Notes: generated by a model not told the origin, from the sequence alone. Counted from the stretch's first letter, positions 1 to 64,000 are shown. The stretch: DNA of 64,000 bases from Mobula hypostoma (GCF_963921235.1 NC_086101.1:190526001-190590000), one strand, 5' to 3'. Translations and numbers: made by a program.

Positions 1-340
1 AGCTGCAACACTACCTCACAACTGTAGAATTCAATACCCTGACTAATGAAAGCCAACACAACGTACACCTTCTCAATCAACCTATCAACTTGCATAGCAA
101 CTTTGAGGGGTCTATGGACGTGAAACCCAAGATCCACCTGTTCTTCCACACTGCTAAGAATCTTTCCATTAACCCTGTGCTCTACCTTCAAGTCCAAGCT
201 TCTAAAGTGAATCACCTCACACTTTTCTGATTGAACAGCATCTGCCACTTTGCAGCCCAGCTCTCTAGCCTGTCAATGTCCTATTATAATCTACGACAAA
301 CGTCTACACTATCCACAACCAATCTACCACAAAGGTGACG
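1..340 (-). mobile_element. Decayed CR1 LINE RT C-terminal fragment
   Basis: Reverse complement resembles the CR1 RT region seen intact elsewhere in the window (e.g. 14382-15197); heavily diverged. Confidence 0.6.
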
Positions 341-352
341 CATTATATTATT

Positions 353-949
353 TCGCTGAACACCTACGCTCTGTCGGCCAGAGAAAGCAGGATCTCCCAG
401 TGGCCACACATTTTAATTCCACGTCCCATTCCCATTCTGATATGTCTATCCACGCCTCTCTACTGTAAAGACGAAGCCACACTCAGGTTGGAGGAACAAC
501 ACCTTATATTCTGTCTGGGAAGCCTCCAACCTGATGGCATGAACATTGACTTCTCAAACTTCCACTAATGCCCCACCTCCCCCTCGTACCCCATCCGTTA
601 TTTATTTATTTACATACACATTTTCTTTATCTCTCGCTCCTTTTTCTCCCTCTGTCCCTCTCACTATACCCCTTGCCCATCCTCTGGGCTTCCCCCCACC
701 CCTTTTCTTTCTCCCTAGGCCTCCTGTCCCATGATCCTCTCATATCCCTTTTGCCAATCACCTGTCCAGCTCTTGGATCCATCCCTCCCCCTTTGGATCT
801 CCCCCTCCCCCTCCCACTTTCAAATCTCTTACTAGCTCTTCCTTCAGTTAGTCCTGACGAAGGGTCTCGGCCCGAAACGTTGACTGTACCTCTTCCTAGA
901 GATGCTGCCTGGCCTGCTGCGCTCACCAGCAACTTTGATGTGTGTTGCT
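353..949 (+). mobile_element. Penelope-like element (PLE) 3' fragment: GIY-YIG C-terminus plus 3' pseudo-LTR
   Basis: Encodes FAEHLRSVGQRKQDLPVATHFNSTSHSHSDMSIH...LEEQHLIFCLGSLQPDGMNIDFSNF (frameshifted). Flanked by ttatattatt (343-352) / ttatatcatt (950-959) TSD. Confidence 0.9.
849..886 (+). ncRNA. Minimal type I hammerhead ribozyme motif (GUU cleavage-triplet variant)
   Basis: TAGTC-CTGACGA-A-GGG tctcgg CCC-GAAAC-GTT-GACTG; stem I TAGTC/GACTG, stem II GGG/CCC. Confidence 0.65.
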
Positions 950-1079
950 TTATATCATTGAATGGTGAAGCAGGTTGCAGGCTCCATTTGGTTGACTCCT
1001 GACCCTCGATTTTATGCTCTAAGGTGACCAAGAAGCACAGCAGATGTTCAGAAAGTTTCCACATATAACAATAAAGCAG

Positions 1080-1810
1080 TAACACATGAAAAACTGGAGG
1101 AACTATGTGCGTCAGGAGGGAAATAGGCAGATGATGTTTTGGGTTGAGACCGTTCATCAGGACTGGAAATAAAGAGGAGAGATAGACAGTATAAAGAGGG
1201 TAAAGAGGAGGGGGGAGGGATGGAACAAGAGCTGGTGGGTGACAGATGAAATGAGGTGTGATTGGCAGGTCAGGGATGGATATCACTGGCAATGATGCAA
1301 GAAGCTGGAGGTGAGAGGTGGAGATCATAAAGGGTTGAAAAGGATGGAATCTGTTAGGAGCGGACGGTGGACCATGGAATCTGTTAGTAGCAGACAGTGG
1401 ACCATGAAATAAAGGGAAGGAAGTGAGGAGGGGAACTGGAGAGTGGAATGTGCGAGCAGGCAGGAAGAGTGATGAGGTTAGTAATTACTGATCAAAATGG
1501 GGCAGAGGGGAGTGGTTACCAGAAGCTAAAGAAAATGATGTTCATACTTCAGGTTGGAGACTACCAAGGCAGGATATGAGATGGTTGTTCCTGGCAATAG
1601 TGGAGGCGATGAACAGACATATTGGTGTAGAAATGGGAATTGGAATTTAGTTGCAGAAGGGTCCTGGTGTGACAGCAGCAGGGAAGGAAGGAGTTCAGTG
1701 AAGTGAACCCAAATCTATGTTGGGTCTCCTGGATATAGAGGAGGCTGCTTTGGATACAATACATGATACTGATGCATCGCCATGTGAGGGACTGTTTCAC
1801 CACCTGCACA
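1080..1810 (-). mobile_element. Old, decayed PLE copy (pseudo-LTR plus GIY-YIG remnant)
   Basis: ORF 1561-1809 keeps SIMYCIQSSLLYIQETQHRF, a degenerate form of VIYCVRC..GLLYIGETRRRL. Degenerate hammerhead antisense at ~1130-1165. Confidence 0.7.
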
Positions 1811-2154
1811 GTAAAGTAAGGACAATGTCAACTGTTTTATTGATGTTGCTTGAGATATTGGCCAAGTCATCAGGAAGAAACCCTCTGCTGCTTTTGCAGA
1901 TGGTACTATGGGGTCTTTTCTGATCACTTTAGTGAGCTAACTGGAGCATTGTTTATCAGCTCATCTGAAGGAAGCCACTTCCAATGGGGCAAGACTCTGT
2001 TAGTGTCTTTCAGTGTGGAGAGTGTGGGTAATTCTCTAGGGCAGGATTTGACAATATAATAGCCAGTGTTCAGTGGTAGGACATCTTGAGTTGTGTCATT
2101 TGTAGGGCGGGGGATAGATGAGGGTAACTACAACTTAACACTTTCAAAACAGCT

Positions 2155-2420
2155 GGCGGCACAGTGGCATAGTGGTTAGCTTAACGCTTTACAGTGCCAG
2201 TGATTAGCGACTGCCGTTCAATTCCTGCCACTCTCTGTAAAGAATTGAATGTTCTCCCCTTGACCACAAGGGCTTCCTCCGGGTGCCCTGGTTTCCACCC
2301 ACATTCCAAAGATGTTCAGGTTAGGGTTAGTAAGTTGTGGGCACTGTACCGTTGGTGGTGGAGGCATGGTGATACTTATAGGCTCCCCCAGCACAACTTT
2401 GGGCTGTATTGGTTGTTAAC
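2155..2420 (+). mobile_element. tRNA-derived SINE (HE1-like)
   Basis: A box TGGCATAGTGG (2165-2175) and B box GTTCAATTCC (2216-2225). Body shared with copies at about 16040-16400(-), 28790-29000, 29710-29900, 37945-38060, 49200-49430, 55120-55360, 56290-56700(-) and 58560-58800(-). Confidence 0.8.
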
Positions 2421-2424
2421 AAAA

Positions 2425-2840
2425 TTAGGCCAATTGGCCCATCAAGTCTGCTCCACAATTTCACCACGGCTCATCCATTTCCCTCTCAGCCCCAGTCTCC
2501 TACTTTCTCCCCGTAACCCTTCATGCCCTGACTGATCAAGAATCTATTAACCCTTGACTTGACTTGGCCCCCCACAGTCAACTGTGGCAACAAATTTCAC
2601 AGATTCACCACTCTCTGGCTGAAAAAAGTCCTCCTCGCCTCCATTCTAAAGGGATGTCCCTCTATCCCGAGGCTGTGTCCTCTGGACCTAGACTCCCCCA
2701 CTATAGGAAACATCCTATCACAAATCCACTTGATCGAGGCCTTTCAACGTTCGAGAGGTTTCATTGAGATCACCCCTCATTCTTCTGCATTCCGATGAAT
2801 AGAGGCCCAGAGCCATAAAGTGCTCCTCATATGATAAACC
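2425..2840 (-). mobile_element. CR1 LINE 3' end
   Basis: Reverse complement of the CR1 3' region (RRMRGDLIE...VVNLW plus 3' UTR) seen in the other CR1 copies. Confidence 0.8.
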
Positions 2841-3240
2841 TTTCTATTTCACTGTATATTTTGACAAATTAAGTTCATCTTCTTACTAATGAATTGTTGG
2901 CAGCATTCCAGAGAAAAATGTTAAAGTGGGATGGGAGACCTCACAGAGCATTGGACTTAATAACCGTAAGGAGTATCCTTAAAGAAACTGGACATTACTG
3001 AATGCCTCAAGCAGAACTGGACAAAAGACCAAATAAGGAGAAAGCAAAAATGCAGGTGGCAGCTCAAAGAAAGATGTTCCCATGATTGGATTTGGACTTG
3101 GATGGGTTCCAATCGAGGGGAGGACAATGGGGGTGTGAAATTAATTGTATACTTTCAACAAATCAGTGGAAGCAGTAACATGTCTGTTAAGTGATGCTTT
3201 GTATTGAATAATCCACAAGCCAATTGGAACAGTTCCTCAC

Positions 3241-3657
3241 CTGTTACCATGAGAAGTGTTTGGGAGAAGTTATGGGCTGTCTGATTCCTGTGCACCTGCA
3301 GCTCCACAAGGCAAGTATACTGCGTATGGTCATCACAAGGTCTCAAACTCCTGATGATTATGGACACGTCGTTCCGCCGCGGACTCCCCACTAGTTGGAA
3401 GCGCTCCCCTGCACTCTCTTGGATCCAACTGGCAAACCCGTTGCCCGAAGGGTAATTGGTGTAATTGAGAAACCACTTGCCCGTCTTCTCTTCCCTCCAG
3501 CTGACGCTGATGTTCCCTCTGTATGCATGGTGAGGGTGAGTGAACGTGCAGAACAGAACCACTGGCTTTCCTACCCTCCCTATCACCGTGTCCGGGCTCT
3601 CCACACTCCATGTCACCACATCCGGTCTCTCCAGGCTCCTGCCATTACGATGGAGGC
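3241..3657 (-). CDS. Ig V-set exon of a Siglec-15-like protein (partial gene)
   Basis: 417 nt, phase 1 at both ends (tttgcag|GC ... ACA G|gtgagg). Translation GLHRNGRSLERPDVVTWSVESPDTVIGRVGKPVVLFCTFTHPHHAYRGNISVSWR...RFQLVGSPRRNDVSIIIRSLRPCDDHTQYTCLVEL...LLMVT. CTFTHPH and RF.L.G.PRRND.S match Siglec-15 as I recall it. No symbol given because orthology is uncertain. Confidence 0.85.
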
Positions 3658-3660
3658 CTG

Positions 3661-3730
3661 CAAAGTTCAAAGTAAATTAAATATTATCAAATTACATATA
3701 TTTGTCACCTTTATTAACCTGAGATTCAGT
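3661..3730 (-). mobile_element. 3' tail of a Rex1/Babar-type LINE abutting the V-exon splice acceptor
   Basis: caaagttcaaagtaaatt...tgtcacc...accctgagattca; the same terminus recurs at about 3985, 22145, 33310 and 33558. Confidence 0.75.
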
Positions 3731-3899
3731 TTATTTAATTTTATCTAGAGAGACAGTGTGGAATAGCCCTTTCCGATTCAGTGAGCCACACAGCCCAGAA
3801 ACCCACCTATTTAACTCTAGCCTAATCACAGGACAACTTACAATGACCAATTAACCTGCTAACCAGTATAACTGTGGAATGTGGGAAGAATATTCTTGC

Positions 3900-5040
3900 A
3901 GGCATTCACAATAAATACAAAGAAACAAAAGAGAATCAATGAAAAACTACAGACAAACAACCAATGTGTAAAAGACAACTTTTCAAAGTTCAAAGTAAAT
4001 GTATTAGCAAAGTACATGTATGTCACCATGTACTGTAGAACCCTGAGATTCATTTTCTTGCTGGCATACTCAATAAATCCATAATAAAATAATAATAATA
4101 ATAATTGAAAGAATAAAAGAACACACAAACTTGAGTGTTTAATCAGTGTGCAAAAGATATAAATTATTCAAATACGAAAAAGAAAGAAATAATAATAAGT
4201 AGACAACAAATATCAAGAACATGAGATGAAAAGCCCTTGAAAGGGAGTCCATAAGCTGTGCAAACATTTCAATGATGAAATGAAGTTGGGTAAGGTTATC
4301 CCCTTTGGCTCCAGAGCCTGATTGCAAACATTTCAATGCTGAAATGAAGTTGAGTAAGGTTATCCCCTTTGGCTCCAGAGCCTGAAAGCTGAGGGGTAAT
4401 AACGATTCCTAAACCTGGTGGTGAGAATCTTGATGCCCTGTACCTTCTTCCTGATGGCAGCAGTGGGAAGAGGGCATCTCCTGGACAGTGGTGAGCCTGA
4501 TGACGGGTACTGCTTTCCTGCAACAGTGTTTCATATAGGCGCGCTGAATGGTGGGGAAGGCTTTACCCGCGATGGACTGGGCCATATTCACTACTTTTTG
4601 TAGGATTTTCTGTTCCAGCGCATTGGTGTTTGCTCACCAGGCTGTGATGCAGCCAGTCAGTATACTGTCCACCACATATCTATAGAAGTTTGTCAAAGTT
4701 TTAGATGTGATGCTGAATCTTTGCAAACTCCTAAGGAAGTAGAGGCACTGCTGTGCTTTCTTCATGATTGCACTTGTGTGCTGGGTGTAAGACAGGTCAT
4801 CCAGGATAAAAACACTGAGGAATTTAAAGTTGCTGACCCTCTCCAACCCTGATCCTCTGATGGACCTTTGGTTTCCTCCTCCTCAAGTCAATTACAGGCT
4901 CCTTAGTCTCGCTGACATTGAGTAAGAAGTTGTTGTGATGGCACCACTCAAACAGATTTTCAATCTCCCTCCTATACGCCGGTTCGTCACCACCTTCCTT
5001 TTTGTGCAAATACAAAAAGACAAACAAAGTAAGAATAATA
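3900..5040 (-). mobile_element. Rex1/Babar-type LINE fragments (RT C-terminus plus 3' UTR)
   Basis: ORFs 4634-4846 and 4824-5060 give FLLNVSETKE..IDLRR, ERVSNFKFLSV and KKAQQCLYFLRSL. Contains a local 63-bp tandem duplication (4259-4385). Confidence 0.75.
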
Positions 5041-5046
5041 ATAGAT

Positions 5047-5872
5047 AACCTATCCCTCAACGTCAGTAAGACAAAGGAATTGGTTGTTGACTTCAGAAGG
5101 AGTAGCGGACCGCACGACCCAATTTACATCAGTGGTGTGCAAGTGGAACAGGTCAAAAGCTTTAAGCTCCTCGGGGTCAATATCACAAATGACCTGACTT
5201 GGTCCAACCAAGCAGAGTTCACTGCCAAGAAGGCTCACCAGCGCCTTTACTTCCTGAGAAAACTAAAGAAATTTGGCCTGTCCCCTAAAACCCTCACTAA
5301 TTTTTATAGATGCACCGTAGAAAGCATTCTTCTGGGGTGTATCACAACCTGGTATGGAAGTTGTCCTGTCCAAGACCGAAAGAAGCTGCAGAAGATCGTG
5401 AACACGGCTCAGCATATCACACAAACCAATCTTCCGTCCTTGGACTCACTTTGCACCGCATGCTGTCGGAGCAGTGCTGCCAGGATAATCAAGGACACGA
5501 CCCACCCAGCCAACACACTTTTAGTCCCTCTTCCCTCCGGGAGAAGGCTCAGGAGCTTGAAGACTCGTACGGCCAGATTTGGGAACAGCTTCTTTCCAAC
5601 TGTGATAAGACTGCTGAACGGATCCTGACCCGGATCTGGGCCGTACCCTCCAAATATCCGGACCTGCCTCTCAGTTTTTTTGCACTACCTTACTTTCCAT
5701 TTTTCTATTTTCTATTTATAATTTAAATTTTTAATATTTACTAATTTTTACCATTTTAAATATCTTTAATATTTGTAACCCAGGGAGCAGGAAGTGCAAA
5801 ATCAAATATCGCTGTGATGATTGTACGTTCTAGTATCAATTGTTTGGCGACAATAAAGTATAAAGTATAAAG
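5047..5872 (+). mobile_element. Young 5'-truncated Rex1/Babar-type LINE
   Basis: Uninterrupted frame LSLNVSKTKELVVDFRR...KKAHQRLYFLRKLKK...LPSGRRLRSLKTRTARFGNSFFP; (TAAAGTA)n tail at ~5855-5872. Confidence 0.85.
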
Positions 5873-6429
5873 ATAAATAAGGAATAAATAATATTGAGAA
5901 CATGAGTTGTAGTGACTTTGAAAGTGAGCTCATAGTCCTTCGGCAGAGCAGGAGAGGATTGGCACCAACCAAACCATTGAGTTGAACTTCAAGTGATGCA
6001 CTCCACCCTCTGCACAGTGTGCTGGGATCAATGCCATCCATTGCTGCATCAGATAGTCATCCTGGAGTCTCTGTTTGGTCACTTAAACCCACTACGTTGA
6101 GACTCAGAGGCAAGAATGGGACCCACTACACAAAACTAGCTTCCTCTTATAACAGCAGCAAAATGTGTAGGAGAACACAAGAGACTGTAGGTGCTAAAAT
6201 CTGCACCAACGCACAATCTGCAGCAGGAACTCAACATTGGTGGGGGGGAATCAAAGTTCGAAGTGTATTTATCAAAGTCTCCATATTATATAGAATCTTG
6301 AGATTTGTCTCCTTGCAGGCAGCCACAAAATAGAGAAACACAGTAGAACCAATTGAAGATGAAAACTGTCAAACACCCAACTGGCAAAAAAAAATCGTGC
6401 AAACAATAAAAAGCAAATAACAGAAGTTC

Positions 6430-6655
6430 GTGAAAGTGAGCAACACACACAAAATGCTGGAGGAACTCAGCAGACCAGGCAGCATCTGTGGAAAAAAGTA
6501 CAGTTGACGTTACAGGCCGAAACCCTTTGGCCGGACTGGAGTATGGTCTCAGCCCAAAACATGAACTGTACTTTTTTCCACAGATGCTGCCTGGTCCATT
6601 GAGTTCCTTCAGCATTTTGTGTGTTGCTCGGGTTTCCAGCATCTGAAGATTTTCT
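6430..6655. mobile_element. Older PLE pseudo-LTR inverted pair (fold-back)
   Basis: 6478-6505 is the exact reverse complement of 6564-6591 (28 bp); hammerhead core degenerate. Confidence 0.75.
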
Positions 6656-6724
6656 CTTATTCACGAAAGTGATGGAGCATAATCAATGGGCCGAATGGTC
6701 TAAATCTGTTCCTATGCCTTATGT

Positions 6725-6859
6725 NNNNNNNNNNNNNNNNNNNNNNNNNNNNNNNNNNNNNNNNNNNNNNNNNNNNNNNNNNNNNNNNNNNNNNNNNNNN
6801 NNNNNNNNNNNNNNNNNNNNNNNNNNNNNNNNNNNNNNNNNNNNNNNNNNNNNNNNNNN
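6725..6859. other. Assembly gap (135 N) next to an (AC)n-like tract
   Basis: Run of N followed by cacacatacacac. Confidence 0.98.
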
Positions 6860-7908
6860 CACACATACACACAAGTTTCACATCACACGTCGGTGATATT
6901 AAACCTGATTACTGATTCTGATTCGGAACACTGCGGGTAGTGGGTGTGTGGAATGAGCTGCCAGAGGAAGTGGTAAAAGTAGGTAAAACTACAGTGTTTA
7001 AAAAAGCACTTGGACAGGTACACGGGGGCAGGAAAGGGTTGGAGTTACATGGATCAAATGCAGGCAAAAGGGACTAATTCAGACAGACATCTCAATCGGC
7101 ACGTGCAAATTAGGCTGAAGGGCTTGTTTCCATGCTGTTTGCTTCACGGAGAAAAGGAAAGAAGATCCTGTGATGGTGTTTGATGAAACTAACAGAGCAA
7201 TGACTGACTGGGTTGAATGGTTTACTTCATTGCTGTGTGTTCCCCAGCCCCTCGATTATCAGTCATAAACCATTGTGGATTCCTCAGCCTGGTTGCCAGT
7301 GAATCATTAACCGGCTCCCAATACATTTATCCATGGTTTGTTACCAGAATGCTGTCAAACAAAAGGACATGAGAGAAACAAGAACCTGAAGTGGGAATAA
7401 CCTTTCCATCCCCTCGATTCTGACCTCCTGTTGGATAATATCGCAGCCCATCTTTTATTTCTGCCCCACTTTCTCGCTCTAGCCCCATACCTCTCAATTA
7501 CTTCAACATCCAAAAATCAATTCATTCCTCTCTCTAATGCTCTCGAATCCCTGTGCCCTCCGGGAGAAAGACTTCCGAAGTTTCTTCCCACTGGGAATGA
7601 TGAAGTATCTTCTCACCCCATCCCTCTAATGTTGAGACCGTTTCTCGCCTGCAGCATCTCAGTTTTCCCTCCACTGCTGCATTAGAAAGGCAAGAGATTT
7701 TCAAATCTCAGCACGGATTTCAAACGTTATGTTGGACTGCCCAGCTCGCCAAAGGGATTTGGTCGGTCCCAACACAGGGGGTTCTCAGCAAGTGAATGAG
7801 CTGATGGGTGGGTTTAGAGCTAACATAGTCCAGGATAAGAGGGTTAAACTCTGACCACATTTACTCCGGAGTGGAATAAGTTTGTGCCTCACACTGTGAG
7901 ATACTCAC

Positions 7909-7957
7909 CCCCAGTGGAAAAAACACAGACGATTATGCAGAGCAAGACAGCCAGCAT
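7909..7957 (-). CDS. Signal-peptide exon of the Siglec-15-like gene (MLAVLLCIIVCVFSTG-G)
   Basis: gacaATG context with an in-frame TAG just upstream; 16 mostly hydrophobic codons plus G; strong donor G|gtgagt. Phase 1 joins the V exon in frame (G|GC = Gly). Confidence 0.8.
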
Positions 7958-8059
7958 TGTCCACTACCACCCACCTCCAGGAGTCTGATCCTGGCTGCTT
8001 CTTCCTGAGCCACACCATCAGTCATTTCTCCGCCTCTGTAACCCTGTAAGTGCCAGGCT

Positions 8060-9085
8060 GATGTGTGAACCAAACACAGTACACTTCAGCACCCATAGCT
8101 TCTATGTACAGATGCACCACCGAAAGCTCTCTGTCTGGATGCATCAGGGCTTGGTGCGACAACGGCTCTGCCCGAGACCACAAGAAACTGCAGAGTTATG
8201 GACACAGTTCAGCACATCACAGACACCAGCTCCCCTCCGTGGACTCTGTGTTCAAGTTTACTGCCATCTGACTGTACATGTATACAACCAAACAAAACAA
8301 CATTCTTCCAGCCCGTGGTGTGCCCACAAACTTAGATCACACACAGCACATTAAATAAAATACTGTCACAAATAAGTTAATAAAATATAATTCAAAATGC
8401 ATGTAATGTGCAGCACAAGTATACATTAAACATCTCACTGTCCCAGTGACGAGATCTCAGTGGTGTCAGGGTATTCATTAGTCTTACAGTCTGAGGGAAG
8501 AAGCTGTTACCCAGTCCGGAAATCTTAGTCCTGATGTCTAGTACCTCCTTACTGATGTACCGGGTCAAAGAGATTGTGGATGGGTGGTAGGGATTCTCAA
8601 CAATGCTTCAGACCCTTTGATTACAATGCTCCTGGAAAATGTCCCAAACTGGGGGGAGGGAGACCCTGGTGATACTCTCGCCAGTCTTTACTGCCCTCTG
8701 CAGGTTCTTGCAGTCCGATGCCTTGCAGCTCCCGTACCACACAATGATGCAGCCAGACATGACATTCTCAATGGTGCTCCTGTAGAAAGTTGTTAAAATA
8801 CAGTGGGGAGTCTCCTCAGAAGGGGTAGATGACTAGTGAAGAGGTGTTGTGGGTTGTGGGTCAAGGTTAGATTGTCCATTATGTGCGCGTCAAGGAACTT
8901 CACTCTCTCCAGGGCAGAGCTATTGATGTGCAATGGAAAGTGGTCAATCTGTGCCTTCCTGAAGTCCACAATCACCTCTTTTGCCTTGTCCACATTGTGA
9001 CTCAGATTGTTGTTCTCACACCATTTCAGAAGACTCTCTACCAGCTCTCTGTATGAGTCCAAAAGCCATATAACCACAAAATTAC
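8060..9085. mobile_element. Decayed Rex1/Babar fragments in both orientations
   Basis: YRCTTESSLSGCIRAW (+) and WCENNNLSHNVDKAKEVIVDFRK (-) remnants. Confidence 0.7.
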
Positions 9086-9122
9086 CATAAATAAGTTAAT
9101 AAAATATAACTCACTCACTCAC

Positions 9123-9204
9123 CTGTGGGTCAACAACCCTTTGTCCTTGGAACCTGCTGACCGCTGTCCTTAAGCAGCAGCATCAGTGGTTTTGTCCTCC
9201 ATGC
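9123..9204 (-). other. Candidate non-coding 5' exon of the Siglec-like gene
   Basis: ctgcag|GC acceptor and CAG|gtgagt donor; 82 nt with stops in all three frames; unique sequence 1.2 kb upstream of the signal exon. Confidence 0.4.
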
Positions 9205-10141
9205 CTGCAGACCAGACCCACCGGTATCACTAGCCTTCAACATCACTGCACTTCAACTTGGACTCTGAAAACAGGCTCCTGCCCCTATCTCTTCATTTAT
9301 CGCCCCTGACCTCTAACTCCCCCTCATCCCTGCCCCTGAACCCCACACTTCATAAAAGGCTTGGCAGGTGGAAGCAGGAAAAATGTTACAAAATTCCATA
9401 AACACTCTGTTAAATCCATCCTTTTATTCCTAATTAAAATTAATTCAAGTTCCCCAGTTACTATGGTGGGATTTGACCTTGTGTCATTTGTTATTTCTGC
9501 CAGGGAGAAATAATAACATCAGTAACTTTGTTTTATTGTACCTGGCCTGGGAGTAGTCACTCAGTAATTTTTAATAGCTTTCTCTGCTTAAAGCAGGTAT
9601 TTTGAAGGCTTGCTGAGTGCAGGCAGAGGCCATTGTGCCCATCAGTACAATGGCAGCACTTTGTCTTGATAATTCCAACCAAATTCCACTGCCTGGGTTT
9701 CTTCCCTTAGTCTGCTCAATTTCTTAACCACCCTTCACACTCAACTCCTTACTCAACAATGAGTGAATCAGATGGGATGGTTCCCATTCAATTCAGTTTC
9801 CAATGAGTGGGCACGCCAGGGAAAGCAGACATGGAATTGTTACAACGTTGAGAGGGGTTCCAGGCGATTGAGTCTGTCAGCTCCTGGTAGAACAGTTCTT
9901 TGTCTGTCTCCATTACCCTGATAATGACTTTCACCCTGATCTATCTTATCCCCTGCAGAAAATTCCAATCCCCACTTGAACATTCCACGAATCACAGAGT
10001 CGTAGAGCAATCCAACATGAATACAGGCCCTTCAGCCCAACAAGACCATGCTGACCACCCTTCCAATCCCAACTTCCTGAATTCAGCCCACACCTCTACA
10101 AGCCTCACCCTTCTATGCACTAAAGTGATTCTTAAATGACT

Positions 10142-10264
10142 CTGGCAACACACATAAAAGTTGCTGGTGAACGCAGCAGGCTAGGCAGCATCTATAGGAA
10201 GAGGTACAGTCGACGTTTTGGGCCGAGACCCTTCGTCAGGACTAACTGAAAGAAGAGAAGAAAG
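10142..10264 (-). mobile_element. Short PLE 3'-terminal insertion with mutated hammerhead (GAAA>AAAA)
   Basis: 12-bp TSD tcttaaatgact (10130-10141 / 10265-10276). Confidence 0.85.
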
Positions 10265-12524
10265 TCTTAAATGACTACTGCAGCTGCTTCAACCATTTCC
10301 TCTGGCAGCTCGTTCTATATATACCACCCTCTGGCTGAAAACGTGACCCCTCATCTTTCCCCTCTCACCCTAAACCGATGCCTCACAGTTACAGTCCAGC
10401 CAGTGAAGCACTTGACAAAGTATGTTGTAATTGTGGGATACCGGAATCACTCAGTGCCCTAACGCACCCACACATTCATTTGCAACTAAGTGTGCATCCA
10501 CACCGAGCAAGAAGCAAGTTTCTCTTTTATGTTAAAGATTTAAAAGATTAGCTTTATTTGACACGTGTACATTGAACCATATAGTGAAATGCGTTGTTTG
10601 CATTGACGACCAACAAACCACGAGGATGTTCCACGGGGAGACCGCAAGAGTTGCCAGGCTTTCGGCATCAACTTAGTGTTTCCATAACTTACTCGCCCTA
10701 AAGTTTAAGAGACTACTAGACAGATACATGGAGGAATTTAAAGTGGGGGGGGGGTATATGGGAGGCAGGGTTTAAGGGTCGGCGCAACGTTTCGGGCCGA
10801 AGGGCCTGTAACGTGCTGTACTATTCTATGTTCTATGTTCTAACCCTGTGGAGTCTGTGGAGTATGGGAGAAATCCAGAGCACCGGAAGAAGATCCATGC
10901 TGTCTCGGGGAGAATGTACAAACGTTCACGTTATTGAGAGTTTCTGGTCGCTCCTTTTCTCGTTGCTGTTTTGTGCGATTTTGATCCGGACGGACTACCG
11001 CTGTCGCCAGCAAATAGCGGCGCAAGATTGACGTGAACTGAATACGCCTGGACTCTCAGGATGTCTTTGTGATTTCCTGTTTTGCGTTCTGCGTGTCTCA
11101 CTCTTCTTTGCCGTTTGCGCGATTTGTTCTTTTTTTTTGCTCATGGGGGTTTGATGTTTTCCTCTAAATGGGCTCCTGGGTTTCTTTGTTTCGTGGCTGT
11201 CTGCGGGGAAGAGGAATCTCAGAGTTGAGTACTGAATATATACTCCTATAATAAATGTACTGTGAAGCTTGAACTCCTTGCGGACGGCAACGGGAATTGA
11301 ACCCCGATCAGTGATCACTGGCGCTGTAAAGTGCTTGCGCTAACCACAATACTCCTTCAACACAACTCTGGGTATTTGCTGGACCGTGTCAAGAATCGAA
11401 CCCGTGTCCCTGGCGCTACAAAGTGCACCCTCAGTGCTATACAGTACTAGCGTGCCATTAATCATCCGCAGAGTGGCAAATGTTGGTTGGTTACGGTACA
11501 GTCTGATCATACAGTTCGTCTGCCTCTAGTTCTCCGCTTGTCCTCAGGACATTGACTCAACGTTGTGCTGCACCTGAGTCACATGTCTGCCCAGGGCAGA
11601 TCAGGCGGCCACCTTCCCGAAGGACACTTAAATCACCGAGGTTTTACAGCAATGCCACAGATTCACATGGTTGTTTTTTTTAATATCAGATTTCAGCGGA
11701 CGGACGGGTTACTGCACCATTTAGTTTTAATAGCGGCAGTAAAATGCACACGTGGTTAGTTTAAGATTAGCCGAGAGCACTTCCACAGCGACACGGTCTG
11801 ATTTAAAGGGTTAGGTTCTCAGGGGACTGCAGGAAAAGCTGAGACACACTCGTTTTGGAAACAAAGACCTGTGCTCAAAATAATTTACCAATTCCTGATG
11901 AAGGGTCTCGGCCCGATAAGTCGACTGTTATTCATTTCCATGATCTGCTGAGTTCCTCCAGCATTTTGTGTGCCTTGCTCTGAATTTCCAGCATCTGCAA
12001 AATCTCTTGTGTATGTACTCAAATGGTGCCTTTCAGGAATTTCCCTTGCATACCCCAGCCGGCGAAATAATTTACAAAGTGTACTCATTGTAAATACTGG
12101 AATTGTTCTGCGCATCTGACCATAATCCCAACCTCAATAAATAACCTTTATTCAAATAACCTATCACCCCTTCTCTTCTCCTCACCTGTCCATCACCTCC
12201 CACGGTCCGCTGTCCTCTCCTATCAGATTCCTTCTGCTTCAACCCTTTACCTCTTCCACCGATTCCACACCCCCCCCCCCGCTTCTTACTTCATACTCCC
12301 TTCCCCACCTGTTATATTTTCTAACTGCAGAACCGAATTGAAAGAAAATCACAGGAGCCAGGATTATTCGTTTACTTAGTTTCTTTACTTTAGTGAGGCA
12401 CACAGGAATGACACGGTGGTACAATCAGGTATGCTATTTACATACGTCTTACTTATAACTCGTAATGACTTATGTAGCAAAGAATACTTAATCAAACAAT
12501 ATATTTGCAATAGGACCAATCAAG

Positions 12525-14100
12525 TGTGACAGATGACACAAAGATTGGAGGCGTTGTGGATAGTGTGCAGGGCTGTCAGAGGTTACAGCGGGACATCGAT
12601 AGGATGCAAAACTGGGCTGAGAAGCGGCAGATGGAGTTCAACCCAGGTAAGTGTGAGGTGTAAATATGAGGAATTCTGCAGGTGCTGGAAATTCAAGCAA
12701 CACACATCAAAGTTGCTGGTGAACGCAGCAGGCCAGGCAGCATCTCTAGGAAGAGGTACAGTCGACGTTTCGGGCCAAGAACCTTTGTCAGGACTATCTG
12801 AAGGAAGAGCTAGTGAGAGATTTGAAAGTGGGGGAGGAGGGAGATCTGAAATGATAGGAGAAGACAGGAGGGGGAGGGATGGAGCTGGACGGGTGATTGG
12901 CAAAAGGGATATGAGAGGATCATGGGACAGGAGGCCCAGGGAGAAGAAAAAGGGGGAGGGAGGGAAAAACCCAGAGGATGGGCAAGGGGTGTAGTCAGAG
13001 GGACAGAGGGAGAAAAAGGAGAGAGAGAGAAAGAATGTGTGTATATAAATAAACAATGGATGGGGTACGAGGGGGAGGTGGGGCATTAGCGGAAGTTAGA
13101 GAAGTCAATGTTCATGCCATCAGGTTGGAGGCTACCCAGAGGGAATATAAGGTGTTGTTCCTCCAACCTGAGTGTGGCTTCATCTTTACAGTAGAGGAGG
13201 CCATGGATAGATATATCAGAATGGGAATGGGATGTGGAATTAAAATGCGTGGCCACTGGGAGATCCTGCTTTCTCTGGCGGACAGAGCGTAGGTGTTCAG
13301 CAGAGCGGTCTCCCAGTCTGCGTCGGGTCTCACCAATATATAGAAGGCCACATCGGGAGCACCAGACGCAGTATATAAGTTTGAGGTGGTTCATTTTGGT
13401 AGGTCAAATATGATGGCAGAATATAGTATTAAAGGTAAGACTCTTGGCAGAGTGGAGGATCAGAGGGGTCTTGGGGTCTGAGTCCATAGGACACTCAAAG
13501 ATGCTGTGCAGGTTGACTGTGTGGCTAAGAAGGCATGCAGTGTATTGGCCCTCATCAACCATGGGACTGAGTTTAAGAGCCAAGAGGTAATTTTACAGCT
13601 TTATAGGATCCTGGTCAGACCCCACATGGAGTACTGTGTTCAATTCTGGTCACCTCACCACTGGAAGGATGTGGTAACTACAGAAAGGGTACAGAAGAGA
13701 TTTACAAGGATTTTGCCTGGATTGGAGAGCATGCCCTATGATAATAGGTTGAGTGAACTTGGCCTTTTCTCCTTGGAGTGATGGAGGATGAGAGGTGACC
13801 TGATAGAGGTGTATAAGATGATGAGAGGCATTGATCATGTGGATAGTGAGAGGCTTTTTCCCAGGACTGAAATGGCTAACACAAGAGGGCACAGTTGTTT
13901 GGAAGTAGGTACAGAGGATATGTCAGGGGTAAGTCTTTTATGCAGAGTGTGGTGAGTGTGTGGAATGGGCTGTGGTGACGGTGGTGGAGGCAGATACAAC
14001 TGGGTCTTTTAAGAGACTCCTGGATAGGCACATGGAGCTTAGAAAAATAGAGGGCTATGGATAACCTTAGGTAATTTCTAAAGTAAGGACATGTTCTAAA
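12525..14100 (+). mobile_element. 5'-truncated CR1 LINE interrupted by a PLE
   Basis: CR1 RT (DCVAKKACSVLALIN...HMEYCVQFWSP) resumes exactly after the PLE insertion. Confidence 0.85.
12661..13375 (-). mobile_element. PLE 3' fragment (GIY-YIG plus pseudo-LTR) nested in CR1
   Basis: IYCVWCSRCGLLYIGETRRRLGDRSAEHL...H..H motif; TSD taagtgtgaggtg (12648-12660) / taagtttgaggtg (13376-13388); hammerhead core mutated (CTGACAA). Confidence 0.92.
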
Positions 14101-14104
14101 GTAA

Positions 14105-15500
14105 GGATATGTCTGTGGTGGAAAAGCTGTTGGAAAAGATTCTTGGAGATAGGATCTATGGGCACTTAGAGAATCATGGTCTGATCAGGGACAGTCAGCA
14201 TGGCTTTGTGAAGGGCAGATCGTGTCTAACAAGCCTGATAGAGTTCTTTGAGGAGGTGACCAGGCATATAGATGAGGGTAGTGCAGTGGATGTGATCTAT
14301 ATGGATATTAGTAAGGCATTTGACAAGGTTCCACATGGTAGGCTTATTCAGAAAGTAAGAAGGCATGGGATCCAGTGAAGTTTGGCCAGGTGGATTCAGA
14401 ACTGGCTTGCCTGCAGAAGGCAGAGGGTGGTGGTGGAGGGAGTACATTCAGATTGGAGGATTGTGACTAGTGGTGTCCCACAAGTATCTATTCTGGGACC
14501 TCTACTTTTCGTGATTTTTATTAACGACCTGGATGTGGGGGTAGTAGGGTGGATTGGCAAGTTTGCAGACGACACAAAGGTTGGTGGTGTTGTGGATAGT
14601 GTAGAGGATTGTCAAAGATTGCAGAGAGACATTGATAGGATGCAGAAGTGGGCTGAGAAGTGGCAGATGGAGTTCAACCCAGAGAAGTGTGAGGTGGTAC
14701 ACTTTGGAAGGACAAACTCCGAGGCAGAGTACAAAGTAAATGGCAGGATACTTGGTAGTGTGCAGGAGCAGAGGGATCTCGGGGTACATGTCCACAGATC
14801 CCTGAAAGTTGCCTCACAGGTGGATAGGGTAGTTAAGAAAGCTTATGGGGTGTTAGCTTTCATAAGTCGAGGGATAGAGTTTAAGAGTCGCGATGTAATG
14901 ATGCAGCTCTATAAAACTCTGGTTAGGCCACACTTGGAATACTGTGTCCAGTTCTGGTCACCTCACTATAGGAAGGATGTGGAAGCATTGGAAAGGGTAC
15001 AGAGGAGATTTATCAGGATGCTGCCTCATTTAGAGAGTATGAATTATGATCAGAGATTAAGGGAGCTAGGGCTTTACTCTTTGGAGAGAAGGAGGATGAG
15101 AGGAGACATGATAGAGGTGTACAAGATAATAAGAGGAATAGATAGAGTGGATAGCCAGTGCCTCTTCTCAATACAAGAGGGCATGGCTTTTAGGTAAGGG
15201 GTGGGAGGTTCAAGGGGGATATTAGAGGAAGGTTTTTTACTCAGAGAGTGGTTGGTGCATGGAATGCACTGCCTGAGTCAGTGGTGGAGGCAGATACACT
15301 AGTGAAGTTTAAGAGACTACTAGACAGGTTTATGGAGGAATTTAAGGTGGGGGGTTATATGGGAGGCAGGATCTGAGGGTCGGCACAACATTGTGGGCGG
15401 AAGGGCCTGTACTGTGCTGTACTATTCTACATTCGGTTCAGCTTTGGGGCCGAAGGGCCTGTATTGTGCTGTAGGCTTTCTATGTTTCTATGTTTCTAAT
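14105..15500 (+). mobile_element. CR1 LINE, RT domain to 3' tail
   Basis: QHGFVKGRSCLTSL, KAFDKVPH, GVPQ.SILGP.LF, FADDT, LEYCVQFWSP; (TTCTATGT)n tail at ~15477-15497. Confidence 0.93.
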
Positions 15501-17364
15501 ATTATTCACATATTTATGAAACATTAAATACACTACCCCACTCCTCCCTCACCTGCTTTTACGTACAACTTCCCAGCTTGTAGTTCCCCCACCCCATCTT
15601 CTTATTCTGGCTTCTGCCCCCTTCCTTCCCATCCTGAAGAAGGGTCTCAGCCCAAAACATCGACTGTTTGTCCCCTTCCCTAGATGGTGTCCGACCAGCA
15701 GAGTTCCTCAGGCATTTTATGGGCGTGCTCAACATTTCCAGCATCCTGTGCTTCACTGTCCCATGCAATACACTGAACTCAGATGACCAGGCAGCGTCAG
15801 TGGGGAGGAGGAAAAGAAATTGTCGACATTTCATGTGGAAACCTTGCATCAGAACTCATCAGGTCCTGACGCAGGGTTTGAACCAGATGGTTGATAATTC
15901 CTTTCCCCACCGCGCCCCCCTCCACCACAGCCACTCGACCCGCTGAGTTCCTCAAGCCGATTGTGTGTTGCTTCAGATCGGAAGACCATAAGACAAAGGA
16001 GCAGAATTAGGCTATTTGGCCCATCCCAGCACCTGCAGTCTCCTGTGACTCCGCTGTGCTTGTTAAAGACACAAGATTGGGCATTATTTGTCACACCTAC
16101 ATGGAAAGTTACAGTGAAATGCTTCATTTGTGTCAATGGCCGACACAGTCCGAGGATGTGCTGCGGGCATGTGTCACCACGCTTCCAATGCCAACATGGC
16201 ATTCCTCAACTCTTAACCCTAAACCCATCCGTCTTCGGAATGTGGGAGGAAGCCGGGGCACCTGGAGGAAACTCACGCGGTCACGAGGAGATAATATAAA
16301 CACCTTACAGACAGTGGTAGGAATTGATTCTTTGTCTGGAATTGCTGACGCTGTGAAGCGTTCTGCTCGCCGCTACTCTACCGTGCAACCCCATACTTGT
16401 TCTATTTTCTGTGTTTATCATCAAGGCTCTGAATTCCCATCTGTTCATAGCTAGCCGGAATAATTGGCGCGATTAATGACAGAGGCAGGCCGGACACCCG
16501 AATGCAGTTTCCACACCAGACTCCGATGGTTTCTGTAATGTTATCAGTGTGGTACTAGATGGCGCCGTCTGTCTAACTTCACTCAACACGGGCTGAGCGC
16601 ATTTTAGAAATGCAAACGGGGATCCACCTCGGCGAGACCACAATCTCACCGCAAAATTTCATTCATGTCGGTTGTCGCCTTCATTGACAGACAGAACAAT
16701 TCAGGTCACACCTATCGGAAGGGAAACAGTGACGCGAGAGATTTCTGCAGACACTGGAAACTTTGAGCAACAAACGCAAAATATTGGACGAACTCAGCAG
16801 GCCAGGCAGCATTTATGGAGAGGAACAGAGGAGATGTCGGGGAAAGTTTTTTACACAGAGAGTGGTGAGTGCGCGGGATGGGCTGCCGGCCACATTGGTG
16901 GAGGTGGATATGATAGGGTCTTTTAAGACACTCTTGGACCGGTACATGGAGCTCAGAAAAACAGTGCTGTGGGTAACCCTGGGTAATTTCTAAGTTAAGG
17001 ACATGTTCGGCACAGCTTTGAGGGCCGAAGGGCCTGTATTGTGTTGTAGGTTTCCTGTGTTTCTATGAATAAACAGTCGACGCTGAGACCTTCATCAGCA
17101 CTGGAAAGGAAGGCGGCAGAAGCCGGAATAAGAAGGTGGGAGAGGGGAAGGAGTACAGTCTGGTAGGTGATAGGTCAGACCAGATGAGGCAGAAGAAATA
17201 AGAATCTGGGAGGTGTTGGCTGAAAGAGGTAATCAGGTAAAGGAGCAATCTAATAGCAGAGGACAGTGGACCATGAAAGAAAGTGGGACACCACATTTTT
17301 GTTCTGGCTTCTGCCTCTCTCCTCTTCAGTCCTTATGCAGGGTCTCAGCCCAAGCTATCAGCTG

Positions 17365-17705
17365 TGCCTACCACCACAATAGGTCTACAGTGGACACCAT
17401 GTCAATGGCTCTTTACACAGCCTTATCACCTGGACAATACAACCGCCTATGTCGGGATGCTGTTCATTGACTATAGCCCAGCCGTTAACACCATCATTCC
17501 CACAGTCCTGATTGATAAGCTACAGAACCTTTGTCTCTGCAATTGGATCCTCAACTAGAAGACCACATTCTGTGTGGATTGGTGATAATATCTCCTCCTT
17601 GCTGATGATCAGCACTGGTGCGCCTCAGGGGTGTGTGCTTAGCCCACTGATCTACTCTCTCTAAACTTTGTGGCCATCTACAGCTCAAAAGCCATCTATA
17701 AATTT
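17365..17705 (+). mobile_element. Rex1/Babar RT fragment
   Basis: [37 protein letters not shown]. Confidence 0.75.
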
Positions 17706-17715
17706 GCTGATGATA

Positions 17716-19770
17716 CAAAACACACTAATAATGGTAGAACAGTGGATGCAGTGTACATGGATGTCAGTAAGGCATTTGATAAGGTTCCCCTTGCAAAGCT
17801 CATTCAGAAAGTAAGGAGGCATGGGATCCAAGGGGACATTGCTTTGTGGATCCAGAATTGGCTTGCCCACAGAAGGCAAAGGGTGGTTGTAAATGGTTCG
17901 TATTCTGCAGGGAGGACAGTGGCCAGTTATGTTCCACAGGGATCTGTTCTGGGACCCCTCCTCTTTGTGACTTTTATAATTGACCTTGATAAGGAAGTAG
18001 AAGGGTGGGTTAGTAAGTTTGCTGGTGACACAAAGGTTGGGGGTGCTGTGGATAGTCTGGAGGATTGTCAGAGGTTACAGCAGGACATCGATAGGATGCA
18101 GAACTGGGCTGAGAAGTGGCAGTTGGAGTTCAACCCAGGTAAGTGTGAAGTGGTTCATTTTGGTAGGTCAAATTTGAAGACAGCTGATAGCTGTCAAAAA
18201 AAAAAATCAGAAGTCACTTCTACCAGATGGTGTACACCCCAGAGGTCTGAAGGAGGTGGCCAAAGCGATTGTGGAGACATTAATAATGATCTTTCAAGAA
18301 TGACTAGATTCAAGAATGGTTCTGGAGGACTGGAAAATTTCAAATGTCACTCCACCCTTCAAGAAGGGAGGGAGCCAGAAGAAGGAAAACTATAGGCCCG
18401 TTTGTCTGACCTCAGCAGTTGAGAAGATGTTGGAGTCGATTATTAAGGATGAGGTCTCAGGGTACTTTGAGGCGCATGATAAAATAGGTTGTAGTCTTCA
18501 TGGCTTCCTCAAGGAAAATCTTGCCTGACAAATCTGTCGGGATTCTTTGAAGAAGTGACAAGCAGGATAGACAAAGGAGAATAGATTGATGTTGGTTACT
18601 TGGATCTTCAGAAGGTCTTTGACAAGGTGCCACACATGAGGCTTCTTAACAAGCTACAGTCCCATGGTATTACAGGGAAGATTCTGGCATGGATAAAGCA
18701 GTGGCTAATTGGCAGGAGGCAAAGAGTGGGAATAAAGGGAGTTCTTTCTGGCTGCCAGTGACTAGTGGAGTTCCACAGGGGTCTGTTTTGGGACTGATTC
18801 TTTTTACGTTATATGTCAATGATATGGATAATGGAACTGATGGCTTTGTTGCAAAGTTTGCAGAGGATATGAAGATAGGTGGAGGGGCAGGAAGTTATGA
18901 GGAAGTAGAAGCTACAGAAAGACTTAGACAAATAAGGAGAATGGGTAAAGAAATGACAGATGGAATATAGTGTCAGGAAGTGTATGGTCATGCATTTTGG
19001 TAGAAGAATCGGAGGGGTTGACTATTTACTAAGTGGAAAGAAAATACAAAAACTGAGGTGCAAGGGGACTTGAAAGTCCTTGTGCACGATTCCCTGAAGA
19101 TTAATCTACCAGTTGAGTCAGTGGTGAGATAGGTAAATGCAATGTTAGTATTCATTTCAAGTGGACTAGAATATCAAACCAAGGATGCCATGTTGAAACT
19201 TCATAAGACACTGGTGAGGCCTCACTTGGAGTATTGTGAGCAGGTTTGGGCCCCTTATCTTAGAAAGGATGTGCTGAAACTGGAGAGGTTTCAAAGGAGG
19301 TTCGTGAAAATGATTCCAGGATTGAGTGGTTTGTCATATGAAGAGTGTCTGATGGCTCTGGGCCTGTGTTCACTAGAATTCAGAAGAATGAGGGGTGACC
19401 TCATTGAAACCTATTGAATGGTGAAAGGCCTTGATAGAGTAGATGTGGAGAGGATGTTTCCTATGTTGGGAGAGTCTAAGACCAGAGGACACAGCCTAAA
19501 AATAGATTGGCAAATAGATAAGGAGGAATATCTTTGCTCAGAAGTTGATGAATCTGTGGAATTCTTTGCTACAGGCAGCTGTGGAGGCCAAGTCTTTATG
19601 TATATTTAAGGCAGAGGTTGATAGATTCTTGATTGGTCAGGGCATGAAGGGATACGGGGAGAAGGCAGGAGATTGGGGCTGAGAGGAAAATTGGATCAGC
19701 CATGATGAAATGGTGGAGCAGACTCGATGGGCCAAATGGCCTAATTCTGCTCCTATATAACTTATGGTCT
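17716..19770 (+). mobile_element. Two abutting CR1 fragments of different subfamilies (junction at ~18180-18210)
   Basis: VDAVYMD.SKAFDKVP...FAGDTK (first fragment); DWKISNVTP.FKKG, NYRPVCLTS, LEYCEQVWAP (second). Confidence 0.85.
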
Positions 19771-20272
19771 TGTACTAGCAAAGCATTTAATAGTCTTATA
19801 ACAGCAGGGAAGAAGCTGGCTGGAACTTGGCTGGTGGTAAGAATCTGTTTTGGACATGCTTAACAAATTCCATTCTGTCTAAGCCCTTTGCTCTATAGGT
19901 GAGCCAAGTCAATATTAGGGAAATTAAAATTCTATGTGTACCTATTGCTTCATAGCTGTAGATTCTTTCAAAACCCACATCCTCTAACTCATTGGCAAGG
20001 CAAACCCAGTTTACAATGAGGCACAGCGTTCGCCAGTGATTTCTTCATTCCTTTACACTGTTGGTGTTGTTGATGCAACAGTGCAGCCCACATAGCCGGG
20101 AGGAGAAGGGATGATCGTGCACAGCTAGAGACTACACTGAACTTTGGTAATAAATTTACCTTGAACTTTGATCTCTGATTTGGACAGAAATTGGCTGACA
20201 TACACTTGTCAGGAACGGAATCTAGGGACTGTCTATAGTTGTGTGTGTTCCCTGAAACAGCAGAACCAGGTC

Positions 20273-20315
<43 letters not shown>

Positions 20316-21913
20316 TTCTCTCCTTTTAGTAATCATTCATCAGTTTTGTATGCTTTGGTTATGCCATGCATGACCATGCTTTGGAGGTGCAATAACCGAG
20401 TTGAATGATTTATGTGCATTTTCCAAATTTGTGGACAAAATCAACTTATGAACATTCATAAAAACAGAATTGGTTCATTACCCTGGGGCAGCTCATCTTT
20501 ACCCTGATGTAACAAGAGAGAATGAAGATTGTAATGTGAGCATTTCACTGTGTGTTTCAATGTTTGTGACAAGTAAGGCTAATCTTCCATCTTCAATAAA
20601 TAATATGTTTATATTACTTACTAATTAACTCCTGGTCTTCCAGCTCCTGCTAGAGAGCACATTCTAAGTTATAAGATAAACTGATTCTGAAGTGTTCAGT
20701 TTCATGAACAGCACTCAAATAATTCATGCCACATGCTGCTTTGACTGACTCAAGGCGTTATAACTGCGGCTTGTGGTTTTCATTAGATGTGGTGAAGCCA
20801 TGTCTGCAGCTTCAGTAACTCTGGGTTGAGAGAAAGGAAATAGGAGGAGGCAGCCATTCGGCCCTTCAAGTCTGTTCCACCTTCCAACATAATCATGGCT
20901 GATCATCCACTTCAAGACCCTGGCCCTGTCCCTCACCACTTCACGTGATCCCCTTTGCATTAAGCAATATGTCTACCACAAATGACTTGATGTCTGCAGT
21001 CTTCTTTGGTTCTTCTGATATTGTTGATGTATAAGGGGATAGTTGCCTACAAATGGCTGCTCAGATTGATAGGTGGTAAAGAAGGCATATTGCATGCTTG
21101 TGGTTATTGGCCAAGGCACTGAGTTTAAGAGACAGGAAGTTACGTTGCAGCTATGTTGAACACTGGTTAGGTCACTCCCTGGAGTTTTGCATACAGTCTG
21201 GTTGCCTCATTACAGGAGGGACTCGGAGCCTTTGGAGATGGTACAGAAGAGGTTCACCAGAACGCTGCCTAGATGAGAGGGCATGAACTACAAGGAAAAG
21301 TTAGACAAACTTAAGTTGTTTTCTCTGGAGCGGCAGAGGTTGAGGGGAGATCAGATAGAAGGTTATAAGATTATAAGAGACACTAGATCGCTGGTATCTT
21401 TATCCCAGAGTAGAAATGTCAAGTACCAGAGGGCATGTATTTGAGGTGGGAGGGCGGTAAGTTTAAAGGAAAAATATTTGTTTTACACAGAGGGCGATGG
21501 GTGCATGGAACATGCTTCTAGGGCTGATGGTGGAGGCAGATACAATAGAGGATCACAGATAGGTAAATGAATAAACAGAAAATGGAGGCAAATGGACCAT
21601 GTGCAGGCAGAAGGGATTTGTTTAATTGAGCATTTTTAGATTAACGAACTCAGCACAACATCATGGCTGAAGGATTGTACCTATTCCTGTGGCGTACTGT
21701 GTTCTTTTTCTGATGACTTTCCCTGTATCCCAAGGTTGCGCCTTCTGATTCCAGATGCTCCAGCCGGAAAATTCTCCCTGTGCAGTCCTGATGGGTTTCC
21801 TTGACATACACTTTCATTCTCTAACACACTCGCACACTACTGTTTGTAAAAGCAACACACATCAAAGTTGCTGGTGAACGCAGCAGGCCAGGCAGCATCT
21901 GTAGGAAGAGGTA

Positions 21914-21949
21914 CAGTCGACGTTTCAGGCCGAGACCCTTCGTCAGGAC
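21914..21949 (-). ncRNA. Minimal hammerhead ribozyme motif, left arm of fold-back element 1
   Basis: Minus strand reads GTC-CTGACGA-AGG gtctcgg CCT-GAAAC-GTC-GACTG. Confidence 0.75.
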
Positions 21950-21957
21950 CCTTCGTC

Positions 21958-21995
21958 TAGTCCTGATGAAGGGTCTCGGCCTGAAACGTCGACTG
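21958..21995 (+). ncRNA. Minimal type I hammerhead ribozyme motif; predicted cleavage after C21990
   Basis: Stem I TAGTC (21958-62) / GACTG (21991-95); CTGATGA (21963-69); stem II AGG/CCT; GAAA (21983-86); C-GTC with an ACGT palindrome for a dimeric stem III. Confidence 0.8.
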
Positions 21996-22139
21996 TACCT
22001 CTTCCTACAGATGCTGCCTGGCCTGCTGCGTTCACCAGCAACTTTGATGTGTGTTGCTTGAATTTCCAGCATCTGCAGAATTCCTGTTTGCGTTTTACTG
22101 TTTGTAAAAGCTCAGTTTCATTATCCCATGTACATTGAA

Positions 22140-22780
22140 GCATTCAAAGTTCAAAGTGCATGTATGTCACCATAAACAACACCCAGATTTGTTTTCTTGT
22201 GGGCATTCACAGTAAATCCAGGAAACAGAATAGAATCAATGAAAGACCACACACAACAGGATGGACAAACAACCCATGTGCAAAAGATAACAATCTGTGC
22301 AAATACAAAAGAGAAACAAAAAAGAAATAATAATAAATAAATAAGCAATTAATATTGAGAACGAGAATCATGAAATGAAGACTTATTGTAAGTGAGTCCA
22401 GGTTGTGGAAACAGTTCAGTTGAGTGAAGCTTCCCCTCTGGTTCGGGAACCTGATGGTTGAGGGGTAATAACTGTTCCTGAATCTGATGGTGTGGGACCT
22501 TTTTCCTGATGGCAGCAATGAGAAGAGATGGTTGGGGCCCCGGATGTTGATGCTGCTTTCCCGTGACAACGCTCCATGTAGATGTGCTCAATGGTGGGGA
22601 GGACTTTCCTGGTGTAGGACTGCGCCATATCCACTATTTTTTTGTAGGCTTTTCCATTCAAGTGTATTGGCGTTTCCATACCAGGCCATGTGGCAACTAG
22701 TCAATGTACTCTCCACTATACGTCTATAGAAGTTTGTCAAAGTTTTAGAAGTACTGATCCAAGGACTCACTGAAGACAGG
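22140..22780 (-). mobile_element. Rex1/Babar 3' fragment
   Basis: KTLTNFYRRIVESTLT, HLFSLLPSG..IRFRNSYYP and the ttgaactttg tail. Confidence 0.8.
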
Positions 22781-23896
22781 TTCCTGAACTCCAAACTGGA
22801 CTCACGTATCTGGTGTTGGGGGGGTCACCAGCTCTCATGCCTGTTCCCTGCATGGATTTCCAATCTCTGAACCCTCGAAGCTGGGGAACTCAGTGGCTAA
22901 TCATTGACAAAGAGTTTGGCAGCATTAAACCTTAGTCATGAAGCAAGTCTGGCTACATTGGTGCAGCTCACACCCATCTCTGAACTGTTCCCACAATCTA
23001 AGGACTCATTTTCAAGATTCTTCATCTCATGTTCTTGACAATTACTATGTATTTATTTACTTTTTATTTGAAGAGCTTGTTATCTTTTGCACATGGGTTG
23101 TTTGCCCTCTTGCATGTGGTCTTTCATTGATTCTATTGTGTCTCTTGGATTTACTGTGTATGCCCGCAAGAAAGTGAATCTCTGGGTTGTACGTGGTGAC
23201 CTTGTACTTTGGTAATAACTTCACTTTGAACTATGGCCACTTTGGGACACTTTGGAGGCCGAGGGAATGTTTCAATTAAATTGTATAAAATGACAAGAGA
23301 TGTAAAAGGGGTTTAAAAATATAACAACATTCACTGGGGTTGAAGGGCAGAACATGGGGTAGCACACCTCACCATTGCTGAAAATATTTGTACGTGCACT
23401 TGATGCGCTTTAACCCAGGTGGCGTTTTTTTAAAATCCTGCCTTCATCCTTCCCCAGTTCAAGCAGCTTTTCCAGTTTCTCAGGATTCCTCTTTCCATCC
23501 CCAAATTAAATCTATGATCATATACTTTGGTAGAAGGAACAAAGGCATCGACTATTTTCTAAATGGAGAGAAAATTCAGAAATCCGAAGTGCAGAGGGAC
23601 TTGGGAGTCCTTGTGCAGGATTCCCTGACAAGTTGAGTCACTATTGAGGAAGGCAAAGGTAACGCGAGCATTCATTTCAAGAGGACTAGAATATAAAAAA
23701 GAAGAAAGCAATTCACAGGCTTTATCAGGCATTGGTCAGGCTGCATTTGGAGTATTGTGGGCAGTCTTGGGCCCCTTATCTACGAAAATGTTTGCTAGCA
23801 TTGAAGGGGGTCCAGATGAGCTTTACAAGAATGTGGGTTTCCTCCGGACACTCCAGCTTCCTCCCACAGTCCAAACACATATGGGTTAGTAGGTTA

Positions 23897-24132
23897 CACA
23901 CATCAAAGTTGCTGGTGAATGCAGCAGGCCAGGCAGCATCTCTAGGAAGAGGTACAGTCGACGTTTCAGGCTGAGACCCTTCGTCAGGACCCTTCGTCTA
24001 GTCCTGATGAAGGGTCTCGGCCTGAAACGTCGACTGTACCTCTTCCTAGAGATGCTGCCTGGCCTGTTGCGTTCACCAGCAACTTTGATGTGTGTTGCTT
24101 GAATTTTCAGCATCTGCAGAATTCCTGTTGTT
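23897..24132. mobile_element. Non-autonomous PLE-derived fold-back element 2, inserted inside an HE1-like SINE
   Basis: Same architecture and same loop (ccttcgtcta) as element 1; 15-bp TSD tgggttagtaggtta (23882-23896 / 24133-24147). Confidence 0.9.
23999..24036 (+). ncRNA. Minimal type I hammerhead ribozyme motif; predicted cleavage after C24031
   Basis: Identical to 21958-21995. An antisense copy on the left arm spans 23955-23990. Confidence 0.8.
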
Positions 24133-24479
24133 TGGGTTAGTAGGTTAAATGGTCATTGCAAAATGCCCCATGATTACGCCTGCGGTAAATTTGGGGTTGC
24201 TGGGTGGTGCGGCTCAGGGTGGGGGGAGGGTGGAGGGCAGCTATGCTGCACTCTATCTCAATTGATAAATTTGCAGACTGTCTCCACAGCATTTTGGAAT
24301 GGAGAATTCTAAAATTTCTGAAATGATGAACTCCTCCTATTCCGAAGCAAGTGATTTCTTCTTAGTCCTGGAGTCAGAAGCGGTACAACCTTAGAAGCAG
24401 GTTTTTGACCTGAAACATGGACATTCCCTTTCCTCCCACAGACATTGCTTGATCTGCTAAGTTCCTCCAGCAGATTTAA

Positions 24480-25130
24480 CTTGCAGGTTGAGTCAGCGGT
24501 GAGGAAGGTGAATGCTCTGTTGGCTTTCATTTCAAAAGGACTAAAATATAAAAGTAAAAATGTAATGCTGAGGCTTTATAAGGCCTCAGACTGCACTTGG
24601 AGTAATTGTGAGCAGATGGGCTCCTTGTCTGAGAAAAGATGTGCTGGTATTGGACAGGGTCCAAACAAGGTTCACGAGAATTATCCCAAGAATGAATGGG
24701 TTACGGTATGAGGATCATTTGATATCCCTGGGCCTGTACTTGCTGGAGTTCAGAATTATGATGGGGATCCCATTGAAACCTATCAAATATTCAAAGGCCT
24801 AGATGGAGCGGATGTGAAGAGGATGTTCCCATAGTGGGGTAGTCCACGACCAGGGGGCACAGCCTCAAAATAGAAGGACATCTCTTTAGAATGAGGAGGA
24901 TTTTTTTTTAGCCAGAGGGTGGTAATTCGTGGAATTCATTGCCACAGATGGCTGTAGAGACCAGTTCATTGGGTATATTTAACCAATTTCCCCCGGTATC
25001 AATAAAGTATGACTATGACTATAATTAAAGTGGAGGCTGATAGGTTCCTAATTAGTTGGGTCATCAAAGGATACAGGGAGAAGGCAGGAGAATGGGGTTG
25101 AGCAAGATAATAGATCAACCATGATCGAAT
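24480..25130 (+). mobile_element. CR1 3' fragment with a small Rex-type tail insertion (~24987-25022)
   Basis: AVRKVNALLAFISKGLKYKSK; inserted cccggtatcaataaagtatgactatgact matches the tail of the 46680-47720 element. Confidence 0.8.
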
Positions 25131-26279
25131 GGAGGGTTCACAAGGCTTCGTCCAAACAGATCTTCAAGACTTTTTGTCTTTTGTGTCTTCTGGACTCCTG
25201 CAACTGAGAAGATGTTTTGGATAGTGAGGACATGTGAAGACATCTTCTTCAAGGGATAAGGAGAGTGGATTTCACAGGGGACTGACTCTGCTCGTTGCCT
25301 TCAGTACAGAAGGATATGCACCTCACTGAAGAAGCAAGGCTCCGAGAACAGGGAAATGGAAGCTGTTAAGGCCCAGTCCAAAGAAAATTACTGAATCACA
25401 AGTTAATCCTGGACACTTACAGAGTCCTAATTAAAAGTAGTAACCAAGCAAAACTACAAGAGAGAGTTGCAAAATGGAATGTGACACCGAGATAGAGGAA
25501 GGACAGGTGATGAAAAGCTTGATCAAACCCCCGGGATGAGGAGGCGATGTCAGGTGTGGGTGAGTATTTGTCACATCAGGACTCTGTCGTCTTGATGGCT
25601 GTGAGAGAGAGATTAGACCACGAGACATAGGAACAGAATTTGGTGAATCGGTCCATTGAATTTGCTCCGCCATTCGATCATGGCTGGTTTATTGTCCCTC
25701 TCAGCTCCATTCTCCTGCCTTCTCATAATCTTTGAACATTTACTAATGAAGAACTTAACAACCTGTGCTTTAAATACACCCAATGATTTGGCCTCCACAG
25801 CCGCCTATGGCAATGAATTCCACAGTTTCCCCACCCTCTACCTAGAGAAACTCCTCATCTCTGTGCTAAAGTGTATTCTGAAACTTCGTCCTCTGGTCCT
25901 AGACTCCCCCACTATAGGAAACATCCTCGCTACATCCACTCTATCTAGTCCTTCCAAAATTCGATAGGTTTGAATGAGATCCTCACCCTCCCATTCTACT
26001 AAACTTCAGGGAGTACAGGCTCAGATACCAACCTTACAATTACCCGTTCATTGCCGGGATCATCCCGTGGGAAGAATGTGTAAACTCCTACAGTCAGAGG
26101 CAGGAATTGGGCCCTGGTCATACAGGTTAGTAGGTTAACATCCAGAGTCAACTCCTCTTATTTTGTTATGGACAGTATTTATCTAGTAACAGCACAACTT
26201 CTGGACATAAATTCAAAGTAGGGTTTATTGTCATATCGACACGTAGACGGGCGTACAGGTGCAATGAAAAACGTATCGC

Positions 26280-27080
26280 AGCACAGGGAATCGGACAAGC
26301 AGCGTTCACCTCTAACCCCAACCACTGCACCCTCCCCGGTGCGGTCCCCGGAACGCCGGATCGATCGGCCATGTCTGTACGGGGCAGCGACTCGCTGAGC
26401 CCCGTCCTGGCACAGCCATGATTGTGCGGGGCAGCTCAGGGACCTGTCTTTCTACTTGTACGAGGCAGTCTGGTACTCCGGGAGGCTTTAGAACATTAAA
26501 CTGGAATAGGGGGAGGGCGTCGATAGCAAAGATTAGAAATAATAAAGTATCAGACGGTTAGTTAGTCTTCGGTCGGAAGAGCGCCAGCGCCCTGGTCCGT
26601 CGCAGCGTGATTGGTCAGACTGTTGGTCTGTCATCGTCCCATCCTGTCATACGATCTACAGACTGATTACTTGGTACAACATCCCGCCATGCGATAGGTC
26701 GAGCCCTATTCCAGTTTCCGCCGTGTGATTGGTAGACGTTTCTTCGCTCTCCGCTGTTTGATTGGTCAGGGGCCGAACGCCCTGCTTTTCTGCCATGTTG
26801 ATTGGTAGGCAGTTCTCCGCCTGCCGTATAGTGATTGGCTGAGGGAGCGGCTGGAGGCTGCTACCTGTTAATTCAGTGGTAGCGAGGCACGTTGTGGCGG
26901 CCGGTAGGCCGGCTGGCAGCTACGGTTCTGGAGTCGCCGGCGCCCGGCGAGGAGGTAGTGACGGTAAGGACGGTCGGTACAAGGCACGAAGCAGGGTTGT
27001 TCTATGGTCACCCAAAGATCGGGTTTGAAAGGCTTTGAATTGATGGTCTTCAGGCTGCGGGTTTGCCGGGAGCGGACACA
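26280..27080. promoter_or_regulatory. CpG island promoter with five CCAATCA boxes; probable SLC5A6 promoter, possibly bidirectional
   Basis: CpG-rich unique sequence in a CpG-depleted window; ATTGG (within TGATTGG) at 26610, 26728, 26761, 26801 and 26834. Confidence 0.8.
26850..26963 (+). other. SLC5A6: Candidate non-coding first exon of SLC5A6 (start approximate)
   Basis: GC-rich segment just downstream of the CCAAT array, ending at donor ACG|gtaagg (26964). Assignment to SLC5A6 is inferred from orientation. Confidence 0.55.
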
Positions 27081-27099
27081 CGAGGTCAGAAGTCGGTGG

Positions 27100-27410
27100 A
27101 AGGAGGGAAGTGGGTGAGGAGGGATCGGGGTGGTGAGGAGGGGGTTGGAGGAAGAAGGTGAAGAGGGAGGGAAGTGTTTGGAGATGAGGGATGGGACGGG
27201 TCAGGAGATAGGAAAGGGAGGAAAAAGAATGGGGAAGTGAGGGGATGGTGGAGTGAAGCTGGAGGGACAGGAGAAAGGGAAGAGGGAGTATGGGGAGGGA
27301 GGGGAGGAAGAGGGATGGGATGAGGCGAGGGAGGTGATGGGGAAAGGGGGAATGGGGATGGGAGTGAAGCTGGGGGGACAGGAGAAAGGGAAGGGAGTGT
27401 GTGGGAGAGA
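27100..27410 (+). repeat. Purine-rich (GA) degenerate low-complexity tract
   Basis: Almost exclusively G/A on the + strand; recurring gagtgaagctgg(a/g)gggacaggagaaaggg motif. Confidence 0.85.
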
Positions 27411-27414
27411 AACG

Positions 27415-28620
27415 TAGAAGACCTACAGCGCAATATAGGCCCTTCGGCTCAAAGTTGTGCCGAACATGTCCCTACCTTAGAAATTACTAGGTTTACCTAT
27501 AGCCCTTCTATTTGACTAAGCTCCATGTACTATCCAAAAGTCTCTTAAAATACCCTATCGTACCCGCCTCCACTACCGGTGCCGGCAGCCTAATTCCACA
27601 CACTCACCGCTCTCTGCGTAAAGAAACTTACCCCTGACATGTCCTCTGTACCTACTCCCCAACACCTTAAACCTGTGTCCTCTTGTGTTAGCCATTTCAG
27701 CCCTGGAAAAAGCCTCTGACTATCCACATGATCAATGCCTCTCATCATCTTATACACCTCTATCAGGTCACCTCTCATCCTCCGCCATTCCAAGGAGAAA
27801 AGGCTGAGTTCACTCAACCTATTCTCATAAGGCATGCTCTCCAGTCCAGGCAACATCCTTGTAAGTCTCCTCTGCACCCTTTCTGTGGTATGCACATCCT
27901 TCCTGTAGTGAGGCGACCAGAACTGAGCACAGTACTCCAAGTGGGGTCTGACCAGGGTCCTGTATAGCTGCAACTTTTGGCTCCTAAATTTAATTCCACG
28001 ATTGATGAAGGCCAATACACCGTATGTCTTCTTAACCACAGAGACAACCAGCGCAGCTGCTTTGAGCGTTCTATGGACTCGGACCCCAAAATCCCTCTGA
28101 TCCTCCACACTGCCAAAAGTCTTACTATTAATACTATATTCTGCCATCATATTTGACGTACCAAAATGAACCACTTCACATTTATCTGGGTTGAACTCCA
28201 TCTGCCACTTCTCAGCCCAGTTTTGCGTCCTATCAATGTCCCGCTGTAACCTCTGACAGCCCTCCACACTATCCACAACACCTCCAACCATTGTGTCATC
28301 AGCAAATTTACTAACCCATACCTCCACTTTCTCATCCAGGTCATTTATAAAAATCACAAGGAGTAAGCGTCCCAGAACAGTTCCCTGAGGCACACCACTG
28401 GTCACCAACCTCCATGCAGAATATGAGCTGTCTATAACCACTCTTTGCCTTCTGTGGGGAAGCCAATTCTGGATCCACAAAGTAATGTCCCCTTGGATCC
28501 CATGCCTCCTTACTTTCTCAGTAAGCCTTGCATGGATTCCCTTATCAAATGCCTTGCTGAAATCCACATACACTCCATCTACTGCTCTACCTTCATCAAT
28601 GTGTTCAGTCACATCCGATC
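27415..28620 (-). mobile_element. CR1 LINE, RT to 3' end
   Basis: ORF 27590-28795: VDGVYVDFSKAFDK, GVPQGTVLG, FADDT, LEYCAQFWSP. Confidence 0.93.
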
Positions 28621-29458
28621 TGCTGGGATTTGCTCCCCTATCAGAACTCCTGCACTCTTCACTCAAGAACCCACACCCATGGATCTTTCTCAGACTCAGC
28701 ACTCGCTCAAACCCCTCTGGGCACCTTGTTCCTCTAAAGTGACCTTTCTGTCCTTGTGTAACACCATCAACAACAAACACCTGCATTGCACACACGGTAG
28801 TGTAGCGGTTAGCACAACCCTTTACAGTGCCAGCGACCCGGGTTCACTTCCCACCACTGTCTGTTCATTCTCCCCATGACCGCATGGGTTTCCTCAAGGG
28901 GCTCTGATTTCCTCCTGCATTCCAAAGTCATACAGGTTAGTAGGTTAATTGTTCACATGGGTGCAACTGGGCTCGGAAGGGTCTGTTACCATGTCGTATC
29001 TCTAAATTTAAAATATAATATTAAAAAATGTGGCATTTGTAACACAGCAAAACATCCCCAGGGTCCTGACAGGATCTACAGCTGAATCACATTCAACATC
29101 GGACATGAGCGGATTTTAGGATAGATAGGGCAAAGGGTGGAAGTATCTTTGCAGAGAGAGAGAGTGGGAGAGGTTTAAAGAGGGAATTCCGGAACTCGGG
29201 AGTGGATAGCCAGCAGTGATGGAGGGTTAAATTTGGAACATTTCAAGGAGCAGAATTAGAGGGTGGGGAGATCTAGGAGTCCATTGGGGTTGTCTGAGGC
29301 TCCTGCTCCAGCCACACTTCAGCAGCAGAACAACCGGGCCCGGTTTGGGTGCCGGAAAGAGGACTCATCCTCAGCTGACAAACAGAAAAACACAAGCGAT
29401 ACACACCCGGTACTGAAAACCTCCACAGAAATGCTCTTCACCTCTGTGTCTTTGACAG

Positions 29459-29530
29459 GTTCCCGTCAGCACGGATGCTGTGTTGATTCCGGTGTAGCGA
29501 GTGGTGTGAAATCATGAACTGCAGAGCCAG
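29459..29530 (+). other. Candidate 72-nt non-coding (5' UTR) exon of SLC5A6
   Basis: Long pyrimidine tract ctcttcacctctgtgtctttgacag| and donor CAG|gtaatg, in unique sequence. Confidence 0.45.
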
Positions 29531-29880
29531 GTAATGGGGCAGGGTCGGGGGGGGGGGGGGGCGGAACTTGCCGAAGCTCGCTCTTCACATTGAGGACATT
29601 CCTGAAACGCAGGGCTGACTGAGCTGGCCTGGTGCCTTCTCTGGCTCCAGACTTCCTTCCCCTATCCTGTCACACCCACTAAATATCTATGCAGGTTGTG
29701 TGTTTGTGGGGTGGCACGGTAGTTTAATGCTATTACAGCATCTGCATCCCGGTCTGAAAGGAGTTTCATGTTCTCCCCATGACCATGTGGGTTTCCTCCA
29801 AGTGCTGCAGTTTCCTCCCACAATCCGTGCGGGTTGGTGGGTTAATTGGTCACATTGGTGTATCTGGGCAGCGTGGGGTC

Positions 29881-29970
29881 TGTTACCGTGCTGTACCCCT
29901 GTTAAGTAAAAGCCTTTGAGTAGGCCAGGCCTTCAAGGCTTTTACTTAAGAGGGGTACAGCACGGTAACA
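29881..29970. repeat. 90-bp near-perfect palindrome inside a SINE 3' end
   Basis: 36-bp arms tgttaccgtgctgtacccct(g/c)ttaagtaaaagcctt with 1 mismatch. Confidence 0.9.
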
Positions 29971-30019
29971 TATCTCATAAACCAGTCCATGAGTCAGAAT
30001 CAGGTTTATAGTCAATGAC

Positions 30020-30650
30020 AGGTTTATAATCAAGGTCTAGACTACAAGAGCAGGATGTGATGCTGAGGCTTTATAAGGCACAGGTGAGGCCTCACCTTGA
30101 GTATTGTGAACAGTTTTGGGCCCCTCATCTTAGAAAAGATGTGCTGGCTTCGGAGAGGGTCCAGAGGAGGTTCACAAGGATGATTCCAGGCATGAAAGGG
30201 TTATCATATGAGAAACGTTTAATGCCTCTGGGTCTGTACTCGCTGGAATTCAGAAGGATGAGGGGGGATCTCATTGAAACCTTTCGAATATTGAAAGGCC
30301 TTGACAGAGCAGATGTGGAAAGGATGTTTCCCATGGTGGGAGAGTGTAGGACAAGAGGGCACAGCCTCAGGGTGGAGGGGTGCCCTTTCAAAACAGAGAT
30401 GTGGAGAAATTTCTTTAGCCAGAGGGTGGTGAATTTGTGGAATTTGTTGCCACATGCAGCTGTGGAGGCCAGGTCACTGGGTGTATTTAAGGCAGAGATT
30501 GATAGGTTCTTGATTGGTTATGGGGAGAAGGTCGGGAAGTGGAGTTGAGGAGGAGATTTAAAAAAAAAGGGTCACCCATGAGTGAATGATTGAGCAGACT
30601 TGATGGGCCTTATGGCCAAATTCTGCTCCTGTGCCTTACGGTCTTTTGGT
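30020..30650 (+). mobile_element. CR1 3' fragment
   Basis: ORF 30057-30548: LEYCEQFWAP...RRMRGDLIETF...NFFSQRVVNLWN. Confidence 0.9.
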
Positions 30651-30744
30651 CTTATGGACAAACAGTATATCATGAAATTGTTTTTGTGGCAGCAGGACAG
30701 TATATTACACAGAAAAGTTACAATAAGAAAAAGAAAATAAGTAG

Positions 30745-30950
30745 TACTTATCACAAATCTTGGTTACGGGATCACTGACGCCAGGCAGACAACCTCTGAA
30801 GAGGATTGATAATGGCTGTGGTCACCCGTCCTGTAAAGACACTCCCCAGAAGAAAACAATGGCTTCTGTAGAAAAATTTTGCTCAGAACAATCATGGTCA
30901 TGGAAAAACCATGTCATACAACACAACACGTGATGAATGAATGCTACTCA
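30745..30950 (+). mobile_element. SINE-like repeat, 3' part (second copy at ~37090-37440 on the minus strand)
   Basis: Shared ccaggcagacaa.ctctgaagag.attgataat.g....ggtcacccgtc.tgtaaagacact.cccagaaga segment and a (TGAA)n-like tail. Confidence 0.65.
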
Positions 30951-31199
30951 TCAAAGTGCTATATAAAGACACACGAGATTCTGCAGATACTGGAAATCCA
31001 GAGTAGCACACACAAATGCTGGAGAAACTCAGCAGGTCAGGAGTCCTGACAAAGGGTCTCAGGCCAAAGTGTTGCCTGTTTATTCCTCTCCATAGATGCT
31101 TCCTGACCTGCTAAAAAATTTAAGGGCACTAAGTTACACCTTCTTACTTTTATGTTGCTTCTTGTCCTCTTCTTGGCCACCACAGCACAATCTCAACGT

Positions 31200-33152
31200 A
31201 GCAACAGACGAGTGGGAAGCCGGAGGATTGGGAAACTTTTAAAGAGCAACAGAAGGTAACTAAAAAGGCAATACGTGGAGAAAAAATACGGTACGAAGGT
31301 AAACTAGCCAAGAATGTAAAGGAGAATAGTAAGAGTTTCTTTAGGTATGTGAAAAGAAAAAAAATAGTTAAGACCAAAATTGGGCCCTTGAAGACAGAAA
31401 CGGGTGAATTTATTATGGGGAACAAGGAAATGGCAGACGAGTTGAACAGGTACTTTGGATCTGTTTTCACGAGGGAAGACACAAACAATCTCCCAGATAT
31501 AATAGTGGCCAAAGGACCTAGGGTAATGGATGAACTGAAGGAAATTTATATTAGGCAGGAAATGGTGTTGGGTCTGAAGGCTGATAAGTCCCCAGGACCT
31601 GATGGTCTGCATCCCAGGATACTTAAGGAGGTGGCTTTAGAAATCGTGGACGCTTTGGTAATCATTTTCCAATGTTCTGTAGATTCAGGGTCAGTTCCTG
31701 TGGATTAGAGGGTGGCTAATATTGTCCCTCTCTTCAGGAAGGGAGAAAGAGAGAAAACCGGGAATTATAGACCGGTTAGCCTGACGTCGGTGGTGGGAAA
31801 GATGCCGGAGTCAATTTATAAAAGATGAAATTACGACACATCTGGATAGCAGTAACAGGATCTGTCCGAGTTAGCATGGATTTACGAAGGGGAAATCGTG
31901 CTTGACTAATCTTCTGGAATTCTTTGAGGATGTAACTATGAAAATGGACAAGGGAGAGCCAGTGGATGTAGTGTACCTGGACTTTCAGAAAGCCTTTGAT
32001 AAGTCCCACATATGAGATTAGTGGGCAAAATTAGGGCACATGGTATTGGGCACAGAGTACTGACATGGATTGAAAATTGGCTGGCTGACAGAAAACAAAG
32101 AGTAGCGATTAACGGGTCCCTTTCGGAATGGCAGGCGGTGACCAGTGGGGTACCGCAGGGTTCAGTGCTGGGACCGTAGCTGTTTACAATATATATTAAT
32201 GATTTAGATGAGGGAATTAAAAGTAACATGAGCAAATTTGCCAATGACACAAAGCTGGGTGGCAGTGTGAAATGTGAGGAGGATGTTATGAGAATGCAGG
32301 GTGACTTGGACAGGCTGGGTGAGTGGGCAGATGCAGTTTAATGTGGATAAATGTGAGGTTATCCACTTTGGTGGTAAGAACAGGAAGGCAGGTTAATACC
32401 TAAATGGAGTCAAGTTAAGAAAAGGGGAAGTACAACGAGATCTAGGTGTTCTTGTACATCAGTCACTGAAAGCAAGCATGCAAGTACAGCAGGCTGTGAA
32501 GAAAGCTAATGGCATGCTGGCCTTCATAACAAGGGGAATTGAGTATAAGAGCAAAGAGGTCCTTCTGCAGCTGTACAGGGCCCTGGTGAGACCACACCTG
32601 GAGTATTGTGTGCAGTTTTGGTCTCCAAATTTGAGGAATGACATTCTTGCTATTTAGGGAGTGCAGCATAGGTTCACAAGGTTAATTCCCGGGATGGCGG
32701 GACTGTCATATGTCGAAAGATTGGAGGGACTGGGCTTGTATACTCTGGAACTTAGAAGGCTGAGAGGGGATCTTATTGAAACATATAAGATTATTAAGGG
32801 ATGGACACGCTGGAGGCAGGAAGCATGTTCCCGCTGATGGGTGAGTCCAGAACCAGAGACCACAGTTTAAGAATAAGGGGTAGGCCATTTCGAACGGAGT
32901 TGAGGAAAAACTTTTTCACCCAGAGAGTGGTGGATGTATGGAATGCTCTGCCCCAGAAGGCTGTGGAGGCCAAGTCTCTGGATGCTTTCAAGAAAGAGAT
33001 GGATAGAGCTCTTAAAGATAGCGGAATCAAAGGTTATGGGGATAAGGCAGGAACTGGATACTGATAGTGGATGATCAGCCATGATCACAGTGAATGGCGG
33101 TGCTGGCTCGAAGGGCCAAATGGCCTACTCCTGCACCTATTGTCTATTGTCT
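31200..33152 (+). mobile_element. CR1 LINE ORF2 (linker plus RT) to 3' tail, frameshifted
   Basis: KSPGPDGLHPRILKE, NYRPVSLTS, LEYCVQFWSP; (TATTGTC)n tail. Confidence 0.92.
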
Positions 33153-34239
33153 AACACAAGTGTAGAGTTGGTACCTTCTGGATCAGAAAGAGCATGCCAA
33201 ACTTTCAATTGTTTTCCTGCAAGTTCAAAGTTAATTTATTATCACAGTACATATATATAACCATATACTCCCATGACATTTTCTCACAGGCATTTATTGG
33301 GGAAAAAATTCAAAGTTCAAAGTAAATTTATTATTTGAGTATGTATATATTACCCTGAGATTCATTTTCTTTGGGCCATCAGAGTGAGAAACAATAGAAT
33401 CGATAAGATCAATGAAAAATGACACACAAAGACCAACAACCATTACACCAAAAGAAAACAAACTGTGCATATAGAAAAATAAATTTAAAAAATAATATTG
33501 AGGATAAGAGCTGTAGCATCATTGAAAGTGAGTTTATAGGTTATGAAATCAGTGGAATCAAAGTTCAAAGTAAATTATTAAATTCATTATCAAAGTACAT
33601 GCATAGCCCTGAGATTAATTTTCTTGTGGCCGTACTCAATAAGTCTATAGAATAATGACCATAACCAAATTAAAGACTGTCCAACTTGGCATTCAACCAG
33701 TGTGCAGAGGACAACAAACTGTGCAATTACAAACATAAATAAATAATAATAATAAATAAATAAGCAATAAGAATGGAGAACATGAGATGAAGAGTCCTCG
33801 AAAGTGAGTCCATAGGTTGTGGGAACAGTTTAATGATGGGACAAATGAAGTTGAGTGAAGTTATCCCCAGTTTCAGGGGTAGTAACTCTACCTGAGCCCA
33901 GTGGTGTGGGTCGTGATGCTCCTGTACTTTCTTACTGTTGGCAGCAGCGAGAAGAGAGCATGTCCTGGGTGGTGGGGGCAATAAGAAATGCAACAGAATT
34001 TTACAGAAAAATTACATGTAGTCTGACAAACAACCAGTGTGCAAATGGAGACGACTTGTGCAAATATAAATAATACTGAGAGCATGAGTTACAAAGAATA
34101 CTTGGAAGTTTGTGGAGGTCGTGAATGAGGTGAATTGGTTGCTATTGATTGGAAGGAATGCACTTCCTGACCTGAATCTTCCTTCGTCTCCGATGGGAGT
34201 AGAATTAGAATCAGAATCAGGTCTAATATCACCAGCATA

Positions 34240-34760
34240 TGCCGTGAAATTTGTTAACTTAACAGCAGCCATACAGTGCGATACATGATAATATAGAAAA
34301 AAGGTATAGTGATTGCAGTAAATATATATATATATAAAATAGTTCTATTAAAAACAGTGCAAAAACAGAAATAATACAAAAGAAGGTGAGGTATTGTTCA
34401 TAGGTTCAATGTCCTTTCAGGAATCAGATGGCAGAGTGGAAGAAGCTGTTACTGAGTGTGTGTCTTCAGGCTTCTGTACCTCCTTCGCAATGGCGACAGT
34501 GTAAAGAGGACTTGTCCTGGGTGATGGGGGTCCTTAATAATGGACGGCGACTTTCTGAGGCACCGCTCCTTAAAGATATCTTGGATTCTACGGAGGCTAG
34601 TACCCAAGATGGAGCTGACTAATTTTACAACTTTCTGTAGCTTCATTTGATCCTGTGCATTAGTCCGCACACCCCTAGACCAGAGAGTGATGCAGTCTGT
34701 CAAAATTGCCTCCACGGTACATCTGCAGAAGTTTTCAAGTGTTTTAGGTGACAAGCAGAA
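34240..34760 (-). mobile_element. Rex1/Babar 3' fragment
   Basis: KTLENFCRCTVEAILT...IIKDPHHPG...RRYRSLKTHT. Confidence 0.75.
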
Positions 34761-35564
34761 TATCTGCAGAAGATGTTGTCTGCAGATATAACAATGATAA
34801 CACCTCACGTAGGGGCTTGGCTAGGGTAGCGCTGGAAAACTTTACTTTTGCAGTCATTACTCCAGGAATCACCCCCACACCTGATTACTACAGGACAGGA
34901 ATGGGGCTGGACAGTTTCTCCCTTAAAATCCCCGTCTGATATCTTTGTGCCTTTGACAGATTTGCAGCTTGAAAGTGACCCTATTTACAGCATTGTCAAT
35001 TCAACCGCAGAGGCTACTCCCCAGGTGGCTCCCGCTACGGGACAGAACGGTGAGTGCAATGACCATGATCATCCATATTATCATGCAGAAGGATTTCCGA
35101 GAGGGAGAGATTCGGGGAGGTTATTCCATATAATCCTGTAGTTGGCATGCACGGCCACCACAGAATAGTTGAAATAAGGGAAAGCATGTTGGAGAAGGTG
35201 GAGATCTCAGGGTTATTGAACTGGGCCAGGTGACAGACAAAAGGGAAGAAGGAGTTTCCATAACGCATGGAAACAGAAATGTGGGAGTAGTGCAGGACCA
35301 GACATTTGATCCACACTAACAATACAATAATACCATTTTAAACTGCACATGTCAGCATCCCTCCATTCTCTGCCTCTCTAAATGCCCCTTAAATGTTGGC
35401 AAGACACCACTTCCCATGGCTCTGCTCTTCAGGTAATATGCTCCTGTGTCAAAACAAAAATCTTGCCTCATAGCAGTCCTCTAAACATTCTCCCTTTCAT
35501 CTTAAAGCTATGTTCTCTGGTATTTGGCCTTTCTGTCCTGAGTAAAAGACAAGAGTATCGAGAG

Positions 35565-35644
35565 CGGGGGTTCTAACCTGGTGTCCACAGACCCCTCGAG
35601 AATGGTAGGGGTTCATGGCATAAAAGAAAAGTTGGGAACCCCTG
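35565..35644. mobile_element. Very short hAT-like MITE
   Basis: Ends cgggggttctaac ... gttgggaacccctg; same family as 45942-45998, 52169-52264 and 63243-63400. Confidence 0.6.
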
Positions 35645-38061
35645 ACCTGGAGCAACACACACTGAATGCTGGAGGAACTCAACAGGTCAGGCAGCATCTA
35701 TGGAAATGACGGCTTGAAATGTCAGTTGTTTATTCCCTTCCATTGAGGCTGCCCGACCTGCTGAGTTCCTCCAGCATCTTGAGTGAGTTGTTCTGGAGAT
35801 CCAGCATCTGCAGGATCTCTTCTGTCTCCGACTATCTGCCCTATGTATGCCGCTGAATTCAACTTCCTGCACTTAAGGCAAAAGGGGGTAATTTCAAAGG
35901 AGGTGTGGGGCAGGTTTTTACGGAGGGTGGTGGGTGGTTAGAATGTGCTCTCTGGGGTGGTGATAGAGGCAGATACATCAGGGATGTTCAGATCAGCACA
36001 GGAATGTGAGGAAAATAGAAGCTTATGGATACTGTGAAGGGAGAGGACATGAGTTTAGCTGGCCATTTGATTACCAGTTTAATTGGTTCAGCACTACATT
36101 TTCAACCAAAGGGCCTGTCCCTGTGCTGTACTGTTCCGTGTTCTATCAGTTTGCACCCCCCAGCCTTCAATACTCCAAATCATCACACTCATACTAATAC
36201 TCTCTAACCCAGGCACTATCAAGGTGAACCTCAAGGCTATCAAAGGTTTTGGGAAGAAAGCAGGAGAAGGGGGTTGAGAGGGATAGTAAGTCAGCCATGA
36301 TGGAATGGCAGTGCAGACTTGATGGGCCAAGTGGCCTATTCTCCTCCTAGGTCTTATGGTCTGATGATAAGACCATAAGACACAGGAGTAGAATTAGGCC
36401 ATTAGGCTCATCAAGTCTGCTCTGCCATTCAACCATGGCTGATCTTTTTTCTTCTCAACCCCATTCTCCCCGTAACCTTTGATGCCATGTCCAATCAAGA
36501 ACCTATCAATCGCTGCCTTAAATACACCCAATGACCTGGCCTCCACAGCTGCACGTGGCAACAAACTTCACAAATTCACCACCCTCCGACTAAAGAAATT
36601 TCTCCGCATCTCTGCCCTCAATGGACGCCACCTCAATCCTGAGGCTGTGTCATCTTGTCCTAGACTCTCCCACCGTAGGAAACATCCTTTCCAGATCTAC
36701 TCTGTCTAGGCCTTTCAATATTCGAAAGGTTTCAGTGAGATTCTCCCCTCGTCGCTGTAAACTCCAGTGAGTACAGACCCAGACCCATCAAACATTCCTC
36801 GTATGATCACCCTTTCATTCCTAAAATCATCCTTGTGAACCTCCTCTGGACCCTCTCCAATGCCAGCACATCTCCTCTAAGACCTCTTATGTGTCCTCTC
36901 CAAAGTCTCCACATTCTTCCTGTAATGTAGAGCTGGAGACAGTGCAGTTTAAGAGGTGAGCAGGCTGGATGAAATGCAGTGCAGATGAAGGTCCAAGTGA
37001 GAGACGACCAGGCTGGAAGAATCAAGGATAGAAAATCAGCTTCCAGAAGCAGATGTGCTGAGTGGAGTGTGGCTCAGGAAATAAGCAGCATTCATTACGT
37101 GCCAAGTCACATGATGGGCCGCTCATGCTCTTCTGACCATGATTGCTCTTGGAAAATATTTCTACAGAAATGGTTTACCATTGCCTTCTTCTGGGCAGTG
37201 TCTTTACAAGACGGGTGACCCCCGCTATTATCAATACTCTTCAGAGATTGTCTGCCTGGTATCTGTGGTCACATAACCAGGATGTGATACGTACCAGTTG
37301 CTCATACGACCATCCTCCACCTGCTCCCATGACTTCAAGTGACCTTGATCGGGGACTAAACAAGTGCTACACCTTGCCCAAGGGTGACCTGCAGGCTAGC
37401 AGAGGGAAGGAGTGCCTTACACCTCCTGTGGTATCCACCCTGCCACTCATAGGCAATATTATGAACATGAGAAATAATAGTTATCCTTCTGAAAAAAGTG
37501 CATCCTGGGTAGAGTGGCAGAGCAGTGTAACTCCTTCCCGAGCCAGCTGTAAGATTGGCGTTTGTTTTCTGCTACTGTCTGTAAGGAATTTGTACGTTCT
37601 CGCCGTGACTGTGGATTTCCTCCAGGTGTTCCTACCACTTTCCAAAGATGTACCAGTTAGAGTTAGTGAGTTGTGGGCATGCTATGTTGGTGCCAGAAGC
37701 ATGGCGACACTTGTGGTCTGCTCCAAGCACAGCATCGGACTGTGTTGATCACGGCCACAAATGACACATTCTTCTTTTCAGATGTACATGTGATAAAGCT
37801 AATCTCAAATCTCAAAATGTTATCTAAGTGACTTACTGTAAGCTCCTAAAAAGCAGTTTGACAAGATGGACGTGAGGAAAATATTTTCTTTTGTGAGAGA
37901 TTCTAGTACCAAGAGTTACTGTTTAAAAATAAGGAGGTGCCCACTGGCCGCACGATAGTGTAGTGGTTAACACAACGCTTTACAGTACAGACGACTGGGG
38001 TCAATTCCCGCTACTGCCTGTAAGGAGTTTGTATGCTTTCCCCATGACCACACAGGTTTCA

Positions 38062-39140
38062 TAGAAAACCTACAGCACAATACAGGACCTTTGGCCCACA
38101 ATGCTGTGCCGAACATGGACTTACTTTAGAAATTACCCAACGTTACCCATAGCCCTCTATTTTTCTAAGCTCCATGTACCTATCCAGGAGTCTCTTAAAA
38201 GACCCTATTGTATCTGCCTCCACCACCATCACCAGCAGCCCATTCCACTCTGTGTAAAAAAAAAACTTACCCCTGACATCTCCTCTATACCTGCTTCCAA
38301 GCACCTTAAAACTGTGCCCCTCCCATGATAGCCATTTCAGCCCTGGGAAAAAGCTTCTGACTATCCACATGACCAATGCTTCTAATCATCTTATACTCCT
38401 CTATCAGGTCACTTCTCATTCTCCGTTGCTCCAAGGAGAAAAGGCCAAGTTCACTCAACCTGTTCTCATAAGGCATGCTCCCCAATCCAGGCAACATCCT
38501 TGTAAATCTCCTCTGCACCCTTTCTGTAGTATCCACATCCTTCCTGTAGTGAGGTGACCAGAATTGAGCACAGCACTCCAAGGGGTCTGACCAGGGTCCT
38601 ATATAGCTGTAACATTACCCCTCAGCTCTTAAACTCAATCCCATGATTGATGAAGGCCAATACACTGGCTCAACTACACAGTCAACCTGTGCAGCAGCTT
38701 CGAGTGTCCTATGGACTTGGACCTTTAAGATCCCCTGATCCTCCACACTGCCAAGAGTCTTACCATTAATACTATATTCTGCCATTATATTTGACCTACC
38801 AAAATGAACCACTTCACACTTATCTGGGTTGAACTCCATCTGCCACCTCTCAGCCCAGTTTTGCACCCTATCTCTGTTCCATTATAACCTCTGACAGCCC
38901 TCCACACTATCCACAACACCCCCAACCTTTGTGTCATCAGCAAATTTACTAACCCATCCCTCCACTTCCTCATCCAGGTCATTTATAAAAAGCACGAAGA
39001 GTAAGGGTCCCAGAGCAGATCCCTGAGGTACTGTTCACCGACCTCCATGCAGGATATGACCCGACTACAACCAGTCTTTCCTTCTGTGGGCAAGTGAGTT
39101 CTGGATCCACAAAGCAATGTCCCCTTGGATCCCATGCCTC
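38062..39140 (-). mobile_element. CR1 LINE 3' portion
   Basis: WAERWQMEFNPDKCEVVHFG, CCAQFWSP. Confidence 0.9.
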
Positions 39141-39141
39141 C

Positions 39142-39780
39142 TGGAGTGGGTAGGGAAGGGGGAGGGAGGGAGGGAAGGAAGAGGATAATGATGAGGGATG
39201 GGATGAGGGAAGGGAGGAGAGGGGGAGGGAGGTGATGGCGAAAGGGGGGAGTGGGGAAGAGAGGATGTGAGTGAAGCTGGAGGGACAGGAGAAAGGGAAG
39301 GGAGAGTGTGGGAATGGGTAGGGAAGAAGATGACGAAGAGGGATGGGATGAGGGAAGGGAGGAGAAGGGGTAGGGTGGTGATGGGGAAAGGGTAATGGGA
39401 AGGGAGGAGTAGGGAGAGGGAAGGGGATGGTAAAGAAGGATGGGATGGGAAAGGGAGGTAATGGGGAAAGGGAGGAATGGGGGAAGAGGATAGGAGTGAA
39501 GCTGGAGGGACAGGAGAAAGGGAGGTGAGAGTGTGGGAGGAGGAAAGAGATGATGGTGAGGGAGGAGATTAGGAAGGGAGAAATGGAAAGGGGGGATGGG
39601 GGAAGAGCAGTGGGAGTGAAGCTGGAAGATCAGGAGAAAGGGAAGGGAGTATGGAAGGAGGGGAGAGGAGGGAGGAGAGTGATAGTGGGAGCAGGGTAGT
39701 AAGTAGAGATGGGAAGTGCGGAAGCAGAGAATGAGAGTGATAGAAGAGCTGAGTGTAGCAGTGGAGAAGGATGAGATGAA
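39142..39780 (+). repeat. Purine-rich (GA) tract sharing its motif with 27100-27410
   Basis: gagtgaagctgga..(g/t)..aggagaaaggga at about 39270, 39495 and 39614. Confidence 0.85.
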
Positions 39781-41915
39781 GGGTGTTGACTGATAGAATC
39801 AGAAATATTAATGACATAACGTGAAATTTGTTGGTTTTGAGGGAGCAGTACAGTGCAAAGATGTAAAATTCATTAAGTTATAAAACTAGTGCAAATGAAG
39901 GAATGTTGGGGCAGTCTCCATGGTGTATTAGGAAATCTGAAGGTGGAGGGGAAGAAGCTGTTCCTAAATCATTGAGTGTGAGCCTTCAGGTTCCTGTACC
40001 TCCTCTCTGATGGTAGGAATTAGACAAGGGCATGTCCTGCATGGTGACGGACAAGAGTGGAAGTGTGGCTGGGGGAAGAGGTTATAGGGAGACTGAAGGG
40101 TGGGGAAGAAGAAGACGGGAGAGCATGGGCGGAGGGAGATAATTGGGCAAATCATTGTTCTGTAGTGACTATTTCCTCCTCTTGCTGGCTCAAGAGAGGG
40201 GGTATCCCTTTGTAAGACAGCTGGCAATCTTCCTCTTCGAACTTTGTGGTGGCATCATTGTAATAACTTGTGTGGTGGCCATTAACTGGTTCTGGGAGAC
40301 TTTCACAATGCAGAGGCACGAACAGCAATTAAGGTGAATCTGAGAGGAAACCGCCACTCGGTGGTGGAGTTAGCTGAAGTGGGAAATGCAGGTTCAAAGT
40401 GAATTTCATTATCAAAGTACATATATGTCACCATATGTAACCCTCAGATTCATTTCTTGTGGGCATTCTCAGTAAATCTATAGAGTAATAACCATAACAG
40501 AATCAATGAAAGACTGCCCCATTGGGGCGCTCCACCAGAGTGCAGAAGACAAACTGTGCAGATACAAAAAGAAGAAATAATAATAAATAAATGAGCAATG
40601 AATGTCAATTGTAACATTTAAGTGATGTTTGGATAAATACGTAGATTGGAGGGATATGGACTGGGTGCAGATAGATGGGAGTGGGCAGAAGATCCGGTCA
40701 GCATGGACTAGGTAACACCGCATGACATGGGAACAGAATCAGGCCATTCGGCCCATCGAGTCTGCTGCGCCATACCATCATGGTTGATTTATTATCCCTC
40801 TCAACCCTCCTGTCTTCTCCCACTGACCTTTGATGCCCTTGCTGATCATATTCTAAGTAAATTTATTATCAAACCTGAACCCTGAGATTCCTTTTCTTGA
40901 GGGCATTCACAGTAAACTCAAGAAACACAGTAGATTCAATGAAAGACCGCACCCAACAGGATGGATAAGCAGCCAGTGTGGAAAAGACAGCAAAATGTGC
41001 AACTACAAAAAGAAAGACAAATAATAATAAATAAATAAGGAATAAATATCAAGAACGTGAGAGAAAGGAGCCCTTGGTTGTGGGAACAGCGAAGGGGCAA
41101 GTGACGTTATCCCCTCTGGTTCAGGAGGCTGATGGTTGAGGGGTAATAACTGTTCCTGAGTCTGATGCTGTGCATCTTGAGGCTTCTCTGGCACCTTCCT
41201 GATGGCAGCAGAGAGAGGAGAGCATGGCTTGGACGCTGGGGGTCTTTGATGATGGACTCCACTTTAAATGTACTGACTTGTTTCCACAGCAAAGAATTCC
41301 CCAGATTCACCACCCTCTGGCTTAAGAAACTCCTCCTCATCTCTGTTCTAAAGGGATATCCTTCTATTTTGAGGTTGTGCCCTTTGGCCCTAGACTATCC
41401 CGGTATTGGAAATATCTGTGATGGGCTGAAGGGCCTGGTTCTGGACTGGAGTACTCCTGTCTCTAATTGAAAATTGTTAATTGGAACATGGCTAAGCATG
41501 AATTAAATGGCAGCCAGCTGTTTCAGAGCTTGATCAGTCTGTCTTTGCTCTCATTTCCACTTTCACATGCAGTACTTCGCGCAAGACCATAGATGCTGGA
41601 TCTGGAGCAACAGTCTGCTGGTGGAGCTCAGTCGGTCGAGCAGCATCAGGATTGATGCAGGGACAACAATTTCTTACCACTGTAAGTTCTGCTTCACCTG
41701 CTAAGTTCTCCCAGCACCTTTTTTCTTAATATGTCTGTGCTGTGTAGTGTAAAACAGAAGCAGCCATGCAGACAAGTCAATTCCCAGTAAGTCCAGTAAA
41801 GAGAAGTTTTTCCCAGAAGCCAGAATAAGGAGGTGGGGGGAGGGAGGGGAAGGAGAGCAAGTCGACAAGTCTCATGACGTATGCTGGTGATATTAAAACT
41901 GGTTTTGAGCCGACA

Positions 41916-42629
41916 CACTTCACCTGTGAGTCGGCTGGGGTGATATACTGCGTCCGGTGCTCCCGATGTGGCCTTCTATATATTGGCGAGACCCGACGCA
42001 GACTGGGAGATCGTTTTGCTGAACATCTATGCTCTGTCTGCCAGAGAAAGCAGGATCTCCCAGTGGCCACACATTTTAATTCCACATCCCATTCCCATTC
42101 TGACATGTCTATCCACGGCCTCCTCTACTGTAAAGATGAAGCCACACGCAGGTTGGAGGAACAACACCTTATATTCCGTCTGGGTAGCCTCCAACCTGGT
42201 GGCATGAACAATGACTTCTCTACCTTCCGCTAATGCCCCACCTCCCCCTCGTACCCCATCCATTATTTATTTATATACACACATTCTTTCTCTCACTGTC
42301 CTTTTTCTCCCTCTGTCCCTCTGACTATACCCCTTGCCCATCCTCCGGGCTTCCCCCCTCCCCCTTTTCCTTCTCCCTGGGCCTCCTGTCCCATGATCCT
42401 CTCATATCCCTTTTGCCTATCACCTCTCCAGCTCTTGGCTCCATCCCTCCCCCTCCTGTCTTCTCCTATCATTTTGGATCTCCCCCTCCCCCTCCCACTT
42501 TCAAATCTCTTACTCACTCTTCCTTCAGTTCGTCCTGACGAAAGGTCTTGGCCCGAAACGTCGACTGTACCTCTTCCTAGAGATGCTGCCTGGCCTGCTG
42601 TGTTCACCAGCAACTTTGATGTGTGTTGC
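41916..42629 (+). mobile_element. PLE 3' fragment: GIY-YIG endonuclease (CCHH type) plus pseudo-LTR with hammerhead motif
   Basis: FTCESAGVIYCVRCSRCGLLYIGETRRRLGDRFAEH...HFNSTSH; stop at 42233; CTGACGA (42535-41) ... GAAAC GTC (42555-62); TSD ttgagccgaca (41905-41915) / ttgagctgaca (42630-42640). Confidence 0.93.
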
Positions 42630-43242
42630 TTGAGCTGACAGGTGATGGGCGAGACCAGGTGGGGTGGGGATGAATTGAGAAGCTGGGAGAGAGGATAGGT
42701 GGAAGATGCAAAGGGCTGAGAAGGAATACAATAGGAGAGGATAGTGCAGTATAGAAAACAGGAAAGGATCTGATGGGCAGGGCAGGAGAGAAGAAGAGCA
42801 AGGGTCAGGGGGCAGCATTTCAGGTGTGATGCTCTGGATTCCCAGCATCTGCAGAATTTCTTCTGTTTAAAATTGAGGCTGTGTGGAACTGACAGTGTGT
42901 GTAGATTGGCAAGTAGGTCAGGGTGGGCTAGAGGCAGGATTTGGGAAGTAGTTTTGGATAACCTCAATTTCACAGAGGACAGACCACGGAGTGTGACTGA
43001 AGCTTCATGTTTTGAGACGTCAAGGATGTCACTGATAACTTTAGCAGCAGTTTCACTGATACTGGTTGAATGCTGTTCTGGTGACGGACAATCCTCTACT
43101 CTTCAAGGTAGGTGCTTGGCATTCCTAGGGCATACAGGTCCTTGTTTAACATTTCAAATGTATCACAGTGCAGCAGTCAACAAGGTAATGAGAAATTCAT
43201 TCTCTTTGATCTTGGTTGTAGACGGGTCACATTTTACATGGT

Positions 43243-44235
43243 GGTTGTAGACGGGTCGTATTCTGCATGGAGGTTGGTCACCAGTGGTGTGCCTCAGGGA
43301 TTTTTTCTGGGACCCCTCCTCTTTGTGATTTTTATAAGTGACTTGGATGAGGAAGTGGAGGGATGGGTTAGTAAATTTGCTGTTGACACAAAGGTTGGAA
43401 GTGTTGTGGTTAGTGTGGAGGGCTGTCAGAAGTTACAGCGTGATGTTGATAGGATGCAAAACTGGGCTGAGAAGTGGCAGATGGAGTTCAACCCAGATAA
43501 ATGTGAGGTGGTTCATTTTGGTAGGTCAAATATGATGGCAGAATATGGCATTAATGGTAAGACTTGGCAGTGTGAAGGATCAGAGGGATCTTGGGTTCCG
43601 CGTCCATAGGACACTCAAAGCTGCTATGCAGATTGACTCTGGTTAAGAAGGCATACGGCTTTCGTCAATTGTAGGACTGAGTTTAAGAGCCGAGAGGTAA
43701 TGTTATAGCTATATAGGACCCTGGTCAGACCCCACTTGGAATACTGTGCTCCGTTCTGGTCACCTCACTACAGGAAGGATGTGGAAACCATAGAAAGGGT
43801 GAATGGGATTTACAGGGATGTTGCCTGGATTAGGGAGCATGCCTTATGAGAACAGGTTGAGTGAACTCGGCCCTTGCTCCTTGGAGCGATGGAGGATGAG
43901 AGGTGACCTGATAGAGGTGTACAAGATAATGAGAGGCATTGATCGTGTGGATAGTCAGAGGCTTTTCCCCAGGGCTGAAATGGTTAGCACGAGGGGGCAT
44001 AGTTTTAAGGTGCTTGGAAGTAGGTACAGAGGAGATGTCAGGGGTAAGTTTTTACGCAGAGTGGTGAGTGTGTGGAATGGGGTGACGGTGGTGGAGGTGG
44101 ATACGATAGGGTCTTTCAAGAGACTCCTGGATAGCTACATGGAGCTTAGAAAAATAGAGGGCTATGGGTAAAGCCTGGGTAGTTCTGAGGTAGGGACATG
44201 TTTGGCACAGCTTTGTGGGCTGAAGGGCCTGTATT
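43243..44235 (+). mobile_element. CR1 LINE RT to 3' end, frameshifted
   Basis: [33 protein letters not shown]. Confidence 0.9.
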
Positions 44236-44874
44236 GTGCTGTAGGGTTTCTATGTTTAGTCGACGGCTGCATTGTCTCAATTAGTGTTGAAGAGAATTTA
44301 TCATAGTATTTATTCATATTCTAGAACTACGAGCTGAAGATTTTCAATTGAAATTTGCAGTGTACATTTCAGTCTATTGCCACTCTATTCAACATTAGGT
44401 TTTTTAAGAAAGGTCAATATTATCTCTGTTGGAGGTTAAATGAGTTCTGTCTCTGTCTCTGTCTCTCTCTCTCTCCCAATCATTAGGCTGAATGGATGGC
44501 TTCCAAGAGTTTATCTTTTAAACAGCCTTGGACACCGTGTTTTTCCTCGGCTGGGGATATGACTGGTTAAGGCCTGGTGAACTCTGATCCATTCCTGTGT
44601 GGCTTTGTTTTACTGAGTGCGAGCTGCCTGTTGGAGGCAGGATTGACAGACGACGCTGCACAGGAGTTCAATCGTGACTGCTGTGCTTCATGTCAGAGAC
44701 TCGGCTTTGCTGTAGTTAATGATTTTATATCCTCGGCTGGAAAGACATGGAGTTCACGGTGATGTGCTGAGCCTGCAATCTTCCCCTCTCCCAAGATCCA
44801 TAATTCCAGTGCCACTTCCCTGGAGGGATCGCAAGGACTTTGTGTGGCAGGAGGACAGCTTCACGGGAGAGAAA

Positions 44875-45222
44875 ATGCCCCCAGCAGCACTGATGCGCTT
44901 CTCTATGGCGGACTACGTCATCTTCGCCCTGCTTCTCATCTTCTCCTCAATCATCGGACTCTTCTACGCACTAAGTGGCGGGCGGCAGAGGACCACCCAG
45001 GAGTTTCTGCTGGCCGGGCGCAGCATGACCTTCGTGCCGGTGGCCCTCTCCCTCCTCGCCACCTTCCAGTCAGCCGTGGCCATCCTGGGTGTCCCGGCTG
45101 AGATCTACACCAACGGCACTCAGTACTGGTTCCTCGGATGTTCCTACTTCCTCGGACTCCTCATCCCTGCTCACGTCTTTCTCCCTGTGTTTTACCGGCT
45201 TGGCCTCACCAGCACTTATGAG
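44875..45222 (+). CDS. SLC5A6: SLC5A6 first coding exon (start codon uncertain; in-frame ATG also at 44719)
   Basis: [62 protein letters not shown]|gtaagc. [13 protein letters not shown] and TQYWFLGC are SMVT-specific compared with SLC5A5/8/12. Confidence 0.95.
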
Positions 45223-45941
45223 GTAAGCAAAAACCAGAAAGAGAAAGTGGTTGGGGGGGGGGGGGGGGATATAGTCCAGACCTCCATAGGCACAGATCAA
45301 AGAGGAGATTTGTCAAATTGAAAAGCACATTATCGATGTATATAGATTATCTTGAGTATATTTATTGTGTTTTTGTTTTTGTTTGTGCTGCAACGGATCC
45401 AGAGTAACAATTATTTTGTTCTCCTTTACGCTTGTGTACTGAAAATAACATAAGACAGTCTTGAATCTTGAATTGAAAGTTTCATACTGGGAGTTCCGAA
45501 TCATGATTTTGAATTTGATTTTGAAAGACACGACCCACCCTGCAAACTGCTGTTTTCTAAAAGCATGCTTCTGGAAAGCACTACAGGGGATTATTAATAC
45601 AAAAAACTTCATGCCATCTTAAAAGTTTCTGATCAACCATTCCAGTGTGAACACTTTAAACCAGTTTTTATAACGCTGTTTACATTGGGAATGCATGCTG
45701 ATATTTATGCACATTTTATTCCATATCTGTGCTTTGACTTCTAAGTTTATATTTTATATAATTCTTTATTCATTATAATTGTTGAATTTTTATGTTGCAT
45801 GTCGCACCAACACGCCACAACAAATTCCTAATGCATGTAAATCGCAAATCGCATTATACACACAACTTCTGCAGATGCTGGAAATTCAGAAAACACGCAC
45901 AAAATGCTGGAGGAGCTTGGAAGGTCAGGCAGCATCTAAAG

Positions 45942-45998
45942 CAGGGGTTCTCAACTTTTTCTATGAGGGGTCCATGCACCCCAGGTTGGGAACCCCTG
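45942..45998. mobile_element. 57-bp hAT-like MITE inserted in a PLE pseudo-LTR
   Basis: TIR caggggttctcaac / gttgggaacccctg; 8-bp TSD atctaaag / atcaaaag. Confidence 0.75.
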
Positions 45999-46679
45999 AT
46001 CAAAAGAGAGGAGTTAATAGTCAATATTTCAAGCCGAGACTTATAATCGGGCAATTATTGTTCATCCTTGATGAAAGATTTTGTTGGAAAACGAAGTTAG
46101 ACTTTTATTTCCTGATCTCCTTCTCACATTTCAAGGAGGTTAACAGCCTTTTCTGAAGTGTATCACTGTTATAACAACAGACAACAGTCAAATTGAGCAT
46201 AGCATACTCTTGCAAAACAACATTGTGACAATGGTCAAATCTCTTTACAGTTATAATCGCAGGATGCGTATTGGGCAGGTTGCAGGGATAACTTGGCCAT
46301 TTGAATGAATGCCAAGGAATCTTTTTCATTTTAAAAATAGATGGGGTCTTTTTGTTTTATAGAAAAGATTTAACCTCTGACACTTAACCTCATTTCGGGG
46401 TTGTGGTGAGATAATAGAGCTGGCAAATATACGATGGTTTAGAATTCATGTCCTAGTGAGGATGAAAACGGAGGACATGTCACGACAAGACGTGGTTGAG
46501 CTGAATAGACATTTGTTTCCAAGGGAAGCTGGAAGAGTTCATGAGGAAGAAAGGATTAAAGATCAGCGTGGATTGAAGGGTTTTAGAGGCTAGTGTGGAT
46601 GTTAACAATGGCAAAGACCACTTTGAGCCATGCAGTTGCCTTCTGTGCAATGAGCCTTTTTTTAACTTCAACAACACGT

Positions 46680-47720
46680 AGTCATAGTCATACTTTATTG
46701 ATCCCGGGGGGAATTGGTTTTCGTTACATTTGCACCATAAATAATAAATAGTAATAGAACCATAAATAGTTAAATAGTAATATGTAAATTATGCCAGTAA
46801 ATTATGAAATAAGTCCAGGGCCAGCCTATTGGCTCAAGGTGTCTGACCCTCCAAGGGAGGAGTTGTAAAGTTTGATGGCCACAGGCAGGAATGACTTCCT
46901 ATGACGTTCTGTGCTGCATCTCGGTGGAATGAGTCTCTGGCTGAATGTACTCCTGTGCCCCACCAGTACACTATGTAGTGGATGGGAGACATTGTCCAAG
47001 ATGGCATGCAACTTGGACAGCATCCCCTTTTCAGACACCACCGTGAGAGAGTCCAGTTCCATCCCCAGAACACCACTGGCCTTACGAATGAGTTTGTTGA
47101 TTCTGTTGATGTCTGCTACCCTCAGCCTACTGCCCCAGCACACAACAGCAAACATGATAGCACTAGCCACCACAGACTCGTAGAACATCCTCAGCATCGT
47201 CCGGCAGATGTTAAAAGACCTCAGTCTCAGGAAATAGAGACGGCTCTGACCCTTCTTGTAGACAGCCTCAGTGTTCTTTGACCAGTCCAGTTTATTGTCA
47301 ATTCGTATCCCCAGGTATTTGTAATCCTCCACCATGTCCACACTGACCCCCTGGATGGAAACAGGGGTCACCGGTACCTTAGCTCTCCTCAGGTCTACCA
47401 CCAGCTCCTTAGTCTTTTTCACATTAAGCTGCAGATAATTCTGCTCACACCATGTGACAAAGTTTCCTACCATAGCCCTGGACTCAGCCTCATCTCCCTT
47501 GCTGATGCATCCAACTATGGCAGAGTCATCCGAAAACTTCTGAAGATGACAAGACTCTGTGCAGTAGTTGAAGTCCGAGGTGTAAATGGTGAAGAGAAAG
47601 GGAGACAAGACAGTCCCCTGTGGAGCCCCAGTGCTGCTGATCACTCTGTCGGACACACAGTGTTGCAAGCACACGTACTGTGGTCTGCCAGTCAGGTAAT
47701 CAAGAATCCATGACACCAGG
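46680..47720 (-). mobile_element. Young Rex1/Babar-type LINE (RT to 3' tail)
   Basis: TGAPQGTVLSPFLFTIYT, KFSDDS, LQLNVKKTKELVVD; (ATGACT)n tail. Confidence 0.9.
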
Positions 47721-50700
47721 GAATCATGGACAAAGCTCTGGATCTCTGGAAGGAAATGAACTGTCAATATTTCAGGTTGAGACCTTTCATCTGGACGTGT
47801 ATGAGCAGATTTACTTGATCCCTAGCTGTTACCGGTCCAGCGAAATTGGCTCAGTACTTGTATGGGCTTTGACTGCATTATTGTACCTGTTTGCATGAGT
47901 ACTGATAGAAAACGCCTGTATTTATATTGGGTGAAAACAATGTAACTTGAGTATAATAGCTGACTTTTATGTCATTCAGTAACTAAAGTACTCAGTTATG
48001 AAAAAATGTTATTCTTTCCATTTTCTCCAGCAAATGAACAGAGGTTGAAGTTCGCAAACAGTGTGCATGTGAAGGAGGGTGAGAGGTGTATAAGATGATA
48101 GGATTCATTGATAGCGTGGACAGCCAGAGACTCTTTCCCTGGGTGGAAATGACTAATACGAGAGGATGGCAGAATCTAAAACCAGAGGACGCAGCCTCGG
48201 AATGGAGGGCGTGCTTTTAAAATGGAGATGAGGATGAACCTCTTTAGTCAGAGAGAGGATGAGAGATTCTTGATTGGTCAGGGCATGAAGGGATACAGGA
48301 AGAAGGCAGGATTTTGAAACTGCGAGGAAAATTGGGTCTGCAGTGATGAAGTGGAGCAGACACGATTGGGCCAAATGGTCTAATTCTGCTCCTATATTAT
48401 GGTCTTGTAATTTTAAGGTGATTGGAGGAAAGTATGGCGGGGGGGGAATGTCAGAGGTAAGTATTTTTTTTACGCAGAGAGTGGTGGGTGCATGGAAAAC
48501 ACTGCCAAGGGTGGTGGTAGAGGCAGATACATTAGGGACTTTTAAGAGACTCTTAGATAAGCACATGGATGAGAGAAAAATGGACGGTTATGTGGAAAGG
48601 AAGGGTTATATTGATCTTAGAGTGGGTTGCAATTTCAACACAGCATCGAAGTTTTTAACTAAACACAAGGCCTATTGTCATTTCTAATCCTTGGGGTAAA
48701 TGCCAACTGCTTTTAAAATTTATGCTTCCAGCATTCTTGTGGGTCCTCATGAATGGCTGAGACCTTTTCCTGTGATGAGTATTTCACTCCTATAATCAAG
48801 CCTGCAGGATCAGCATTTGATTATTTAAAGGGTCAATACAGATTCTACTATTTCTTTAAAAAGGGATATGAGATACTTTTGGGGGGTGGGAGGGGTAAGG
48901 GGAGAAGGTTCACAAATCTGTAGGGGGAAGAACAGACTGTGTCCGATTGCTTAGCTTTTCCAACATTGCCTGTAGGTTCAAGATGGCTAGAATGTCATCT
49001 TGTGCGGCACAGTGGTGTACCAGTTCGTGTAACGTTCTTAAGTTTACGGAGAGAAGGGAGAAGAATGGGTTGAGAGGGAAAATAAATCAGCCGTGATTGA
49101 ATGGGGGAGCAGACTCGATGGACCGAGTTTGCTCCTGTGTTTTGTGTGCTTTACAGTGCAAGCAGTCGCTGAGCAAGGTTCCATTCCCACTAGTCTCTGT
49201 AAGGAGTTTGTACATTATTTCCATGAGCATATGGGCTTTCTCCAGATGCTCCAGTTTCCTCCTACATTCCAAAGACATATGGGGTGGACTTAGTAAGTTG
49301 TGGGCATAGTATGTTACTGCCAGAAGCACGGTGACACTTGCAGACTGCCCCCAGTGCAATCCTCAGACTCTGTTGACAGTTGACGTGAATTTCACTGTTC
49401 GTTCTGATGTACATGTGACAAATAAAGCTAATTTTTAATCTCTAGTCTGTTTCCAATTCTGATTGGGTCCTGAAGAGGAGGGTTACGGTTAGGGTTATCA
49501 GGAGGCCAGGGTGGGAGGGTAAACCACGTCTGGAGGGGAAAGAGAATTTGGTGACATAACCCAGAATAATGATAGCTGTAAATTAAAAAGCTCATTAGAG
49601 CAGTTTGGAAAGAACAGTCCTGTAATCACTGACTGTCAAATTTGAGGCTTTTATACTACTAAAAGAGGTGTCAATTGAATTACTCCAGAAATCATTTAGG
49701 ACCAAAAATGCTAATCATAAAATTAACTGAGGTATGGTTTTCCCATTTCTCTGTGGATACTGGGATACAGGTACAGCGGTTTCCTGCTGTGCTTGGTTAT
49801 TGGGAGGTGGACAGTGTTAGATAAATGGAACTGAGGTGAAGTCAGATCAAGGCCAACTTACTTTTTTTTTTAAAAAGTATCCACATTTTGTTGAGAAAAC
49901 ATTTGAAAGCTGAATGCTGACTGGAGAATTTATAGTTGAGTTTAGTTTGAAGAATAGAAGGAAGGTTAGAAAGCTGGCATGTTGCAGTCGTAATGAAAGA
50001 ATGCTGACTTCTCTAACTTCTGGTAAGCACTCCCATCTGTCTTCACTCTTTTTTTTCTCCTGGTCTCTGACCTCGTCACCTCTCGTGCCCACTCTCTTCT
50101 CATTTTACCCATCGCCCACACATTCCTCCTCGTGTCGTCCCCATCACATTACGTCATCTTCAGCCCTTCAAAGGTCTCTGCTCAAAATGTCAACTGTTTA
50201 TTCCTCTCTATTGGTGCTGCCTGACCTGCGCAGTTCCTCCAGTACTTTGTGTGTGTTCCTCAAGATTTCCAGCATCTGCAGAATATCTTAGCTCGCCATC
50301 ACTTCCCACCTAACACCTCCCAGCTTCTTGTATCATTCCCACTCCTCCGCCCCCTTACCTGTTACCCACCCCTCACCTGCAACCATCTAATACCCATCAG
50401 ATTTGCTCCACCTCTTTCTTCCACCCCACAACAACATTTTTATACTGGCCGTCTCCCTTCTTTCAAATTCTGATTAAGGATCTCAAAGGGAAACTTCAGC
50501 TTTCCATTGATACTCTCTGATCCACCAAGTTCCTCCAGCATTTTGAGTGTTTTTTATGATAATTAAATTGTTTATAACATTGATCTGGAGTACTGGGGAG
50601 GACTTCCCCTGCCCATCTTACCATGGGATCTTTTAATTTGACCTCAGCGGGAGTAACGTCCCCTCACTTTCATTGTATCCTCGGCTGAGGTCACAAGGAG

Positions 50701-50832
50701 ACGTGGACCTGTGACCCTTTAATTTGCCGAGCTTATGCTGACATTATAGCCAGAAGATGGGGACTGTGTTTTATTCTTACAGTTCGGCAGCCAATTAACC
50801 TGTAGCTTGAAATGGGTTTGTGTTTGTTTCAG

Positions 50833-50898
50833 TACCTGGAACTGCGGTTTAATAAGGCGACGAGACTGTGTGGGACACTGACTTTCATCTTTCAAATG
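50833..50898 (+). CDS. SLC5A6: SLC5A6 coding exon ([22 protein letters not shown])
   Basis: gtttgtttcag| ... ATG|gtgagt; 66 nt, phase 0 at both ends; continues ...STYE directly. Confidence 0.96.
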
Positions 50899-53800
50899 GT
50901 GAGTTTGATTTCTGAATATTTTGTAGGTTAAATGCAACTAAGATCAAATTTTCTTTTTAACATATATGAGGAAAAAAATTAACTAAGCATTAAGGTTTCT
51001 AGTGTATTAGTGCACATGTGAATTTGATAGTATTTACATTGTGGCTACCATTGTTCACAGAACTCCTTGCTCTAACATTTTCATGGTATAGGGGTATCCG
51101 AGCCAGATAAATCAGTTTTGGTTGCAAATGCTATTTCATCTGCTATCTCTGAAAATGACCACACTTTGGAGGTGTATTATTCCCAGGCAATGTATCTATC
51201 AGATGTTATTCAAGTGGAAAGGAATTTTTACGTTTACTTAAACATAAATTTTATCTTCAATACATCATCCCCACCCCGTTGTGATGCAGGGGTTCTGTTG
51301 CAGAACCGTATTCTGGTCTAATACAAGAGTTCCAATTCATTCTGGTGGAATGAATCCTGCAGCGACAGGTTTGGTGTTATCTATAGAGGAAGTTGTAATC
51401 ACAGTCTTGTTTCCCTTCTCAGTCTCCATTACCACATTCCTGTCCATGATAACCTGGGTAACGAGACAAGGAACTTTTCAGTTGGGACGGAAACGAGGGT
51501 TGCAGCTATTTTTATGGATCTTTTGCTCTCTCTTGAATAAAACCATAGCACACAGAAGCACAATTAGCCATTCGACCCATCGAGTCTTCAACGCCATTCC
51601 ATCATGGCTTATTTATTGTCCTTCTCAACTACGTTCACCTGCTTTTTCCCTGTAACCTTTGACGGTCTGGATAATCAAGAACCTAGTAACCTCTGCTTTA
51701 AATATACCCAATGACTTGGCCTCCATAACTGTCTGTGGCAATGAATTCCAGATTCACTACCCAGTGGATTAAGAAATTCTTCCTCATCTCTGTTCCAAAG
51801 AGACGTCCTTGTATTCTGAGGTTGTGCCCCCGGTCCAAGACTTTCAACTATGGTAAGCATCCTCTCCACGTCCACTCTGTTGAGGCCTTTCAATATTTGA
51901 CAGGTTTCAATGTGATCCCCCTCATTCTTCCAATCTACAACAAGTACAAGTCTGGAGACATCAAATGCTCCTCATATGTTCACTTTTTCATTCCCGGGAT
52001 TAATTCCCGGTATACTGGTTACTTGACTGGATAGTTTTACTCTTTCACCTCTGCTCCCAGAGCCAATTGCACTCTCCCTTCCTGTATATCTTCTGATGAA
52101 TGCAAAATATTGAGTTGATTAATTAAGCTTTTGTCCTGGTTCGGCACATGGACAGAAATGGTTTGGAGCAGGAGTTTCCAACCTTTTTTATGCCATGGAG
52201 CTTTCCCATTAACCAAGTGACCCATGGACCCATGGACCCCAGGACCCCAGGTTGGGAACCCGTGGTGTAAAAGGGTAGATATGGGGCAAATGTGGAGAAG
52301 TGGGGCAGCTTGGATGGGGCATCTTAGTTGGCATGGACCATTGGGTTGAAAGGCTCGTTTCCATGCTTATGACTCCATAAGGTCATTGAGTTGTTAGAGT
52401 GGATGTGGAGAGAATGTTCCTTGAAGACCAGAGGGCACAGCCTCAGATGAGAGGGACGTCCATTTAGAACAGAGATGAAGAGGAATTACTTTGGCCAGGG
52501 GGCGGTGAATCTGTGGAATTTATCATTACCTTTGGCCATGGAGGCCGAGTCATTGGATATATTTAAAGTGGAAGTCGATGTCAGGGCATCAAAGGTTACT
52601 GGAGCTGAGAGGGTTAATAAATCAGCCATGTTGGGATGGGGGAGTAGACTTAATGGGCTTAATGGCCTGATTCTGCTCCAATGTTTGATGGTCTTGTAAC
52701 CATAAACGTACAAGGAGTGACAACCTCGGGAGATGGAGGTTGAATCAAATTAGTGTGATTCAGATAAACAAAACAGGGTTGAAATGGGCTACTTGATCCT
52801 CAAACTCAACATGTTGAGGCAAGTGTATAAATTAATCAGGTTGCTTTGCCTCTTTTGGTTCTCTGCCACTTTGTCTTAGAAAAATACAGCAGAGAAACAG
52901 GCCCTTTGGCCCATTCAGTCCACGCCAAACCATTTAAACTGCCTAGTCCCATCGACCTGCACCCGGACCATAACCCTCCATAACCCTGCCATCCAAGTAC
53001 CTATCCAAACTTCTCTCACACATTGAAATCGAGTTTGCGCGATGCATTCCATGGTGTGTTTTGATGTACGTAGGATAAATAAATCTGGATCTAAGTTGGC
53101 GGCCAGTTCTGAGCCTGGCTTCTGTGACTGATACATTGAAGGGGGTGAGGCAGAGTCTCAACGTGAAGACAGCAGGAGCAAAAGTGTTAGATGGAGGACC
53201 AATCTGACTGACCTGGGTCTGGTTTATTTAATGGGTTGTTGCTGTGCATGAGACCATGTGGCATAGGAGCAGAATTAGGCCATTTGGCCCATCGAGTCTC
53301 CTTGCCATTCCATCATGGCTAATTTATTGTCCTCTTCTCACTATAATCTTTGACACTCTTGTTAATCAAGAACCTTTAAATACACCCAAATACTTGGCCT
53401 CCAGAGCTGCCCGTAGCAATGAATTCCACAGATTCACCCTCCTCTGGCCAAAGAAATTCCTCCTCATCTCTGTTCTAAAGAGACGTCCTTGGCAAAGGCA
53501 ATATTTGTTGCTTGTTCCTAATTGCCCTGGAAAAGATGGTGGTGAGCTGCCGTTGTCAGCTGTAGCACTTGATCCAAGAAGAAGCTTCCACTGCATTGCT
53601 GGGAGTTCAAGAACTTAGAGCCAGTGACAGGAAAAAAAAAAGCATTAATATATTTTAAAATCAGTAATACAAGAGATTCTGCAGATGCAGCAAGTCTGGA
53701 GCAACATGCATACAGGTTGCTGGAGGAAATCAGCGAGTCGGGCAGCATATATGGAGGGGAATAAATGGTTGGCATTTTGGGCTGAGACATTTCTTCAGGA

Positions 53801-55367
53801 TTGGAAAGAGAGGGGGAAGAAGCAAAAATGTAGGAAAGGAAGGGATATCATTCAGGTTTCTTGCCCTTTCTTTTCCCGACCTGATGAAGGGCCTTGGCCT
53901 GACACCTTAATTGTCTGAAAAGCCTGACCTGCTGAGTTCCTCCTGCATTTTGTACGTGTTGCTCTGTTTTCGAATCAGTATTTCTTTCAAACTGGAGGGG
54001 ATCATACAGGTGTCCCCTTCCTCTCTCTGCCTATAAATATGGCAGATTTGCGAGGTACGTTGGGATAGCCCAGATGAGAAATTATAATGTACTGTATGTT
54101 GCAGATGGGGCAGCCACTGGGTGCTGTGGTACAGGGAGTGAATGTTTGCAGGAGTACCAAGTTGATGTGCCGACATGCCCAGGCTTCCTGTTGTTGGATT
54201 AGTCTGTTTAATTGTTATTTTCTTAGCATTTTAACAATTAATTACTTATTAATAGTTAACTACTTATATACTTGTAACTGTTTAGTATGTTTCCTAGTGG
54301 TCACAGTATGTATATGCAGTTGTAAAATGGTCCCTAGTGGTTATATTTTATGGTCTGGAAGCTTCTCTGGTGTTGCATTACTTGAGTAGGGGTTCTCTAA
54401 TCTTGTATGTGAATTAGAATGGAATGTTTCTTACCTGTGGGGTGTAGAAGGGCAGACCATGTGGCCCTGCTATCTTTCATCTTTCTGTTCTCTGTTTTTA
54501 GTTACTAGACCCTTTCAGCTCTGTATTTCCAATTTTCTTTGCTTCTTTTGTGCTTCATAAAACGATCATGAAGCACCAAGTTTTATGCCTCTTTCTTGAC
54601 TTCTGAAAGAGCTTTGGATTCAAAAAAACAACTGAATCCAATACTGTGTGAGTCCCATGTGTTTGTTTACTGAAGTTTGGATGGATGGGCGATGGGAGAT
54701 GGATGAGATGGTGTACATGGATAGGGGAGGTATGGAGGGCTATGATCCAGCTGCGGTTCAATGGGACAGGGCACAATAACAGTTCAGCATGGACTAGATA
54801 GGCTGAAGGGCCTGCTCTGTGCTGTAGTGCTTTATGACTAAGTGATCTGGTTAATTTTTTTAAGCTAATTAAAGGAATTCCAAAGCAGCAGATAAAGAAA
54901 GCCCAGCCTTCGGTAAATTTTTAGGCATGAAAACTGGAGTTGGTCATTTATCACAAAGTATTATTTCGCATGCACGTGATGGGAGTCTAGATATTTCCCC
55001 CTCAGTGCTGAGGCAGATGGACAAGTTCAAACCTGAGCCTGAATAAATTTTGTTAGATTGGGCTATTGAGAGTTAGGCAACTGATGTGGTTAAATTGAGT
55101 CACCTTTCACCTGTGCATGGGGTAGTGTAGTGGTTAGCACACACTTTACAGTGCCGGCGACCCTGGTTCAATTCCCACTACTGCCTGTAAGGAGTTTGTA
55201 TGTTCTCCCCGTGACCGTGTGGGTTCACTCAAGATGCTCCGTATTCCTCCCACAGTCCTGTTGGTAGGTTAATTTGTTATCGTGAATTGTTTGATAAGGT
55301 AGGGTTAAATCGGGGGATTGCTGGGTGGTGTGGCTTGAAGGGCCTATTCAGCTCTGTATCTCAAAAA

Positions 55368-55671
55368 CGTGGCCATGTGGTTAAGGCATTGGACTAGCGA
55401 CCTGAAGGTCGTGAGTTCGAGCCCCAGCCGAGGCAACGTGTTGCGTCCTTGAGCAAGGCACTTAATCACACATTGCTCTGTGACGACACCGGTGCCAGGC
55501 TGTATGGGTCCTAATGCCCTTCCCTTGGACAACATTGGTGGCGTGGAGAGGGGAGACTTGCGGCATGGGCAACTGCTGGTCTTTCATACAACCTTGCCCA
55601 GGCCTGCACCCTGGAGAGTGAAGACTTTCCAGGTGCAGATCCATGGTCTCGCAAGACTAACGGATGCCTTA
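55368..55671 (+). mobile_element. tRNA-derived CORE-type SINE
   Basis: A-box-like TGGCCATGTGG, B box GTTCGAGCC, CORE-like ccttgagcaaggcacttaa; 10-bp TSD atctcaaaaa (55358-55367 / 55672-55681). Confidence 0.8.
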
Positions 55672-55681
55672 ATCTCAAAAA

Positions 55682-55960
55682 AAGGGGAAGGAGGAGGGGC
55701 ACCAGGGAGAGGTGATGGGCGGGTGAAGAGATGAAGTAAGAGGCCAGAGTAGGGAATAGAAGATGAGGGAAGGGGGAGGGGGAAAATCAATGTTCAGGCC
55801 ATGAGGTTGGAAGTTCCCCAGACAGAATATGAAGTGTTGCTCCACCAACCTGAGAGTGGCCTCATCAGGCAGGAGAGGAGGCCATGGGTGGACATATTGG
55901 AATGGGAGTGAGGATAGGAATTAAAATGGTTGGCCAACGGGTATTCTGTTTCATGCGGAT
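55682..55960 (-). mobile_element. Old PLE fragment
   Basis: Antisense of the GIY-YIG C-terminus (...NIDF) and the pyrimidine-rich 3' region. Confidence 0.6.
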
Positions 55961-56734
55961 AATTTAACCAGACTTAAATAGAGGAACATCTGCAGCAGCT
56001 TTTCCCTTTCCTGCCCTGTTATTTTTTGGTGTTGGAAGTACACTCGTAGGGTGGTGGGGGTGGGGTGATATGTGTGTTGTGGTGTAGAGACCCCTAGACT
56101 GAAAGAAATAAAAGGAGGTGATCCTGGAAGAGGTCAGGCCATGTGAGATCAGGAGGATGGCCATGACTATTAATTGGAGCATATATACGGACAAAGAGTT
56201 TTTAAAGATGAGGAAGACTATTTCACATCAATCAGCAAGGATTGTGCTGGGCAGCCTGAAAGTGTCTGCACACCTCCAGCTCCTACTTAGCATGACCACA
56301 GCTCACTAACCGTATGTCTTTGAGGAAACCGGAGCATCTCAAAGAAACCCATCTGGTTAAAGGGAGAACAAACAATCTCCCTACAGGTGAAGCCCTGATG
56401 GGCTTGGGAATAGAGGACTGTGAATGTAGGTGGGGAGGTGGTTGCATTTAGGGAGGAACGAGCTTGTTCTACTGTTGTTTTGTTATATATTGTGTTCTGT
56501 GTTGTTCGGTCGAGCATTGTAGTTATGCTACGTAGCTGTGGAATACATGACGACACTTGTGAGCTTCCCCAGCACACCCTCAAGTGTGTTGGTTGTTGAT
56601 GCAAATGACTCTATTCACTGTATGTTTCGATGTACATGTGATAAATAAACTTGAATCTTAAATCTGTTGGCAATTGCTGGTGCTGTAAAGTGATGTGCTA
56701 ATTGGTACAGTACTGTGCTGACTGTACTGTTAAA

Positions 56735-57066
56735 CAATGTTCCCTCTAAGGAGTGCACGTGTATCTTTAGTTACGAGCACACAAAGGAATTTAAACTGCG
56801 CACAGAAGTTTGTCACACTCTACCTCGTTGGCACGTTAAGTATATTTCACGATCGTACGCAATCACATTTCCTTTTCCAGTTTCTGATGTGGACGGTGTT
56901 GACAACGTGGAGTTTCCAATGATTTGCCTGCAGATTGTAGAACTGGTTTACTTATACTGTTTTTATTGAAGAAATTATTCAGTGTGCACATGTTGTCACT
57001 GGGCAGAGAATTGCACAGCACAAAATTTTTGCGCACACTGGTCATTACAAATTAGAGGGAACATTG
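56735..57066. mobile_element. 332-bp non-autonomous hAT DNA transposon
   Basis: Perfect 15-bp TIR caatgttccctctaa / ttagagggaacattg; 8-bp TSD ctgttaaa / ctgttaag. Confidence 0.88.
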
Positions 57067-57336
57067 CTGTTAAGGGAGGCAAGTATGGCAGTGAACTAGT
57101 GAGTCGAACATAAACAGTTGTCGAAAATATAAGTTAAAACTGCCTAAGGATGGAAAGCCCTTCTGTGCAGAGACTGGTAATAAAACCAGAACCAGGTAAT
57201 AAAAGGCTGGAGTCATGTGTGGGAGATGTGCAAATGTGTTAAACTTTTAATCTTTAAGCTACAAATCAGGAAAGCACACAGTCTTATCTTTGAGTGATGT
57301 TCCTTTATTGGGTTTCAAAATCCATTTCATTTAGAA

Positions 57337-57455
57337 AACAACACACATCAAAGTTGCTGGTGAACGCAGCAGGCCAGGCAGCATCTCTAGGAAGAGGTAC
57401 AGTCGATGTTTCGGGCCAAGACCCTTCGTCAGGGCTAACTGAAAGAAGAGCTAGT
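57337..57455 (-). mobile_element. Short PLE 3'-terminal insertion (hammerhead with GTC>ATC change)
   Basis: Minus strand reads cctgacgaagggtcttggcccgaaacatcgac. Confidence 0.8.
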
Positions 57456-58947
57456 AAAAGAAACATGTTTACCCTGTTTCAATAGAAGATTGCTTTTTGA
57501 ATCCGAGATGACGCTAAACTCCTTATTCTGTCATCTGCACAGAAGGAAATTGTTTCACCTTTGCTGCCTCAAAAGACTTTTCTGATTAATCCAACTTGCC
57601 TGTTTTATTCCCATAAACCTGCAGGCATTCCATAAAAACCCAAGTAAATTTATTATCAAAGTATGTATCTACCTCCATACTGGTGCTTAGGCATATTTTA
57701 TTTCATATCTGTGCTAATAACTTTATATAATTCTTCATAATTATTGAATGTTTTTTGTTTATGTCACGCCAACGCGTCACAGCAATTTCCGAATATGTGT
57801 AAATGTATATAGCAAATAAAGTTTGTGCTGTATGCTACCTGGAGATTCATTTTCTTGCACATCTACAGAATAAACAAAGAATACAATATAATTCATGAAA
57901 AACTATAAATGCAAATAAAAATAAAAACTGACAACCACTGTTGAAAAGAAGAGAAACTGTGCAAATAAAAGAGAAGTGATACCGAGAACTTGAGCTGTCG
58001 GGTCCTTGAAAGTGAGTCTGTAGGTTGTAGAATCAGTTCAGTGTTGAAGTGAGTGAAGTTATCCACGCTGGTTTGGCAGCCTGATTGTTGAGGGGTAAAA
58101 CTGTCCCTGAACGTGGTGCTGTGCGACCTAAGGCTCCTGTACCTCCTGCCTGATGGCAGCAGAGAGAAGAGAGCATGGCCTGGGTGGTGGGGGTCCTTGA
58201 TGATGGATGCTGCATTCCTGGGGCAGCACTCCATGTGAATATACTCAATTGTGGGGATGGTTTTGCCTGTGATGGACTGGGCTGTATCCACTGCCTCCTG
58301 ATTCTCTTTCCGTTCAGAAATTGCTGAATGGGAACTTGAGTTTAACAAGTGAATTTGAGCCATGGTAATTTTTGAGAGTTGTATTTTGGGGAAATAGTGC
58401 TCTGGCTTGGCAGAAGAGCAACACAACAAGCTCTCCAGAAAACTGTTTGATAAAATTCCTGGTGAAAAGCTGCCCCGGGGCCTCAAGGGAGCAGTATCTG
58501 TGGTATAGTATTCATACACAAGATACTTAAACAGAGATGAAGTTTAGCTTTGTGTTACACTTACACTGAAGCACAAAATGAAATGCGTTGATTGCATCAA
58601 ATCAAGTCACAGATGGTTACGTTGCCACACTTTTGGCACTAACATAGCATGTCAACGGTGTACTAGACCTAACCTGTGTGGGAGGAAACCCATGTGATCA
58701 TGGGGTGAACATACAAACTCCTTTCAGCAGCGGGAATTGAACCCTGATCAGTGATTGCTGGTACTTTAAAGCGATTGCACCAACCTCGATGCTCCTTCAG
58801 TACAACTCCGTGATTTTGCTGCCCACATCTGCTGGACCTCCAGCTTGCTGATCAGAAGTGGTGATGCTGATACAGAATTTACTGTGTCAGGTCTATGTGC
58901 AGGGAGAGTGGTTCCTGTTCAGTAACTTTCTTCTCTTCCAATTTCAG

Positions 58948-58999
58948 GTTATTTACATGGGAGTAGTCCTCTATGCACCTGCCCTGGCCCTAAATGCAG
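58948..58999 (+). CDS. SLC5A6: SLC5A6 coding exon (VIYMGVVLYAPALALNA-); gene continues beyond the window
   Basis: ttctcttccaatttcag| ... GCA G|gtatgt; 52 nt; follows ...FQM in frame. Confidence 0.96.
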
Positions 59000-59628
59000 G
59001 TATGTTGAATCAGACTCAGGTTTATTGAAACCGGCATACATGGTGACATTTGTTGTCTTGTGGCAGCAGTCCAGTGCAAGACACAAAAGAATTACAAGTT
59101 ATAATAAAAAAAAACTAAGTGCGAAAGAGGAATAGTGAGCTGGGCTGTTCAGAAATCTGATGGTGGAAGGGAAGACACTGTTCCTAAAATGTTGAGTGTA
59201 GCTTTCTAGGTTCCTCTGTCTCCTTCCTGCTGGTAGTAGTTAGAAGAGGGCATGCCCCAGATGGTCAGAGTCCTTCCTGATAGATGCTGCTGTTTGAAGA
59301 TGCTGTCCATGGTGGGAGAAGTGATTGAGCTGGCTGAGTCCACGTTCATAGCAATAATCTCTGCTAAGATCTCTCCTGGACAAATGGAGTCGGATAATGG
59401 ACGGTAAAAGCTTTTAACAACACCTTCAGCCAGGATACTTGGACCTGATCCGCCTGCCATGAGTTCTGTTTTAAACTGGTCTCTACACTTGGCATTGGAT
59501 GTGTTGGTTTCGCTTCAGGTCAGTGTAGGTCGAAGTAACATGGTACATGTGATACCGGGTCTGGTTTTCATTGCTTGCTGCTGAAGAGGGAAATGGGAAT
59601 TGAACAGAATTTGTTCTTTTCCTTGTTA

Positions 59629-62600
59629 CATAGAAACATAGAAAATAGGTGCAAGAGTAGGCCATTCGGCCCTTCGAGCCTGCACCGCCATTTATTATGA
59701 TCATGGCTGATCATCCAACTCAGAACCCCGCCCCAGCCTTCCCTCCATACCCCCTGACCCCCATAGCCACAAGGGCCATACTAACTCCCTCTTAAATATA
59801 GCCAATGAACTGGCCTCAACTGTTTCCTGTGGCAGAGAATTCCACAGCTTCACCACTCTCTGTGTGAAGAAGTTTTTCCTAATCTCGGTTCTAAAAGGCT
59901 TCCCCTCTATCCTCAAACTGTGGCCCCTCGTTCTGGACTTCCCCAACATCGGGAACAATCTTCCTGCATCTAGCCTGTCCAATCCCTTTAGGATCTTATA
60001 CGTTTCAATCAGATCCCCCCTCAATCTTCTGAATTCCAATGAGTACAAGCCCAGTTCATCCAGTCTTTCTTCATATGAAAGTCCTGCCATCCCAGGAATC
60101 AATCTGGTGAACCTTCTTTGTACTCCCTCTATGGCAAAGATGTCTTTCCTCAGATTAGGGGACCAAAACTGCACACAATACTCCAGGTGTGGTCTCACCA
60201 AGGCCTTGTACAACTGCAGTAGTACCTCCCTGCTTCTGTACTCGAATCCTCTCGCTATAAATGCCAGCATACCATTCGCCTTTTTCACCGCCTGCTGTAC
60301 CTGCATGCCCACTTTCAATGACTGGTGTATAATGACACCCAGGTCTGGTTGCACCTCCCCTTTTCCTAATCGGCCACCATTCAGATAATAATCTGTTTTC
60401 CTATTTTTGTCACCAAAGTGGATAACTTCACATTTATCTACATTAAATTGCATCTGCCATGAATTTGCCCACTCACCCAACCTATCCAAGTCACCCTGCA
60501 TCCTCTTAGCATCCTCCTCACTGCTAACACTGCCACCCAGCTTCGTGTCATCCGCAAACTTGGAGATGCTGTATTTAATTCCCTCCTCCAAGTCATTAAT
60601 ATATATTGTAAACAACTGGGGTCCCAGCACTGAGCCTTGCGGTACCCCACTAGTCACCGCCTGCCATTCTGAAAAGGTCCCGTTTATTCCCACTCTTTGC
60701 TTCCTGTCTGCTAACCAATTCTCCACCCACACCAATACCTTACCCCTAATACTGTGTGCTTTAAGTTTGCACACTAATCTCCTGTGTGGGACCTTGTCAA
60801 AAGCCTTTTGAAAATCCAAATATACCACATCCACTGGTTCTCCCCTATCCACTCTACTAGTTACATCCTCAAAAAATTCTGAGATTCGTCAGACATGATT
60901 TTCCTTTCACAAATCCATGCTGACTTTGTCCGATCATTTCACCGCTTTCCAAATGTGCTGCTATCACATCCTTGATAACTGACTCCAGCAGTTTCCCCAC
61001 CACTGACGTTAGGCTAACCGGTCTATAATTCCCTGGTTTCTCTCTCCCTCCTTTTTTAAAAAGTGGAGTTACATTAGCCACCCTCCAATCCTCAGGAACT
61101 AGTCCAGAATCTAATGAGTTTTGAAAAATTATCACTAATGCATCCACTATTTCTTGGGCTACTTCCTTAAGCACTCTGGGATGCAGACCATCTGGCCCTG
61201 GGGATTTATCTGCCTTCAATCCCTTCAATTTACCTAACACCACTTCCCTACTAACATGTATTTCGCTCAGTTCCTCCATCTCACTGGACCCTCTGTCCCC
61301 TACTATTTCTGGAAGATTATTTATGTCCTCCTTAGTGAAGACAGAACCAAAGTAATTATTCAATTGGTCTGCCATGTCCTTGCTCCCCATAATCAATTCA
61401 CCTGTTTCTGTCTGCAAGGGACCTACATTTGTCTTTACCAGTCTTTTCCTTTTTACATATCTATAAAAGCTTTTACAGTCTGTTTTTATGTTCCCTGCCA
61501 GTTTTCTCTCATGATCTTTTTTCCCCCTTCCTAATTAAGCCCTTTGTCCTCCTCTGCTGAACTCTGAATTTCTCCCAGTCCTTAGGTGAGCCACTTTCTC
61601 TGGCTAATTTGTATGCTTCTTCTTTGGAATTGATACTATCCCGAATTTCTCTTGTTAGCCACGGGTGCACTACCTTCCTTGATTTATTGATTCCACATCT
61701 TCCCGGCTTATGTCCTTCTTTCCTATTGCGTTAATCTCTTCTTTAACCAGCAACGCCACCTCACCTCCCCTTCCTTCATGTCTGTCCCTCCTGAATATTG
61801 AATATCCCTGAACGTTGAGCTCCCATCCCTGGTCACCCTGGAGCCATGTCTCTGTGATCCCAACTATATCATAATCATTAATAACAATCTGCACTTTCAA
61901 TTCATCCACCTTGTTATGAATGCTCCTTGCATTGACACATAAAGCCTTCAGGCGCTCTTTTACAACTCTCTTAGCCCTTATACAATTATGTTGAAAAGTG
62001 GCCCTTTTTAATGCTTACCCTGGATTTGTCGGCCTGCCACTTTTACTTTTCTCCTTAGTACTTTTTGCTTCTACCCTCACTTTACACCTCTCTGTCTCTC
62101 TGCACTGGTTCCCATCCCTGTGTTGTGAACTAACCTCCTCACGCCTAGCCTCTTTAATTTGATTCCCACCCCCCAACCATTCTAGTTTAAAGTCACCTCA
62201 GTAGCCCCTGCTAATCTCCCTGCCAGGATATTGGTCCCCCTAGGATTCAAGTGTAACCCGTCCTTTTTGTACAGGTCACGCCTGCGCCAAAAGAGGTCCC
62301 TATGATCCAAAAACTTGAATCCCTGCCCCCTGCTCCAATCCCTCAGCCATGCATTTATCCTCCACCTCATCGCATTCCTACTCTCACTGTCGCGTGGCAC
62401 AGGCAGTAATCCCGAGATTACTACCTTTGCGGTCCTTTTTCTCAACTCCCTTCCTAGCTCCCTATATTCTCCTTTCAGGACCTCATCCCTTTTCCTACCT
62501 ATGTCATTGGTACCTATATGTACCACGACCTCTGGCTCCTCACCCTCCCACTTCAGGATATCTTGGACACGATCAGAAATATCCCGGACCCTGGCACCAG

Positions 62601-62997
62601 GGAGGCAAACTACCATCCGGGTCTCTGGACTGCGTCCACAGAATCGCCTATCTGACCCCCTTACTATTTAGTCCCCTATCACAACTGCCCTCCTCTTCCT
62701 TGCCCTACCCTTCTGAGCTACAGGGCCAGACTCTGTGCCGGAGGCACGGCCACTGTCGCTTCCCCTGGGTAAGCTGTCCCCCCCAACAGTACTCAAACAG
62801 GAGTACGTGTTGTTAAGGGGCACAGCCACCGGGGTACTCCCTATTACCTGACTTTTCCCCTTCCCCCTCCTAACCGTGACCCACTCCTCTCTATCACCTC
62901 CTCACTCTCCCTGACCAGACGAAGGCCATCGAGCTGCAGCTCCAGTTCCGTAATGCAGTCCCTTAGGAGCTGCATCTCGATGCACTTGCACTTGTTG
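59629..62997 (-). mobile_element. Near full-length CR1 LINE: ORF1 (Cys/coiled-coil remnant plus SGNH esterase-like), APE endonuclease (internally deleted), RT, tail
   Basis: KCIEMQLLRDCITELELQL (~62920-62997); CLPGARVRDI...VVHIGTND (62182-62616); YDIVGITETWL (61670-61909); 383-aa RT frame (59701-60852); (TTCTATG)n tail. Confidence 0.93.
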
Positions 62998-63258
62998 GAT
63001 CTCAGATTTTCCTGTTGTGTCCGTGGTTGCTAGGAGCTGCAGCAATAGGCCAGAAGGAAGAGAGGTACTTGGTTCCTCCCTTCTCCCCTTAACTTTTAAC
63101 ACCGTTATTAATCAATAACCTATCAGCCTCTGCTTTAAATATACCGAGTGAATTGTCCTCCACCACCTTTGTGGCAATGAGTTCCACAGATTCATCATCC
63201 TCTGGTTAAAGAAATTCCACCTCATTTACAGTCTACCTAAAGCAGGAGTTCCCAGCCT

Positions 63259-63390
63259 TTTATATGCCCTTACCATTAGCTGAGGGGCCCGTGGACCCCA
63301 GGTTTATATGCCCTTACCATTAGCTGAGGGGCCCGTGGACTCCAGGTTTATATGCCCTTACCATTAGCTGAGGGGCCCGTGGACCCCAGG
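63259..63390. repeat. Three tandem 44-bp units inside a hAT-like MITE
   Basis: tttatatgcccttaccattagctgaggggcccgtggac(c/t)ccagg x3, preceded by the TIR-like caggagttcccagcc. Confidence 0.9.
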
Positions 63391-63417
63391 TTTGGACATC
63401 CTTCTATTTTGAGACCT

Positions 63418-63530
63418 TGTTGTTGAGTGCCGTCCAGTTGTTATTGACTCATGGTGACCCTATGCATAGTGTAGTTGTCCATCGGGTTTTTGTGCAAGAC
63501 ACAGAAGTAGATTGCCAGGCCTTTCTTCTG
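63418..63530 (-). mobile_element. 113-bp RTE-type retroposon 3' end with (CAA)n tail
   Basis: Minus strand reads agaagaaaggcctggcaatctacttc...catagggtcaccatgagtc...ggacggcactcaacaaca; 12-bp TSD attttgagacct (63406-63417 / 63531-63542). Confidence 0.75.
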
Positions 63531-64000
63531 ATTTTGAGACCTAGATTCCTCCTAGGACCGAGGAAACATTCTCTACATCCACTCAATCTAAGCCTTCCAA
63601 TAATTGATAGATTTGAATGAGATTCTACCCCCCCCCCCGATTCATCTAAACTCCAGCGAGTACAAGTTCAGAGCCATCAAACACTCCTCATATGTTAACC
63701 CTTTCATTTCCGGGATAATTTTTGTGAACCTCCGTTGGAACCTCCAATACCAGTACATCTTTTCTTCGGCAAGGGGCCCAAAATGCTCATGATGCTGTAA
63801 ATACGGTCTGACGCATACCTTGTAAAGCCTCAGCATTACATCCTTGCTGTTTCTTCTAGTCCTCTGGAAATGACTATTAGCATTGTTTTTGCTTTTCATA
63901 CCACTGATTCAACCTGCAAGTTAACCTTTGGAGAAATCAGCACGAGGACTCCAGAGAACCTTTATACCACTTGGCAGGAGTTCATGCAGGCGTATAATGT

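Follow-up and report, generated by a model that had tools for sequence, protein, structure and literature searches.

Insertions of Penelope-like elements (PLEs) show heavy 5′ truncation, often have an inverted, 5′-truncated copy adjacent to them, and carry a 30–40-bp tail that is often found at one end only (Craig et al. 2021, PMC8557442). This 30–40-bp tail is an optional part of PLEs (PMC8557442, PMC11167929). How the tandem and inverted structures arise, and how the tail comes to lie at one end only, is still regarded as undefined (PMC8557442). In vitro, the protein of a lizard PLE used a pair of neighbouring internal positions to start reverse transcription, and the sequence between these positions is the tail (Frangieh et al. 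2024, PMC11167929). The same protein cleaved and extended both DNA strands in vitro, and was predicted to form a dimer (PMC11167929). The minimal hammerhead of PLEs requires two sense copies, paired as a dimer, in order to function; single minimal hammerheads gave no detectable cleavage in vitro, and dimers gave little (PMC4209133). Retrozymes are composed of tandem direct repeats, in which two ribozymes of the same polarity excise the unit, which is then circularised (PMC7229834).

The feature described here was present in two copies within the window, which is the whole 64-kb stretch of DNA that was analysed, and its parts are listed in Table 1. With a probability of roughly 0.6, it represents an insertion of the resident PLE in minimal fold-back form, in which the junction of the arms was inherited and which was re-copied in trans through the PLE machinery. 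Copies of the fold-back seem to have been made as a unit, many times.

Table 1. Positions in the window of the fold-back insertions, their parts, and the flanking target-site duplications (TSDs).
Feature	Position	Strand	Description
Left TSD of copy 1	21838–21853	.	16 bp, identical to 22096–22111; empty-site contig joins 21837 to 22096
Right TSD of copy 1	22096–22111	.	16-bp direct repeat, perfect
Left arm of copy 1	21854–21949	−	Antisense PLE tail that starts at the tail-less 3′ end and stops 3 nt upstream of the hammerhead core
Minimal hammerhead, left arm of copy 1	21946–21919	−	Descriptor scan
Loop and junction of copy 1	21950–21959	+	21950–21957 non-native; native sense sequence again from 21958 (alignment, contig loose ends)
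Right arm of copy 1	21960–22059	+	Sense copy of PLE tail
Minimal hammerhead, right arm of copy 1	21963–21990	+	Predicted cleavage after C 21990
Tail extension of copy 1	22060–22095	+	~36 nt, unpaired, right end only
Left TSD of copy 2	23882–23896	.	15 bp, identical to 24133–24147
Right TSD of copy 2	24133–24147	.	15 bp
Fold-back of copy 2	23897–24132	+	Loop, junction, and arm asymmetry as in copy 1; three private arm mismatches
Hammerheads of copy 2	24004–24031 and 23987–23960	+ and −, respectively	Descriptor scan
Older fold-back, another PLE subfamily	6440–6659	+	Arms 86% complementary, different junction, tail at right only, 13-bp flanking repeat
Older, shorter fold-back, another PLE subfamily	35650–35830 (right end approximate)	+	56-nt arms, 82% complementary, 32-nt loop

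Sequence comparison of the 64-kb window placed the insert of copy 1 at exactly 21854–22095, with a length of 242 bp. The original prediction had described a non-coding unit of ~240 bp with its own 16-bp TSD, composed of inverted arms, a 10-nt loop, and a ~35-nt 3′ extension, and this description was borne out, with a tail of ~36 nt. The inverted repeat (21850–21949 and 21960–22059) had a length of 100 nt and a spacing of 10 nt, and was 99% complementary. The sole mismatch of the arms, G 21943 opposite T 21966, formed a G–U pair in the plus transcript, as had been predicted, and a C–A mismatch in the minus transcript. The variable core position 7 was the site of the difference between CTGACGA and CTGATGA in the arms. 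When compared with the five simple PLE tails in the window, the arms showed 94–95% identity. The base of helix II was a wobble in all four arms of both copies, which contained GGCCT, whereas the five simple tails contained GGCCC. When folded as RNA, copy 1 formed a rod on either strand, with energies of −212.9 and −210.2 kcal/mol (z values of −28.6 and −27.3), compared with about −73 kcal/mol for shuffled sequences. As judged from these sequence comparisons, the 242-bp unit is a non-coding, TSD-flanked derivative of the resident PLE 3′ end.

Copy 2 was located ~2 kb from copy 1 and was well aligned with it, with 97% identity over 234 nt and with the loop and junction alike; the second TSD-flanked copy with the same junction and asymmetry, which the original prediction had placed 2 kb away, was thus confirmed. 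The arms of copy 2 were 96% complementary. The 8 non-native nucleotides (21950–21957), the CTGACGA of the left arm and CTGATGA of the right arm, and the GGCCT in all four arms were common to both copies. Private arm mismatches were absent from copy 1, which is young, and numbered three in copy 2. The TSDs and flanks of copy 1 and copy 2 were unrelated to each other.

Such a pair could also be attributed to an assembly artefact, to local duplication or gene conversion acting between two unrelated insertions, or to a MITE derived from a DNA transposon, given that perfect palindromes are a known assembly hazard and that the copies lie only 2 kb apart. These explanations are extremely unlikely. 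The unrelated flanks and TSDs of the two copies argue against duplication, and a local duplication was rejected because the flanks differ. An artefact is opposed by an independent contig with a precise empty site, which contained one copy of the 16-bp repeat, and by the presence of junction words among the short contigs of several runs and several species labels. A MITE was rejected on the basis of the asymmetric ends and the TSDs of 13, 15, and 16 bp; both the variation of TSD length from 13 to 16 bp and the one-sided 36-nt tail are unlike DNA-transposon ends.

When the two copies were aligned, a mirrored difference was observed between them. Copy 1 contained G 21901 and C 22008, and copy 2 contained C and G at the matching places, so that the C>G variant reported earlier as mirrored in copy 1 and absent from copy 2 was real. 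This difference was located 49 nt from the loop, and the mismatch common to both copies was located 7 nt from the loop. The state of copy 1 was the majority in near-identical contigs, and at position 22008 no other letter was flagged. Of the five simple tails in the window, three had the state of copy 2, so that the difference coincides with a polymorphism of the native tail. Copying from arm to arm is the simplest reading of the mirrored variant. Given the native-tail polymorphism, two source RNAs forming hairpins independently would also yield a mirrored difference.

The PLE 3′-end repeat family had about 16 occurrences in the 64-kb window, and the right arm together with the tail corresponded to the 3′ end of this family. 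Four simple tails (851–950, 10145–10242, 42532–42633, and 57336–57433) stopped at or no more than 4 nt from ...GTGTGTTGC, and tailed simple insertions, such as 12669–12794, carried ~30 further nucleotides. The left arm of the hairpin stopped at the tail-less 3′ end of the simple insertions and the right end was tailed, with the two ends ~36 nt apart. A stem-loop was predicted at the tail-less 3′ end, with z values of −0.9 and −2.0, which were no better than those of shuffled sequence. All four fold-backs of the window carried exactly one tail; with ~60% of the simple insertions tailed, the chance of this is roughly 0.05. The older fold-back at 35650–35830 carried its tail on the right, turned around downstream of the hammerhead, and had a different junction. 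One older fold-back in the window turned within a few nucleotides of the turn-around point of copy 1. When ten ORFs in the window were compared with Pfam, several fragments of the reverse transcriptase RVT_1 were found; none of them adjoined a tail, and none was identified as the autonomous PLE partner, which would encode a reverse transcriptase and a GIY-YIG endonuclease.

The empty site of copy 1 was found in run X1 (organism label A) in record 1, a contig of 318 nt with a depth of 2.2, which joined 21837 to 22096 with no extra letters and kept one copy of the 16-bp repeat. The precision of this site indicates that copy 1 is recent, being either polymorphic or species-specific, and that it is not an assembly artefact. 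The empty site may be allelic or orthologous, depending on whether labels A and B represent one species or two. The filled form was represented in run X1 by one more sampled word than in the sister runs, which hints at heterozygosity.

The junction was also followed in the short contigs. The junction unitigs of X1 spanned 21923–21956 (depth 47.5), 21932–21965 (depth 9.6, exact match), 21936–21976 (depth 20.2), and 21947–21980 (depth 260), and the unique-flank contigs of the same run had depths of 2.2 to about 5.5. The loop bin of X1 summed to 7,408, or ~1% of the arm depth of about 573,000, and this sum is an upper bound in which overlapping unitigs were counted repeatedly. The only loop unitig with an exact match was that of depth 9.6, which is about the depth expected from the two loci of the window alone. 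From the k-mer depth of the short contigs, the copies of the junction in X1 are read as probably numbering from tens to a few hundred. Of the two sampled junction words, both were found in organism labels A and B and a single one in label H, and one contig of organism label D extended across 21922–21985 with two other letters and one gap. Exact-pattern scans of JGI metagenomes for the junction and for the tail core gave no match. The two loci of the window were the only junction-bearing loci seen with their flanks.

In an RNA run, the loop bin had a value of 5.9, compared with 30,000–129,000 on the arms. Relative to the arms, the junction was ~65 times rarer in the RNA run than in DNA (5.9/~30,000 versus 7,408/~573,000), and the sampled junction words were absent from six RNA runs. 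In many contigs the match started at 21956–21960 and the sequence before it was unrelated, a pattern that suggests a discrete end of the template there.

The fold-back might alternatively be a by-product that arises anew at each PLE integration, with no propagation of the hairpin. In this case both target strands would prime cDNA, or the cDNA would snap back, and the ends would be joined by template switching. The shared junction would then reflect a strongly preferred turn-around where the hammerhead has its 5′ edge, or a few copies from one master locus. More than 550 different arm-to-arm joints were found in the DNA contigs, and these other fold-back junctions indicate that new formation is frequent. 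The extension of both strands by the PLE protein in vitro (PMC11167929) is likewise consistent with this explanation, as are the two older fold-backs with other junctions, one of which turns close to the same place, and the contigs that start at 21956–21960. The low depth of the exact-match unitig, the near absence of the junction from RNA, and the origin of the mirrored difference in a native polymorphism also fit it. However, the 8 non-native nucleotides and the arm asymmetry were identical in two insertions with unrelated flanks, and an exact recurrence of both is improbable. Junction unitigs reached depths of 47–260, compared with 2–5.5 for single-copy sequence. In addition, a second, different junction, which joined 21900 to the mirror position 22009 via ATCAT, was also multi-copy, with a depth of 174 and an occurrence in three organism labels. 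Formation of the fold-back as a by-product alone is rather unlikely, and the contig data suggest that several replicating hairpin lineages may exist among the >550 junction types.

A deterministic origin of the junction was considered in two forms, one in which the native inverted repeat CCUUC/GAAGG gives rise to a snap-back and one in which run-off occurs at a fixed 5′ end of the RNA. The products derived by hand for these routes differed from the junction, and the junction was therefore treated as a one-off event that was inherited. By hand derivation, the junction requires slippage together with a strand switch, and was read as inherited for this reason also. With two independent insertions in the window, and with multi-copy words and other species labels in the contigs, the shared junction is apparently inherited and not remade.

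The unit is composed of ~100 nt of the PLE 3′ region in antisense orientation, placed head-to-head with the same 100 nt in sense orientation, to which the ~36-nt tail is attached. Both copies are truncated just upstream of the hammerhead, and the unit is a canonical complex PLE insertion at its smallest size. For the favoured reading, a fold-back that is re-copied with its inherited junction, the following mechanism can be proposed. An RNA containing the apex and the sense arm would serve as a template in trans for the reverse transcriptase and endonuclease of the PLE, with the single-stranded tail as the place where copying starts. In each cycle, the same template would be used to rebuild the distal antisense arm. 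This could occur through a second priming event on the other target strand, at the tail-less site, or through a snap-back of the cDNA. Rebuilding of this kind would keep the arms near-identical, mirror the variants, and retain the mismatch next to the loop, and either route would explain the absence of a carried 5′ flank.

A bolder proposal, which is doubtful but possible, is that the fold-back constitutes a self-regenerating, palindromic, non-autonomous retroelement, a PLE ‘hairpin SINE’. Transcription of the apex and the sense arm alone would suffice for its propagation. Its arms would evolve in concert, and its distinct junctions would mark replicating lineages, some of which would be shared between species and still be active. 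Any host transcript that reads through such an element would carry a perfect double-stranded RNA of ~100 bp, identical in sequence to the essential 3′ region of the PLE itself, which could feed RNA interference against the parent PLE.

A self-written descriptor based on the published description (Cervera and de la Pena 2014, PMC4209133) was used to scan for the hammerheads. The descriptor was composed of CUGANGA, a 4-bp helix II, GAAA, a palindromic ACGU that takes the place of helix III, a GUC cleavage triplet, and a helix I of 4–5 bp. Both arms of both copies matched it, with a helix I of 4–5 bp and a helix II of 4 bp, in agreement with the complete minimal hammerhead that had been predicted on each strand. 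Among the simple tails, a match was found at 854–881. The tail core, CTGAYGA ... GAAACGTC, is the minimal hammerhead of the PLE, and a hammerhead is present on each strand because one PLE tail is inverted. The hammerheads were located ~95 nt upstream of the tail-less 3′ end. The Rfam hammerhead models gave no match at the gathering score over the whole window or at E values of up to 10 locally, which is expected for a motif without helix III. Matches to the Rfam microRNA families mir-5681 and mir-3492 were below threshold (51.5 bits versus 88, and 26 versus 44, respectively). A microRNA precursor was rejected, as these matches were below the gathering threshold and were generic matches to a long hairpin.

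Each hairpin transcript contained one sense ribozyme and its complement, and the pairing of the two begins at the apex, at the ribozyme core. In the folding model, the opening of the ribozyme core alone cost 35 kcal/mol, and the hammerhead helices were still absent. The hammerheads are thus, in this model, predicted passengers, namely the minimal and dimer-dependent ribozyme of the PLE itself, present once per arm and locked in the duplex.

The original prediction had regarded the unit as retrozyme-like or viroid-like. According to that explanation, the hammerheads of both polarities would yield small circular or rod-like RNAs, which would act as transposition intermediates or regulators. The match of both arms to the minimal descriptor and the rod-like fold of the RNA accord with it, and a dependence on PLEs is presumed for animal retrozymes (PMC7229834; bioRxiv 10.64898/2026.07.22.740005). 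However, a transcript with one ribozyme provides no unit that is excised and ligated, and a single inverted pair is present where a tandem direct repeat would be expected. The motif has no helix III and requires a second sense copy (PMC4209133), and it was not matched by the Rfam hammerhead models. The core is paired with its complement from the apex outward, at the cost given above and with no hammerhead helices formed, and the junction was nearly absent from the RNA contigs. Furthermore, a viroid-like RNA, which would have a circular RNA genome copied from RNA to RNA and active ribozymes of both polarities, is at odds with an element that is an insertion in genomic DNA with TSDs and an empty site. 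A retrozyme-like or viroid-like RNA is very improbable on these grounds. Direct ribozyme repeats were absent and the ribozyme was locked in a duplex of −213 kcal/mol, so that this headline of the prediction did not hold. Its interpretation as a PLE-derived unit with a recurrent junction stood, and the junction was not confined to the two loci, with multi-copy words and other species labels found.

The minimal fold-backs are natural read-outs of a whole PLE integration within 242 bp, as both ends, the turn-around, and the TSD are contained in one unit, and copy 1 additionally has a matching empty site. The biochemistry of PLE integration has so far come from one lizard element only (PMC11167929). 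The arm ends of the fold-back correspond to the two alternative 3′ ends of the family, which fits a model of two start sites and two strands in a distant vertebrate. If the re-copying is true, the fold-backs would represent a new style of non-autonomous retroelement and a large source, within the genome, of hairpin RNA that is long and perfect. Otherwise, they are abundant but ordinary by-products. Both outcomes make them a pitfall in the annotation of repeats, in the prediction of microRNAs, and in any ribozyme census in which ‘both-polarity’ hammerheads are counted.

In L1 twin priming, a 5′ inversion is generated during target-primed reverse transcription by the use of both target strands. 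The segments of L1 are derived from different, adjacent parts of the RNA, whereas both arms here were derived from the same segment, and an L1-type twin priming was rejected because both arms represent one and the same segment. Avsunviroids contain hammerheads in both polarities and are circular RNAs with a rod-like or branched fold. The fold-back resembles them in its rod-like fold and in a hammerhead motif that can be read on each strand. In contrast to them, it is encoded in DNA with TSDs, its two motifs are one sequence inverted, and its ribozyme is sequestered.

The metazoan non-LTR retrozymes (Cervera and de la Pena 2020, PMC7229834; Li et al. 2026 preprint) are also non-coding, contain hammerheads, and are thought to be mobilised by PLEs. 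Their ribozymes are of the canonical type I, their units are arranged as tandem direct repeats, and they are expressed as circular RNAs, whereas the fold-back contains one inverted pair of minimal hammerheads. The dual minimal hammerheads of Schistosoma mansoni, which lie on opposite strands ~100–700 bp apart, are likewise inverted pairs from truncated PLEs (PMC4209133). They are given there in one sentence, without an analysis of the junction, the TSDs, or the copies.

The comparison with the Poseidon PLE of Anolis (PMC11167929) is based on the arm ends of the fold-back, which coincide with the tail-less and tailed 3′ ends of simple insertions of its own family and lie 3′ of a predicted stem-loop. 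The host and the PLE family are different, and the correspondence is one of position only, with a stem-loop that was not significant relative to shuffled sequences. No description of re-copied fold-back derivatives of PLEs was found in the searchable literature. One of the closest matches was the canonical PLE insertion (PMC8557442), with which the fold-back shares the inverted and direct copies, the 5′ truncation, the tail at one end, the variable TSDs, and the hammerhead in the terminal repeat. However, both copies were cut here to ~100–135 nt, so that only the hairpin remains, and the same junction recurred at independent sites, implying that it was the fold-back itself that was copied. The fold-back architecture itself is already known for PLEs, whereas the recurrence of one junction goes beyond the textbook.

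In many contigs from three public sequencing runs (X1, X13, and X14), the match to the window started at positions 21956–21960, at the junction of hairpin copy 1, and the contig sequence upstream of this point was unrelated. These match starts suggest that copies of the Penelope-like element (PLE) have a preferred 5′ end a few nucleotides upstream of the hammerhead core, where either the template ended or reverse transcription stopped. Between 21897 and 22057, more than 550 further arm-to-arm joints were found in contigs of runs X1, X5, and X9, and these joints are fold-backs with different turn-around points. The joint of 21900 to 22009 through ATCAT was multi-copy and was seen under three organism labels.

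Two older PLE fold-back insertions were also located in the window (Table). The turn-around point of the 35650–35830 fold-back was downstream of the hammerhead, and a complete ribozyme was therefore absent from it.

Both hairpin copies gave sub-threshold matches (21905–22004 and 23946–24045) to the Rfam microRNA families mir-5681 and mir-3492. PLE hairpins of this kind could be misread as microRNA precursors.

An inverted-repeat pair unrelated to the hairpins (22166–22260 with 23106–23200, and 22263–22309 with 23061–23107) was located between the two copies, with 82–89% complementarity and a spacing of ~750–850 nt, and may be another transposable element. The hairpin region was flanked by diverged repeats of another interspersed family, in which 19000–19760 matched 23580–25140 and 25620–25990 in direct and inverted orientation with 72–84% identity. 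The open reading frames (ORFs) with reverse-transcriptase (RVT_1) matches, one of which additionally matched ALKBH8_N, are probably LINE fragments, and a further ORF may be a host exon.

Older fold-backs, ORFs, and simple PLE tails in the window.
Feature	Position	Remark
Older PLE fold-back	6440–6659	other subfamily; arms 86% complementary; tail on single side
Older PLE fold-back	35650–35830	other subfamily; arms 82% complementary; tail on single side
ORF	14382–15197	RVT_1
ORF	17670–18395	RVT_1
ORF	27590–28795	RVT_1
ORF	46826–47767	RVT_1
ORF	59701–60852	RVT_1
ORF	60869–61417	RVT_1
ORF	44719–45321	weak match to start of sodium:solute symporter family
Simple tail	851–950	no extension
Simple tail	10145–10242	no extension
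Simple tail	42532–42633	no extension
Simple tail	57336–57433	no extension
Simple tail	11893–12010	extension
Simple tail	12669–12794	extension
Simple tail	16740–16828	extension
Simple tail	30971–31041	extension
Simple tail	45867–45937	extension
Simple tail	50215–50284	extension

The simple PLE tails were divided into two 3′-end classes, without and with an extension of ~30 nt. These classes agree with the two start sites found in vitro for a lizard PLE, using the Anolis Poseidon protein (PMC11167929).
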